A stretch of DNA of 63,332 bases, the filler included. It is 7 parts of 7 records of this genome, joined end to end, with 100 filler letters (N's around TTAATTAATTAA, not from the genome) between each part and the next. Parts side by side here need not be neighbours in the genome. Positions count along the whole stretch, not along the records: positions 57,499 to 63,332 come from SRR20825019_1093; 6 more parts are not named here. One strand, 5' to 3'. The first letter of the stretch is position 1. Every line of letters starts with the position of its first letter. Below are positions 1-63,332 of the stretch, piece after piece. The notes beneath the pieces were generated by a model. The model was not told the DNA's origin. It made no database searches and saw nothing but the letters and a program-made list of their open reading frames with translations. The translations under genes and the position numbers were made by a program.

Positions 1-261
1 TCAGAGCCCAGCTGCGGGCGATGCCCCCGCTCCCCCCGCCCCCCCCTCCCCGCACCCCGACCCGGGCCGCCCCGACCGAGCCGCCAGAAGCCGGACTCGT
101 GCCGCCGGCCGGCAGGCCTGGCCCCACCCCGGCCCACTGGCATCCCCTCACCACGCCTGGTAGCCCCCACGCCCACACTATAAGATTTCCCGGCGCGGGC
201 AGTCGGTTCTCCACCAACCAGACCTCAACCCGGCCCAACAGCGCCTCGCGCCGACACAGCG

Positions 262-3211
262 ATGGGCAACACGGCCGGCCGCGACACCGCCGGCGCCGCG
301 GAGCACGGCCCGTACCCACCCGGCTTCCAGCCACTTTTCCGCGCGGAGTCGGTGGGCTCCGAGGTGGAGCTGCTCGACCAGTCCCCGGGGAGGCGCACAG
401 GAGCACAGGGGCCCGGTGCGATGCCGGGGGGGCGGAAGGGGTCCAAGTTCGCGGGGCGGGACGAGGTCCACAGGTGCCGCGTCTGCCGCTGGGTCTCGGA
501 GGGCTGCATGCCCTGCCGCGCGTGCGGCGCCGTATACTATTGCAGGTGAGTGGGCGGGAGTGTGTGGGCGTGGTTTAAGGGTTTTGGGGGGGTTGTGTGT
601 TCAAGTGTGGGTGGGCCGGGCATTCCTTCCGTTATCTTTGAGCCTGAGGGCCCGCTCCCCGTGCTGACGTCGCCACAGCACCGGGTGCCAGCTCAAGGAC
701 TACCGGCAAGGACACCAGCGGGAGTGCCCGCGGCTCGCGTCGTTCATGGCGCGCGAGGAGAGCCTACAGGAGCTGCCCTTCCAGTACTCTAATGGCATGA
801 TGGTGAGCGGCCCGCGACGGGCGGGGCGGCGGGTGACTGACGGGGGCGCACTGCAGGTTCTCCGGAGCCCCCTCCTGCTGCTGGAGCAACACCAGGTCCA
901 CGACCGCGGCCCCTGGAAGCGCCTCTGCTCCTGCTTTGAGTAAGTCTCGCGCCCCGCGTGAGTGAGTGAGAGACGGCACTGACGTCCGCCCGCCCCCAGC
1001 AACCAGCCGTACGGAACGCTGCCCTACCACTCGGAATGGTACCTCGACAAGGCGCTCTGCCCACCCGCGAGCGACTGGGAGCCGGCGGGGTTCGCGACGA
1101 CCGAGGCGGGGCCGACCCAGACCGTGGTAGGTTATTCCCTCGCCGTGACTCGGTGGGCCCGGCACTGACGGCGCGCGCCACGCAGCGCCCCACGAGCGGC
1201 CGCGCGGAGCCGATGGACGGCTGGGAGAGCTACTGCAGGCGGAGGCCGCTGGACCCGGCCTCGCCCGCGCCGCTTCTGCTGTACCACCCGCTCACGCTCT
1301 ACCACGTCCTGAGCCTGCTGGCCCGGCGCCGCGAGAGCCCGCTCAACACGGACCCCGCGCGATGGTGGGTGAAGGGGCCGCTCCCTGTTCGACGCGGGGC
1401 CGACTGAATGACTGACCGACCGCGTCTCCTGCAGGGGCCCGCGCCGCCGGCCGGTCATCGTGCACTACGCCAACCCGGGCCCCGAGCTCGACTCGCTCTT
1501 TGTGTTCCAGGAGCTCATGCGGCTGCTGCCCGGGCTGCACCTGTGGATCGTCATGATAGGCGCGTCCGTCCCCGAGGGGCGCGCGGGCAGGTGAGGCGGG
1601 CGCGGGCGTGGCCGCCGGGCCCCGGGCCGACTGACGCGACTGCGCAGGAAGGGCCTCGAGTACCGGTCCGACTCGAGCGGCGGCTCTCTCACCATCACTT
1701 TTGTGCGGCAGTCGTACCAGGACTGGGCGGCGGAGAACCAGGACCCCGACGTCGACGTCATCTTTGGTCACGTCGCGGCGGACGGGCCGCACGCGCTGGG
1801 CGCGGAGCCGGCGCCCGGCGCCAGGGCCGCCGTGCAGCAGCTTCTCGGGGGGCGGAGGGACGCCGTCGCCGCCGCCGTCTCGCTGTGCGTGGGCCTCAAC
1901 CGCCGCGCCGAGGCGGCGCGGGCCGCGGCCATCGAGGCGGAGCCCGGGACACCGGGCCCCGCGCTGGCGGCGGCCGGGACCATGGCCCACCCGCGCGCCG
2001 TCCCCGTGGCGGCGTTCTTTACGTGCGACGACGAGGCGACGGCCCACGGGCTTGAGGGGCGGATCGCCGCGGCGGCGGCCCCCGCCGAGGGCTGGGCCGC
2101 CGGCCGCCTCGCGGCCCTCCTGCGCGGGGGCGGCGCGGGGCTCCCGACCGTCGGGACGGCCGCGCCGGCGCCGGTGTCGGTGTACCAGGCCGGCCCCAAC
2201 CCGTTCCGGTCGCCCGCCCGCACCCGGCCCGCGGATCCCGATGCCCCGCCGGACTCGGGACTCCCGGCGTACCCGCGCGGCTTTCTGGTGGGCTGCCACT
2301 CGTCCGTGATCCTCTCGCCGGCCGAGTTTGAGGCGCTCCACGCCGACCCGCCCGCCGCGGCGCCGCCCCCGGCCCGGGCCCCGGCGTGGCGCCGCGAGCC
2401 GACGCTCGGCGACGAGCGCACGGGGACGAGCCCGATGCGGCGGAGCGTGCTGGCCCGCGCGGTGCAGGGCCGGGCCGCCCGCGCAAGGGCCGACAGCGGA
2501 TATGACAGCGGGGCCGGGGTGGGAACGTCGGACAGCGAGGCGCCCCAGAGCCCCGGCCGGGACTGGCCCACCGCCGATGCAGATTATCACTACTATGACC
2601 ATGACGAAGGCGACGATAGCCGCGGGGATGAGGAGGAGGAGCTCGAGGAGGAGGAGCTCGAGGAGGAGGAGGAGGACTTTAACGAGATGGCCGCGATGAT
2701 GATGGGCGGGGGAGGGGCGGACATGGATGCCGGCCGGTCCCTCTTCGAGGTGGCGCAGGACACGGGCGGCGGCCGCATCGTCGTGCGCGGGGACCGCGGG
2801 CTGCGCATCCGCGGGGCGGACGGGGCCGAGTACGAGGAGGCGGCGCCCCCGCCCCCGCCCGCCGCCCAGGCCCTCCGCCCCGACGAGGTCGCCCGGGCCG
2901 CCGTGGCCGCGGATGCGGACGCCGGCATTGGCGGGCCGGATCCCGCGGGTCCGGATCCCGACCTGATCGCGTTCTCCCCCGAGCCGCCCCCCCGGCGCCT
3001 ACCGCACTACCACGGGACTCTCGGCGCCGATGCCCAGAAGGCGGCCGCGGCCGCGGCCGCGGCGGCGCCCGGCCCCGCGGAGGCCCCGGCCGGCGGCGAA
3101 GAAGGCGAGGACGACGGCGCGCCGGAGGACCTGACGGAGGACGAGCGCCAGGCGCGGCTGGGCGCCGCCGTGTCCGCGCTGACCGAGTTCCTCGGCGGGG
3201 CCGAGACGTGA
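262..3211 (+). CDS. MYND zinc-finger protein with ZMYND15/MSS51-like domain and acidic C-terminal tail (multi-exon; internal boundaries approximate)
   Basis: Exon 1 encodes CRVC...CRACGAVYYC. After the GT-AG intron starting at 546 the frame continues STGCQLKDYRQGHQREC, completing a MYND finger. Later exons give GWESYCRRRPLDPASPAPLLLYHPLTLYHVL and VHYANPGPELDSLFVFQELMRLLPGLHLWIVMIG, which resemble the MSS51/ZMYND15 domain. The last exon is ORF 1703..3211. Confidence 0.7.
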
Positions 3212-3357
3212 CTCGGATCCGGTGCGGTGGGGGCAGGGGAGTCAACGAACCAAAGGAAATTTTATTTCAATACCATCGAGTGCGGCGGGCGGCCGGGCGC
3301 GCGCGCCGGGACCGCGCCGGGTTCTCTTCCAAGCGGGCGGGAGGGCGCCGGCCGCGC

Positions 3358-6300
3358 TCACTGCCCCGAGTCCCCGGTGGCCACGGACGCGGCGTCGATG
3401 TCCTTGAGCGCCGCGGCGCGCTGGGCCGCGCTGAGGGGCGGCATCGACTCGTGGCGCTCGAGGCCGCGGGGGGCCCCCCGGCCGCCGCCCTCGTTGTACT
3501 GCTCGCTCTGGTGGCGGTGGAGGCCGGCCTTTGGCGGCTCGGCCAGCCTGACCGACGCCCTGGCGGGGGCGGGGTCCGCGGCCGGGGCGGTGTCCTGGGC
3601 AGGCGCGGGGGCCTCGGAGGACGCGCCCTCGCCCGGCAGCTGGGGCGCGGCCGCGGCGGGGTCGTCCTCGGCCGGCGGCGGCGGCATCACCTCGACCTTG
3701 GTGCCCAGCATCACCTCCAGGGCGTGCTTGCGGCTGCTCGTCTCGAGAGTCTTGACCTTGGTGAGCTCGTCCGCGTTGGTGGGGATCTCGTAGTCCACCA
3801 CCCGGACCGTGGGCGAGCCCAGGTCCCGCCGGAGCGTCGCGGTTCCCCGGATGACGTTGTCGCTGTCCCCGAACGCCACCGAGAAGGTCGCCGTGACCGT
3901 CTGGCCCTCGTCGTCGTTGGAGATGCCGAGCCCGGCCTCGGCGCGCTCGTCCGCCGAGGGCGGCGGGGCCTCCTCGGGGGCGGCCGGGGGATCCTGGCCC
4001 GCGTCCTCGGCCGGGGCGGCGGGCCCGGGCGGCCCGATCTCCACGTCCCTGATGTCCTCCCCGTACACGAACGGCCCCTGCAGTGGCGCGCACAAAAGGT
4101 CAGCACGCTGGCGCGGCAGTAAACAGACACAAAATAGACCACCCACCTCCTCGAGCGCCCAGCGCGTCCACTCGTCGCGGCCGCGGTCCGCGGCGGACGG
4201 CACGTAACGCACAAACTCGTCGTAGAAGCAGTCGAAGAGGGTCTGGACCGTCCCCTCGACGACGCGCCGGGCCCAGCCCGCCGCCTTGATGAGCGACGCG
4301 TGCTGCAGCATCGCCAGCTCGCCCGTCACGTACGCCAGCTCGGCGCGCATGTCGGCGACGCCCTTCTCGATTGCCTCGGTGGAGAACTCGGCCTCGATCT
4401 CCTCCCGCGTCTTGATTGGCCCGCGGCGGACCGACGGCGACCCCATCCCCGCGGGCGGCACCAGGCCCTCGGCCTTCATCTGCGCCAGCTTGGCCGCGGC
4501 CTTGGCCTGCTTGGCCTCCATCTGCGCGATCGCGTCGTCCTTTCGCTCGCGGATCGACGACATCTCCCGCTCACAGTCGGCGATCGACGCCCGCACCTGC
4601 TCCGCCCGCCGCGTGAAGGTCCCGACCTTGCTGCACAGCTCGTCGTCGTGGTGCGACGCGGCCAGCATCCGCGCGCGCCGGGGGTCGGGCCCGCCGCCCG
4701 CCGCCGCGCCGCCGCCGCCGCCGCCGGCCCCCTGGCCGGCCTCCTCGCCCTTGATGTAGGCCATGATCGACGACAGCAGCTCGTCGCGGTCCGCGGTGGC
4801 GTCGAACGAGCGGACGAGCACGCCCGGCGCGTCCCCGAGCCCCCGGACGAGGGCCGCGATGCTGCCCTCCCCTGAGTAGAACGCGCCGTGGGCCTCGGCG
4901 ACCCGCTCGTCGTCCCACCCCCGCGCCTCGGACCCGGCCCTCCGGTCCTCGGCGAAGCGCGCGACGCTGTCGGCCGCCGGGATCTCCAGCAGGACAAAGT
5001 GCACCGGCTGGCCGCCGACGAGCGCGAGCAGCGCGTCGGCCTGGGCGGCCGACGCCGGGAACCCGTCCACGACCCAGCCGCGCGTCGCCATCTCGGGCGT
5101 GTCGAGCTCGCGGCGGACCAGCTCCACGACGACGTCGTCGGGGTACTCGCCCCGGGGCCCCCGCATGACGCCCGCGATGTTCTGGTCCTCCCACGTCACG
5201 CCGACGCGCTCGTCGCACAGCCGCGGCGCACTGACGTGGGTCAGCGCGAGCTGGCGGCTCACGGCCTCGCAGATCGGGCGCTTGCCGGACTTGGGCCCGC
5301 CCAGCACCACGACGCGCGGGGACATGAACGGGTAGCGGTCGATGTAATTGAGCATGACGCGGGTGAGCCGGGACAGGACGACGTCGTTGTTGATGATGTC
5401 GGCGTACTTGCGGCGGACCGAGGTCACCGAGTGGGCGGGGTCGTTCCAGAACTTGGGCCGGGGCCCCGACACGGGCAGCATCAGGTGCAGCAGCGAGTGG
5501 GCCTCGTTGTTCCAGCGCCGCAAGACCTTGCGGTCGCGGCCCGACCGCACAAAGTACACCAGGCTGTCGCCGACGTCCTTTTGCGGCGCGCGGTAGAGGA
5601 TGTTGAACGGCAGCAGCTCGATCTCGCGGCGGCGGCCCTTGATCTGGTGGACAAAGTTGTGGAAGCTGGGGCCGGACGCCGTGTCGACGGGCTGGTTGGC
5701 GAGGCGCGCCGACGTGACGGGCAGCGGCCGCCACAGGCGGGGCTCCGGCGTGGCCTGCTGGAGGGCCAGGGCGTCCTCGCCCGCCAGCCGCGCCTTCTCG
5801 GCCTCCTCCTCCCGGTACTGCTCCTCCAGCCGCGTCGATGCGAGGGACCGCAGCTCGGAGGCGAGCTCCGCGAAGTATGTCTGGAGCGCGCTGACGATGC
5901 CGTGGTCGATCAGGTCCAGGACGTCCTCGCCGCGGTACTCCACCACGACGCGGGCGGGAAAGTCCTCGAACAGCGACACGGCGCTGCGGGCGATCTCCTT
6001 GAGGCCCGCGATGGTCCGCGTGTCGTGCTCCCGGAGGATCGCCGCGACCTCGCGCATCTCGGCCCACTCACCGTAGCTCACGCGGGGCCTCTCCTGGAAG
6101 TAGATCAGCATCTCCTCGATGTAACGCACCGTCTTGGTCACGAACTGGCCGTCCACGCTCCGGTACAGCCGGAGCACCTCGTTCTGCAGCTGGTACACGG
6201 GCCGCCCGCTCTCCATGATCCCGATGTTGAGGGCCCAGAGGTTGTCCAACATCTCGCCCGTCACAACGGGCAAAAAGTTGTTGACGAAGAGCGAGTGGGC

Positions 6301-9300
6301 GTGGACGCTCCGCCGGACGGCCTGCGCGCGGAGCCGGTCCCCGGACACGGCGTCGGCCCCGAGGTCGCACATCAGGCTGTTCTCCATCTCGGTCAGCAGG
6401 AACATGTACGAGGTCCACGCCTCGAAGCAGTCCCGGGTCAGCGGGTCGGCGATGTCGGGCCGCTCCAGGACGCCCACCAGGTGGTGCGGGTGGATCAGCT
6501 CCCGGCCGCCGAGCCGCTCGATGGTGGTGGTCGCGACAAGGCCCGCATTCTCCACGATGGCCCGCGCGCTCATGTGCCTCTGCAGGTTAGGCGCCACGTC
6601 GTACACCCGGTCTCCGACCGCAACCCACAGGCCGCCCTCACCCTTGTTGTGGCTCGCCAGCTCGGAGAGGCGGATGGGCGGGGGGCCACGGGCGGGGGGA
6701 TCCGCCGGCGGGTTCTCGCTGGGGGCGGGATCGGCATCCGCGCCGGGGGCGGCGGGGGCGGCGGGGGAGGAGGGCTCGGCCCCCTCGTCCTTATCGTCGC
6801 GGATGTCCACAAAGAGGCGGCCGTTCGAGGACATCCGGTCGAGGACCTGGCCGGCCTGGGCCTCGTCCTTGCCCGTGGCGCGCTGGATCGCCACCGCGAG
6901 CGCGGCGCGGACCCCCTTGACCATCGCCGAGGTGCCGCACACGTAGAACGTTGCGTCCGCGCGCATGTACTCCCACACGTCCTCGGCCTTGTCGTCGGTC
7001 AGCATGAGGCCCGTGACATCCATGGCGGGGCCCCGCTCGAAGACGAACCGGCCCTTGTCCGGGCTCCACGCGGGTGCCAGCTCCTCGTCAGAGAACGCGA
7101 CGGAGAGCCCCACGCGGCCCCGGCGCACGTACTCCTCCAGCTCAGCGCGGTAGTAGAACTTGGACGGGCCCCGGGTCCCGAACAGCAGCCAGTCCTTGGC
7201 GGCGGCGGGGGCAGCGGCGGCGGCGGCGGCGGCGGCGGCCTGCTTCTCGCGCTCCTTGAGAAAGCCAAAGAAGATCGAGATATCGCTGCCGCACGCGATC
7301 ATCACCACGGGACTCGCGGCGCGGTGCGGGGGCGGCAGGCGAAAGTGGGCCGCGCGGACGATGCCGGTGATGCGGGCGCGCGAGGGCTTGTTGGGGTTGA
7401 CAAACTGGCCCGCGGGCTTGGCCCGGCGCTCGATCCGGAGGCGCGGCGACACGGCGTGCAGCTCGCGGCGGCCCTTGAGCTCCACCACGTAGAGGACTTT
7501 GAACGCGCGGGGGTCGGCGGGCGAGAAGAGGTCGCAGGCGGGGCCCGAGACGAGCAGCGAGGACGGGTCGCCGCCCTGCGCCACCATGACCTCGAGCACG
7601 TCGACCGCGTCGTACTTGCCCTCGTTCTTGGGAAGAAGCATCTCCGAGACACGGGCGCACGGCGTGATCTGTGCAACGGCCCGGACGAGCGCGCGGGGCG
7701 CCGGGCTGAGCTGGGCGTGGGCGAGGACCGAGCGGAGCGGGCACCACGGCTGCCGCCCCACGTCTTCCTCCACCTTTTCGCCGGCGTCCCCGAGGTACGA
7801 CGCCCACTCGTCGCTGAGGCCGATGCAGTCCTTGGCCTTGGCCCGGAGCAGGCCCATCACGATGTCGACCAGGGCGTGCGAGTTGCTCACGACCGCCTCG
7901 AACGAGTCGCCGGGGAGGAACTCCATCCCGCTGGAGGTGACGTCGAGGACCCACCGGCCCTGCTGCTGCCCGCCGGGATGCCGGTGCACCACGTCGATGT
8001 ACGTCGGCTGCTGCTGCGTCAGCGCGCGCCTCTTGTCCGCCATTTTTTCCAGGCGGCCTGTGATGGACTGCGGACGATAAAGGATCAATGAGTTAATAAT
8101 AAAAACAAAAAAAAACCACCCACCTCCCACGACCGCACGCCGTTGTCACCCCTCAGGCCGTAGCCGCTGTCGTCGCGGCCCGGGCGGAACGCCACGTCCA
8201 GGAACGAGTACACGATCTGGCGGTGGACGCCGAGAAAGCCCGAATCGCCCGCAAACTCCTCCACGATGCTCTGGAACATCCCCCTCAGCTCCGGGTCCTT
8301 GCAGCTCTCCACAAACTCCTTGACCGACACCCGCTGGACGGCGTCGAAGAACTTGAGGTAGTAATCGGTCTCGCGGCGCGCCGCCACGGGGAAGGTCCGG
8401 CCCAGGAAGATGTCAAGGATCCTCAGCACCGGGTTGGCGGCACAGTTGACGCCCCGGCCCCCGCCCATCGGCGCGCCAAAGACCGCTACCGTGCTGCTCC
8501 ACACCCCCGGGTCGATATAGGTGCGGCTGAGCGGGTTGGTGCTCAGCTTGGGCAAGGTGTAGCGCGTGGCGTGGGCGATACACGCGCGGATCGCGAGCAG
8601 GTGCTCCTTGAGGCCCGCCACGTCCCCGCGGAGGTTGCACTCCTGCGCCTCCAGGACCCGGCCCACCACGGGCGCGCACTGCGCCATGATCTCGACCTGC
8701 ACCAGGTAGTAGATCCGCTCCTCGTCCGTCCCGAACACGGGCACCAGCAGCTCCATCGTCTCCAGCCGCATATCCTCCGGGTCCACCCTCTTGATCGGCC
8801 GGCCGTCGATCCCCCACACCGACTTTTCCTCGGGCGAGGACCGCAGCCTCCAGTTGTACAGCACCATGTCGTCGAACGTCAGCTCGGGGCCCGGCCGGCC
8901 CAGCCGCTCGCACACCTTCCGCCACGGCTGCTCGATGTTGGCCGGCAGCCGCACCTTCTCCGGGTCCTCCATCGGGTCCGCCGAGTTGCCGAACCGCCGG
9001 TACGCCGTCGCAAAGATGCCGAGCACCAGCGCCGCCCGCCGGAGGTACTTCTCCGGGAAGAACTGCTGCTCCGTCGGGAGGTACGGCAGCTTGTCCAGCT
9101 CCTGCCGCACCTTCTTGGTCGAGATCATCTGCGGCACCCGCTTTGCGGCCTCGTCCCACGCCCGGTGCGAGCTGGGGAACCGCCGCTTGGGCCGCTCCGG
9201 CGGCAGGAAGCCCGTCCTCTCCTGGACCCAGCCCGAGTTGGTGTGGTTCTGCAGGGTCTGCATCGCCGCCCGCGCGGGGGAGATCAGGGGGTTGGGGTTG

Positions 9301-9692
9301 GTGCTGCTGGTGTTGTTGTTGTTGGTATTCGCGGCGGCGCGCGGGCTGGGGTCCGAGCGGCGCTGCGAGGCCGGCGGCGGCGCGGGCTGCTCGCCGTCCC
9401 CGCCCCGCGACATGTACGCCAGCCTCAGCTGCGGGACCGGCACGCGCTTGAAGTGGCCCCGGACCGCCGGCGAGTTGAGGTGGTCCCGCAGGTTGCGGTC
9501 CCGCAGCGCGTCGTACTCGGGTATGTAGTGGTCGTCCACGTGGGTGTTGACCCGGAAGTCCGACCGCCGCGACAGGTCCGACGGCGTCACCGTGATGGGC
9601 ACCCCGACCCGCGATATTATTTGGTACTTGCTGCCCTTGCCCCTGCTGTGATTCTTGGGGGTCTTGCCCCCGGTGTTGGGCCGGGGGGTCAT
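3358..9692 (-). CDS. Multidomain fusion: IDO-like heme domain + FNR/CPR-like FAD/NAD(P)H domain + cytochrome b5-like + adenylate kinase-like + coiled coil (introns 8068-8123 and probably 4078-4146)
   Basis: ORF 8085..9692 has IDO-like motifs (LRRAALVLG..ATAY, LPANIEQPW..VCERLGRP, LYNWR, FGTDEERIYYLV..EI). A phase-0 GT..AG intron at 8123-8068 joins it in frame to ORF 3358..8130. That ORF has PVVMIACGS/WLLFGTR/FYYRAEL/FYVCG (reductase), ELASHN..LWVAVGDRVYDV (b5) and RVVVLGGPKSGK/GWVVDGFP (AdK). Confidence 0.75.
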
Positions 9693-9725
9693 AATGCAGG
9701 TGTTGGTGTTGGTGCTGGTATTGGG

Positions 9726-9775
9726 TATATATATATATATATATATTTGGTGGGGGGGGGGGGGGGGGGGGGGGG
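9726..9775. repeat. (TA)n microsatellite followed by poly-G at contig end
   Basis: Visible tatatata run then a G homopolymer immediately before the N spacer. Confidence 0.9.
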
Positions 9776-9875
9776 NNNNNNNNNNNNNNNNNNNNNNNNN
9801 NNNNNNNNNNNNNNNNNNNTTAATTAATTAANNNNNNNNNNNNNNNNNNNNNNNNNNNNNNNNNNNNNNNNNNNN
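9776..9875. other. Artificial contig-joining spacer
   Basis: N44-TTAATTAATTAA-N44; the identical structure recurs six times and places stops in all six frames. Confidence 0.98.
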
Positions 9876-10690
9876 GGGGGGGGGGGGGGGGGGGGGGGCT
9901 GCCGGTCCGGGCGGCCAGTCGTTGCGGGTGGCGCCATCGGGCCCGGGCGCAGCGCGGGTGGCGCCCATCGGGCTTGGGCGCCGCGCGGGCGGGCGGACGG
10001 CGGCCCGATTCCCGCCAAATTCACGACACTGAGCGTAATTGCCACATGTCCCTCGGATAGGCTCCTTGGGTTTTCGGCGACGAACTTCAGACACCGGCAC
10101 CGAAGCCTCAACTTTCGTCGACCTCGCCTCCCTCGACAGGCCGGTTCAAACTTGAGTTGACTTCAGGCTCATCAATCACAGTCCCCAGACTACCTGCGGA
10201 CGCGGGATCGTGAGCTCGGACTCGGGAGCCCGGCCCGTCGGCCTTCCCGGAGTGCCCAGTCGCCGTTGATCGCGACTCTCACCTCCGGCTCCGCTCTCGC
10301 GATCGACAGAGTGAAGCTGGGGACGACGGCAGGGGCGGTGGCGCCGGCCGGGCGCCAACGGCACGGCCAGCGTAGCGCCACAGCGGGCCCGCAAGCCACC
10401 ATGCGGTCACGGGCCGGCGGGACGGGCCGGCATGGTGGTCGTGCCGTAAAGCCTCCTCATGGATGGAACCTCTGTTGGTGGATTGTGACCGAAGTGAGGA
10501 GACACTGAGCAGTCCCGAACTCTAGCAGTAGCTAGAGACAAGCGCCATTCTCGCGTCGAATGCAATGCCAGGACTTGATGAGGCGTTCACAACTTCCGCG
10601 AGCCCCAACCAAGCCCTTCCTTGACTGATTCTTCTGGCGCCGTGCATATTTAAGTGGCAGCGTCGTGCCGGCAAGTAAGTGTCTCGAGGC

Positions 10691-13600
10691 ATGTCGGCTC
10701 CACAGTCCCCCGGTGGACTGACAGCTAAACAGAAGAAGGACAAGAAGAAGAACAAGAAGAAGGGCCTTAAGAAACTCAAGTTCTGGAAAGGCTCTGGTGA
10801 CGACGACGAGGTTGAAGTGGGTTACTGCCCTAATGTGATTGAACTTGGCTACAGTGACGAGGAGAAGGAGGAAGAGACTCATGAAGGCTCCGGCGACAGC
10901 GAACCCGAGGTTGAGGAGGGCGGCTCCGCTTCTGAGGGAGACAGCCTCGGTGCCAGCTCGTTCAACATATCAGTCAAGACAAAGTACAGTCGCCACAATA
11001 TGCACCGCCGGCTCGTGTCTAGAAGCAACGTTGGTGATAGGTTCTCCGAGGACGCGCGGGACCTGTTTGTAGCTGTCAAGAAGAACCAGCTGAAGCGAGT
11101 CAAGTATTTAATTGCCCGTGCCCAGAAACCCGCTCTCCTTGTGGACACGGTAGACGAAATTCTCAGGTATGTGCGGTCCTCCTCACTCAGACCATTGTCA
11201 TGACATCACTCTTCAGGACCCCGCTATTCTTCGCTGCCGGCGAGGGATATCTGAAGATCATGAAGGAACTAATTGAAGCCGGCGCCAACGTGACCCTTCG
11301 CTCCGAGCCTGGTTTGACCCCGCTGCATGAAGCGTGTTATGAGGGAGGTGAGGCGGCCTACCGCGCTGTTCAAATCTTGCTCCGCAAGGGAGCAGACCCT
11401 TCGCAGAGAGACAATGAAGGCTTCTCTCCGTTCCACTATGCGGTGCAGCAGAACGAGCTAGGCATTGCCAAGCTGTTGCTGTTGCATGATGACGAGGGGC
11501 GATTCCAAGCTGCATCCCTCAAGGATCCAACGGGCGATGGAGACATGCCGCTCCATCTTGCCGCAAAGGCTGGTCTCGTCAAAATGTGCGACTTCATCCT
11601 CGCCAATGATAGTGTGGACCCCGAAGCACGTGAAAAGTTCTATATGCGCTCCACTGACGGCAGATCGCCACTCCACGTCGCCGCAGAGGCTGCCCATCCG
11701 GCAGTTGTTCTCCTGCTGATGAAGGCAGGCTTCAGACCGACCACCCCCGACTCTGAGGGTTACACGCCGCTCCACCGTGCCGTGCAGTGGGATGCCTGGT
11801 CCAACGCTGACTACCAACTTGTGCTCAAGCATATGTTGCTGATGAGCAAGCAGTCCCGCAAGAGCGACCAAGACTTTGGATACGACCCTAAGTTCCTCGC
11901 CAATCACCCGAACGCTGCTGGTAGCACCCCCCTTCACCTGGTGTCCAGCACCAACAACTTCATGCTCTTCAAGCTCATCATCGCTGCCGGGGCCGACCTT
12001 GACTCGCTGGACTCTCACATGCAGACTCCATTACACATTGCTCTTCAAGGATCGTCCTCCAAGCATTTCCGCATGGCGGACATGGTGAAGTTCCTGCTCT
12101 CCAAGGGAGCGGTCCCGTATCGCAACGATGAACGTGGTATCACTCCCCTCCATCTTGCTTGCCTCTCGGTGGGTTTGTTCGCGCGATGGGTCCTCTGCTT
12201 TGAGCTGATGTTTGTGTTCAGGGGCTTGAAATGGTTCGGATCATTATCCCTTACCTCTCAGAGGAGGACAAGCTAGATACTGATTACTTTGGCCGGTCCG
12301 CGATGCATTTTGCCGCCAAGACCGGAAGCGTGGAGCTTGTAGACCTTCTGATTAAGATGGGCCTTGATGCAGAGGAGGACGACTACGAGGGCATGACTGC
12401 TCTCCATATTGCCGCCCAGGAGGGCCACATCACCCTCTGTCACCACCTGATCGAGGAGGAGGACGTCAGCGTGAATCAGCTCTCTAACTCGGGCGATTCC
12501 CCCCTCCATCTGGCGGTGGCCAGTGGCCATGAAGATGTGGCAATCGAGCTCTACAAGCTAGGCGGACACGCACTTTCCATCAACCGTGACGGCCGAGTCC
12601 CCGTGTACATCGCAGCCTCAAACAACCTTGAGGAGGCCTTCCGCTTCATGATGACCTATGGCGCATACTACGGGTCCAAGGAGTTTGATCCAATCCATCC
12701 TTTCACTATGCTGCCGGCCAGTAAGGGTTCAGGGGAGAGCCCCCTGGTGCTCTTGCTCGATGATGCCCCTCCGGTATTCACAGATATCGCCATGGGTTTG
12801 TTCAACCGTGATGTTATTATCCGAGCTGACGTCAACGTGAATCTGTACGACTTCGGGTTGACTCAAGAGGGCTACAAGTTCATGACGGGCCCTAAGGGCA
12901 GGAATGCTCTCATCCATATTCTTAACTCTGGAAGTAAGGCTGTGTTCTCCACCGATGCTTTCAAGGCCATGTCGGAGATTCTGTGGCTGGGATACGCCCA
13001 GCGCCATGTTCAGTTCCATGTGGTCATTTATTGGGCACTGGTGTTGTCGTTCTCTATCGCAAGCTACTTCCACAATAGCGAGCTCCAGATCCAGGTCATG
13101 CTCGTGGGTTCCTTGCTGGCTTTGCTCCACCTCTTCTTTGAGTTCAGAGAATTCCGCCGGTCGCTCACCACAGACACCAGTTCTATCGACTACGATTGGC
13201 TGCGCATGCTCGCACGCTATCGCCCCTACACCGTGAAGATGACTGAATGGCTTATCCAGAATCTGCTTCCTCGATCCGTGCCCGAATACATGCGCGATTT
13301 TTGGAATATTCTAGATCTCGGCACCTATGTGCTCTGCCTCGTCTCAACCGCTTTGTACATTGCCAAGTCCCCCCACGGTGTGTATGCCTTGGCGATCACC
13401 ATCCTCTCCCTGTGGATCAAAACCCTTCAGGTAAAGTAACCGTCGCACTAGCTGCGTACGTTATATTGAAGTTTGCGATTAGGACGCCGCGGCATTCCGG
13501 CCTACGAGCAGCATCGTGAGAGTTGTTGGCAAGATGATTATCAACTTGGTGCAGATGTAAGTAGCGCTCCTCGAACGACCTTGCATGTTCCTGATGCGTT

Positions 13601-14477
13601 GTTCACAGCATGGGTGTTGCTGGTGTTTTCATGCTCGGATTCGGCCAAGCTTTATTCTTGATCTATGACAGCGCCGGTGGTGAGGTGTCCGGATACGGTA
13701 GTCTTACTGAGACGATCGTCACGCTCTTCCGCGCAATGCTCGGAGATGCAGACTACGACAGTGTCCAGGGTGCCGAAGACGTCCTTGCCGCATTCCTGTG
13801 GGGCATCTACTGGACCATGGGATCCGTTCTTCTTCTGAATCTGCTCATTGCAATGGTAGGTCATGGGAGCGCTGGACACAGTTGGAATTGTATTTGATAT
13901 GATTCGTCCGCAGATGACAACGTCATATGAGCTTATTAGGGAAGAGGCCGAAACTGAGTTCTTGATAGCGCGTGCAAGGGCCATCTACAAAGTTCTTCCC
14001 CGTGATAAGGACATGAAGGAGGAACACAAGCTCCGGAGCCAGGAAGGCGAACATACTGCTGTGGCCAAGCGCAAGCCCGGAAGACTGCAGAATATGGTGG
14101 TCGACCTGCTCTTCAACGGCTACCGCTCCTACCCTGGAAAGATCCATACGCTGAGCCTGCAAGACTGGGCAGTCCCAGCTGTCACTGAGGCCACTGACAC
14201 GGAGACCACGTCTGCCGCGCAGGAGAACATGAACTTCCTGAAGAAGTTTAAGGAAAACACCGATCGCCACTTGCGCCAGGCGGCCAAGGAAATGGAGAAG
14301 CAGAAGGCCGCCATCCTGACTATCGAGGCCACCATCAAGAGCGCGATGATGAACATTCAGGACCACATGCCAGCCGCAAAGATCAAGAAAGCCAAGAAGT
14401 CCAAGAGCAGTGACACGGCCGCCGCCGGGATGGGCGCAGGCTATGTCAACGTGGGTGATGATGACGACAGCGATTAG
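10691..14477 (+). CDS. Ankyrin-repeat TRP-type cation channel (TRPA/TRPV-like architecture), multi-exon
   Basis: Multiple ankyrin repeats (TPLFFAA, TPLHEAC, SPFHYAV, MPLHLAA, SPLHVAA, TPLHRAV, TPLHIAL, TALHIAA) followed by TM helices, DFWNILDL, pore TLFRAMLGDADY, S6 LLLNLLIAM|MTTSY and a C-terminal coiled coil. GT-AG introns link ORFs 10679, 11200, 12231, 13610 and 13863. Confidence 0.85.
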
Positions 14478-14520
14478 ATAAAGAACCCGCCCCATTCAAG
14501 CTAGAGCGGCAAACTTTTTA

Positions 14521-16771
14521 TTATTCCTGGAGGCACTCCCACAGCCCTTCAGGGTTGACGCTTAACTGCACATCGCCAGACACCACCCGGTCCAGGAATG
14601 CTGATACTCGTTCAACGGTAACCTCCTCCCGGTACGTAGCATGCTTCTTGTTGGACACCACCACGATGGCGGGCCCTCGGTTATCCACGGTGAACTGTTT
14701 CACCCACCGGCCCTCACTGTGGATGTCCACCCACGCGAACCGTAGCTTCGGGTCACCCTGAAACATCTCCTGCAGACTCTGCATTTATGATTAGCTGCTG
14801 TCGCCCCAGACACCCCGTCCATCCTCACCTCCACCAGCTCCAGGCGGCGAATGGCATCGTCCGTCCGCTTCATATTCACAGGTGCACAGACCAGGAACCC
14901 CGATGCCGGGCGAATACTTGGGGCGGTGTCCGACCGCAAGGAGACGATTTGGCCCTTCAACTTGGCAAGAGCTGCATCGCTGGAATCTTCATCATCGCTG
15001 ACTGCGGAAGGGGCGCGCGGCCTCGAGGGCACACTGGGCCCGCCGTCGTCCTTCTTCAGGGGGTCCTGCAGGTCGCCACAGAGTACATTCATCATGCAAA
15101 GGGTAAGGCCCAGTACCAGGATCGCGAGCAGTGGCAGGAAGCAATAGAACAGAATCGGGGGGGCCTGGCCGCCGTCGATGGTGTAGATGTCGAAGTTGAA
15201 GAACCAGTCGTTGAGCAGCGCCCACTGCTCCGTGACGTAATGCACCACCTGGTCCCATGCGGTGATCATATTGTCGTCGTACAGGACTGGGACCTCGACG
15301 TCCGTCCGGTCCATCACCACCCCGCCCGGTGTGAATACCTTGGTCAACCACCGTTCCAAGTGCGGATCGTCGTAGAAGTACGGGTGGCCAGTGTATGTGT
15401 CGGCCATCCCATCCTCCAAGTCAATCGCCACCATGCACAACTCCCGCTCCTCCCCGCACGCAAACTTTCGAAAAGCCGATTGGCGCCGGCCGTCGACCCA
15501 CGCGTACTGCATCTTTGCGCTGCGATCAGGATTTTTGAACTTTTTCATCGCGGTACGAATGGCCACAAGGCCGCTGGCCCCCGAGGGGCTGAGATCCTTA
15601 TCGCTGCTAATCACAAGCACTACACACACAATGCGCTTGTACTTGGACCGGCACAGCTCATCCATGTTGTAGTGCTGCAGCTGAGGCGCCTGGCCGTACT
15701 TGTTGTGGCGGATGAACTGGAGGAGCTTGTCCTTGTTGAAGGGAGGGCCCATCACCGTCGGCCGTGCGTTCGGCCCATCGTTATGATAGACTGCCACCGA
15801 TGGCAGCTTCCGGATGGAGGATGACGCCGCCGTGTTGCTCTGGTTGGGAGCGGCCTGCTGCATGATGGCGAACCTCATGTGCTGTCCCATTTTCCATGCA
15901 GTCCACTGGTACAGGATGGACACCTCGGGCCTCTTAGTGAAGAGAATAATGCTGGTTTCGCCTGGCTTTGCGCGCTCCAGGAACCTCTGGGCGGCCCGGT
16001 CGTCTGCCAGCGCGGTGATGTCTGCCGGATACGTGCTGGTCACAAACTCCACCAAGGCCTGCCAGCCCCACGCCCCGTGATAGTAGCGCCGTGGCTTCCC
16101 CTGGTAGAAGGCCAGTGTCGTGGGCACCCTCCTAATGTTGTACTTCTCTGAGAGGGAGGGGCTTTGGTCGGCAACCACTCGCACCAGCCGCGCATAACCC
16201 TTGGTGTGAGCAGCTGCTGTCTCCCAGGCCTTAGAGAAGAAGTGGCAGTCCCTGTTCCAGTGCGTGAAGAACTGCACCAGCACCACGCCCTCCTCTCGGC
16301 TCACCACCTCGTCAAAGTTCCTATCCGTTAGCGTTGTCGTCACGGACTGAATGTTGAAGTGCTCCCTATACTGATGATAATACTGGGGGTGCCCTCGCCC
16401 CCTGGGGCCGCCCCCTCGCCCGTGGTACTGGTGGTGGTAAGCCCCGCTTCGTTCATATTCCGCCCGCTTCTCTGGGTCCGTCAGAATCTCGTACGCCTCC
16501 TGAATCTCGATAAACTTGGCAGCGGCGTCTGTGGACCCCTTGTTCTTGTCCGGGTGATAGCGAAGGGACATCTTGTGGTACTTGCGCTTCACCTCCTTGT
16601 CCGACGCACCCTTCTCCAAGCCCAGCACCTTCCACGGGTCACTATAACAGCACTCAGAACACTCCCGCCTTCCTGCTCCCTTGCCACTACTTACGCTTGG
16701 AAAGCCATAGTCGCACCCACCAGGACCGCGGCCATGACCACCACCGCCAACCACCGGGAACGCACCGCCAT
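14521..16771 (-). CDS. DNAJC16: DnaJ + thioredoxin-fold ER membrane co-chaperone, DNAJC16/ERdj8-like
   Basis: ATG at 16771 gives a signal peptide (MAVRSRWLAVVVMAAVLVGATMA). After an intron comes a J-domain with HPD (YHPDKN), then a thioredoxin-like domain (LVQFFTHWNRDC), further Trx-like folds, a TM helix and a C-terminal Trx-like exon (14521..14784). Confidence 0.75.
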
Positions 16772-17881
16772 CCTCGACACTGCGGTGGGTCTAGCTCACC
16801 TCCAGAGCCGGTTTACTCTTTGGTGGCCGCCTGCGCACACCTATATAAGTATGCAGCGGCACCCTTTAACGCGTGAAGGCGCCCCGTTCTCGCGTGCTGA
16901 CGCCCGACCTATGAAGTTGAACCTGGCGCTGGCCCGGCTAGCCGAGTCAGTTTTGGTTCCCGGGGCGGGTCGGCCAGATGCCGATGCCGGGCTCGCATTC
17001 GCCGGCGGACCGTCAGTGCTGCACCCTCAGCGTCCGGTTGTCAGTGGCGAGGACGGCCGGCGTGCAAACAGAACCCTCCCGACCATGACTCGCCCGAACG
17101 GACTAGCATGATTTTTTGCCCGCCGGTTCGGTACACCGGCTGAGCCTCGGGATGAGTTCGTTTCAGTTTCGGCTCCCCGGTGGTCCCGGACCGTGGTGCC
17201 CGGCAGCCGGCCGGCTCGGCCCGGGCGGCCCGCCCTTGCCGGGCCCGGACGGCCTCCGTCGACCGCCGCGAGGGCCCCCCCGGTGACAGTCGGGCGGCGG
17301 CCCAACCCAGGCGGCGGTGCCGGCCTGGTCCGGGCAGGTCACGCGCGGCCCGCGGCCGGCTGGCGGGCGGGCGCGGTCAGCCGCGGCACTCGAGTTGGCG
17401 CCCTGCAAGCCTTCGCCGGCGCCCGCCGGCGGGCCGCGACCGGCGCCGTTTGCGGAACGTCCTCCAGGCTTCGTTCGGCCAGCGCTCACTCTGCCGCCCG
17501 GAGAAGGTGGCGTTCCGTGGCGGGTGGCGCAATTCAATCGAAGTCGAACAGAGTGGAATGCTCTGAGGGCGCCGCCGGGGAGATCGACTTTCCGACCCTC
17601 GACCTCGGACGCTCGGACGGCGCTGCGGAGCCAGTGGGCCGGCGGACGGCGGCCCGGCGCCAGCCTCCCGGACGCGACTGCGGTGGTGCTCGAGCGGGTG
17701 GCGCAGTCCGGGTTGGCAGTGAGCCCAGCCGGTCCGGACCACGAGTCAGCGAATCCGGACCGCCGCGCCAGTACGGCGGGCCCAAGACTTTCGAAGAGTG
17801 GCGTTGGTTCAATTTGTCTGCCAACAAGCCACACGGCGTATATACACGTGGCTGAGCCTACTCGTGTGAGTGGAGAGACCA
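16772..17881. promoter_or_regulatory. GC-rich intergenic region between divergent genes (putative bidirectional promoter)
   Basis: Lies between the starts of the DNAJC16-like (-) and WDR13-like (+) genes. Visibly richer in GGCC/CCGG/CG than the flanking coding DNA. Confidence 0.55.
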
Positions 17882-20086
17882 ATGGGAAGATCTAAGAAGA
17901 AGAAGGGTGCAGAGGAGGCCAAGTCTCCCGTCAAGGCTGCCGACGGAGACGCTGCGGTGGACCCGGCCCCTACCCAAACGGCTGAAGACCCGCCTGAGTC
18001 TACAGAAGGCGTGGTGCCGGAGGAGGTGGACAAGCCGTCCACGGCACACCCTGACACCCACGTTAATGCTGTGCCTTCCTCAACCAACGGCAACGCCGTG
18101 CAGGAGGACCCCAAGGAAGCGACAGCGCCGGGCTCCCCGGCGTCCCCTGGCCGACAGGAGAGGAGTGGAAGCTTTTTGTCAGAGTTTGAGCCGGGAACTC
18201 TTCCGTTCGATGTGGGTTGGAATATGGCCTCTCCAGAGTGCATTACTAACGCCATGTGCAGTATGAGCGGCTGCTGCTGAGGGTTGCTGACCGGGAGGTG
18301 CGACGAATGACGCAGCGGATGCACTCGGAGCTGGAGAGGACCCACAATACCCTCCGCACCGCCATCCGGGAGAAGAACGAGCGCGTGCAGGCGTCCCTGA
18401 TGGTGATGGCTAAGCAGCACGAACAAGAAACGGAGGCCAGCCTCCGCATGGCCGAGTCAGCATTCCAGACGATGGAGTCACGGCTGGAGAAGCAGATGGA
18501 CGAGGCGAGGGTGTGTTGTCATGGAGAGGTTAAGGTGCCGTTGTGAGCTGCTGATGCGCGGTGCAGGAGCGACTGAAGGCAGAAGCGCGGATGCTGGCCA
18601 GTGTCCACGTCAATAAGGAGGACGGTGGGGAGCAGGAACTCAAGCAGTCCATTAAGGTCCTCCAACAGGTTGCTCTGGGGCCCTCCGCGGAGGTAGCTGC
18701 TTCCAATGGTGGACTGGCTGAACCAGTGGAGAATGGCGAGGGTGCCGGGGGCATCACACCCACCACGCCCATCACGCCCACGACCCCGACCTCTCACCGC
18801 CCCTCGGAGTCCCACGGTATGTCAGGCATGGATTCCAATACCTTAACGCTAACTCGGCCACCAGTGATTCCAGCGGCTGAGGCTCCTTCTATCTTCGAAC
18901 TCTACCAGGATGTTCAGGTGGACCGGGAGCCCGTGACCTCGGTGGTGTTTGCACCGGGATCAGGTAGCCTTGTGGCCCTCGGCAGCATGACGGGGCTGGT
19001 GTATGTTGTGTCCGTGGACGGGTCGGCTGCTGGTGACTCGGGTACTTCTCCGAGTGCTCCGTCCATTGTGGTTACACTACGAGGCCACGCCCAGGGAGTG
19101 ACCGACGTCACATGGTCTGCCGGGAATGAATACATTTTGTCCACATCTCTAGACAGAACCATCCGACTCTGGGTATGAATGGAGTGCGGTGCTTTGTGTT
19201 GGTGGCTTTGCGCTGACGGATCTTCACAGGACTGGAAGAATTCACGGTGCCTCCGCGTGATTGAAGAAGAGTGCGAGGCCCTCTGCGTGCGTCCTCAGGC
19301 AAGGAATAACAACTTCTTCGTGGTGGGCACTGCGGGTTCCAAGCTGCGTGTGTACAACAGCAGCACGGGGATGTGCGCTCAGACCCTCTCTATTGCCCAG
19401 AGCAATCAGCCCGGCGGCGGGGGCGTGCGGACAATCTGCATGGATGATGATGGGCAGAAGATGTTTGTCGGCGATGAGTCCGGGGTGGTCCACGTCTTCG
19501 CGTATAACAAAGACCGCTTCGTCTGGGCGTGCCCTCCCCTGAAGGTGTCGTCCGGGGTGCCGGTTACATCCATATCATACACAAGGGTGGGCCATTCAAA
19601 CCATGCTGTGACCTAAGACCAAACATGCTGATGCGTGCCTGCAGGGATACGGAACTGCCGAGTTCCCGTCAATCCTGGTCAACTCCTGCGACCATAACTT
19701 GAGAGTGTTCGGCGTGGCCCCGAATGGAGCCCTGAGCCTCAAGAAGAAGTTCCCCCTGATACAGCAGAACCTGAACCTGCGCTCCACTTTCTGCCCAGTC
19801 ATCACAGCACCCTCCGAGGGAGATGGTTCTGGTAAGCCCGGCGGGCGGCATGTTCTGCCGTGTGGATTCTGACATAAGCACAGATGATGCGCTGTACCTG
19901 GTGTCCGCTAGCGAGGATATGGTGGTGTACCTGTATGATTTGACAAGGGGGCACGCTTGCAAGATGGCGGGCCACATGTACAAGTGCATTGCAGTGGCCG
20001 CCAACAACGCCAATGATATCATCGCATCCTCCGACGCCGGAGGGCGGGTCATATTCTGGAGACGGGGAGGCCCAAGATCTTTATGA
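17882..20086 (+). CDS. WD40-repeat protein, WDR13-like, with N-terminal coiled coil (multi-exon)
   Basis: WD40 motifs LRGHAQGVTDVTWS..NEYILSTSLDRTIRLW; C-terminal LRSTFCP, LVSASEDMVVYLYD and IASSDAGGRVIFWRR, which resemble WDR13. Confidence 0.7.
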
Positions 20087-20246
20087 TCTAACCGTGATAA
20101 ACCTCTCACGGAAAGGTAGCCGATTCACTGGAATACCCTATTAGCAATGGCCATCCGATACCACACACTTCACTACCTTGTCAGGATTTGGGGGTGCTTG
20201 GATGAATTCACCGAGCTCCATGGAATCTGATGACAGACGAGCGATA

Positions 20247-21585
20247 TCAGCCTCCGGAAACAACCAAGACAGCAACAGATTTCCCACCATGACCCACGTC
20301 CTTGAGAGACAACTCGGCAGACCCGCGCCGCTTGGCTTTGGGCTGGGAAGGGTCCGGCGCCCATCCAATCATGAATACGACCTCGAATGTCGCAGGTATC
20401 ACTGGGTCTCCATCCTCGTCTTTCTCTCCATACAGGGACTGGTAAAGGGCCCCAGTCGATAGGAGCACGTCCCTACTCATGGTGGGAGCCCGTTTGCGCA
20501 GGGCATTGCCCTCTCCCATCCCACTCAGATGTTCCATCAGAACAAACACGTTGGGATAGTACACCTTGATGATATCGTAATCCACTGCGCACCGTCAATC
20601 CATTGCCAATTCCACCAATGCCACACCATACGCACGCACCCGTAGGCATGGTGAATCCGGCCGCAGTTACAAGATTTCCACAGTCGCGGACGCCCGCTTG
20701 TGGGGACACGTGTTGTCCCACGCCGCCCACCCTCTCCAGCTCCGCCGCCGCAAAGGAATGCCTAACATCACTCGTCAACAACAAGTCATTTTCGGATTGG
20801 GCATGAATACCTCAGCTCCTGTAGCGACTCGCCCCCAATAAGGGCGCCCATGAACACTCCATCCGGCCGCAGCACCCGCCGGATCTCACTCATTGCCCCT
20901 GAACACCACTTCAGACTTCAACACCGACAAGTTATGGCAAGCGTCATACTGGGAAGGTCATTGATCCAGTGCATGGATAGATTCGACACCACGACATCGA
21001 ATGATGCGTCGGCGAACGGCAGCCACTCCTCGTCCACACACACCTGCGCCTCCAGGTCCACCCCTCCGTGCCGCCGACCACTCCTCGCTAGCATTCTCTC
21101 TGGACGCAAAGCCGTCAACCAACAGCGGCAACTGGCCGCGGGTATACTCACCAGAGACATCACACTCCACTATCGTGTCCACCCCAGCCCCTTCAAGGGC
21201 CATTCTCATGTGCCCTCCGGCACTCCCCAGATCAAGTGCACGCGAGAACTTGCGTGTGGAGTCCTGCGACAGAGTCAAAGCCCGCATATTGTACATGCCG
21301 TGCAGGCCAGCCACATACACAAAGACGCTCCGTAAGTCGCTGCGCCACCTCCTCCCGCAGGTATGAATACGAGTCATAGTCCCCATCAGCCGCGGCGTCC
21401 TATCAACGAGTGAGCTGCTCATGCCAGAACAAGCGGGAAACGGCTGAACATACCCGGTGGGCACGCACTGTGTCCCTGCAGAATATCTCTGCGCTACTGA
21501 GGCAGCGTGCTGGTACCTTCGCACCGTGCGAAAGCCCCGGTCCCACCAGCCGCTCCACAGCCCGGTATGATGCCCGGACCAACAT
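20247..21585 (-). CDS. NDUFAF5: Mitochondrial complex I assembly factor NDUFAF5 (SAM-dependent methyltransferase fold), multi-exon
   Basis: [64 protein letters not shown] and [27 protein letters not shown]. The N-terminus [10 protein letters not shown] resembles a mitochondrial presequence. Confidence 0.88.
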
Positions 21586-22046
21586 ATCACCTGCACGAAG
21601 AATGTACACACCTGTACACGTAGCTTCATATACCTGTGGGCAGTTAGGTTTCGTTGCCAACTCCTCCCGCCGTTTAGTGAGTTCCTCTGCCAGCGCTCAG
21701 TAGTGACAACACCCGCCCGAGCCGTCATTGTCAAACGGCGCCGGACGCCGGCCTCGCGAACGGCGCGCGCCGCGATGCAACGCGGTGCCCAACGCCGGTG
21801 TTAGCCGGCACGGCCATCCGGTAGGCCGGGACCATGCGGGCCAAGAGTCGTACTCTGTCCAAACCGCTGAGTCATGAGACCCTCTGAGGCGTGTGATTGA
21901 ACAAACCAAGCGGCACGGCCCCGAGGGCTACGGGTTTCAAAGTGAAGGGCCGAGGGCCATTCCGGCTGATGATCGGACACACCGTTTCCCCAGGTATCCC
22001 CCAACACAATCGCTCTGCATGGTTGCCGGTGGCTGACCCCCGCGGG

Positions 22047-22146
22047 NNNNNNNNNNNNNNNNNNNNNNNNNNNNNNNNNNNNNNNNNNNNTTAATTAATT
22101 AANNNNNNNNNNNNNNNNNNNNNNNNNNNNNNNNNNNNNNNNNNNN
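22047..22146. other. Artificial contig-joining spacer
   Basis: N run with TTAATTAATTAA. Confidence 0.98.
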
Positions 22147-22220
22147 CCCCCCCCCCGCCCCCCCCCCACCCCCTCCACCCACCCACACACACACACACAC
22201 ACCAACCACCACCACCACAC
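22147..22220. repeat. Poly-C and (CA)n/(CAC)n low-complexity tract at contig start
   Basis: Directly visible. Confidence 0.9.
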
Positions 22221-22311
22221 GCGCGCGCAGGGTAACAGTACCATCTCCACTCCCTTGGGACTTGGGATATAAATATGTGGCCCTGTAGCAGCAGTATCAA
22301 CAACACCTAAG

Positions 22312-25300
22312 ATGGCACTACAACAAAACCACTTGAATCTATTACTCTTTTTTGGACTCGTACTATCATGCGAGGCCAACTTCTTTTTTCGCTTGAGGGG
22401 AGATGCGGAAAGAAAGAATACGGAAGCACCGCACATGCCTGAGGGTGGCTGTGTTCAGCCGAGCTTCGAGAATGTGGATGACCTACCGTTGAAGTCTAGC
22501 CACAGCTCTGCAACCTTGTCTGGCACCATTGCAGATGTTTCCGTCGTACAGACATACACTAATGAGGGCGATACCACCATTCGCTCCGCAAACTACATAT
22601 TTCCTGCCTCTAGCCGCGCGGCCGTGTATCATATGGAAGCCAAGTATGGTGACAAGGGTATGTACTCATTTGGCAAGATGAAAGGTGGCAGCTGACCTAG
22701 TGCCGCAGTGGTGCGAGCCGTCATCAAGCCACGCGAACAGGCTCAACGCGAATACAATGACGCAGTTAGCTCGGGCCGCGAGGCCACCCTTCTCCAGCAG
22801 CACCGCCCGAATGTGTTCGAGATGGTGCGGCCCGTCGTTTTGGATGACTTATGCGGTTGAATGCTGACTTCGCCCTTGTCAGGTTGTTGGGAACATATGC
22901 CCCGGTGACGTAGTGGAGGTTACACTTAAGTACACTGAAACTCTTCTCCTTGACGACCAGACGTATTCATTCATGATCCCTGGAGTGGTTGGGCCACGCT
23001 ACACTGGAGAAGAAACTGCTGTAAGGGCGGAGATGATAGTATCGTTCCAATGGTATCTGACTGCAGTATCACAGGGTCATCAACAAGAATTGCCTGAGGC
23101 CCAGTACTCAACCTCTGAAAAAGGAACATTCGATGCTAGTGTAAGCGTCACTATTGATGCTGGCGTGGCGGTCAAGTCGATGACATCTCCGACCCACAAA
23201 GTTGTGGGAAGCCACAAGGGCGGATATGCTGTCGATGTCACATTCAGTGAGGTATCAGAATCTGCCTACCTTTATCGAAGTAGGCACTGACCTGTCCCTT
23301 GCTCAGCATGAAAGGAACCCGGCCAACAGGGACTTTATTCTCGAATACTCTCTTTCTGGAGCTGAGCCACAAGCCGGCATTTTGCTTCACTCGTGAGTTC
23401 ACCGCCGTGGTTGAGTTGCCTGTGGTCTAACAAATCTTGCAGTGATGAAGAGAAGGGGGAACAATTCTTCCAGATCAATGTTCAGCCGCAGTCGTTTGGG
23501 GCCATTAATTCGGCGGAGGCCACGTCGCTACCTCCTCGCGAATACGTGTTCATTGTAGATGTCTCTGGCTCCATGCATGGGTCGCCTTTGGAGACCGCCA
23601 AGGTATGTCAATATTGGTTGGACATGGTGCCATACTGACCACACGATGTGGAGCAGACGTTAATGAAACAGTTGTTGGGTTCACTCCGGCCTGACGTGGA
23701 TCTGTTCAATGTTGTACTCTTCGATTGGAGCACTCAAGTTTTGTCTGACAACTACAGCATTTATGCAACACCTGACAACATCGATGCCGCCTTGTCGTTC
23801 CTTGACAGAATGGATGGTGGTGGTGGAACGAATCTGCTCCACGCTTTACAAAAGGCCTTCCAACTTCCTCGTGGGGGCGCCATATCTCGCACTTCTGTTG
23901 TCATCACGGACGGTTACGTTTCCATCGAGGATCAGGTGTTTAGCCTTGTTCGGAACCATGTAGTGCAAGGTGGCGAGAATGTGTAAGTCCGTGACATGGC
24001 CTGCCCAAATTTGGAAGGCTGACTGCTCTATACAGGTTTGCATTCGGGATTGGCCAGTCTGTCAACAGATATCTTGTTGAGGGCCTTGGCCGCGCCGGGC
24101 TGAGCGACTCGTACGTTCTTCTAGATGACTCGAGTGCCTCCCATGCGGTGTCCTACCTACAGGATTACCTTCGCACGCCCGTCCTTACAGACGTAAAGAT
24201 TCAGCTCCCAAGTGGCATCGGAGCGATGTCCGTGGTGCCTTCAAGGGCCGGTGCAATGTCGGACTACGCCCCAGGCTCCACAATATCCGCCCCAGATGTG
24301 TTTGCTCGGAGACCCCTCATCATGGTCGGCAAAGCTCTTGGCCACTTTGCGCGAGGTGAATTCGTCGAGATTTCCGGCGTGACGTCATCCGACGGTGAAC
24401 GCAAGACCATTTGGGTTCCCATTGATGCTGCTTCTCCTGGAAACAAGTCCATTATGTACTTGTGGGCACGCTCGATTGTGGACGACCTCCAAGCGCCAGT
24501 TGGACTCCTCAGCGTTGCGGATCCCAAAGCCGAGATCGTCAGCATCGGTATGAAGTACAACTTGCTGACGCAGCATACCTCCTTCTTGGCAGTCAATGAC
24601 GGCCCCCCTCGCGCCTGTGCGGATGGTTCTGGTGTGGACGTCACCCAGGTGAGTCGCTTTGCACAGTACTCGGTGGTATGTAAGTATTAACAGAAATTGC
24701 AGGCGCTTCCACTGCCGTCAGGAGTGAGCAGTGATCGCTCGGGTGCGTCCATGGCCAAGACACGTCAAGTTCGCAGGAAGGCGGCATCTCCACCCGTCCC
24801 CGGAGCCCGTGGATCCATCGCCTTTGGTGCTTTTGGTGCTGCAGTGAAAGAGAGCAGTCTGCATGCTGAACTATATGCTGGCGCCGCATCCCCTGGAAGT
24901 TATGTAGAGGGCGGCATGGACAAAGGATTCGATGGATCGGGAATATCTGCGGAGTTGGAGACGGTGGACGTGATTGATGAAGATGAAGAAGAAGGCCTTG
25001 GAGATGCGATTCCCGGTCCCATTCCTGGCCCCGTGCCATCTCCTTATGCTGAACCCGAGCCCATGCCGAGCCCTCACCCTGACAATAGGGAAGAAGGCGG
25101 CGCTGCTCCTACAGTTTGCCCAGTAGAATATGGAGATGTTGATTCCAGGAAGTCCAGGACAGCTTCTGCAGCGGGAATTATGACTGTTGTTGGTCTGGTT
25201 GGATTGCTGGTTGTCGTGGCGGTCGCTATTCGTAGGCGTAGGCCGGTTGTGTCACTTGCATCTGGCAGTGAATCCCTAACGGGACAAAACATCACCCACA

Positions 25301-25314
25301 ATCAAGAGAAATAA
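22312..25314 (+). CDS. Secreted/type I membrane VIT + vWA domain protein (inter-alpha-trypsin inhibitor-like), multi-exon
   Basis: Signal peptide; VIT motifs LPLKS..GTIADVSVVQTYTNEG, YIFPASSRAAV, LLQQHRPNVF, PGVVGPRY; NRDFILEY; vWA MIDAS-type PREYVFIVDVSGSMHG, GGGTNL, VITDGY; YLWAR, YNLLTQHTSFLAV; C-terminal TM followed by RRRR. Confidence 0.85.
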
Positions 25315-25339
25315 ATCACTTATACTTGCTAAATTTTCT

Positions 25340-27932
25340 TTATTTCTTACCACCACGCCGGCCGCGGCCAGCAGGTGAACGGCGCTGATTGACAAATGTC
25401 AGGCCGGCCTTCCGGAGAATCGCCTTTTTGGAAGCCTTCTTGAAGTCTTGCGTGGCTTCCTTCTTCGTGGGGTTACGGATCTCTTGCATCAGCTCCGGGG
25501 ACATTGTTGTGATGAAGTTGCGAGATACATTGCGTTGCTTGATGTCAGCCCTCATCAGCGTCGCCAGCTGATTCTGTAGCTCTTTGGCACGCCGGTTTTC
25601 GATGTGACTAGAGGAATCATCCTCTCCTTTCTTCATGGCGCGCTTGCGCTTCAAATTTCTGTAGAAGTCATGGGGTCAGGATAAACTCATCGCAATCGTT
25701 AGACGGCGAACATACTTGAGGCCGATCTTTTCCAGGTCATCGTCATCCAAATCCAAATCCGCCTCGCGTGCCTGCTTCACAAACCAATCTTCTTCTGCTT
25801 TCTCTTTCTTACTCTTGTTGAGTTCTACATCCAGCTATCGATGACACGAACGTCAGTACATCAGTTCATGCATATCACCAAGATACGACCCACCTTCTTA
25901 GCCACATCAACACGCTTCTCGAGCGCGCGGAAAAGCGACATATCCACAGGGAAAGGCTGCAGCCCGTCCGTCTTTTTTAACCCGTTACATATGGTACGGT
26001 AATTTTTAAGATCATCCGGTGAAATGAGCGAGATTGTAATTCCATCCTGATTTGCACGGGCAGTCCTACCACTCCTGTGCACATATGTGTCCGTCGTACG
26101 CGGCAGCTGGTAATGGACAACGTGCTTAACGTCGCGAATATCAAGTCCTCTGGCCGCGACATCGGATGCCAGTAGCACTGCATCCTCCTCCTCCTTAAAT
26201 CGATCTAGATTCTTGACCCGCTGCCGCTGCTGCATATTCGCATGAAGAGGAAACACAGGGATATCTAGTAGTTTGAGCACCGAGGTAAGCCTGCGCAGGC
26301 ATGACACGGCATTCACAAACACTATGGACCGCCCGGGGTATCTGTGCAAGACATAGTAAAGGTATTCATCCTTCTGATCCCTTGTGCATTCTATTGCCGC
26401 CTCTTCAAGGGTGCTTACTAACTTATCGTCTATGCGTTTGCTCATGTCGACAATGGCATGCTTTGGTCGCAGATTCAAGCGTTTGAATAGGATTTCAATG
26501 GGGTCTACGTCGCCCGTAGGACGGCGCTGGGCACGTCTTTGAGAAGGAGGCAACATTAGCGTCGCACTGAACAAGAAAGTCTGGCGACGACCGAGGCGCC
26601 ATTTCACATATGGGTTCTCCATTTCCTCGTCGTCTACTTCAGAGTAATCTTTCTTTCCCGGCTTCCTCTTTTCGTGCTTCTTCTTTAGCTGCTCCTCCTC
26701 TTCTCTCATGTCCTCATACTTTCTTGTGATCTCTTCAGGCACCTCACCGACAATAGCTGCATTCAGTGAAGTTAAAATCGAATCCAGTTCGTCAAAGTGC
26801 CCTTTCTCCAACATTCGATCGGCCTCATCCAGAACCAAGAACCTTACGCCAGAGAGATCGCTCAAATACTCGTTTCCAGTGGAAACCATCTCCCACAAGC
26901 GGCCGGGAGTACCCACGACAATTTCCGGCCCGTATGAGAGCAGTCTCTCCTGTTTCTGCTGTGAGAACCCGCCAACAATTGGTACTACTTGCACTCGCTT
27001 CTTGCAATGAACGATGACGTCCTTGATGTGCTGGACAATCTGCAAGGTCAGCTCGCGAGTGGGTGACAATATTAGGGCACGCAGCTTTTTCTCGTCTTTC
27101 TTCTTTGGCGCCTTCTCATTGGCCCGGTCCTCATCACGGAGCAAGGCATTGATTATGGGCAGCGCGAATGAAAGAGTCTTTCCAGATCCCGTCTCGGCTG
27201 CTCCAATGACATCCTTACGCGATGTGACAGCTGGAGGGAGGGCTTGCTGCTGGATGGGAGTGGGTTTCTCGAATCCGCAAGACTGGATTCCCTTCATCAG
27301 GAGCGGGTGCAAGTTGAGGTGGTCCCAGTGAGGCAACGATACCGCCTCCACAGCCTCGTCATCGGCTCCCTCTGCATCAACATCCATACCATCCTCTTCA
27401 ATATCTTCAATGTCGTCATCCTTGTCGGAATCTTCACCAGCGCCCTCAGGGGTATTCTGCTTAGCCTTCTTTTTCTTGTTTTTCTTCTTTTTCTTTGCCT
27501 TCTTTTTGGGAGGCTCCCCAGACTCCTCCTTAACTCCTTCTCCGTCAATAGAGGCGGGCACTGTCTGGTCGCCGTTCACTCTTGACTTCGCCTTTTGTTT
27601 CTTCTTCTTGCTCGCTGCGCTAAACTCACGAACAACACTGGGCGCAAGGAAAATGTGATTAGCTGTGCGATACCAAACACTTCGAGAGCAATACCTCTTT
27701 TCCGCTCCCTCTGCAAGATCTTTGATATCAGGTGCATATTCCACAGTGATTCCTTGGCTGGGATTTTCCAGAACCTCCAGTGACATGAAACCTTCTCGCG
27801 CACACTCGGAGCTGTAAACTATGTCAGAACCCTTGTAACTCAAACGAGAAGCACTTACAAAAGGTTCGACTTCACCGAAATTTGAGACCATGCCTCTCCC
27901 GCAAGAGGGTCCGCTTTCCTTTTGCGTCCCAT
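25340..27932 (-). CDS. DDX24: ATP-dependent RNA helicase DDX24/MAK5 (DEAD box), multi-exon
   Basis: Q motif GFEKPTPIQ, AETGSGKT, PTREL, TPGRL, DEAD, SAT, LHANMQQRQR, DVAARGLD, YVHRSGRTARA. Probable ATG at 27932 (MGRKRKADP..W). Confidence 0.9.
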
Positions 27933-28743
27933 TTTTCCTCAAGAGAATTTCACCCTGGGTGGGGAGACGCATTTATATCGTTAACACAACCTCCTCCGGG
28001 CTGGCGTGTGGAATTCTCACTCGTCAACAAAGGCATGAGTCAGCCGCGCAACTGGTGACCAGGCAGGAGTAGGGCGCCATGGTCGGCCCGCCGCCCCAAG
28101 CGCTTGGGCCGGTAGGGCCATGATTTGCCTGATCCAACGATTCCCCCGCCTGGGACGGCCGACGAGCCACCGGCACTCACCGGGGGCCACGCCCGCGGCG
28201 CCACCCCGCAACGCCCGGCTGGGTCCGGACGGTCACCGGGCCCACCATCGCCGCCGGCTGCGGCTGGCCGGGCATTGGCCCCGCCGCAATGCGGGCATCG
28301 ATCAATCGCCGTGGCCCGGCGGATACAAAATTGGCCAATCTAACCGCTGACAAATGCCACCGTCACTGCATACCTGTTAGATACCTGTAGTTCCTAACCG
28401 GATATTTTTGGGGAAACCTGTCGAGGGTGGGCAAGAATTTGGCGGCAAGCCTTCGCAAGAGAGTCCAACTGAGGATGAGCATCCGGTCAGTCCTGGCGGA
28501 CCCATCCGTGCGGGCTCGGCCGACCGGCACCTGACTGTGACGCCCAGCATGCCTCGATGAAACGGAGCCGGCATAGCGACCCGCACTGCCTGGTGGCTGA
28601 CCCGCGGTAGTCACTGGGGTCAGTCTGGAGTATCTGCAACGGCTTGAGAGTCCAGGCCGAGAGCAGCCAAAGGTCCCAAATGATCTACGTTGTGACAGAA
28701 ATAACGACACTTCGCTTCAAGTGTTCATCGAGTCCCGCTCAAC
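27933..28743. promoter_or_regulatory. GC-rich intergenic region between divergent DDX24 and RBBP5 (putative bidirectional promoter)
   Basis: Divergent arrangement; GGCC/CG-rich block with attggccaat (CCAAT-like) near 28330. Confidence 0.5.
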
Positions 28744-30448
28744 ATGAATATTGCCTTGTTAGGTACGAGTCTTACCTGCCACTGCTAGTGTAGACGTCTA
28801 ACGTGAGGGTTTCTAGGAGCCCAAGTTCGAGATTTGCCAATATCCATTGCGAAAACCCTTTCTGATGGTAATACATGCTCCCTAGCCTTCAACAAGCGAG
28901 GAAATCTCCTTGCCGCCGGCCTAGCAGACGGAAGAGTTGTCGTATGTCTTTTGAGTCAGTTGGTGCTGCGCATGAGGTCTTACATTCGTTCAGTTCTGGG
29001 ATTTTGACACCTATGGCGTTGCCAAGAGCATTTCGCATGCTCACGTCAGCCCAGTGACAAGCTTGATGTGAGTTCGGCAACCGTATGTGTTTGTTCTGCA
29101 TCCTGAAGTGTCAATAGGTGGCTGCCAGGGGGGAAATATTTGGTTACCGCCAGCCAAGATAGAACTGTTGTTAAATGGAATATTCTCACTGGAAAGTCGG
29201 AAGCCGTTTTTGAGTTTGAAGGCATCGTGACAGCACTGCTCGGAAGGCCTCGCACGAAGTGGGTATCGGCATGCATCAACATATGCAAGAGTGCTAATCA
29301 AATGCTCAGGGAAGTAGTGGTCTGCTCAGTGAACTCGATGCCCGTTTTGCTTGACCTTGAGAACAATAAGCGCACTGTAACACCATGCCCTGAGGAGGTA
29401 GGGGATGGCGATGACGACAAGGGAGGAGATATGAAGAGCTCCTCACCAGTGGCAGTTTGCTTCAATTTGAAGGGAGATGAACTATTTGTGGGTGGTGCCA
29501 AGGGTCGCATCTGGGTTGTAGATGTGACTAGCAATAAGGTCGGAATGGGTTGTTAGATATATACGTGTTTCTCGGCGCTGACAAGGAAGCAGATTGCTCG
29601 CAGCTATCAGATTGATAGAAGCAAGGCCGCGATCAAGAACGTTGTCATCTCCCCCTGCGGGAAGTACGCGATCGTGAACTCTCAGGACAAGAGCATCCGC
29701 GTGTTCATTGCGGAGGATATGTATTCAGATGGAGGTTCACCGTCGTCTCCTACTACTCTGGTCTGCTCACATACCCACAAGGACCCGGTCAATCAAGCCC
29801 AGTGGAAGTGCTGTGGATTCACGCCCGACTCCGAGTACATATTTGCTGGTGAGTACATTGTGGCAATTCTGACGTCTTGAATTTGGTCTAATATTTCCGG
29901 AACTAGGTTCTGCACAAAAGGAGGTTCACAACATCTACATTTGGAATCGAGTCTCTGCTCAGCTAGAAAAGATGCTGGAGGGGCCTAAGGAAACGATATG
30001 CGACATGTTGTGGCACCCACTGCAACCAACCGTTGTTTCGTGCTCAAACCGCAGCATTTTCGTGTGGACCAAACCGTACGTGGAGAATTGGAGTGCCTTT
30101 GCACCCGGCTTCACGGAGCTCGAGGAAAATCATGAATATGAAGAGCACGAGAGTGAGTTTGACATCAAATCTGATGATGGCGGGAAGGCCAAAGAGGTGG
30201 ATGAGGATGAGGATGTAGACATCGGATCTGATCTGGGACCGGGCGAGGGCTCTGACCAAGAGGAGTTTTGCATTCCCATTGAGATTGAGCCCGATTTTGA
30301 TCCGAAAGTGATGTCTCGCAAGGGAACGCCGCGTCTTGACAAGAAAAATGTGCAGGAACCCGGTCGGTTTTCGGTGCCCCCAGAGAAGAGGCAGCGTACT
30401 GAGGAAGCTGATGAAGTTGTAGATGTTGAGGGAGATGGAGAGCGATGA
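28744..30448 (+). CDS. RBBP5: RBBP5/Swd1 WD40 subunit of COMPASS/SET1 complexes, multi-exon
   Basis: MNIALL start, FNKRGNLLAAG, DPVNQAQWKCCGF, LEGPKE and the hallmark ENWSAFAPGFTELEENHEYEEHESEFD. Confidence 0.9.
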
Positions 30449-30559
30449 TGACGAAGCGAGGGGAATTCCAGTCATGCCAGAGATAGAAAGTAACCGAACG
30501 ACCCACATACAGCACACTTGTACAATACGTTTGTGAACAAGCACTTGTAAACTGTGACA

Positions 30560-31742
30560 CTATTTAAAAGAGTTGGACACACCACAACGAGTGGCCCATG
30601 AAGGTGCAGATGCAGTGTCAAATGTGTTGCCGCTGAAGTCACAGCGGATCAGTTGCGATGCAATCTTGTCAAATTCTGCGGGAAGCTTGCCCGATAATTT
30701 GTTCATGCTCACATCTCTGCACAAATCACACGATATCCAATTAGATCACGAGCTACCGGCTCTTGTTGGCCACTCACATCTCCTTCAAGGTCTTGAATTC
30801 AACCAAGTCAGACGGCAAAGACCCAGTGAAATGATTACTACCGAGAAGTCTACAATGACGAAAATATTTGTCAGCCCTTGTTAAGATTCAGTGAGTATTC
30901 CTCTCATACATGAATTGCAAAGTTTTGGGGAGACCACTCGGAATAGAGCCGGATAGCTGGCAGTTGTTCAGGCCCCTGTTCCCTAGGTAAGTTTACGGTT
31001 GCAACGCACATGGAATTACAAAATACAAGAGCGCACTCATGACAGGGTGACATACATTCCAATGATTGAGTTCATGTTAGCAAAAGAATTGGGGATGGAG
31101 CCCGTGAACTTGTTATTGTTAATGTAGAGGCTTGTGAGCGCGCCCAAGCTTCCTAGTTCCTCGGGCAGTTCTCCCGAGAGCTCGTTTTGGTACAACCGCA
31201 GAGCGTCCAAGTTCTTCAACTGACCGAAACTCTTGGGTATAGCCCCGCTCAACTTGTTTGTGTTCAGGTGCCTATATGTTGCTGTCAGTCGATGACAACA
31301 CAAACGACATACACTTACAAATAAACAAGACCAGTGAGTGATCCAAACTCGTCCGGAAGTGAACCAGTCAACTGGTTTTCCTCAAGAAAGAGTGTGTTCA
31401 AAGTAGGGATGGACGCTAAGGTAGCTGTCAATGGACCCGAAAGGCCGTGCCCCGCAAGATTTAACTCTGTAACATGGCCGTTATTGCACGTCACGCCCTC
31501 CCAAGGTTTCTGTGCGCCACAACAGTCTCCATTCAACCAGTTGGTGCTACTGAATCGTTAGAAACTAAAGCGTAACAGCCCTCAAGCTAACCCTACTTGT
31601 TGTTCCAGTTCGGCCCGCCTGTTTCATGATAAAACTTGGCTAAAACTGCACAGTCTCCATCCTGCTCAAGGACTTCAACACCGGCACTAATAGACTGCGC
31701 TAGGAGCGCGAATACAATAATCGCTCCGGTCACACGCAGCAT
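30560..31742 (-). CDS. Secreted leucine-rich repeat protein (plant-specific-type LRRs with N-terminal cap), multi-exon
   Basis: Signal peptide MLRVTGAIIVFALLAQSISA, cap LAKFYHETGGPNW..WEGVTC and repeats such as NQLTGSLP, NKLSGAIP, NELSGELP, NKFTGSIP. TAG stop at 30560-30562. Confidence 0.85.
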
Positions 31743-32372
31743 TATTGCTCGATATTCGTCCCCGTAGCAGCGTGGAGTTGGGGAGATACTTGAAAGCCCT
31801 TTCAAATCTATCGGTGACCACGGGCAGTGAGAGTCACCCAACGTTCGTAAGGCACGGGTCGCGGGGGGCCGTCACTAATTCCCCGCATTGGACGGTACCA
31901 AGGCCCGGGGACCCGGGCTGCGCGGCCCGGGCCGCGCAGTGGCGCCGGGCGGACCGGACCGGAGCCAGAGCCCGGCCGGGGTCCGGTCCGGGTCGGTTGG
32001 TTCAGAGGCAGGCCTGAGGGCCGGCCCGCCGTGGCGCCTCTGGGCGCCGGTTGGCAACCTGAACCGGACTTTTCAAAATAATGGACATATGTCTATTGAG
32101 AAGACGCCGTTACTTCACCACAAGGCTTGTTCAAATTTCAGTTTGACGAGGGCTTGAGGGGTCGCCCGGCAGCCGGGGCCACGGTCCTGCCGCCTGGAGC
32201 CGGGCCCGCGGAGGCCCGGCCGGTGGGTGGGCCGCCCCGCCGGGGCCGCTCCTCCCGCCTGCCTGGGCGGGCCCGGCCCGGGGCCGGATCCCCGGACTGC
32301 GGCCATGCCCTCCCGGGCCGGGCGGCCCGGCCGGGGCATCGCGGCAACCCGGGGGGGGGGGGGGGGGGGGGG

Positions 32373-32472
32373 NNNNNNNNNNNNNNNNNNNNNNNNNNNN
32401 NNNNNNNNNNNNNNNNTTAATTAATTAANNNNNNNNNNNNNNNNNNNNNNNNNNNNNNNNNNNNNNNNNNNN
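32373..32472. other. Artificial contig-joining spacer
   Basis: N run with TTAATTAATTAA. Confidence 0.98.
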
Positions 32473-35400
32473 AGCTTCTGTGAGCTTACATGTCCAGGTG
32501 CCCCCTCCTCAGTATGCAGTGGCAACGGTCGCTGCAACGATTTTGGTACATGCGACTGCTCCATCGGGTTCAGGGGAGCAGACTGCTCCACGGTCTGTCC
32601 AGGCGGGGTGAATAACATCTGTAGTGGGCATGGTACGTGCCTCTCTAGTGGAGTATGCACTTGTACAGCCGACTTGACATCGGGCTACTATGGTGGGCTT
32701 GCATGTGATGTGTGCGCCGACCAATGGTTCGGCCTCCAATGCACCCAGCAATGCCCCTTCTCAAATAACACAATGTGCGCAGGACACGGAGTCTGCCAAA
32801 ACATCGAGGTTGTGTGTAAGTGCGATAGTAGTGCACTAAATGGCTACTGGGAGGGTGCAGCCTGTGATGCCTGCCAGTATGGCTACTTTGGTGATACGTG
32901 CCAACGTGCATGTCCAGGAAGCGCATGTGTTCCCTGTCTCAACAACGGCGTCTGTGACATGGGTCGTACTGCATCCGGTCTATGTACCTGCGTAGATAAC
33001 TCCACCGGTCACTGGTCTCCACCCTCCTGTGCTGACTGCGTTACTGGCTACTGGGGAGGACAGTGCATTAATGACTGCAAGTTCGTTGGAGGGCTCATAT
33101 GTGCCGGTCATGGTGAGTGTAACGGTGGTATCAGGGGTGATGGTAATTGTACGTGCTTCTCCGATGCCGTCAACGGATGGTGGATGGGGGAGTTATGTCA
33201 ATCATGTCAACCCGGCTACTTCGGCTCCGCATGTGATCGGAAATGTCCTGGTCTCGCCGCAACAGGTCTCGTTTGTTCAGGTCGTGGAACTTGTGCGGAC
33301 GGACTCTTTGGAAACGGAACCTGCTCATGCCAAACTGACTACCGAGGTACATCCTGTACTATTCCGTGCCCTAAGAATTCCACTGGATTCGTATGCTCTG
33401 ATCGAGGAGTATGCATACAGGATACAACCGCCACGGGTGTCTGCATATGTACCGCTGGTAACTACAGTGGCACCTCCTGCCAAGAGTGCTCCGACAACTA
33501 TTATGGAACTTCATGCACAGCCTGTGATTGTGGCGAGCATGGTGTTTGTAATGACGGCATTACGGCTGATGGAACATGCTTCTGTGCCTATGGATACGCA
33601 GGCGTTAAATGCGACAAGGAATGCGATGGTGGCGCTCTTTCTCCATGCAGTGGCCATGGTAGCTGTAGTATCAGCACAGGAGGGTGCACCTGTGACAACT
33701 CTACTGGTCTGTACACAGGCGGCGATTGCTCTCAATGCGCCGTTGGGTATGAGAGTAGGGAGTGCAATGTATCCTGCCCTGTAAATCCCAATACAGGTGA
33801 TATTTGCTCCAACATGGGCTCATGTTTCGAAGGACTGTGTTTCTGTAATACGGGTTCATGTGATACGAGCTGTAATGTAACAGGCGTCGCTGCATGTGAT
33901 GCTTTCCTGTGCCCATTGGGGTACTGGGGCCCTAGCTGCGAACACAGCTGCCCGGGTATGCCAACCTCCATTTGCAGCAACGCAGGATCGTGTATTGAGG
34001 GTAAATTTGGAATTGGTACATGTGTTTGCCAACGTGGGTATTCTGGAACGAACTGCGAGAGAAGCTGTCCCGGTCTCACAAGCCCCTGCTACTACAACGG
34101 AATCTGCAACGAGGTTGCGTCTACATGTACGTGTTTCGCCGGATTCGCTGGCAAGGCATGCGACATTGTGTGCCCCACATCCGGAGGTGTTCGATGTGGT
34201 GGGCACGGCTCGTGTAATGACACCTCAATCGGAGATGGTAAATGTATTTGCGATCTGGGTTGGACTTCGTCTACTTGCACCTCCATCTGCCCAGGTGGTC
34301 TCACAACCCCCTGTGGTTTCCACGGTATCTGCACTAACAACAACACATGCATATGCGATGGCAACTTCGGTGGATTGGCCTGCGAGAGGTGCAAACAGGG
34401 CTTCCGAGGCGTTAGTTGCGACTCGCTGTGTGTGCACGGTACAACGGTCGGTATCGACTGTGTGTGCGATCAGTACTACTCCGGCATTAACTGCAACATA
34501 CCGTGTCCTGGAATGTCTGTTGGAAACTGCACAGACCTCGACTGCCTCGATCGTGGAAGCAGCGATTGTGAAGGGGTTTGTGTATGGGACAGCCTTCAGC
34601 AGGCCTGCTTCGGGCAAGTTAGCTGCCTTAGAGGAATGTGCTCTGGTCGAGGACTCTGTCAACATGGTGCCAATGAAAGTGGAGTTTGTGCCTGTGAGGC
34701 CGACTTCTATGGCGCAGCCTGCACAACTTACTGTACCGCTCAAAACTGCATTCAGACACTCTCTGTATCCAATGCGCAGTGTAACAGCCTAGGAAGCTGT
34801 GGCTGTCAAGATGATGAAACTGCTCACTTTGACAATCTACTGAGCGGGTGTACTGACTGCAAGGCCACATGGTTCGGTCCTACTTGCAGCTTCAAATGCC
34901 CGTGTAACGACCATGGAGGATGTGATCAAGTAACAGGTACATGCGAATGTGCAGGAGATTTCGCCACCGGGTTCTGGGATGGGGATAGTTGTGATTCATG
35001 TCTGGATGGATACGTCGGCGAACTATGCAATCGACTAAATGTTGAAATTACGAGGTTCGACACCACTACCGCGTTCCAGTACCCAACCGGCAACTATTTC
35101 CAAGGATTCCTCATCGTCGACTCCATATACAACATCTCCTACCTCGGCACCACCCCCTTCGCCTGCATCGACAACAACAAGGTGGCCAACAAAACGACCA
35201 GTGTCGGAAATTTCGGCCAACCGATGCTTGCATATGAGAGCGACTCGCACGTATTTGTGGTCTTTTCCCACAAGGACACAGTGTATGCAAATGTAGATGT
35301 ATACTCTATTCAGAGAAACGATTCCACATGCTCCACAATGGCCCTTCAAAACTCATACCGCATGGCATTCGCAACACGCGCCGCATCCTCACGACGCATG

Positions 35401-38400
35401 CTCCTCGCAGCCACCGGAACACCTCAGGAAATCATCACCGTCATCACCTCCACTGATGCGATCGGCCCTGTGATGTTGTTGGCGTCTGGAGATCTTGCTA
35501 GCCGTACATTCGAGTCTCAAATTCCAGTCGGATACATCGACAATGATAATGCCACAGATGTCGCATATTTCTCCCTTCTCGGTACTTTTGTAATCGTCGG
35601 TGCATACAACAACTCCTGGGCCGCCATCACCATCAACACCCCTGCGAACACCAACATCATCGACCTCACTAAGATAGTCCCCGTGGCGTTTTGTCTGACG
35701 TCCACCACGGGTTGCTCATCGGCCCTAAAGGTATTTATTGTGGACGAGTTCTGCTTGATTATTTTGCGTTTCGATCGAGGAATTGGAGTCGTTCGATTCT
35801 CACTTTTGAACCCCTCTGCAGGAGGCGTTAGTGAAGTTCTCATCGTCGCTGCAGATATTTCTACTGTGACTGTCATCGACGTGGCACTGGATCCGACCGA
35901 GGGCCTTGCCTTCGCTGCAGTCCACATCAACAGTGACCCAACTAAAATCGTAAAGTTTTACTACCGGCCGGTTACAGGGGTTGTTACTGTTGCGCCCACA
36001 GTTCGAGGACTCACCTCAATGGATACGCAAGGCTTCGATGCCGAGGTAGCAACTGCAATGTACACTGACCTCGCAAAGCGCTCCCTCTGGACGCTCATCA
36101 GCACTACCGGCGCCGCAAGTATCACCGAACTTGCTCTCTTTGCCGTGGCCAGCATCTACCCCCCGATCGCAGATAGTTTCGGTGGAACCCCGATCACACT
36201 AACCGGTGAGGGATTTGCGTTGTCCATCAGTAGATGTACCTTTGGTACAACCACAGTGGAGGCTCACGTAGTGGACTCCAGGACCCTCATCTGTAACGCA
36301 TCCGCTGGAGGGGATGAAATCTGCGAAGGAAATTTCATCGAGGCGTCTCAACTAGACCGATTTACCGCCAATGGTCTCAGACTCCGACGGTCTGGAACAC
36401 CCGTTCCCACTACGGCTGTCAATGAGTATGGTGACCCACATGCCTGGTTCGAAGGTGGAACTCTCATCTCTATCGGGGGCTTCGGTTTTGCTGTTTCACC
36501 AGCCATCTCTTGTCGAATCACCGACGACGATGGATTGGATCTTATTTTCGATGCCACCTTCATCAGCACCTCCTCAGTAAGCTGTGTTATGCCACCTTCC
36601 CTTGCGGCCGGAAGTAGTGGGCCGAATAGTCAAATATCCACTTCCATTGATCGATTTATTTGGTCAAAGCCTGTCTCCTTCACCGTGATTGGATCCGCCT
36701 TTGGACTCCATGTAACACAACCCGAACAGGCCCATGTGTATAGGAGCGCTGATATTGTTGAACTGATAGACATTCGAGTGGATGTTGTCGATGATGAAAA
36801 GCATCAGCTACTGTACTACGACGGAAACGCGGAACGGCTCATTCGATTCTCAATGACGAACTTCACCGACACCCGTGCAAACGTTGCTGTCGACCCAACT
36901 TCTACTCTAATGCTCGTCATTACGTCGAATACTACAAGTCGTGGGTTTACTTACTTCAAGGGAACCGCACTTCGACGACCGGTTGTTGGAGAGGCATTTA
37001 TGGAACTTACCCACGGTACGTGGACCGCACCACTCACACTCCTCATAGCAGAGGGCGAACCACATCACCTCTCCATCTCGAAGCCCCCCTCGACGCTTAT
37101 CGACAACAAGATCCCGAAACTGGAACAGCAACCAACTGTCGTCGTTGTTGACATCAGTGGCAATGTCATCAAGAATCTACTCGACAAGTCCCTCATTGTT
37201 TCGACAGTCGTGGCGACGTATTTCGAAGGTACACATGACATCAATGCGACTGTCGTAGCCAATGTCGGTGGTGAGTTTGAATTTTCGGATATTGCTATGC
37301 GGGGGTACCATGGGCAGACGTATCGCATCACCTTCACTGCCCAGGGTGTCGATGGGGTGGTGAGCGCAGAGTTGACTGTAGGACCCTGCGCCACCACGGA
37401 GTATGGCGTCGCAGGTGCGCTAGACTGCGTCACGTGCCCCAGCTCTGCTCACTGCAATGGATCCTTCACATTTGACTTAGACCAGGGTTGGTGGCGCTCA
37501 TCGCCCCTTTCCTATAACCTCTACTACTGTGGTAAGCCATATGGAAATGAACCTGCTTGTGAGGACGGTACATGTACATCAGGGTATGTGGGGCCCCGAT
37601 GCACTCAATGTGACAGTGGCTTCGGATTGTCAGGCGACACATGTGCAAAGTGCCTCGACACCACCTCCAACATATTTATTGTGGTGGTTGTTCTTGCGGT
37701 TGCGATTGTGGTGTTGTCGGTTGTTGTCTATACAGCCCTACGCTCCACAAAGCGCAGCCCCCTCCCCGTCCTCATCAAGATTCTACTCAATCACATTCAG
37801 ATCAGCTCCCAGCTTGGAGGGATCGTGGGGACTCTTCCGGGGCTAGTATTGTCGATGGTTGGATGGCAACAGAGCGTCGGCTCAGCCGATCCCTCTGCCC
37901 TTCCCGCCTTCGATTGTTTGTTTGCTCCCAGCTTCTACGAAACATTCCTCTTCACTGCGAGTCTACCGTGGATCATCCTGCTTGCTGCAGTCGTAGCTCT
38001 TCGATTCCTTACAAAAAGAGAAATTCGATTGGAAATTGAGGATGTTGAAAAGCAGGAGGATGAGAAGCGCCAAATGGGCCCGTTCGAATCCCTCGAAGAC
38101 TACAACGCCCGCCGCCGTGAACTTGGCCTCGTCGACGATGAAGGTGCCCTTTTATCTGGCAACCATCCAAACAACACAGTCTTCGCACGACAAGGTGCAA
38201 GAAGTACTGCAGCCACTATGTTGAATCGTCGTAATCGTCTTCGGAAGGTTCATGTGCAGCTAGAGCGGCTCCAACGCGCAGCTGCCGTCCTTTCGACCCT
38301 GCAGCTATCTCAAGAACGATCCGACGCGATTCTTTGGCTCCGAAAGATGCAACACAAACTTCTACAAGAGCTCGGAACCCTCGAAGAAACATTCGGCTTC

Positions 38401-41400
38401 AACTCCGATGCAACTACTCAACATAAGCAGCTCGATAAGGTTAAGCGACATGCCTCTCGACGAAGGAAGCAGCGAGAAGCAAACAAGGCCCAAAGAAGAC
38501 GGAAGGCAACTGAGAGCTCGTCCAATCGCAGACGAGCCCACATTGGTGGTGAGACCTTCGCATCAAGTTCCAGCGAAAGTGAAGACGAGGGTGAAGCAGC
38601 CCGCTCCACCAATGACAACAAGCTTTCCGAGATGCACCTTCAGGCCTTGGCATTTGGATACGTCCCTGTCGGTGAAACCGAATTCGTAAACTTGGAGAAG
38701 GCTAAACGAGAAAATCACGAACTACTTTTGAAGGCGAGTGAAAAGAAATCTCGTCGTGATCGCAAGAAGGAACTCGAAGCGGTGCAAATTCGGGTTGAGA
38801 AGGAAGAGCTCACACGCGATCACGATCGCCATGTCGCTCGAACCAAGGACCTCCAACACGGCTTCGCCGTCACCAATCCTGTTCTCCTTACCAACTACGA
38901 TGCAGAAGATGGAAACGCCTCCACAGACAAGCAACATCGCCCCTCATCCAGTGATGATGGTGATGGTGAATTCTCAGAGCCAGGCATCATAATGCCATCC
39001 CCTCCTACCACAAGTTTCGCGCCAATGATGATGAACCATAATGATAACGACAACGATGATATCATTGGCAAAAATCAGAAGAAAATGAGGAAGAAGCGAG
39101 CTGTGACAATTGCGAATGAGGATGAGTCAAGCTCATCTTCCAGTCACTCTTCTGATTCCCTGACAGGCGAGTCAGACACCTTCAACCCTGACCAATACCT
39201 ACAACCATCAGCTTCCACCAAGCACATTGGAAAGACCTCCCGGAAACATCGTAAATTGCAACAAAAGCGAGATGATGACGATGTAGGTGCAGCATCCGCC
39301 TCCAGTCCTGCTTCTCCTGGTCAGACAAGAAAGCAACGAAAGGATCGTCGTGGAAATAAAAAATCTAACCGTCGCGTTGTGTTCGAGGACGATGATGAGA
39401 ACATCAACGCCAGCGACGATGATGACAACCAAGACGAAAACTTCGAATTGTTAGATGAAAGCCGCCTTCTCGCAAAGCAAGCCCGAAGCGAAATGAAGTT
39501 ACTTTCACAAGCTCTTGGGTTCCTCGATGGGGCTGTTGTGGATGGAATCGACTCGGATACTGACAGTAATATCATCGGTGTCAATCAGTATGATAAAACT
39601 CGCCAGGAGCTCCAACTCACGAAGCCAATGATGTTCCTCAACGAAGAGCGTACAAGGGCCGAGAACCGACAAGATCGTCGCGAGCATGAAGATCGCTTGA
39701 AAAATATCGTGTCAGCTGAAACGATCGCGATGGAGCAGCGAAGAAAAATTGACCGAGATGTACTTCAGTTAACGAAATTCCCTAGCTCGTCTGAACATGA
39801 TGAAGAGGAGGATGAATCACGTATCGGCTACTTCGACGACGCCGGCACCTTCCATCTTCACCCACACCTACATGGCCACGCAGCCGACATTGCTCCGAGC
39901 GACAACGATGACGACAACGGTGAGGATGATGTCTGGCCAAAGAGCGATGCAGCATCATGTGGCGAAAACGAATCTGGCGACTTTTCTTCACCATCAGCAA
40001 CGACTTTGAAGAATCGTAGAAAGTCAAGAGCAACTCTCAAGAGTGGCTCCGTTGTTTCAGAATCATCAGCACAACGTAAAAGTCGCGTACAAACTGAACC
40101 ACTACCATCCAAAAACTCTCGCTTTACACGTAGTAGGAAGAATCCCATTGTGAAATCCAGCAGTGCAAAACTTGCACACTCGGCCTCACAAAAGCAGCAG
40201 CAACAGCACTCTCAACGCCGATCCACTGGTGGTCGCCATGAGGGCGAAATGGCAGCCATAGAAGACTACTTTGCTTCTGAACTTGCAACTCGAAAGCGAA
40301 CCAACGCAAACCATCGACACAAGAACAATGGTATCAAGAACGGGCAACAGTACGACGATCTGGATGCGGTTCTTGATCGCTCGCAAATCATGGACACCCT
40401 TTCACGACTCCAACTTCCACAACAGGATGTCGCCGCCCTTGGTATGTTTGATGAACTCCAAGGGAAATCTATTTTCGAGGATGATGAAGATGGTAGCAGC
40501 GCCTCCCAAAGCGAGGGTGATAAGGATGAAAACAACGACGCTCCTACTTCTAAAAATTCTAGGCGATCTCCGAAGAAGAGTGGTGGCGGAAAGCCAATTG
40601 AAAATCGGATTGGCAACAAGCGCACAGCCCTCATTGGTGGCCTCAGGGCAGCGACTGGTGGCGGTGAAAGCGAATCTGAATCAGAAGAAGAGAATCGCGA
40701 TGAGACTTTGAATTTCCTTGACGCACACTCCAAGCGCCGCGCCACAATAAAGCCAGTAAACATGGTGAGGGATAAGACTGATGATGAAGATGATGAGTCG
40801 GAAACAAATGGCGGAGCTCCAACTCTGAAAAATGCCGATGGAACCAGTAAGGTCGACGATCACAACAATGCAGCTGATAACGAAGACGATGATCCATTTG
40901 TCAGGGTTCGACTTGCTGCTGAGCGAGAAATGCGAGGTGAAGTGCCTCTCACGTCAACTGAGCTGAAAGCGTCCGCAGACCAGACACTCACAACAACCTT
41001 CAGGAAGAAGGCTGTCCTTGCAGCTGTCGTTATCTTCTTGTTACTTTACCCAACAATTATCCAAAAGTGTTTGTTGATGGTGAAATGTGACGATTTGGAT
41101 TATGGTCCGCCTTCCACCGACTACCCTGAGGGTGGTAAGCATAGCCTTCTCTTCTCTGATCGATCGATTGATTGTAGCACACTCCTCCACGACAGGTACT
41201 CCGCTGCTGCATTAGTGATCGGATTTGCATATGGTGTTGGAGTACCCCTTTCTATCACCCTCTACATCTACATCCTGAAACGTCGCCGTGGTGTTGAGCA
41301 AGCCCTCACCACATTCGCCTACTATACTGCTGGTTATCGTGTTTCGATGTGGTGGTGGGAGGGGGTCATTTTAACTCGTAAATTGGCCTTGGTTGCGATT

Positions 41401-42975
41401 TCTGTCTTCATCACAGATGACAGTCTTCGGTTGTACATCGCCATGTGGTTCTTGTCACTTGCGCTCGTAAGTCACATCCAAGCCCATCCGTTCACCAACC
41501 AAACCCTTCACAACGTCGAAACCATTTCACTGTCTACAATCGTCATCACACTCAACATTGCACTCTTGTTTGAGTTCACAGAAACAGACTCCTTCTTGTA
41601 CAATACTCTTGCTATTGTTATCGTACTGCTGAACATTTTTGCACTTGCTTGCATCTTGTTCTTCATGGCCAGAGAGCTCAAATCAACCATCAAAACCTAC
41701 ATAGACGAGCATGGCCCAAGAGCTTGGAAAATTGTGACTGCGGTTGTCTCATTCATACCAGGTGTTGGTAATTGGATTGAGAAGCGTCGTCGAAGGAACC
41801 TTCTGATTGCCAGAGAGAAGGCGGAGGAAGAAGCACGAAAGCTTAATATGGAAGATGATGCTACCAGGATGGCAAGGCTCCGAGAGGAGTACCTGAAGGA
41901 AGCTCATCCCACCATGTTGCAACGAGTTGTCAACTACTGCAAGGAAGTGTGGGATGGCGATGCAGCAACTCAGGAACGACTTCAAATTGAGCGAGAAGAA
42001 AAGTCAGCTGAAGATCGACGAACAAAACAAGAAAATGACCCACTGCATGACGCGAAGGCGCTTGTGCGCGGTCGTGGTCAAACAGAAGGTACTGTCGCTG
42101 TTGAAGTTGGTGACACTCACAATGAAGATGATTTCTACTTTGAATTTGTGAGCGAGAGCGTCACCGAAAGTGACAACCCAGACGCAGGAGGAGGAAGTGA
42201 TGACAACAACAACCATAACAAGTACCCAGCAAATGCCGAGGGGCAACTTGTTGTGAGCAATCCACTTAACCGTCTTGACCGCAGTGCATGGGAGTACTCC
42301 TCTGATGAAGATCGTGAGAGGGAAGAGGAGTTGTTTGGACCCGCAACATCCGAGCGAACCAACTACTTTAGACATCACCGCCTGCCAAAGTCTGCAGCCG
42401 TTTCTGCCCCAGATGCACTCAACAATACATCAAAGGCAGAAAATACTCAACGACGCCGTCGAAAGGTCATTCAACGAAGGAGAAGGGCTCATGCATCGAC
42501 TATTGTTGAGGAAGACCCAACGTCCACTGAAGGTCCCTCTGCCACAGCACCTTCCTCCAGTCGAGTACGAAGCTTCTGGGACATCATTATTCGCACCATC
42601 AATGGAGATGTCCGTGATCTTTGGCAAGCCCCTGAAAACACTGACGAACAATGGAGGGATGTTGTTGATGGTGACATGCGGCTCTTCAGCTTGCTCGATG
42701 ATGACGTGCGCACGCTCTACGTAGCTAATCGCGCGGATATCGAAATTCTAAATGCAGTTATTGAAGAAAAGTCAAGGAGGATTTCATCCCTATCAAACGC
42801 ACTTTCGGAGCGGCAAGATCGCCACGAAAAGATGCTTGCTATGCGGGACGCCCTTCAAGGGAGCGGAACGGCAAGAGTTCTCAGCCAAGCTGTGGAGCAA
42901 TACCTTGAACAGACTGAAAAGGAGAAGTCGGGTGAATCAAAGCGTTTTGTTGAAACAGGCGCATTCTCCAATTAA
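32473..42975 (+). CDS. Giant (>3500 aa, 5'-truncated) laminin/EGF-like repeat + IPT/TIG + Cys-rich, multi-pass membrane protein
   Basis: The frame is open from the contig edge (32473). It has many CSGHGxC..C.C..GY.G..C repeats, IPT-like YPPIADSFGGTPITLTGEGF and GGTLISIGGFGF, a juxtamembrane Cys-rich region (GWWRSS..GYVGPRC..C), TM helices with KILLNHIQI and later LYP..C/WWWEGVILTRK motifs. No introns. Confidence 0.85.
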   Translation, partial: SFCELTCPGAPSSVCSGNGRCNDFGTCDCSIGFRGADCSTVCPGGVNNICSGHGTCLSSGVCTCTADLTSGYYGGLACDVCADQWFGLQCTQQCPFSNNTMCAGHGVCQNIEVVCKCDSSALNGYWEGAACDACQYGYFGDTCQRACPGSACVPCLNNGVCDMGRTASGLCTCVDNSTGHWSPPSCADCVTGYWGGQCINDCKFVGGLICAGHGECNGGIRGDGNCTCFSDAVNGWWMGELCQSCQPGYFGSACDRKCPGLAATGLVCSGRGTCADGLFGNGTCSCQTDYRGTSCTIPCPKNSTGFVCSDRGVCIQDTTATGVCICTAGNYSGTSCQECSDNYYGTSCTACDCGEHGVCNDGITADGTCFCAYGYAGVKCDKECDGGALSPCSGHGSCSISTGGCTCDNSTGLYTGGDCSQCAVGYESRECNVSCPVNPNTGDICSNMGSCFEGLCFCNTGSCDTSCNVTGVAACDAFLCPLGYWGPSCEHSCPGMPTSICSNAGSCIEGKFGIGTCVCQRGYSGTNCERSCPGLTSPCYYNGICNEVASTCTCFAGFAGKACDIVCPTSGGVRCGGHGSCNDTSIGDGKCICDLGWTSSTCTSICPGGLTTPCGFHGICTNNNTCICDGNFGGLACERCKQGFRGVSCDSLCVHGTTVGIDCVCDQYYSGINCNIPCPGMSVGNCTDLDCLDRGSSDCEGVCVWDSLQQACFGQVSCLRGMCSGRGLCQHGANESGVCACEADFYGAACTTYCTAQNCIQTLSVSNAQCNSLGSCGCQDDETAHFDNLLSGCTDCKATWFGPTCSFKCPCNDHGGCDQVTGTCECAGDFATGFWDGDSCDSCLDGYVGELCNRLNVEITRFDTTTAFQYPTGNYFQGFLIVDSIYNISYLGTTPFACIDNNKVANKTTSVGNFGQPMLAYESDSHVFVVFSHKDTVYANVDVYSIQRNDSTCSTMALQNSYRMAFATRAASSRRMLLAATGTPQEIITVITSTDAIGPVMLLASGDLASRTFESQIPVGYIDNDNATDVAYFSLLGTFVIVGAYNNSWAAITINTPANTNIIDLTKIVPVAFCLTSTTGCSSALKVFIVDEFCLIILRFDRGIGVVRFSLLNPSAGGVSEVLIVAADISTVTVIDVALDPTEGLAFAAVHINSDPTKIVKFYYRPVTGVVTVAPTVRGLTSMDTQGFDAEVATAMYTDLAKRSLWTLISTTGAASITELALFAVASIYPPIADSFGGTPITLTGEGFALSISRCTFGTTTVEAHVVDSRTLICNASAGGDEICEGNFIEASQLDRFTANGLRLRRSGTPVPTTAVNEYGDPHAWFEGGTLISIGGFGFAVSPAISCRITDDDGLDLIFDATFISTSSVSCVMPPSLAAGSSGPNSQISTSIDRFIWSKPVSFTVIGSAFGLHVTQPEQAHVYRSADIVELIDIRVDVVDDEKHQLLYYDGNAERLIRFSMTNFTDTRANVAVDPTSTLMLVITSNTTSRGFTYFKGTALRRPVVGEAFMELTHGTWTAPLTLLIAEGEPHHLSISKPPSTLIDNKIPKLEQQPTVVVVDISGNVIKNLLDKSLIVSTVVATYFEGTHDINATVVANVGGEFEFSDIAMRGYHGQTYRITFTAQGVDGVVSAELTVGPCATTEYGVAGALDCVTCPSSAHCNGSFTFDLDQGWWRSSPLSYNLYYCGKPYGNEPACEDGTCTSGYVGPRCTQCDSGFGLSGDTCAKCLDTTSNIFIVVVVLAVAIVVLSVVVYTALRSTKRSPLPVLIKILLNHIQISSQLGGIVGTLPGLVLSMVGWQQSVGSADPSALPAFDCLFAPSFYETFLFTASLPWIILLAAVVALRFLTKREIRLEIEDVEKQEDEKRQMGPFESLEDYNARRRELGLVDDEGALLSGNHPNNTVFARQGARSTAATMLNRRNRLRKVHVQLERLQRAAAVLSTLQLSQERSDAILWLRKMQHKLLQELGTLEETFGFNSDATTQHKQLDKVKRHASRRRKQREANKAQRRRKATESSSNRRRAHIGGETFASSSSESEDEGEAARSTNDNKLSEMHLQALAFGYVPVGETEFVNLEKAKRENHELLLKASEKKSRRDRKKELEAVQIRVEKEELTRDHDRHVARTKDLQHGFAVTNPVLLTNYDAEDGNASTDKQHRPSSSDDGDGEFSEPGIIMPSPPTTSFAPMMMNHNDNDNDDIIGKNQKKMRKKRAVTIANEDESSSSSSHSSDSLTGESDTFNPDQYLQPSASTKHIGKTSRKHRKLQQKRDDDDVGAASASSPASPGQTRKQRKDRRGNKKSNRRVVFEDDDENINASDDDDNQDENFELLDESRLLAKQARSEMKLLSQALGFLDGAVVDGIDSDTDSNIIGVNQYDKTRQELQLTKPMMFLNEERTRAENRQDRREHEDRLKNIVSAETIAMEQRRKIDRDVLQLTKFPSSSEHDEEEDESRIGYFDDAGTFHLHPHLHGHAADIAPSDNDDDNGEDDVWPKSDAASCGENESGDFSSPSATTLKNRRKSRATLKSGSVVSESSAQRKSRVQTEPLPSKNSRFTRSRKNPIVKSSSAKLAHSASQKQQQQHSQRRSTGGRHEGEMAAIEDYFASELATRKRTNANHRHKNNGIKNGQQYDDLDAVLDRSQIMDTLSRLQLPQQDVAALGMFDELQGKSIFEDDEDGSSASQSEGDKDENNDAPTSKNSRRSPKKSGGGKPIENRIGNKRTALIGGLRAATGGGESESESEEENRDETLNFLDAHSKRRATIKPVNMVRDKTDDEDDESETNGGAPTLKNADGTSKVDDHNNAADNEDDDPFVRVRLAAEREMRGEVPLTSTELKASADQTLTTTFRKKAVLAAVVIFLLLYPTIIQKCLLMVKCDDLDYGPPSTDYPEGGKHSLLFSDRSIDCSTLLHDRYSAAALVIGFAYGVGVPLSITLYIYILKRRRGVEQALTTFAYYTAGYRVSMWWWEGVILTRKLALVAISVFITDDSLRLYIAMWFLSLALVSHIQAHPFTNQTLHNVETISLSTIVITLNIALLFEFTETDSFLYNTLAIVIVLLNIFALACILFFMARELKSTIKTYIDEHGPRAWKIVTAVVSFIPGVGNWIEKRRRRNLLIAREKAEEEARKLNMEDDATRMARLREEYLKEAHPTMLQRVVNYCKEVWDGDAATQERLQIEREEKSAEDRRTKQENDPLHDAKALVRGRGQTEGTVAVEVGDTHNEDDFYFEFVSESVTESDNPDAGGGSDDNNNHNKYPANAEGQLVVSNPLNRLDRSAWEYSSDEDREREEELFGPATSERTNYFRHHRLPKSAAVSAPDALNNTSKAENTQRRRRKVIQRRRRAHASTIVEEDPTSTEGPSATAPSSSRVRSFWDIIIRTINGDVRDLWQAPENTDEQWRDVVDGDMRLFSLLDDDVRTLYVANRADIEILNAVIEEKSRRISSLSNALSERQDRHEKMLAMRDALQGSGTARVLSQAVEQYLEQTEKEKSGESKRFVETGAFSN

Positions 42976-43102
42976 TTTACCACAACTAGAAAACTTATCG
43001 CTTATAAATTATTATCACTTATTTGTTGGAACGTTTCTTGATTTTTGTGTTTTCTAATCTTACATCTTCCTTTCTGTCAAAGGCCTGATCATGGCCGCAC
43101 GA

Positions 43103-43122
43103 GGCCGGATGGTCGAGCGGTC
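43103..43122 (+). tRNA. Probable 5' fragment of a type II tRNA gene (Leu-like), truncated by contig end
   Basis: GGCCGGA-TG-GTCGAGCGGTC fits acceptor 5' strand + T8 + D-arm/A-box (TGGNNNAGNGG). Only 20 nt are visible and there is no anticodon. Confidence 0.45.
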
Positions 43123-43222
43123 NNNNNNNNNNNNNNNNNNNNNNNNNNNNNNNNNNNNNNNNNNNNTTAATTAATTAANNNNNNNNNNNNNNNNNNNNNN
43201 NNNNNNNNNNNNNNNNNNNNNN
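43123..43222. other. Artificial contig-joining spacer
   Basis: N run with TTAATTAATTAA. Confidence 0.98.
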
Positions 43223-43441
43223 GTTTCCCCCACATCATCCCCTTCCCCGGCCAATGATGATGACGACAACAAGGGGCTCATAATTGGAGTTGTCTGTGGT
43301 GTTGTGGCGGCTGTGATTATTGTGGGTGTTATTGGGTTTGTTGTACGCCAGAGGAATAGGAGTACACACTCTAAGATGACGGACCTCGAGATGGACTACT
43401 CTCACGACACCAACATCCAACTACCACATCGGGAGCTTTAA
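43223..43441 (+). CDS. 3' end of a type I membrane protein (5'-truncated)
   Basis: Manual translation: VSPTSSPSPANDDDDNKGLIIGVVCGVVAAVIIVGVIGFVVRQRNRS...HREL*, i.e. stalk, TM helix and basic stop-transfer. Confidence 0.65.
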   Translation, partial: VSPTSSPSPANDDDDNKGLIIGVVCGVVAAVIIVGVIGFVVRQRNRSTHSKMTDLEMDYSHDTNIQLPHREL

Positions 43442-44555
43442 ATAGAAAAAAATATAGAGAGAGTCGTACATCGAACACTATGGTTCTTTTTGATGCTCCT
43501 CTCATTTTTTTTTGGTTAAAAGTCTCCTTCTCGAATTCATTTATTCGTAACAAAAGCACTTTTAAAACACCATATCGCCCCAGGTACCCTACACGTACCA
43601 CCTCATCAGGCAACACACATACCACCACAAACACACACACACACACGCTCTCTACCATTATTTTTACTATTTTAGCACCCACGCACACACACACAAACAC
43701 ATTTTACAAACAAATATAATCATATCAAAAAGAGGTACGCAACAAGGAGAAAATAGGGGAAAATAGCGCACATCATGTCGACTAGTTTTTATTTTCATAT
43801 CACCGTTTTCATCATCACTCTGATGAGTGAGCGCATTAACACTGCGATGATGAAGAGAAAGAAGAAATAGAGAAAAATGTCCGAAAATGGATTGGCACGA
43901 AACCAATCTCCATATTGGACCAGCATTCAACATTCCCATTTATTTGTTGGGGTTGGTGGGCTAAAAGGAAAGTAGACCGTGATGGGGTATTGCCTCCCCC
44001 TCCTTAAAATGAAAGAGAGTAGGCCCCTGATAGCTGTATTTGAGGATATATATATACGATGTTGTTGTATGCATTATTTTTCATCCATCATTCTCACAAT
44101 TTATCACTTTCACTACAAACCTACAGCTCTCTAACAACTCTCTTCTTCCCTGCGAATCCGTGATAATATATATTTATTATATTCAAATAATAAATGATGT
44201 ATGGATAGTGACATGGACTTGCTTCGAAAGAACTAGTGTCTGTGTTGCGCATCGTTCCTATTGTGTTGCCACTTGTCCACTGTGCAAAATATATTTACAC
44301 GATTTTCTATCTTCTTTCTTCACACATTTTTCTTCGTTTCAAGTGTATAGGACTTCAAAGTAGTTTTAGATCTCACACAAAACACCGCACTCGCCATCAA
44401 GCACCCACACGACTTTAAAAGACAAGAAGAAGTATTTCGTAACACGTAAGAACGTCTTCACATCAACACTCACACGTTCGAAAACATACACCAGGCCCGT
44501 GCGTATTTCTTCTTCTACAATTATCGACTTCCATATCATATTCACACATACTACT

Positions 44556-47500
44556 ATGTCCTTCTCGTTCTCTCAGTCGAACACGAGTGATATCGTCAGG
44601 AGGGATACGAACATCAATCACGGCACCGATCGGGGGCTAGATGCCCGGGCTGCTACTACTACTGCTTATCCCTCCACCACTATCAACCATAGTAGTGGTT
44701 GTAAAGGGGGGGCGTCGAGCGATCGTGTTACCGTCCGTATCGCCGTATTGTTCGCAATCGGCTGTATCGTCATCATCGGAGCTTTTACTGCCGTCACTGC
44801 CTACTCCGCCTTCACCTTCTCATCCACGATTACCAAGGGGGTCAAAGACAATTTAGAGCTGTCTCTACGTGCCGCAATGCAGCTGGTTACGACCCCGATT
44901 GACGCGTCGAATGCCTATATAGACGCCCTCCGAGACAAAATCGAGACCAATCCCGATATGTATGCCCTGGACGATGCTAATCCAACCTCTCTCGTCAATA
45001 CACCCTCCATACACACCTTCTTTATCGATGCCATGTTGACGGCGCTACACAGGAAGGAGATGGCATACATATTCCAAGTACGGAAATCTTCCAGATATAC
45101 TAGGAGCCCATCGGGTGCTCCCATCGACATGGTAGCAGTGGCATCTCGTTACACAAACCAGATTCTCTTTTTGGCGAATGATAGCTTCACAACGGTGGAG
45201 GTTCCCGACAACAGTGTTCTCTCTAACATCACTGGACAGCCCGAATCAAGTTTTTCCTACGACACCTCTGGCGATCCGTATGTCACTGCAACATTCGCAA
45301 CAGCCGGGAAACAATGGGTCACATCCGCATTCGTGAACCCAGATCCCACCGTCCCAGTCTCGGTCCTCATGACAATTTATGCCGAGATTCGTGGATTTTC
45401 AGGCGGAGGGTTCGGGATTGGAATCGATCACAACATGATAGCATTCCAAGAATTTATGCTTCAGGCAACTGTGCCATTTTCCATTGGTAGGCCCGATCCT
45501 CAGAAAGTAGTCTCACTAGGCGCCCATACCACCCTCTACGACCTCTCAGCAAACGTACTCATAACGTCCAGCATGACGACTGTAAAACTGTTCAGCGATA
45601 CGAATGAATTATGGCCGGCAGGTAATAGTCCCAATGCCGACCTCAATGCAGCCTACGCGGAGGCTATTGCTGTTTGTGGTGGAATTGATAATACGTTTTG
45701 TCAAAACGATCCCAGCATTCGATCATCGGGGGAACTACTCATCAGCGCACTTCGTAATCGTGACCTCACCACTAAGCTCGACCACCTACTCGTCTCCGTC
45801 GTCCCCCGAAGCTACTTCTTTGCCACCACAGATACAACCTTAGGGGTATCGATTGGCATTGGGGTGTTCTGTTGTGTGTTGATTGTTGCAGGGTGCATTC
45901 TATTGTTACGATCCATCACCCCCGCCCTGCACGCCCTCCAGGAGAACATGCTACTGGCCTCTGAGCTACAAAACCACCGTGTTGTCCACAGAGAGTCACG
46001 CCTGACGGATATCGCGAATCTGAGTGCTGTATTCGATCAAATGAATCAGCGGCTCCTATCATTTGTGCCAGAGGCTGTGCTTCTTGGACATGGTTCCACG
46101 AGTGAGGGGGGAGTAGGGGGCGGTGAGGATGATGAGAGCGAGGGTGGGGATGATGGGATGGTTTATGATGGTAATACTAAGTCTACCCGTCGTACCACAA
46201 ACAGCTCCACACTTATGTCCTCCATTCACGACGCCCATACTGAACTTACCGATGCAAGTGGGGCATCGACGGAAAAGATTGTAAAGCTGTTTACGATGAA
46301 TGAGAAACGTATTTCAGTTCTTTCCGTCAATTTGGTAGGATTCCATGCTCTCGTGTCATCATCAAACGGCCAAAATAACTCATCAAATCCCCGAAAAATC
46401 CATGACATTTCCACCAAGTTATTGTCTATTGTTGTAGGTGCAGCTCATCTTGATCGTGGTGTTTTAGATAGCTTCCACGGGGACCATTTCATGCTCACCT
46501 TCAATGCCTCCCGTGCTGTTGCAGGCGCCCTCGCAGCAGCTGTCCGAGCTGCTAACCTCATTGTCGATGAAGTGAGGGCGGATGCCCGCTTCAGGGGTTG
46601 TCTTGGTATTGCCTGTGGTGCTGCTGTGGGGAGGGCCCGCATAGGTACCCTGGGAATCGAGGGTCATCGCCGTCTCAGTGTGGTGGGGGGCGTCTACAGC
46701 TCGGCTATACGGATGCAGCATGTTAGTGGACAGTTCATCCAACGGGTCTCCAACATGACTAATACTACCCGACGAGGAGGGGTGGTTGGTGACCAACCAG
46801 TAGCTAGCGGATGTGCGATTGAAGAATCCGCTCTCAAGGACGTTGGGAACTGTGGAATGTACATGCAACTCATTGGTCGTGGTGCATTCCCCAACGACCA
46901 CCACCACTACTACAACTGCACAAAGACCTACACTGCCGCGCAACAACCCCAACAACCCCAACAACCTCATCATCAGCAGCAGCATTCGGGTGTTGGAAAG
47001 TATGTCTACCTAGCCCATTACAACCCCCGGGATGACCGGATTGGGAATACCCAAGCAGCAGGGGATGCTGAGTGGTTGTACGAGCTGAATGCCATAGAGG
47101 CGGGAGACCCCTATCGTGCTCCGAATGAAGCCCTCATGGCGTTAATGAATGGAGATCGGGATCAATGCGGCCGGTTGATACCGATACGAAGTCCTCCACA
47201 ATTACTGAACGGATCTGTCACCGAAAACACCAACCACAACATCAACATCACTAATACCGGTAATCATCATGTCCTCAGGAGGACCCCACGGGCGCACTCT
47301 CGGGGAGGGGGGGTCGTTGAAGCCGTAATGCCCTTCAGTCGCTCCACCTCTACTAGCACTATCGACGATGCAATCAACTCAAGTACATCTGGTGGTGGAG
47401 GTGGTGATACTTATCGCCGCCAAAGTGGCATGGGTAGCAATACCTGTGGTGGTGCTGTGGAGGGTGATGCTACTAGCTTCACACTAATTCCCACCATGAT

Positions 47501-47663
47501 GCCCGTTCAGAACCGTACCACATCATGTTGGCACATGGTGGAGAATATATACGAGGCGAATGGGCGGTTGGTTGAGAACAATGGGGTTGTTGGTGATGGT
47601 GGGGAAAATGCTACATACAACAACACAGCTTCTGGATGTGAACTGTGGACGTTTGCTGTCTAG
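44556..47663 (+). CDS. Receptor-type class III nucleotide cyclase-like protein (2 TM, extracellular sensor, HAMP-like linker, degenerate cyclase domain)
   Basis: Two TM helices flank an extracellular region, followed by SRLTDIANLSAVFDQM..LLSFVP and cyclase-like RISVLSVNLVGFH, GVLDSFHGDHFMLTFN and GTLG..VVGGVYSSAIRMQ. Intronless. Confidence 0.75.
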   Translation: MSFSFSQSNTSDIVRRDTNINHGTDRGLDARAATTTAYPSTTINHSSGCKGGASSDRVTVRIAVLFAIGCIVIIGAFTAVTAYSAFTFSSTITKGVKDNLELSLRAAMQLVTTPIDASNAYIDALRDKIETNPDMYALDDANPTSLVNTPSIHTFFIDAMLTALHRKEMAYIFQVRKSSRYTRSPSGAPIDMVAVASRYTNQILFLANDSFTTVEVPDNSVLSNITGQPESSFSYDTSGDPYVTATFATAGKQWVTSAFVNPDPTVPVSVLMTIYAEIRGFSGGGFGIGIDHNMIAFQEFMLQATVPFSIGRPDPQKVVSLGAHTTLYDLSANVLITSSMTTVKLFSDTNELWPAGNSPNADLNAAYAEAIAVCGGIDNTFCQNDPSIRSSGELLISALRNRDLTTKLDHLLVSVVPRSYFFATTDTTLGVSIGIGVFCCVLIVAGCILLLRSITPALHALQENMLLASELQNHRVVHRESRLTDIANLSAVFDQMNQRLLSFVPEAVLLGHGSTSEGGVGGGEDDESEGGDDGMVYDGNTKSTRRTTNSSTLMSSIHDAHTELTDASGASTEKIVKLFTMNEKRISVLSVNLVGFHALVSSSNGQNNSSNPRKIHDISTKLLSIVVGAAHLDRGVLDSFHGDHFMLTFNASRAVAGALAAAVRAANLIVDEVRADARFRGCLGIACGAAVGRARIGTLGIEGHRRLSVVGGVYSSAIRMQHVSGQFIQRVSNMTNTTRRGGVVGDQPVASGCAIEESALKDVGNCGMYMQLIGRGAFPNDHHHYYNCTKTYTAAQQPQQPQQPHHQQQHSGVGKYVYLAHYNPRDDRIGNTQAAGDAEWLYELNAIEAGDPYRAPNEALMALMNGDRDQCGRLIPIRSPPQLLNGSVTENTNHNINITNTGNHHVLRRTPRAHSRGGGVVEAVMPFSRSTSTSTIDDAINSSTSGGGGGDTYRRQSGMGSNTCGGAVEGDATSFTLIPTMMPVQNRTTSCWHMVENIYEANGRLVENNGVVGDGGENATYNNTASGCELWTFAV

Positions 47664-48208
47664 CAACCCACCTCACGTTACTCTGTTTATATTTATTGTT
47701 TTATTAGTTTTATTGAAAGTCCCGTGACGACAATTTAGTTTGTAGATAGTTTTATATATATTGCCACAAGAAGGGAGACGCACCGTACCCCAATATCAAA
47801 TAAAATACACAACCTCAACACGAGACACACAGCACCAGCAACGCTAGACGCCACCGCCTAATCAATTTGGAAATGCTCATCTTCCTCCAAAAGCGCTTAC
47901 TCACTACACGACACACACACTTAGTCTTTTTTACAATAGTGTTCCCGCTGCGCGCTATGACAATGGGAACAGATGGAATGAACGCAAACTATATACCGGT
48001 ATTACTACTACTGCCTTGGTTGGAGGGGGGAGTATGTGAGAGGTGTATGATCCGCTGTTCCTTTCACTTCTTTAACTTTTTGTGCATCATTGTTTTCGTA
48101 TTCTTTTACAAAATCAACGTAGTCGTACGTCATCTATGGCGTATAGCTCTTTTGGCGTATGCATATTTTAAGATGTATCTCAAAATGTGTCCGCCATCTG
48201 AGTGAAGA

Positions 48209-48244
48209 AATATAAATCTACGGTAGGAATATAAATCTACGGTA
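48209..48244. repeat. Direct tandem duplication AATATAAATCTACGGTA x2
   Basis: Exact 17-nt copies at 48209-48225 and 48228-48244. Confidence 0.9.
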
Positions 48245-48430
48245 CATGGAATGTGGAGCTGTTATATGGTGATAATGTATCCCATATCCCCCCACGCACA
48301 CACCTGTTTGATACTACTGACTTTTGTCTCTCAATATCGTGACATGTACGCCTGTTTTTTGTTTTTTTCAGTGCAGTTTATTGTTCTAATTTCTCCAACA
48401 TTTTTAAATATTAGTGGATTATTTCCAATT

Positions 48431-48859
48431 ATGATCACTGCTGCCGCTCTTGAGGTTAACCTCCTCATCTACCCTGCCTTCGTCCTCTTCATCCTCACCC
48501 TCGTCCCAATCCCCTTCATCTCCCGCCGCGTATGCAAACTCATCGCCACAATTGAGAACATCCGCTTCCAGGGCGTCAGCGTCCTCATGATTATCACCAT
48601 CGGTGCCTTCATCCTATTTGGCTTGGCGATGAAGGAGTACCGTGATCGCTATGCTGCCATCTCCGGCGGCGACCAGCTCAACCTTGATACTAGCCGCAAG
48701 GCCGATCAGCAGTTCCACTCCAAGAAGTGGCGTGCTGAGCGCAACCTGTACGTACATGCCATGGTCGCCGTGCTGTACTCCGCCCTCCTCAAGATTGCCC
48801 GCCTCACCCTCGAAAACAATGCCCTTCAGAAGAAGATTGAGAAGCCCAAGCAGGAGTAG
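48431..48859 (+). CDS. BAP29/BAP31-like ER membrane protein
   Basis: Three hydrophobic segments, KWRAERNLY motif, short coiled coil and a C-terminal KPKQE resembling a di-lysine ER retrieval signal. Confidence 0.7.
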   Translation: MITAAALEVNLLIYPAFVLFILTLVPIPFISRRVCKLIATIENIRFQGVSVLMIITIGAFILFGLAMKEYRDRYAAISGGDQLNLDTSRKADQQFHSKKWRAERNLYVHAMVAVLYSALLKIARLTLENNALQKKIEKPKQE

Positions 48860-49174
48860 GTATTATATTGTATGTGTGTGCGTATTCGGATGACACCACT
48901 TTGATATTCATATCTCTCTTGTGTTGTAGTTGTCTCTGTGTGTGTCTGTATCGTCTCTGTGCTGCTGCTTTCATACAGTACATTCATCTCTCGCGCTATG
49001 CGAAACCCCTGCCAATCAATCAATCATCAATCAAATACAAAATCACTTCCACTATATATCTGAAAAGATATTTGATTGTCTTGTCTAATCTTGTTTTTAA
49101 AAGTTGCTCTTCCCACTCCGATCAACTTTCCATCTTTCCATAATTAACAGTGCCATTTTAAAATATATACAATT

Positions 49175-49543
49175 ATGCAGCAGCAGTCACCCACACCGTC
49201 TTCAAGGGGGAACATCTCTGGAGGAGACCAACAACAGTCTGGTGGTGCTGCCTTCTCTCTCATGCAGAGGGAAGTGGACCGTCTGACCGACGAGCTCGAC
49301 TCCTACAAGTCCGAAAACAACCAACTGAAGCAACAGGTACAATACCTAAGCCACCTTCTCTTTACAAAGAGGAACAGCGGGGGTGGTGGAGGTGCTGGTT
49401 CCGGCCCCATGTCCCCAGGAGTAAGCCACAGTACCAAGTATGGAGGTGGGTTGCACGCCCCAAATTCCATTCAGGAGGGGAAGTGTGTGGTTGTCAATGC
49501 CAAGACGGGGGAGGTACATACTGACGATGAGAGTGGTCACTAG
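49175..49543 (+). CDS. Small coiled-coil hypothetical protein
   Basis: 122-aa ORF with heptad LMQREVDRLTDELDSYKSENNQLKQQVQYL, co-oriented with neighbours and preceded by a pyrimidine-rich tract. Confidence 0.55.
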   Translation: MQQQSPTPSSRGNISGGDQQQSGGAAFSLMQREVDRLTDELDSYKSENNQLKQQVQYLSHLLFTKRNSGGGGGAGSGPMSPGVSHSTKYGGGLHAPNSIQEGKCVVVNAKTGEVHTDDESGH

Positions 49544-49804
49544 AGTATGTAAAGTACCACAACTGTCATCTCCTCCTTATTGACGTGTTAGTGTTGATTG
49601 GATTGTAAACTCTTTGTACTATCGATTATCTATACAATAATGGCATTGTGACACACAGTACTTTCAGACTTTTACGACATTGAATTTATCATTTATCCCC
49701 TTCTCGATTTAAAATATTCCCCCAGAATAAGTGGTAGTAACAATTACCTCCGTAAACAGGCTATACTCGCATCTAACCGCCACTCACTTCCCCAAACCCC
49801 TCAC

Positions 49805-51033
49805 ATGTCGCTACGAAGAGTTCATATCCTACGTACCGGTGGTGGTGGGCTACTACTACTCCCTCCTGTACATGACCTGCATCATACACTGGGGCATCAC
49901 CAGGTCAGGACTATTTCATCAACTTCATCGTCTCCAAAAACCAAACCTAGACATCAACAAACTGTTGCTCCCTCAACATCGTCATCGTCGTCTGCGTGTC
50001 CACTATCTCGTCGAGAGGCACCACTACCCCGTCAACGCCGCAATGGCGGACCCCTACCCAAAACACCACCAACACCACCATCCTCATCTCCAAAACACTC
50101 ATCGTCACCAGTACCAATACCATCAGCTTCTACAGGGCCTACTACCACGACACCATCATCATCAGAAACAGAAGTAGCATTGATGCCGCATACCAAGGAG
50201 GATGTGTTAGAGCTCACCGACAGGCACAATAAGCGTACATCTACCCTAGTGGCAACTATGAGGCTTGGGGATACTAAACTGCGAACACGGGCCTCCACAC
50301 TACTACTCAAATCGACTGATGAGCTGTGTGAAATGATGGACGCACTGTGTGGTGGAGCAAACACTAGTAGTAATAATAGTACTACCACTACTACTTCTTC
50401 CTTTGTGAAGCTCGAAGAGCTGTCTACACCGCTAAGTGAAGCCCAAGCCCGCCTGCAGGCAATCCTACACCTCGCTGTGGTCCGACACCCCCTGCCATCC
50501 CCAGTAGATGCCGCTCATGAGGGCAATGCCCTGTTCCTCCGAATTGGATCACTGTCTCGTATCCAACGCCAATACATATCTGGTGGTGGTAATACTGGAA
50601 ACGTTGGGGGTGAGTCTTGGGAGCGTGGTCTTGGATATTTGTCCTTACTTGCCCAGCACCGACCCACAACACTATCCACCGCACCTGATGCCGTCGTCGT
50701 GGAGCTGATAGCTGCACTGGAGGCCCGCCACAAACAACAACAAGCATCATCTCCTCCAGCAACGGACCCCCAGGATGAGTCAGCCAATGGTGTTAGTAGC
50801 AGTTGTGGTAATGGTGTTGGCGAGGCTGCGGTGTGGATGAGAGCGCTCTCTCTTGTCCATCATCTGGGTCGTGTTGGTGCCGAGCCCCCAGCCGCAGTCG
50901 CACAATGGGTGTATACCGTCGCAGGGAAGACGTCAGGCCAAGTTGGGTGTGCGGTACGACAGATTAATAACATACCCGTACGACCATCATCACCATCATC
51001 CTCTCCACATCCGCCTCCCCCTTCTTACCCTGT
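49805..51033 (+). CDS. Hypothetical protein, possibly mitochondrial (3'-truncated)
   Basis: Open to the contig end. N-terminus MSLRRVHILR resembles a short mitochondrial presequence; S/P/T-rich then helical region. Confidence 0.55.
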
Positions 51034-51133
51034 NNNNNNNNNNNNNNNNNNNNNNNNNNNNNNNNNNNNNNNNNNNNTTAATTAATTAANNNNNNNNNNN
51101 NNNNNNNNNNNNNNNNNNNNNNNNNNNNNNNNN
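51034..51133. other. Artificial contig-joining spacer
   Basis: N run with TTAATTAATTAA. Confidence 0.98.
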
Positions 51134-51417
51134 AAACCAATAAATTCATTCATTCATTCATTGAGCGGGCCGGCCGGGCCCGGCCGGGGCCCCGGTCAGT
51201 CAGTCTGCTGGGACGCGGCGCCGTGGCTCACCGCCTGGTGCCGCCTGGCGCGGCCCGCGCCGCGCGCCGGCTACCTGACCGTACCAAGCCAGGTACGGTA
51301 CGGTCCCGATGGAGGGCCACAACCGGACCGATGGCTCTACGCCGTGGTTGTCCAGCCGCCCCGGCCACGCCTGTTTCTGTCACTCGTATATAGCCAGGCT
51401 TGCAGTGTGTACAGTGA

Positions 51418-52017
51418 ATGGAGGTCGGTATTTTGTTCGCAATGACGGTGTCGTTGTCAAGTGCTGTTGTAGCTGGCTTGCTGTCCTCTAGCTGTTGTGC
51501 ACTTCAACTTGGCCTTAACTTACTCGGCACTTTGAACATATTCCCCGCTGTTGGCTGCGCTGGTTTTAACACACTATTAGGCCCGCACAGGCAGACTCTT
51601 CGCTTGGTTACACTTTCATGGCTTACTATATTGTGGGTGCGTTGCATGGTTAGACCTTGCGGTCAGAAGCCAAAATTGCTGTTGTCTACCATGGTTACAC
51701 TTTCCCTGATGTTTTTGCCTGAGATGCTGGAGGCTCAACAGATTCAACTCATTGACAACGTGTCAGCCGGTGATATTGATGCAATCAAGTCATATACAGT
51801 AACTGGAATGGGTTGCGAGGGATGTGAGGTGGCGGTCAGAGATATTTTACTTTCACTCGAAGGTGTTCGGGGCAGCCAAGCAAGCTTTGAAAAGTCCACG
51901 GCCACAGTGTTCTTGAGCAGTTTGTCTCAATATAACGAGACTGCGGCCGTGGAACGAATGAAGGATGGTGGTTATGTTCTCCACCTTCCCGCTGTTCTGC
52001 CCTCACCATCACCATAA
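51418..52017 (+). CDS. MerT-like membrane domain fused to HMA (MerP/CopZ-like) metal-binding domain
   Basis: Hydrophobic N-terminal half with a vicinal Cys pair in TM1 (LLSSSCC), GCAGFN..LGP.R and about 3 TM helices, then YTVTGMGCEGC..V...L..LEGV (GMxCxxC). Intronless. Confidence 0.75.
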   Translation: MEVGILFAMTVSLSSAVVAGLLSSSCCALQLGLNLLGTLNIFPAVGCAGFNTLLGPHRQTLRLVTLSWLTILWVRCMVRPCGQKPKLLLSTMVTLSLMFLPEMLEAQQIQLIDNVSAGDIDAIKSYTVTGMGCEGCEVAVRDILLSLEGVRGSQASFEKSTATVFLSSLSQYNETAAVERMKDGGYVLHLPAVLPSPSP

Positions 52018-52036
52018 CTCATCCGTCATGCAGCTC

Positions 52037-53534
52037 TCATGGAGAATCCTCGATCTTGATGTCAACTTGTGCACTCAACCGCTTCAAGTTTGACACTGCT
52101 TCATCAGCCGAAGACCCCCGCGCACACATCCAACCCAATGCGTAAAATCCCTTTGGTGGGACCAACACGGTGTCACCAACACTCCAGTACTCCATATGGT
52201 CTACGTATGCTGGGTCACCAACGACAGCAGGAGGAAATTTCTGTTCAATGATTGTACCCCCCTGATTTGGGCGGAAGTTAACCGATGCAATATAGCAGGG
52301 GACAACTGTCCTAGCTCGCGGTTGCTGCTCTGCAGATACAATGACGGGGAGGCCGCATGATACTCTCACATACTGTTCTGCAAGGTTCAATCCAAATGCA
52401 GAGAGATTTAGCCTGTAAGTCTCTGCTGCTCCCATGCGCAAGTTAACTTCGATGGGGTATGCTACACCACTGCTGCTTAACTTCGCTTCAAAGTGCATGC
52501 AGCAGTTGACCTTCCCGGAAGATGTCTTTCTGATCGCATCCAAGAAAGACTCCACCAATTGAAGTAGCTTCTGCTGAGACCTTTCAGATAGCCCACACGG
52601 GGCCAAACCTCCCTAAAATTCCATCAGTGAAAGGCGTTACTCAAATACGATGTAAAGCATACCTCTTCACAAAAGAAAGGTGGCTTGGTCGGAAAGTTCA
52701 GGCTTATACCCGCAAACGCAAGATGGGTATCCTTGACAATACAATCGATGTCCACCTCGTCTCCATCAATATACTCTTCCACAACTAAATGCACGGCCAC
52801 ACCGATGCTTCGCCAATGATTTATATCTCTGCTAGTGTCCAATACCCCAAACGTCGCTTTCGCGGCTTCACACAGACTTTCAAACGAATCACAAGTTCGC
52901 ACCAACAGACTTCCGGCTCCAGGTGATGGTTTGAGCACCACTGGGTACTTCAAGCCAGCCTCCTCTACCCTTTTCAGGTCATCGGTTGACCACAAGGGGA
53001 TGCTTTTAGGTGCCGGGATGTTGTTGGAAGCACACCAAGATCGAAATGAGCTCTTCACGTTCACCTTCTTAATTATCTGATGGGCGGGATGTCAACTCGA
53101 AAACTCTTGCCGCAACTCAGTCTAACCAACCTCCGGGCAAGCAGGGCAAATTATTTGCCGGCCCCACCTTTCTCCAAGAACGGAACAAGGATAAACACCA
53201 TACTCATCGAATGTAAGAACTCCATCTAAGTCTACCGGGGACATATTCCAGCTTTTGAGATGACTTTCAATGCTCTCTTGCAAAAGATCAACGTTCCACT
53301 ACGCAAGGACGAGATCAATAAGGATCTTAAGCAAGGGAAATGTTTTCGTACCGTATCGACGAAGATCCATTTCCATATTGCTGGATCTGCATAGTTCTTG
53401 ACAGGATTCACCATGATTATCTTAACACCAAGTGAGTGCAAATGCAGATATGCAGCCAGTCTACTATTGGAACTGGTGCGAATGAATAAGACCGTTTTCC
53501 CGGACAGTTCGCTTAACCTTTCGGCTTCTCCCAT
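52037..53534 (-). CDS. ATP-grasp ligase (carnosine synthase / L-amino-acid ligase-like), multi-exon
   Basis: DGVLTFDEY, K..FR..C....IPAP, YPVVLKPSPGAGS, VVEEYIDGDEVDID, CMHFEAK and PIEVNLRMG. The start position is uncertain. Confidence 0.8.
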
Positions 53535-53842
53535 AGCAGCGGACACTTACCTTTGCACCTCTTGGATCTACAAATATATGAAGCGTGGGGGGCTGGGGAG
53601 TTGGGTTCAGTTTGGGTTGGGTTGTGTTGGATTAGTGATTGCGATTGCGGTTAGGCCAGTCCGGCGGCCAGTGCAATCAAGCTGAAAGGAAGCAACGCCG
53701 CCGGCGCCGGAACGCAGCGAGGTCACGGTACTCGGGGCCGCCAATGAATTGACCGCCAAGTTGAGTAGCAAAAAAATTGAAATAGTTTGCTTAATCAAAA
53801 ATAGTTTATTTAATCAGAGTGCCGACTTCACCGGGGTGATGA

Positions 53843-56637
53843 TTACAAGTTGTGGATCTCCAGTGGTTCGTCCAGGGGATCTGCAGGTGTGTAGCCTAGC
53901 ACTTTCGCAAAGAAATGAAACTGGCCCTCCAGCGTACGCTTCTGGTTCTTAGCCATTCGGAAGCCATGCTGCTCACCAGGGTACAGCTCGATGGCTGTAG
54001 CTACACCCTTATCCTTAAGGGCCTCAAACATCTTTGTTGCCTGGTTGGGCGGAACAATCTTGTCCTCCAATCCTTGGAAGAGAATAATGGGCACGGTGAT
54101 CTTATCGATGTGATTGATAGGAGACCTGTCGTAGTAAACGTCCTTCATCTCCGGGTATGGTCCAATAAGCGAATCGAGGTACCTCGACTCAAACTAATGT
54201 AGTATAGTGATTAGAACAATTCACACCGTGGAACAACCGCCGCACCTTGTGTGTCTCCTGCGCCAGGAGCTCCATGTCTGCAACACCAAAGAGGCTTGCT
54301 CCCGCCTTGAAAACATCGCGGAAAGCAATGGCTGCTAGGGTAGTATAACCACCAGCGCTGCCACCATCGATCGTGAGCCTTTGATCATCCGCCTAGAGAC
54401 AACGAAATGAGATGATTTTCCACACAACTGACTCCACTCAATCTCATACCTTGCCGGACTCCGCGAGAAACTTGGCACAGTTGCAGCAATCTTCTATATC
54501 GACAACACCCCACTGCCCCCTAAAATAATACCATAAGCATGAATATATTTCCGTGGAGTACAGAGAGCCTACTTCAAGCGATCGCGATATTCACGGCCAT
54601 ATCCCGTAGATCCGCCATAATTGACGTCAGCGATGGCCACTCCCCTGGATGTCCAGTATTGGTACTGGGCGTTGAACGAAGAGCTGCAGGATCCCGTGGG
54701 CCCTCCGTGTATCTACAGTAAAATGTCACGAGCAATGCCCTGCGATGAAGCTGAACACTCTACCTTTACAAGAAGGGGAGGCTTTTCACCATCTACGGGC
54801 CTGTAGTCATCATTCTTTGGTGGGTAGTACATAGCATATCCCTCCTTGCCATTGGTGGTGGGAAATGAGATGTGCGTGGGAATGGAAAGATATTTCGGGT
54901 CAAGAGGCTCGCTTGACCTGGCAATGATGTTGATATTACCAGTATTAGGTTCGAATTCAAATACTGTGTTTGTCAGCGAAGGTGAGCCTCCGGCCATGAG
55001 GATCTACAATGACTATGAGCACAACTGAGTATCGTTCCTCAGGCACATACCTTATTATTGCCAATCATTGACATGCCGACAAAGGAGGTATAACTCAGTT
55101 CATCATACACATGTGTTTTGGCAGCAGGCTGTCCATCACCACCAAGTGTGACCTTCATAAGGCGGTGGAAGCCACCATCGATGAAACGTGTATAGAAGAC
55201 CGTTCCCTACGACACAACGCCATTCAACAGTAGACTCCACGAAAATACGGCAAAATACCTCTGCCTCGGATGAAAACATGAAGCTGCTACCTCCCAGTAC
55301 CCAAGCAGGCTCGGCAAATTCATTTTTCTTCTCCAGCAAGCACGTATGAGTGCCATTACCCTATTGAAGTAATGAGATAATATCATATCATTGTACTTGA
55401 CAACGCATCATACCTCATATCGATATAGATTCCACCAACCGCTGGCTGCATCGCTGACATAGTACAATTTGTTGTCATGCTATTGCATATCTTGTCACGT
55501 CCAATATCACAACAAGCACAACTTCTAGCACTCACGGGTCCCCACACAGGTGACGTGATGGATTCATGCGCCCCTTCTCCGGCAATGCAGGATGTCTCCG
55601 TAACGGACAAGCTGTGGGACGCGTTTAGGCGTGGTCCATCAATTCAATAAATGCGCACTTCTCTGAAATCGCGGCAATATGGAGGGTGGTATCATCCCAG
55701 GGCATGTTAGGATGGTTCCACTGAACCCAAGCGATAGACTTTCCATCTGGGCAGAATCAGACAATCCCCCTATCTACCAGGCATATACCCTGACCTTTGC
55801 TCATGCGTGGACCGGCGACAAAGTCTGCACCGGAAGCCAACACTATCTCCTCTGCCTCTGTTGCATCATGCATTAGTAAAGCCATCGATAAGGGCAATCA
55901 TGGATGGGGCAGCATGCCTTTTTGGGGATCTGTCCTGTCGAGTTTCAGATACACAACCTCATTGTTTACACTCTTGTCGTCAGTGTGCGATTCGCGAACG
56001 CAAAGGATCCCATGCCTTGTCTCATCGTAGACACCGTCGGCATACCGCACCTTCGAGTCTCCCAGGTCCTTAGTGACTGTTGAAACAGAAATGTTAAGTA
56101 TGTTCCGTCGTATCAAGGGAACAACGTGCCTGGGTGAATGGACCCGTCATGGGCAGACACGCGGTACAAACGCTGGTCTGCAAAGTTGCTAAAATACTAA
56201 AATTGCAGTTAGAAGTGGTCTCAGCCAAGGCTGCAATACCCACGTAGACCCCATCCTCCTCTCCGGAGATAAGTGCCTTGCCACCGTATTCGTGGACGCG
56301 AGTTCGGATGTTCATCTTGGTGTCGACGGGGACTAGGTCCTTCACCGCGCCAGACTTGTCACGGCGAACCTGTTAGCAGTTAGGATACCCCTCTTCTCTC
56401 AAATACACAGCATGGTACCAATGCCACCCTTCCTTGCTCTTGAGGCCGAGCCTCAAGCCAAACCACGGCACCAGATTCCTTTTCTGCATAGACACCTCCA
56501 TATCTGATAGACTGTTGCATCGTTAGAGGACTTCGTCAGGAGGTCCTTAACTTAATCTAAATATTCCAACGTACACTTCCAGTGGCAAGCTCAGCAGTAA
56601 CAGGAGACTTCCACGTCCCGTATGGTGCAGTAGACAT
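53843..56637 (-). CDS. S9-family serine peptidase (prolyl oligopeptidase / acylaminoacyl-peptidase-like), many short introns
   Basis: [14 protein letters not shown] start, [50 protein letters not shown], catalytic [17 protein letters not shown] and GEQHGFR. Confidence 0.9.
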
Positions 56638-57398
56638 TTTTGAGTTAAAACGCGAATGGAGAGCAAGCGCAGATACCAGTGCAAGAAAGACACCAAAGAA
56701 TTGATGTTTTTGCATGGACTCGTTGTGAGGTCACGGACACGCATATACTTGATTAACGCAAGCAGTTCTCGGTGTTGTTTGAACGCTGGCGGCGTGGCAC
56801 CGTGCCATCATCGAAGGACCTCAACGGCGCCCCGGGGCGGTACCCTGCATAGGGGCGATCTTTTTTCCGGGGATATCGGGTCGCCAGCATCCCTACCGGT
56901 CCGCTATCAGTCTATCATACTCACTCCTCAGCGGGCCCGCGGCGACGATCATCCGGCGCAGCCTGCGGCACGGCAGGTCAACTGCCGGGCTCATCAGTGG
57001 TCCCAGCCCTCAGGTCCGACCGGCCACCATGACGTCGATCATTTTCCTTGCAATTAGAGTCTCTCTTTGGGGTCCTGATGTGACCGTTGGAGTCTGCGTT
57101 CCTCACCCAACCCCGGCATGCCCTTGGCATCAGGTTGAGGCCGATGGGCTAACATCACTGAGGGCGGCCCGTGGCCGGCTTTTGCCGTCCGGCCACTGCG
57201 GGGGTCGGCCAGGCCGGGCCGGGGAGGGTGGTGTACAGGGGGGGCGCCGCTGGTGGTCAGCGCCCGGCCCGGGCCGGCCCCGAGCGGCCGGGCCGGCCGG
57301 GTCGTCCGGTCGGGCCGGTCGGGGAAGGGCGGCACCCGGCACTACGGTCCCAAACTTGCCCGGACGGCGAAGGAGCGACCCGAGTCGAAAGACCTCCT

Positions 57399-57498
57399 NN
57401 NNNNNNNNNNNNNNNNNNNNNNNNNNNNNNNNNNNNNNNNNNTTAATTAATTAANNNNNNNNNNNNNNNNNNNNNNNNNNNNNNNNNNNNNNNNNNNN
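57399..57498. other. Artificial contig-joining spacer
   Basis: N run with TTAATTAATTAA. Confidence 0.98.
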
Positions 57499-58146
57499 GC
57501 AGGCACGGCGGATGAGATTCCCAGCAGAGTGTTGCTGAGGGAAGCAGTGTGGTCACCGCATGCCGGACGCGGCGAGGCGATGACAAAAAAAAAAGAGAGC
57601 ACTTGCTCTTCAATAGTCAGTACCGGTCATAGTGCCTCACTGACCCACCGTGACTGAGTAAACCAACACCCGCCCATTGGCAATGCCAGCCGGCGGGTGC
57701 CCGACTACAGGGCCGGCCGGCAAGCGCGGCACTGGGCGAGATTCGGACGAATTTCGATCACGAGTGGGCTACGGATTCGATGGGCTGTCGGGCGGTGCCG
57801 GCCGGTGGGTGGGACGGTGTGGGGCAATCCGAGAATGATCCGTGCCGTGGGCGCGACGACGTTCTTGTCCAGGCAATCCTGATTGCCGTTCGGCGAGGGC
57901 CCGGGGCGTGCAAGGTCGGCCTGATCCGTTCACGAAGGTCAACAGTGGCTTCTGTTCACGGCGTGGTCACATTTTCTTGTGCAAAATCACGAAGTCTCAA
58001 CGAGACGGGCATATATACCCGACGAGCACGGATTGTCACGGATTAAGACTGTTAGTGCGATGCTGATACTCACGATACTCATACTCGGCAGCACCGGGCA
58101 GCAAGGCTGGCCCACGACCAGCCGCCCCCCCAGGCCCCCCGGCGCC

Positions 58147-61100
58147 ATGGCTGCCTACCGGACCGGCCCACCTGTGGCTGCCTCATCGCCGCTGCGGAGG
58201 CCAGCGGCGGCAGCGACGATACAGCCTGGCTTGGCCGACGTGTGGCTCAACTCTGTCGTGATGGGCTGGCCTTGTTGGCAGCGGTTCTGGCCCAGCGGAC
58301 TTTGCCCTGCGCCATACGCGACCAACTGTGCGCACCGAGGCCATGACCAAGATCCCCCCAACCTTTGTGAGCATTTCAATTTCTTGTTCGAATGTTGACT
58401 GATCCACTGTGGATATAGATGAAGGCACCGTCGATAAGCATTGCAGCTTGATTGTAGCCTCTCGCACCGGGTTCATTGGCTCTGCGCACCGAGTCCATGA
58501 CCAAGATCTCCCCAATTCAGGTAATATTTTCATTTTCTTGTCAGAGTGTTTTCACTGAAACTGCCATAGCGGGTGGAACGGTGTTGCTGCTAGATTGCGG
58601 ATCAGGTCCTAATGGAAGTGATTGTCAATTCATTGCACTGGCTGCTTCACTTGCATGAAGACTACGCCAAGATTTCAATCACTTGCAACTGCGTGCGATT
58701 GCGGCCTCATATTTGGAAGACACCAGGCACTGCAGTAGCAGTCTCCTCGATCTCGACGCACGATCATTTCAGGTTGATGGGGACCGACGGCTTCATGAGA
58801 TCAAGGCGGGCCAAGGGATGGGCTCATATGGGACCCTTCTTGCACTATCGAATGCTCTTCACGTGAACATAGCTGTCCTCACCATAGGGTGCCATGGCCC
58901 TTGCGGCATCACGTGGGTCGGTGATGATCACAGAAACGGCTTACACACTGTGATTCTTGCACTTCATCAATCACACTACTATGAGATCATCAATCCTCAT
59001 ATTCTTCCCCGTGAGCTATTCCGTTCTCCATCGCAGTTTAGATCTGAGGAGGATCTGTACTCTGCATTCCACGGAGGTGGGAGTGGTGGACCAACGAAGG
59101 TGACCTTGGAAGATCTTGGGGACAACCCTGTCTCTAGCGACGACGAGGACGTCGAAGACGATGGAGAACAAGGTTACAATGTTGTCGAAGATGATGATCG
59201 GGATGGCGATGATGACCATGAGAAGGTCGATGGGCAGCAGGATACCATAGAAGAAGAGGATGTGGCACAGGATCTTCCGGGAAACAAGATTGACGCTGAG
59301 GTGGACGAAGCTTTGGAACAGTTGCAAGATACCTTGCAGGAGTGGAATGATGGACAAGTGGAGTTTGCACGCCAGTACCGAAAGGGTCAATATGGATCTC
59401 ACGAGCCAAGGAAAGTTGACCCCACTCGTTTCCCTGGAAAAGTGAAGATCGCCATTGATACCTCGGGGAGATTTGCAAAGAAGGCAATGGCAGCGATAAC
59501 CATTGACGTCCCTATCACCCGCAGTGATGCAGATCCTAATAAGAGTACGACGGAGACGATGGTATCCTTGGATTCAATTTTTGGTAACAGCAGGAGTTGC
59601 CCCATGGAAAGAGACTTATTGAACAAGGGAGGTGCTGTGGGCCCGTGGAACTCAGTGTTCGCCAGTATCCATGGTAAAAGCATTCTAATGACCCCGCAAC
59701 AACGCGCTGAAGCCTTGATTGCGGGCTTGGACATCCGCCGTGATGAGCTCCTATCATTTGGGCCTAAAGACCCTGTCGATCGGCGTTTCGGCATATATAC
59801 TGTGCCAGATAACCCACCAGGTGGCGGGGTGTCGGCTGTTCCCTCAGTCGATGCGAAAGGAGCAGATGGCACTGAGATGACTGGTTTGGCAACGCATGTG
59901 AAAGGAGCGATTCAAAAGGTTGCAAGTGCAAGGGCTCAAGCCAAGAAATCACATGAGGAGCATAAGAACAAGTGGGGACTGACGGGAAAGGTCGCCAACG
60001 GCAGCATTGCTGGGGTATTCTGTTCTGCATCATTCATTCCGTTGCCTATGGCGATTCTCTTTTTGACGAAGATGAGCTCACTAGGATCCAAGAAAGATAA
60101 CGTTTCCTATTTATCGTCAACAGTGACACAGGAGCAGAGGAACTTTGCAAAGGGCATGATTAGTCTTCTCACTGTGCACGAGGATATCACAGAGATTGTA
60201 CAACGGGGGGGCCACATGGGTTTTGTCTCGGACTCAGACTTGGACAAGAGGACCATCACTAATCTAAAGGCTATGATCACGAGGCTTAAGAACCTGAAGA
60301 GCGAGCACTTCGACAAGATTACTGCGGGAGAGAAGGCCTTTCAAGTTGCTAGGTCTATCCAGGGCATGAGCCAGGCAATGCTGAATGATTTTGTATCGAA
60401 GGCACCCGACCGAATTCGGGCCAAAGACCGGCTCTATGACTCGTCAACGAGCACCGGTTTAGTGCGTCTCAGCAAGGACGCTGAGGAATTTGTTGGCATG
60501 AGAGCCACGGATCCAGGAGGTACCGTCGTTGTATGCGACCGGAACAAGTTGCTGTATTTGATGATCATTCGGCATATTCTTGAGGGCGGGGCCACCTTTG
60601 ATGAGTGGATGAAGGAACCCTACATTGAGGTGCTGCTATCGATTGATGGAAAATACCTACAGAATGGGTATCATTATACCACCGGGACAGTAACGATGAC
60701 AAGAGGTCCCAGTGTGAACGCCTACTCTGTAAAACACAACGTTCCAGTCGCCATAGCTGCCGACGAAGACAGCAAGTACACGATTCAGCGCATTGTGAAT
60801 GACCTGAAGCTGGATGACCATGATGTGTGTGGATTGGAAGCAGATGGCAATCAGGTGCCTTTACCGGACAACGCTGGCGACATGACGGTTCCTGATCGTG
60901 AGGTGTTCGGTGCGTGCAACAAGAAGCGTTCAATAGTGGGCATCCGGGCCTCCAGGACACGCTCCCACATTGACTTTGGAAGTGGTTTGACGAAGTTTGT
61001 GCACGAAATTATCGTTCTCGACCTGAAGGCAAGATGGGGAGCAGGACAGGGAGACTCTACCACATGTTTCTGCTGCGGAGATACTCAGGATGAGTGGGCC

Positions 61101-63332
61101 GAGCCCAACCCTACGCCAATGCCGTTTCGGATACTTGGACGACGTTTCAACAAATTCAATCCACCGCATTCCGCGGGAACAGACGAATGTCGACTCTGCC
61201 GAAAGCGCCTAATTCAAGATGCTGAACAAGTCGCTCTTTTGCACAATCTTTTGATTGAGACGGATGATGTCTCCGATGAACAGCTTAAGAAGGCATTTGC
61301 GGATGTAGAGGAAGCTTGTGCCAAGGCCCAGGCGCCCATTGTATGCACCTGCTGTGTAGATGATACACATGACAACTCTGGCGTGCCCCTTGAACTCTCC
61401 GTAGATGGAGTTGCTGTTTGTTGCAATGTCGACTGCGCCCGCCATAATATGAAGAATAATTTGGAGAACTCGATTGTGTTGCTTTGCCAGAATGGGAAGC
61501 GAATTCAGGAACTTTGTTCTAGCTTGCCCGAATTCGCGGGCTTCCTTGGTGAAATTAAGAAGCACATCAAGGAAATACCTGGATTGGAAAGCGTTGTTTT
61601 TGGCGAATCTAAAATGGATGCCAAGCGAATTAATGGCCATGTAGTATCCAGCGAGGAATGTAAGGAGTTCATTCAAACTATCAGTTCCCTTCATGGAGAC
61701 CGCGCAAGGGAATTCTTTGCTCGGAACAAGGCCATTGTTGTTGTTGATGACCGGACTGGAAACATTCTTCCTGAGATCACAACGCTGGCACAGAAGACGG
61801 CAAAAGAGAGACAGATAACGAAGGCACTCTACCCCAATGGCGTCCCGCGACTTTGGCTTCCGAGAGAGCTTGACATGATAGCTGCCTATGATGAAAAAAC
61901 GAAGAAGGAGTGGGGCTCCAAGCCCCATGGAGAAGAATACGGAAACGGCGTCGAAGATGAGTATGTGCCTCCAGATGATGGTAGTGAGGAACTGGAAATG
62001 TATGGCGGTGTCGAATTTTCCAAGGGGTACAAGCCAACTGCGAAGCCAACTGCGACGACCGGCCGCGATACTGCTCCGGCTATGGGCCCTCGGATGACCA
62101 CTTTTCTTCGGAGGAGAGGCTGCACCAAGCGAAGCGAGTACTACACCACAAAGAACAAGCACGTGTTGGGAAGGCATCCTCTGCGGACAGTTAGATGGAA
62201 AGCGGCGTTTGAGCCTCTTCTCGAGATGTTGGAAGAAAAGCGGCAGCACATGATTACGTATATTGAGAACTCAAAGGAGAAGGTGGATCTGGGACACCGT
62301 CTTGAGAACGCTCGTCAGAAGAAGAAAGGCCACGGTAGTATCAAGGTCTTGCCCAACGATATTCCAGAGAAGTTGGAGAGTTTGATCAAGCACTTTAGGG
62401 CGCTCGATTATATTTTCAACGCAATGCTTGGAGTTGAGGACAGTCTTGTTGCGGACGAATATCGGGCCCGCTGGTTCCCCAAGAGCCTACCAGATTCGCC
62501 GTTGGCGGACCAAATGACCATCGATATTCTATCCCTTGACAGGGAGCCAATCACTACTCGCATTTTGACTGAAGAGGAAGACATTCTTCTCCGCAAAGCC
62601 CTTCCTCGTCATTATGAGGTTCTACCTCGGAATTCGGACGGTCGTGTTGTCGTTCCATGGTATTACACAGTGCCTGAACCTACCGGGAAGGACACTATAG
62701 AGAAACGGAAGGCCCAGAGACTTCAAAGGAGATTAGATCGCAAACTCTTGTCGCCGGAGCGGAAACGAGAGCTCATCGGGGTCATGCGAATTGTGTGTAA
62801 GGCTAACCGCCTCGACCAGAAGGTAGACGAATACATTGCCACCAAGGTTGACATTCTGGGCTTAAACTATTCAGAGCAAACCCGGGGCATGTACTTTAAG
62901 TCGTTTATCAAGAGCTACTTGCACCAGTTGAGGCATTCTTGGGAGCGTTTAGTATTACACGGTAGTCAGAAACGATATACCGCTGATGTTGAGGAATCGA
63001 GTCATAAGCGGCTAGCGCAAATGCATCGAGGGGTTTGCAGTGCTCACACTGCTCGCTACGATGCCCATGAGCGGTACAAAGGTGGAAATGCTTGGCAGAT
63101 GCTGAGTAGGGCCGTCACTCGGGAGTATTCAGAGGTTTTATTTTTGATGCATAAGCACGGGTTCCTCGGAGATACACTGGAAGAGTTCATGAACTCTAAC
63201 TCTGGAACGATTGGTACCGCTCCATTACCGGTTGTCCCTTCCACACTGGACGGAGTATTTTTCAACATGACCACATCAGACGCCGCGGTAAGCGATCAGC
63301 CCGATGAGACTGCGCCTGCAACTCCCGTTTCC
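58147..63332 (+). mobile_element. OTU-domain-fused RAG1/Transib/Chapaev-like DDE transposase gene (exons ~58147-58366, 58419-58520, 58570->63332; in-frame TGA at 58656; 3'-truncated)
   Basis: Manual translation: 1558 stop-free codons from 58659 to the window end. Motifs: LLSIDGK (D at 60645), PVAIAADEDS, IIVLDLKARW...CFCC (D at 61020), VDCARH (61431-61445), SYLHQLRH (62913-62936) and DVEESSHK (E at 62994). The upstream part of the same frame gives GSDCQFIALA...HLQLRAIAASYL...GSYGTLLALSNALHVNIAV...ILALHQSHYY (OTU-like). Two GT-AG introns keep the frame. Confidence 0.72.
58330..58558 (+). repeat. Imperfect ~73-75-nt direct repeat spanning an exon end plus intron (copies 58330-58402 and 58484-58558)
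   Basis: gcgcaccgag(g/t)ccatgaccaagatc..cccaa...gt(g/a)a...ttttc..tttcttgt...actga occurs twice. Confidence 0.85.

Follow-up and report, generated by a model that had tools for sequence, protein, structure and literature searches.

The analysed window (the whole stretch of DNA, 63,332 nt, made up of seven contigs separated by N44-TTAATTAATTAA-N44 linkers) ends within a real, orphan open reading frame (ORF) whose product carries RAG1-like features as judged by a protein language model, together with sequence motifs in the order in which they occur in RAG1 and Transib transposases. Our best guess, tentatively held, is that the ORF encodes a DDE transposase that is RAG1-like, though deeply divergent, and has an OTU-like N-terminus. 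Its interpretation as a transposase of the RAG1/Transib group is at present neither confirmed nor refuted, and the ORF should not be filed as a member of the RAG1/Transib family.

The contig bearing the ORF spans 57499-63332 and continues past the window end, with the 3' end of the ORF lying beyond the window. The preliminary description had reported a plus-strand frame open from 58659 to 63332, and translation bore this out, yielding 1558 codons and zero stops, as compared with 44-104 stops in each of the remaining five frames. At the region's own base composition, the chance of such a stop-free frame is 1.4e-35, and the composition by codon position resembles that of coding sequence, with G at 0.36 in position 1 and A at 0.34 in position 2. 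The long ORF is confirmed as a genuine, large protein-coding gene. Upstream, the same frame is open over 58458-58655 as well, where an ATG lies at 58497; over its visible length the ORF is intronless. The features at the 5' end are:

57499-58496: 5' flank of the ORF contig, 998 nt, GC-rich (0.52-0.77 per 100 nt)
58326-58396: first copy of a 71-nt direct repeat, inside the 5' flank
58480-58550, plus strand: second copy of the repeat, 77% identical, covering the candidate start ATG at 58497
58497-58655, plus strand: 53 in-frame codons from ATG to TGA, including a GSDCQFIAL stretch
58656-58658, plus strand: lone in-frame TGA (1 TGA, 0 TAA and 0 TAG in 1612 codons)
58659-63332, plus strand: open frame of protein P0001, 1558 codons, running off the window (translation, stop counts)

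The TGA at 58656-58658 is probably a stop codon, since TGA terminates four of nine long ORFs on the other contigs, which do not necessarily come from the same organism, and occurs once in 1612 codons here; on both grounds, a sense-codon assignment was dropped as the default reading. The triplet could have arisen by nonsense mutation or by an error in sequencing, or could be a site of read-through. Because the second copy of the direct repeat spans the ATG at 58497, the region around the start codon has a duplicate 154 nt upstream. No long ORF occurs in the 5' flank (57499-58496), no convincing inverted repeat was found in the ORF contig with its 998 nt of 5' flank and its 3' end beyond the window, and Rfam, tRNA and promoter/terminator scans returned nothing relevant. 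A CACTGTG/CACAGTG heptamer upstream of the ORF at 58405, reminiscent of a recombination signal sequence (RSS), was given no weight, since the contig contains four such heptamers. A second copy of the ORF is absent from the remaining 57 kb of the window, where the best tblastn match has E 0.025 and spans 26 aa.

Among public sequencing runs, part of the ORF was recovered once:

61410-61812: stretch matched at 100% identity by a single 434-nt contig in public run X1

The run is of unspecified kind and contains 0.06 of the sampled words; no RNA run is listed as containing the sequence. The presence at both ends of the 434-nt contig of 15-16 nt that we take to be the SMART template-switch/PCR oligo suggests a cDNA-type library, and the ORF is apparently transcribed.

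Searches for relatives establish the orphan status of the protein. The whole protein gave no match at E<=10 to the four Pfam RAG1 models or to any of the transposase models, and the same held for the Pfam RAG1 and transposase models when the protein was divided into three pieces of ~350 aa and eight pieces of 71-352 aa. Additionally, RAG1, RAG1L and HzTransib chains of the PDB gave no phmmer match at E<=10. The lack of profile similarity, part of what the preliminary description had named as refuting its reading, was thus observed with Pfam models and PDB sequences at this threshold. HMMER against 1.84 billion representative proteins identified no true relative. Only two representatives, P0003 and P0004, reached E<=0.001, and both were rejected as spurious: P0003 is a bacterial adhesin-like protein that matches via a repeat of 84 aa, and P0004 (E 2.6e-4) is a low-complexity metagenome protein that aligns only to the low-complexity stretch at residues 1056-1165. 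Four metagenome loci of P0004 relatives (L001-L004) showed no tblastn similarity to the ORF. A word-indexed search with the whole protein, residues 1-620 or the N-terminal 599 aa found nothing, relatives of the core were found neither in viral contigs (IMG/VR) nor in metagenome contigs, and PHROGs and NCBIfam yielded nothing relevant. A hit of TnpV (PF14198) to residues ~1415-1465 (E 0.019-0.032) was set aside as noise, as it lies below the cutoff and is unrelated in kind. The ORF is an orphan, free of relatives among 15 billion proteins.

Two regions were delineated at the N-terminus, the first of them by eye:

58584-58991, plus strand: OTU-like region, interrupted by the TGA, with a Cys box, a GSYGTLLALSNAL stretch and a ILALHQSHYYEII His box
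59109-59363, plus strand: acidic linker, with D/E counts of 25 (residues 151-200) and 12 (residues 201-250)

The GSDCQFIAL stretch within codons 58497-58655 resembles an OTU protease Cys box, and the Cys-box-like and His-box-like strings, recognised by eye, lie ~117 residues apart; no Pfam OTU match and no match to a PDB OTU structure was obtained at E<=10. OTU domains are known as passengers of DNA transposons, namely Ginger1 and Helitrons, and the ORF would share with these elements the fusion of a mobile-element protein to an OTU-type cysteine protease. In Ginger1, the OTU domain is C-terminal, matches Pfam PF02338, and accompanies a Gypsy-integrase-like DDE transposase, whereas the OTU-like stretch of the ORF is N-terminal and profile-less, and neither an integrase nor a Rep/helicase domain was found in it with Pfam.

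The OTU-like motif at the extreme N-terminus, in an ORF that exits its contig after 1612 codons, raises the further thought of an RNA-virus replicase. Nairovirus L protein has its OTU domain first and its polymerase beyond residue 2000, and the front part of such a protein, for example a nairovirus-like L protein, might have entered the assembly via cDNA, given that the only public-run match is to a contig with SMART-type cDNA oligo ends. This origin is highly improbable, however: 998 nt of GC-rich, non-coding sequence before the ATG and a duplicated start region are unlike the end of a viral segment, polymerase, helicase and endonuclease profiles are without match, the neighbouring contigs are intron-containing genomic sequence, and viral contigs hold no relatives.

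The motif strings quoted in the preliminary description are all present, in the right order and at the positions given there, as found by string search of the translation:

residues 656-664, plus strand: IEVLLSIDG
residues 696-705, plus strand: PVAIAADEDS
residues 786-793, plus strand: VLDLKARW
residues 803-806, plus strand: CFCC
residues 921-929, plus strand: CCNVDCARH
residues 1420-1426, plus strand: YLHQLRH
residues 1444-1450, plus strand: VEESSHK

They fall within the following regions of the candidate core and its surroundings:

60624-61082, plus strand: candidate N-terminal half of an RNase H-like core, with D663 (60645), ADEDS 701-705, D788 (61020) and S800/C803/C806
61065-61517, plus strand: Cys/His cluster, 14 Cys in residues 803-953, including CFCCGDTQDEW, which is BIR-like below threshold
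61881-62135, plus strand: low-complexity stretch, residues 1075-1159, probably disordered
62136-63197, plus strand: C-terminal region, largely helical, containing H1422 (62922), H1426 (62934) and E1446/E1447 (62994) in VEESSHK

The nucleotides 60645, 61020 and 62994 singled out at the outset correspond to D663, D788 and E1446, three candidate catalytic acidic residues that, judged purely by motif resemblance, appear intact. A hydrophobic, strand-like stretch terminates in D663, and ADEDS is followed by a helix-like stretch; hydrophobic IIVLD788 is followed 12 residues on by SxxCxxC (S800-x2-C803-x2-C806); CxxH occupies residues 926-929; and HxxxH at 1422-1426 precedes E-E-S-x-x-K by 19-20 residues. 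The likeness to RAG1/Transib accordingly extends over the succession strand-D, ADE[DS][SD]-helix, strand-D, SxxCxxC, CxxH, HxxxH and, ~20 residues on, E-S-x-x-K, and includes a long insertion between the second D and the E. H937/H942 to E962-S963 of RAG1 is the counterpart of the HxxxH..E-S arrangement in the ORF. E962 and S963 are named for RAG1 in the literature, and the RAG1, Hermes, Tn5 and P element transposases are known to carry a large insertion domain between beta5 and alpha4. In Kapitonov & Jurka (2005), SxxCxxC after the second D is conserved motif 7. There are also differences: the interval from the second D to the E is 206-214 aa in Transib and 253 aa in RAG1 according to the same paper, as opposed to 658 aa in the ORF (D788-E1446), and the ORF protein, at a length of at least 1612 residues vs ~700 for Transib, possesses an OTU-like N-terminus and extra Cys clusters and has neither profile nor pairwise similarity to RAG1/Transib proteins. 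SxxCxxC by itself recurred in 552 of 20,000 shuffled sequences and the full ordered pattern in 0 of 20,000, a count that carries no p-value because the pattern was written after the sequence had been viewed.

Language-model comparisons, which are independent of the motif reading, point the same way, that is, to RAG1, and are treated here as leads only. For residues 600-1558, at least eight of the best 30 neighbours in the ESM Atlas are RAG1 clusters, with similarities of 0.90-0.92; these clusters carry PF26025, PF26100, PF26101 or PF26104, and in one arthropod cluster (0.90) PF26100 is present on 16% of members. The best neighbour of the same residues is an unnamed 778-aa eukaryotic cluster, and eight of the ten best named neighbours share a family or clan. 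With residues 1160-1558 alone, the third-ranked neighbour (0.89) is a cluster of 144-aa RAG1 fragments, 84% of whose members carry PF26104, RAG1_ZnH2, the very sub-domain predicted by the H..H..E motif. Recognition stood at 1887, under the ESM confidence mark of 2300, and shared features numbered 109-160, under the mark of 170. Single-sequence AlphaFold2 predictions of 1159 aa and 399 aa reached pLDDT values of only 34.8 and 42.4; the models are unusable because there are no homologues for an alignment, and Foldseek with both against the PDB returned 0 matches at E<=0.001 and only noise at E>0.3. The kinship with RAG1 and Transib originally claimed is favoured by the motif order and by the ESM neighbours, and disfavoured by the lack of profile similarity and by the 658-aa interval between the candidate second D and the E.

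Several observations would also suit a gene from an integrated virus or from a mobile element of another kind (a different or new DDE/nuclease superfamily, a giant-virus gene or a Polinton-like gene, for instance), bearing an OTU-like domain and having no specific kinship with RAG1/Transib. Several superfamilies, Transib being only one of them, combine [C/D]xxH with a long insertion ahead of the E. The [C/D](2)H motif has been named for P/THAP9, and OTU domains occur in several unrelated mobile elements. The orphan status among 15 billion proteins, the nonsense codon, and the length and lack of introns of the ORF, when contig 6 has split genes and the other contigs are genomic with introns, are likewise compatible with such an origin. 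We nevertheless consider it rather improbable, as PHROGs, Pfam and NCBIfam are all matchless, relatives are absent from IMG/VR viral contigs, and the named ESM neighbours are RAG1 clusters, not another transposase family.

The sole sub-threshold domain match in the core opens a different possibility. The BIR profile (PF00653) matched with E 0.025 and 15.5 bits, against a cutoff of 22.9 bits, and over profile positions 32-51 only (20 positions); cIAP/XIAP sequences of the PDB matched GDSTTCFCCGDTQDEW at E 0.8-1.3. The ORF resembles a BIR domain in CFCCG-x5-W followed by H-x6-C (H837-x6-C844). It differs in a 14-residue insertion between the W and the H, and in a score under the Pfam cutoff: the spacing in the ORF is C-x2-C-x30-H-x6-C, that of BIR domains C-x2-C-x16-H-x6-C. 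A local, BIR-like reading of CFCC..W..H-x6-C would remove the RAG1-type C2H2 zinc site. The protein might then be a non-mobile host component of the ubiquitin system, an OTU-type deubiquitinase with zinc fingers, one of them BIR-like, and helical scaffolds, evolving fast in a poorly sampled protist, its RAG1 likeness being coincidental. The OTU-like Cys, middle and His motifs (by eye), the BIR match with H837-x6-C844 downstream as in BIR, the matchless transposase profiles, the absence of a second copy from the window and the cDNA-type contig over part of the ORF are all in keeping with a host protein. We regard it as somewhat unlikely: the BIR match falls short in bits, covers only 20 profile positions and has 30 residues from Cys to His rather than 16, the Pfam OTU model and PDB OTU structures are matchless, the ESM neighbours are RAG1 and unnamed eukaryotic clusters and not deubiquitinase or IAP families, and an in-frame TGA is unexpected in an essential host gene.

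Returning to the RAG1-like reading, we infer a fold, catalysis, a zinc site and mobility, each of them by inference only, along the following lines. The ORF would encode a transposase that follows the RAG1/Transib plan and has diverged too far for sequence profiles to detect the kinship; the element would be a cut-and-paste DNA transposon, specific to its lineage, in a unicellular eukaryote. From the N-terminus, an OTU-like cysteine protease (deubiquitinase) would be followed by the acidic linker, by ~400 residues that possibly bind DNA, and by an RNase H-like core. Two beta-strands of this core would end in D663 and D788, and E1446 would be returned on a helix after an unusually large insertion domain of ~650 aa with extra Cys/His clusters. 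A zinc ion bound by C803/C806 and H1422/H1426 would tie this insertion to the core, in the manner of the C2H2 site that joins the ZnC2 and ZnH2 modules of RAG1. The enzyme would use two metal ions to nick DNA at the element ends, form a hairpin on the flanking DNA, and integrate the element. The one TGA inside the OTU-like region may mean that this copy was recently disabled, and a lone nonsense codon in an otherwise intact frame of 1612 codons fits a young, dead transposon copy; alternatively, translation might begin at Met54 (58818), omitting the protease Cys box. The more specific proposal, that this is the first member of a deep, profile-invisible lineage of the RAG1/Transib group (CMC-Transib), with an N-terminal OTU-type deubiquitinase and a zinc-rich insertion of ~650 aa dividing its RNase H core, is conceivable, and we advance it with some doubt.

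RAG1-like elements are known in protists (Aureococcus) and Transib in bacteria from an HMM survey (Tao 2022). If the RAG1-like reading proves wrong, the ORF would still be an orphan of 1600 residues that is apparently transcribed and lacks relatives among 15 billion proteins, and so of use for structure prediction when genomes of sister species become available. If it is correct, protists would harbour branches of the V(D)J-recombination family too diverged for HMM surveys, and the protease fusion and three-fold larger insertion domain would bear on how far an RNase H core tolerates insertion. The family of enzymes from which V(D)J recombination arose would thereby be structurally more varied than is known at present.

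The last contig of the window (57499-63332) carries on its + strand a frame of 1558 codons without a stop, extending from 58659 to the window end; its 3′ end is absent from the window, and 998 nt lie upstream of the probable start. In each of the five remaining frames this stretch has 44-104 stops, a stop-free frame has a probability of 1.4e-35 at the given base composition, and codon positions 1-3 are composed as those of a coding sequence would be. The open frame proposed in the preliminary description is thus borne out and the ORF (protein P0001) is genuine; all motif strings quoted there are present in the right order and place, the acidic residues at 60645, 61020 and 62994 being D663, D788 and E1446. 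Positions 61410-61812 are matched identically by a 434-nt contig in one public run of unknown kind, and the 15-16 nt at both its ends, which we take to be the SMART cDNA oligo, offer a weak hint that the ORF is transcribed.

Six N44-TTAATTAATTAA-N44 linkers (9776-9875, 22047-22146, 32373-32472, 43123-43222, 51034-51133 and 57399-57498) separate the seven contigs, and because the window is these contigs glued together, adjacency across a linker is meaningless. Their GC content spans 0.72 down to 0.48, and they may derive from more than one organism. Eukaryotic genes on the neighbouring contigs encode ankyrin repeats, a teneurin-EGF/TIG giant ORF, a DEAD-box helicase, DnaJ-thioredoxin, IDO and WD40 proteins, and ATP-grasp and S9 peptidase with split exons.

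Features of the neighbouring contigs
3358-8130 (-), 72% GC contig: 1590-aa ORF, an unusual fusion of oxidoreductase NAD-binding, cytochrome b5 and adenylate-kinase-like domains
8085-9692 (-): IDO, adjoining the fusion ORF
32608-42975 (+): 3455-aa ORF spanning nearly the entire contig, with teneurin-type EGF and IPT/TIG domains, which would fit a large protein of surface or adhesion type
44499-47663 (+): 1054-aa ORF without a Pfam family
49805-51085 (+): 426-aa ORF without a Pfam family, reaching into the linker
52037-55003 (-): run of short ORFs that are pieces of ATP-grasp / L-amino-acid ligase and S9 peptidase

The 1054-aa and 426-aa ORFs may be additional orphans from the organism of the long ORF. 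The short ORFs at 52037-55003 look like exons separated by introns; introns therefore occur in the assembly, and the long ORF, at 1612 codons, lacks them.

The frame is open already from 58458 and has an ATG at 58497; a lone TGA at 58656-58658 divides this upstream segment from the main frame. On the neighbouring contigs TGA terminates four of nine long ORFs, and within these 1612 codons it is found a single time; it is therefore taken as a stop, and we read it as a nonsense mutation, sequencing error or read-through. The start-codon region is doubled 154 nt upstream by a 71-nt direct repeat (58326-58396 and 58480-58550, 77% identity), whose upstream copy begins a short ORF (MTKIPPTF...) stopping after 19 codons and whose downstream copy holds a 24-nt GT...AG stretch (58521-58544), an in-frame mini-intron if spliced. 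Across the TGA, strings picked out by eye (the Cys-box-like GSDCQFIAL, then GSYGTLLALSNAL, then ILALHQSHYYEII) resemble the pattern of an OTU-type cysteine protease domain. As a lead only, the residues on both sides may constitute a single such domain; the N-terminal region finds no support for OTU at E<=10 in Pfam or PDB. Proteins of Ginger1 and of Helitrons are known to carry OTU domains. Origin from another mobile element or a virus is an improbable alternative for the ORF.

The order of the candidate motifs agrees with that of RAG1.

Candidate motifs in their order along the ORF, residues numbered from 58659
strand-D663: first in RAG1-like order
ADEDS with a helix-like stretch: after D663
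IIVLD788: after ADEDS
SxxCxxC: 12 residues past D788; equals motif 7 of Kapitonov & Jurka
CxxH: residues 926-929, after SxxCxxC
HxxxH: residues 1422-1426, after CxxH
E-E-S-x-x-K: 19-20 residues beyond HxxxH

For RAG1, Martin 2023 names E962 and S963. An ordered regular expression for the layout, composed with the sequence in view, matched 0 of 20000 shuffles, showing that the layout is more than a product of composition and nothing beyond that. ESM Atlas features of residues 600-1558, which serve as leads (recognition 1887, below 2300; shared features 109-160, below 170; tool uncalibrated on protein parts), returned an unnamed 778-aa eukaryotic cluster as top match, several RAG1 clusters at 0.90-0.92 with pre-RNase H, RNase H, ZnC2 and ZnH2 families, and an arthropod cluster in which 16% of members carry RAG1_RNase_H. 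With residues 1160-1558 alone, the third-ranked lead (0.89) was a 144-aa RAG1 fragment cluster with ZnH2, the sub-domain expected from the H..H..E motif, on 84% of members.

The RAG1/Transib profile similarity expected in the preliminary description failed to appear: at E<=10, Pfam RAG1 core models gave 0 matches to the whole protein, three ~350-aa pieces and eight 71-352-aa motif-centred pieces, and no PDB chain of RAG1, RAG1L or Transib matched. Moreover, 658 aa separate D788, the proposed second D, from E1446, whereas this spacing is 206-214 aa in Transib and 253 aa in RAG1 (Kapitonov & Jurka). RAG1 and the Hermes, Tn5 and P transposases are known to have an insertion domain between beta5 and alpha4. 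Because two defining features fail, profile similarity having been sought without a match and the D-E spacing lying outside the cited range, we do not file the ORF as a Transib/RAG1 member. The CFCC stretch resembles a BIR finger below threshold (Pfam E 0.025, 15.5 bits vs a 22.9-bit cutoff; PDB E 0.8-1.3), and with H837-x6-C844 downstream it offers a candidate local zinc site, judged from sequence, as a rival to a RAG1-type site. Such a site, like the OTU-like strings, would suit a host OTU/zinc-finger protein, which we regard as a somewhat unlikely identity for the ORF. AlphaFold2 single-sequence models built without homologues (1159 aa, pLDDT 34.8; C-terminal 399 aa, pLDDT 42.4) and their Foldseek comparison with PDB (0 at E<=0.001, none related) are uninformative on fold.

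The whole protein had no match in Pfam, NCBIfam, PHROGs or PDB sequences, three word-indexed sequence searches and scans of viral and metagenome contigs found no relative, and the remainder of the window holds no additional copy; the ORF is an orphan. That it is the front end of an RNA-virus replicase is highly improbable. Residues 600-1558 gave two HMMER matches at E<=0.001 among 1.84 billion representatives, both rejected: the repeat protein P0003 aligned via its 84-aa repeat, and P0004 matches only a low-complexity stretch of the ORF, contigs of its relatives having no further similarity. These P0004-linked metagenome contigs (L001, 1243-2088, +) encode a conserved C-terminal stretch (ETNAFDQTQMDKLTL...DPQDEF.WTD) after a low-complexity N-terminus, unrelated to the long ORF.

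RAG1-like elements have already been described from a protist, and Transib elements from bacteria (Tao 2022; Martin 2023). We tentatively favour, while stopping short of calling it probable, a deeply diverged DDE transposase of RAG1-like type, its N-terminus OTU-like and its insertion domain giant; what can still be claimed is that the ORF may work like RAG1/Transib.

What the first reader, a model, noticed from the sequence alone, without database searches (positions are those of the whole stretch)
58570..58995. OTU deubiquitinase-like domain fused N-terminally to the RAG1-like transposase
Seen: in the transposase frame, DCGSGPNGSDCQFIALAASL, HLQLRAIAASYL, MGSYGTLLALSNALHVNIAVL and VILALHQSHYY. 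Established: OTU proteases show DGNCxFRAL (catalytic Cys), LR..a..yl, WG...L.ALS....V.I.V and a terminal L....HY (catalytic His). Both Cys (58623) and His are present here. RAG1 carries an N-terminal RING E3 ubiquitin ligase, and OTU domains are known from other mobile elements such as some Helitrons. Inference: this relative carries the opposite, ubiquitin-removing activity, or a self-processing protease, possibly to avoid degradation or alter chromatin at targets. I do not recall this fusion being described.
Basis: partly seen in the sequence, partly recalled or inferred. Interest (0 to 1): 0.85.

Follow-up and report, generated by a model that had tools for sequence, protein, structure and literature searches.

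The report
OTU protease domain on transposase-like gene
A long mobile-element-like gene begins with an OTU-type (ubiquitin-removing) protease domain that is broken by one stop codon; this pairing is known in other transposons but was not found in print for relatives of the antibody-gene recombinase RAG1.

Summary
That frame is open from 58458 to the window end, apart from one TGA at 58656-58658. The OTU likeness is real but weak. Pfam OTU scores 13.5 bits, E 0.1, below its cut-off of 23.3, which is noise level on its own. A profile of 18 viral OTU domains that I fetched matches at hhalign P 2.2e-5, score 34.4. None of 200 shuffles or 103 natural decoys reached that score. Cys 58623 and His 58974 fall on the invariant Cys and His columns. 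Language-model features of the part after the stop also point to OTU. The TGA lies between the Cys helix and the rest of the domain, so this copy cannot make an intact domain without read-through. The "RAG1-like" label rests on language-model features and motif spacing. Pfam, PDB sequence searches and both AlphaFold models gave nothing. No relatives were found, so the fusion is seen in one truncated copy. OTU fused to a DDE transposase is in print for Ginger1, and OTU occurs in Helitrons. I rate this a new variant of a known kind.

The parts
58326..58396 (+). Upstream, decayed copy (unit A) of the 71-nt direct repeat. It holds an ATG and about 8 similar codons that run into a stop.
   Evidence: the repeat finder D1: 77% identity, 154-nt spacing; alignment A1.
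58480..58550 (+). Downstream copy (unit B) of the 71-nt direct repeat. It holds the likely start codon of the long frame.
58497..58499 (+). First ATG of the frame, which opens at 58458 after TAG 58455-58457. Likely start codon.
   Evidence: Read. Inference; no transcript data.
58578..59000 (+). OTU-like papain-type cysteine protease domain, interrupted by the TGA.
   Evidence: Pfam OTU E 0.1. hhalign against 18 viral OTUs P 2.2e-5, with controls 0 of 200 and 0 of 103. hmmsearch alignment from Cys to His. Atlas: 24 of 30 hits in the OTU set at 0.91 for the post-stop part.
58623..58625 (+). Candidate catalytic Cys (TGT), in the context D-C-Q-F-I-A.
   Evidence: Aligned to the invariant Cys column of A2.
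58656..58658 (+). In-frame TGA between the Cys helix and the rest of the OTU domain.
   Evidence: Both sides score against the OTU profile separately: 14.4 and 25.2.
58974..58976 (+). Candidate catalytic His (CAC), in the context S-H-Y-Y.
   Evidence: Falls on the invariant His column in the global hhalign and the hmmsearch alignment. The columns are of low confidence.
58659..63332 (+). Open frame of 1558 codons, cut off by the end of the window and contig.
59131..59275 (+). Asp/Glu-rich low-complexity linker after the OTU domain (approximate limits).
   Evidence: Read from the translation.
60645..61076 (+). Candidate RNase H-like catalytic region. It holds D663 (60645-60647) and D788 (61020-61022), each after a hydrophobic run, and C803-x2-C806 (61065-61076).
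   Evidence: Positions. Spacing compared with published RAG1 numbering. Atlas RAG1 clusters at 0.95 for residues 560-1060. This is inference, not a demonstrated fold.
61185..61454 (+). Further Cys clusters (ECRLC, CTCC, CCNVDC..H), possibly an extra zinc module inside the large insertion.
   Evidence: No family match.
62922..62996 (+). H1422-x3-H1426 followed 17-20 residues later by D1443, E1445 and E1446. Candidate second zinc-site half plus the third catalytic carboxylate.
   Evidence: this pattern occurs in 25 of 20000 shuffles, and together with the D-x-K..CxxC pattern in order in 0 of 20000. The patterns were chosen after looking. RAG1 spacing.
61410..61812 (+). Stretch also present, with no differences, as one 434-nt contig in public run X1.

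Best explanation
The last 5.8-kb piece of the window carries the 5' 4.8 kb of one very long gene. It runs from ATG 58497 for more than 1612 codons and is cut by the contig end. It looks like the transposase gene of a DNA transposon.

From N- to C-terminus the product has:
- an OTU-family-like papain-fold cysteine protease domain, with Cys at 58623 and His at 58974;
- an acidic linker;
- a large Cys/His-rich region that most likely holds a RAG1/Transib-type RNase H-like DDE/DDD core, with an unusually long insertion between the CxxC and HxxxH zinc-site halves.

By analogy with the OTU and Ulp1 domains of Ginger1, Helitron and Mutator elements, the OTU module would travel in cis with the transposase. 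It would remove ubiquitin or a ubiquitin-like modifier from the transposase itself, from chromatin or from repair factors at the transposition site.

In this copy a TGA at 58656-58658 separates the catalytic Cys from the rest of the domain. As sequenced, this copy cannot make an intact OTU-transposase protein. It is most simply a young copy with one nonsense change.

Shown: the motifs, the single frame, the stop, and the above-chance OTU likeness. Inferred: the RAG1/Transib identity, mobility, and any enzymatic activity.
For: - Frame and stop.
- OTU, Pfam: OTU is the only family reported at E<=10 for the 155-aa piece.
- OTU, Atlas: features of the post-stop part alone place 24 of 30 hits in the OTU set at 0.91, with 174-184 shared features.
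- OTU, hhalign: P 2.2e-5 and score 34.4 against 18 viral OTUs. 0 of 200 shuffles and 0 of 103 natural tiles reached it.
- OTU, both sides of the TGA contribute: 14.4 and 25.2.
- OTU, HMM alignment: Cys to His in one stretch, E 2.4e-6.
- OTU, pairwise: phmmer E<0.01 to 5 of the 18 viral domains (17 returned a score).
- Transposase, Atlas: residues 560-1060 give RAG1 pre-RNase H / RNase H / ZnC2 / ZnH2 clusters at 0.95, and 6 of the ten best hits with a family agree.
- Transposase, spacing: D663-D788 is 125 residues against 108 in RAG1. D788 to C803 is 15 against 19. HxxxH to the carboxylates is 17-20 against 20.
- Mobile or foreign DNA: GC falls from 64-77% upstream to about 50% at roughly 58350-58400.
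- Precedent: Ginger1 and Helitron OTU domains.
- Young copy: one stop in 1612 codons.
Against: - Pfam OTU is below its cut-off (13.5 against 23.3 bits). That E-value is common noise in tiles of this ORF.
- No OTU hit appears in the three tiles that cover only the post-stop part of the domain.
- The D-G-N of the Cys loop is absent, and the residue two after the His is Tyr.
- No RAG1 or Transib hit in Pfam, in PDB phmmer, or in phmmer against 1.84 billion representatives, which gave 1 weak 133-aa hit.
- Both AlphaFold models have pLDDT 33-34, so no fold was compared.
- The CxxC region also resembles a BIR zinc site at noise level. It could therefore be a local zinc knuckle and not half of a RAG1-type site.
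- The motif patterns were chosen after looking.
- There are no terminal repeats, no target duplication, no second copy and no 3' end. A CACTGTG at 58405 is at chance frequency.
Confidence: 0.6

Rival explanations
1. The OTU-like domain is real, but the long ORF is not a RAG1/Transib-type transposase. It belongs to another or unknown DDE superfamily, or is a host or giant-virus gene with zinc-binding modules.
For: - No RAG1 family hit in Pfam on 79 tiles, and none in PDB sequence searches.
- The best Atlas hit is an unnamed cluster, and only 6 of the ten best hits with a family agree.
- A BIR-like local match lies at the CxxC.
- No transposon ends were seen.
Against: - Several separate RAG1 clusters score 0.95 with 170-175 shared features.
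- The order and spacing of the D, D, CxxC, HxxxH and carboxylate motifs agree with published RAG1 numbering.
- No other transposase family in Pfam matched either.
Confidence: 0.28
2. The OTU likeness is a chance or decayed resemblance with no protease fold or activity.
For: - Pfam is below its cut-off and at noise level.
- The Cys loop lacks D-G-N.
- hhalign probability is only 76%.
- The global alignment around the His has low column confidence.
- The AlphaFold model is unusable.
Against: - Three methods name the same family out of thousands: Pfam's only hit, the Atlas search on a partly different stretch, and my own viral profile.
- 0 of 303 controls reached the score.
- Cys and His fall on the invariant columns.
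Confidence: 0.1
3. The domain is an OTU-type protease that works mainly as a self-processing protease. It would cut itself or the acidic linker away from the transposase, as some RNA-virus OTU-like proteases process polyproteins, and would not act as a deubiquitinase.
For: The domain sits at the extreme N-terminus and is followed by a long acidic linker. The Cys loop is atypical. That some viral OTU-like proteases have a dual role is recalled knowledge and was not checked here.
Against: No cleavage-site motif was identified. The published reading of OTU and Ulp1 domains in transposons is ubiquitin or SUMO hydrolysis, although neither has been assayed.
Confidence: 0.12
4. The TGA is not a real defect. 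It is a sequencing or assembly error, a polymorphism, or is read through, so the organism does make the intact fusion protein from this locus.
For: There is only one stop in 1612 codons, and only one assembly is available. The one other run that holds any of the gene does not cover the site.
Against: The frame holds no other TGA in the 1558 codons that follow. This argues against TGA being a sense codon here. No read data cover the site.
Confidence: 0.15

Closest known systems
Ginger1 DNA transposons (Bao, Kapitonov & Jurka 2010, PMC2836005; abstract and passages read)
   Same: A cut-and-paste DDE transposase is fused in one protein to an OTU (Pfam PF02338) cysteine protease domain. The authors propose a role for the ubiquitin pathway in transposition.
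   Different: In Ginger1 the OTU is C-terminal and the catalytic core is a Gypsy-integrase type. Here the OTU is at the extreme N-terminus, and no integrase (rve) or other Pfam transposase family matches.
Helitron/Helentron OTU and VTD deubiquitinase domains (Erven et al. 2022, PMC9741609; abstract and passages read)
   Same: Papain-fold deubiquitinase-type domains lie inside the main ORF of a eukaryotic DNA transposon. The paper states that transposon OTU domains have not been assayed.
   Different: Those are rolling-circle elements with a RepHel protein, not a DDE enzyme.
Transib transposases, RAG1-like (RAGL) transposases and RAG1 (PMC1131882, passage read; PMC9435367, first part of the text read; PMC4914335, passages read)
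   Same: Language-model features of ORF residues 560-1060 resemble them. The order and approximate spacing of two Asp, a CxxC, an HxnH and a third carboxylate agree. RAG1-like and Transib elements are reported from unicellular eukaryotes.
   Different: No HMM or pairwise sequence match. The insertion between the two zinc-site halves is about 616 residues against about 207. The N-terminus carries an OTU-like domain, not RAG1's RING and zinc-finger region. No RAG2-like gene and no terminal repeats were seen in the 1 kb upstream.
Small OTU-domain proteins on giant-virus and other viral contigs (loci L001-L033)
   Same: These are the best sequence relatives I could obtain. Pairwise phmmer gives E 1.9e-5 to 1.6e-3 for 5 of the 18 (17 returned a score), and the profile match has P 2.2e-5.
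   Different: Those carry the canonical D-G-N-C-[LF]-F loop, because they were selected by it. They are not fused to a transposase-like ORF in the stretches fetched.

Membership tests
OTU cysteine proteases (Pfam PF02338, MEROPS C85-like) | Match to the family HMM at its curated cut-off | tested here: not met
   13.5 bits against a cut-off of 23.3, E 0.1. Tiles that lack the pre-stop part give no OTU hit.
OTU cysteine proteases (Pfam PF02338, MEROPS C85-like) | Above-chance profile similarity to bona fide OTU domains | tested here: met
   hhalign P 2.2e-5, score 34.4. 0 of 200 shuffles and 0 of 103 natural tiles reached it. hmmsearch E 2.4e-6. 16 of the 18 reference domains hit Pfam OTU.
OTU cysteine proteases (Pfam PF02338, MEROPS C85-like) | Catalytic Cys at the start of the first helix (C-x-F-x-A context) | tested here: met
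   C at 58623-58625 aligns with the invariant Cys. F and A are kept.
OTU cysteine proteases (Pfam PF02338, MEROPS C85-like) | D-G-N Cys loop before the Cys | tested here: not met
   The window has N-G-S-D before the Cys. D, G and N are invariant in A2, although A2 was selected by that motif.
OTU cysteine proteases (Pfam PF02338, MEROPS C85-like) | Catalytic His in an H-[YF] strand near the C-terminal end of the domain | tested here: met
   H at 58974-58976 falls on the invariant His column in the global hhalign and in the hmmsearch alignment. Column confidence is low.
OTU cysteine proteases (Pfam PF02338, MEROPS C85-like) | Papain-like OTU fold | tested here: inconclusive
   The single-sequence AlphaFold model has pLDDT 32.8, so no fold search was run.
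OTU cysteine proteases (Pfam PF02338, MEROPS C85-like) | Isopeptidase activity on ubiquitin or ubiquitin-like modifiers | not testable with these tools
   Needs an enzyme assay.
Transib / RAG1-like transposases | Match to RAG1 or Transib family HMMs, or to solved RAG1/Transib sequences | tested here: not met
   No RAG1 family in the whole ORF, three pieces or 79 tiles. No PDB phmmer hit.
Transib / RAG1-like transposases | DDE triad on an RNase H fold, with a zinc site split into CxxC and HxnH halves flanking a large insertion | tested here: inconclusive
   Candidate residues D663, D788, C803/C806, H1422/H1426 and D1443/E1445/E1446 have RAG1-like order and spacing. The patterns were chosen after looking. 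The insertion is three times longer. The model was unusable.
Transib / RAG1-like transposases | Similarity seen by a protein language model | tested here: met
   RAG1 pre-RNase H / RNase H / ZnC2 / ZnH2 clusters score 0.92-0.95. The tool itself rates this as a lead only.
Transib / RAG1-like transposases | Terminal inverted repeats that start with a CAC heptamer like the recombination signal, and 5-bp target duplications | not testable with these tools
   The 3' end lies beyond the window and no second copy exists. CACTGTG at 58405 is at chance frequency: 41 matches in the window against 35 expected.
Ginger1 transposases | Gypsy-integrase-type core (zinc finger, DDE, GPY/F) with a C-terminal OTU or Ulp1 | tested here: not met
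   No integrase family hit. The OTU-like domain is N-terminal.

The most novel reading that the evidence does not exclude
This is one copy of a protist family of RAG1/Transib-type transposons whose intact members make a transposase with a working N-terminal OTU deubiquitinase. If so, enzymes of the RAG1 lineage recruited ubiquitin-system modules at their N-terminus more than once: a RING ligase in RAG1 and a ubiquitin-removing OTU here. That would point to ubiquitin control of the cleavage complex as an old feature of this transposase superfamily.
Probability: 0.3. Interest if true: 0.7.

Novelty: new variant of a known kind. Interest (0 to 1): 0.45.

Why it matters
Protease domains of the ubiquitin and SUMO systems turn up repeatedly in DNA transposons: OTU or Ulp1 in Ginger1, OTU and VTD in Helitrons, Ulp1 in Mutator elements. 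The paper read states that transposon OTU domains have never been assayed.

If the long ORF is truly RAG1/Transib-like, this would add that superfamily to the list. It would also place a ubiquitin-removing module where vertebrate RAG1 carries a RING finger. That offers a natural comparison for asking why enzymes that make double-strand breaks carry ubiquitin-system modules.

As it stands, the case rests on one truncated, stop-interrupted copy from an unidentified eukaryote.

Tried and rejected
Searches and models that gave nothing:
- Whole genome: none is held for this window.
- Relatives: the search for homologous proteins found none on ORF residues 500-1100 at E<=1e-3, on the core piece at E<=10 or on the OTU piece at E<=10.
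- phmmer of 1200 residues against 1.84 billion representatives gave 1 hit, P0002 (133 aa, E 3.6e-4). It is 32% identical over 111 residues and lies outside both domains of interest.
- The search for related loci found none in metagenome, viral or prokaryote genome contigs.
- A degenerate DNA pattern for the peptide around the third carboxylate gave 0 matches in metagenome contigs.
- tblastn of the protein against the rest of the window found no other copy.
- Structure: both AlphaFold jobs ran on single sequences and gave pLDDT 32.8 and 34.2. No fold search was made, because such models give meaningless matches.
- PDB phmmer gave only noise on five queries.
- NCBIfam gave nothing, and PHROGs gave only noise-level hits to families of unknown function (E 0.05-0.3).

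Sequencing runs: no RNA holder is listed. The single run laid (X1) covers only 61410-61812 and says nothing about the TGA or the OTU part.

Ideas considered and dropped:
- An intron that removes the TGA. There is no GT between the Cys codon and the TGA (read).
- Splicing of the intron-like 49-nt stretch 58521-58569. This would shift the frame into an early stop, while the unspliced frame is open (read).
- TGA as a sense codon. The frame holds no other TGA in the 1558 codons after this one.
- CACTGTG at 58405 as the transposon end. It occurs at chance frequency.
- KDZ, MULE, hAT, piggyBac and other transposase families. No Pfam match.

Supplementary files of the papers could not be opened. Those of PMC9435367 (lists and alignments of RAG1-like and Transib homologues) might show relatives with extra N-terminal domains.
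Full report
**Setting.** The window is not one stretch of genome. It is seven contigs joined by linkers made of 44 N, TTAATTAATTAA and 44 N. The finding lies in the last piece, 57499-63332 (5834 bases). No whole genome is held for the window. The other pieces carry long uninterrupted eukaryote-type genes, so the source is a eukaryote, probably a protist. I did not try to name it.

**The observation.**
- The frame opens at 58458 after a TAG and has its first ATG at 58497.
- It holds a TGA at 58656-58658 and then runs for 1558 codons to the window end without another stop.
- The candidate catalytic Cys codon is 58623-58625, before the TGA. The candidate His codon is 58974-58976, after it.

The OTU-like domain is therefore at the very N-terminus of a predicted protein of more than 1612 residues, and the stop cuts through the domain.

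**Is the OTU likeness more than chance?** Pfam alone does not settle it. OTU (PF02338) is the only family reported for the 155-residue piece, but at E 0.1 and 13.5 bits against a cut-off of 23.3. When I tiled the rest of the ORF into 79 pieces, about 35 unrelated families appeared at similar E-values. The tiles that lack the pre-stop part gave no OTU hit.

Three further lines agree on OTU.
- First, the ESM Atlas feature search on the post-stop part alone (ORF residues 1-125) put 24 of 30 hits in the OTU set at 0.91, with 174-184 shared features.
- Second, I fetched 33 viral-contig loci by the canonical Cys-loop motif and kept 18 non-redundant domains, dropping 15 that were duplicates, short frames or a long-insert subgroup. 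I aligned them as A2; 16 of the 18 hit Pfam OTU.
- hhalign of A2 against the window piece gives score 34.4, P 2.2e-5, probability 76% and 84 columns, starting at the Cys.
- Controls: 200 residue shuffles had mean 11.4, maximum 22.2 and none at 34.3 or above. 103 natural 155-residue tiles from this window had mean 11.6, maximum 24.4 and none at or above it.
- Third, an HMM built from A2, run with filters off, aligns the piece in one stretch from the Cys to the H-Y, at 14.2 bits and E 2.4e-6 for one comparison. Pairwise phmmer gives E below 0.01 for 5 of the 18 viral domains; 17 of the 18 returned a score.

Both sides of the TGA score on their own, 14.4 for the 30 residues before it and 25.2 for the 124 after it. 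The stop therefore interrupts one domain and does not separate two genes.

Departures from the family are these. The D-G-N before the Cys is N-G-S-D here. The residue two after the His is Tyr. The fold could not be checked, because the single-sequence AlphaFold model had pLDDT 32.8.

**Is the long ORF RAG1-like?** This part of the title is much less secure.

Positive evidence:
- The Atlas feature search on ORF residues 560-1060 returned an unnamed cnidarian cluster at 0.96. Several separate RAG1 clusters (pre-RNase H, RNase H, ZnC2, ZnH2) followed at 0.92-0.95 with 160-175 shared features. 6 of the ten best hits with a family agreed.
- A published description gives mouse RAG1 as D600, D708 and E962, with a large insertion that holds C727/C730 and H937/H942 forming one zinc site (PMC4914335, passage read).
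- The ORF has, in the same order, D663 and D788, each after a hydrophobic run; C803-x2-C806 fifteen residues after D788; and H1422-x3-H1426 followed 17-20 residues later by D1443, E1445 and E1446.
- In 20000 shuffles of the ORF the first pattern occurred 440 times, the second 25 times, and both in order never. I chose these patterns after looking and partly from recalled RAG1 motifs, so the count is only a rough guide.

Negative evidence:
- No RAG1 family appeared in Pfam for the whole ORF, three large pieces or 79 tiles.
- There was no RAG1 or Transib chain in five PDB sequence searches.
- NCBIfam gave nothing, and PHROGs gave only noise-level hits to families of unknown function.
- The AlphaFold model of 60099-61388 had pLDDT 34.2.

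Further cautions. The stretch between the two zinc-site halves would be about 616 residues against about 207 in RAG1, and it holds further Cys clusters. The CxxC region also gives a noise-level BIR-like match, so its role is open. I put the RAG1/Transib reading at about 0.7.

**Is it mobile, and is the fusion general?** I could not test either.
- phmmer of 1200 residues against 1.84 billion representatives found one 133-residue fragment (E 3.6e-4; 32% identity over 111 residues), outside both domains.
- Three word-index searches found nothing.
- Scans of metagenome, viral and prokaryote contigs found nothing.
- The rest of the window holds no other copy.
- GC falls from 64-77% upstream to about 50% near 58350-58400. 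This fits foreign or mobile DNA. The only heptamer-like candidate end, CACTGTG at 58405, is at chance frequency, and the 3' end lies beyond the window.
- A 71-nt direct repeat at 154-nt spacing duplicates the start-codon region upstream. Its meaning is unknown.

**The stop codon.** No GT lies between the Cys codon and the TGA, so an intron cannot remove it. The frame has no other TGA in the 1558 codons after it, which argues against TGA being a sense codon. The simplest reading is a young copy with one nonsense change. A sequencing error or a polymorphism cannot be excluded, because the one other public run that holds any of this gene covers only 61410-61812.

**Comparison with what is known.**
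- OTU fused to a DDE transposase is in print. Ginger1 transposases carry a C-terminal OTU or Ulp1 domain, and the authors proposed that the ubiquitin pathway takes part in transposition (PMC2836005, abstract and passages read).
- Helitrons carry OTU and VTD deubiquitinase domains. The paper says transposon OTU domains have not been assayed (PMC9741609, abstract and passages read).
- RAG1-like and Transib elements are reported from unicellular eukaryotes and bacteria (PMC9435367, first part of the text read).
- Earlier notes of this scan describe RAG1-like ORFs in an amoeba.
- The full-text search for OTU + transposase + Transib gave 3 papers, and none of the two OTU passages I read, nor the third paper's title and abstract, describes the fusion.
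- In the search for Transib with deubiquitinase terms, none of the 15 listed papers held the word Transib.
- The search for Transib + Ulp1 gave 5 papers, judged from the listing only.
- Supplements were closed.

The specific pairing is therefore unreported as far as I could search, but the kind of fusion is known.

**Verdict.** It is best filed as a new variant of a known kind, a transposon-borne OTU domain, here N-terminal on a probable RAG1/Transib-like enzyme. It has been seen in one truncated, stop-interrupted copy. Interest 0.45.

Noticed in passing
window 9776-9875, 22047-22146, 32373-32472, 43123-43222, 51034-51133, 57399-57498: The window is seven separate contigs joined by linkers of 44 N, TTAATTAATTAA and 44 N. 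GC ranges from about 45% to 77% between pieces, so neighbouring pieces need not be neighbours in a genome, or even come from one organism.
   Followed up: partly
window 58326-58396 and 58480-58550: A 71-nt direct repeat (77% identity, 154-nt spacing) duplicates the region of the likely start codon. Each copy has an ATG, about 8 similar codons and an intron-like GT..AG stretch. The upstream copy runs into a stop.
   Followed up: partly
window 61410-61812: Public run X1 holds a 434-nt contig identical to this stretch. It is flanked at both ends by 15-16 nt that are reverse complements of each other. From recall these look like a cDNA-amplification primer. The run's kind is not on record.
   Followed up: no
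window 61044-61120: The stretch around C-F-C-C-G gives weak BIR (IAP zinc-site) matches: Pfam E 0.03-0.07 and PDB E 0.5-1.4. An H-x6-C follows 30 residues later. This is at noise level but is a possible alternative reading of this zinc motif.
   Followed up: partly
window 32425-42975 (+): A single open frame of 3516 codons has teneurin-type EGF repeats and IPT/TIG domains. It fills almost the whole contig.
   Followed up: no
window 44370-47663 (+) and 49652-51085 (+): Two long open frames (1097 and 477 codons) have no Pfam family at E<=0.01.
   Followed up: no
window 25861-27972 (-), 14700-16790 (-), 11041-13439 (+): These are ordinary eukaryote-type genes without introns over long stretches: a DEAD-box helicase, a DnaJ-thioredoxin protein, and ankyrin-repeat frames with a faint polycystin-channel hit.
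   Followed up: no
window 1-9775: This contig has 65-77% GC and long overlapping open frames on both strands. That is expected from the high GC and is not evidence of genes.
   Followed up: no
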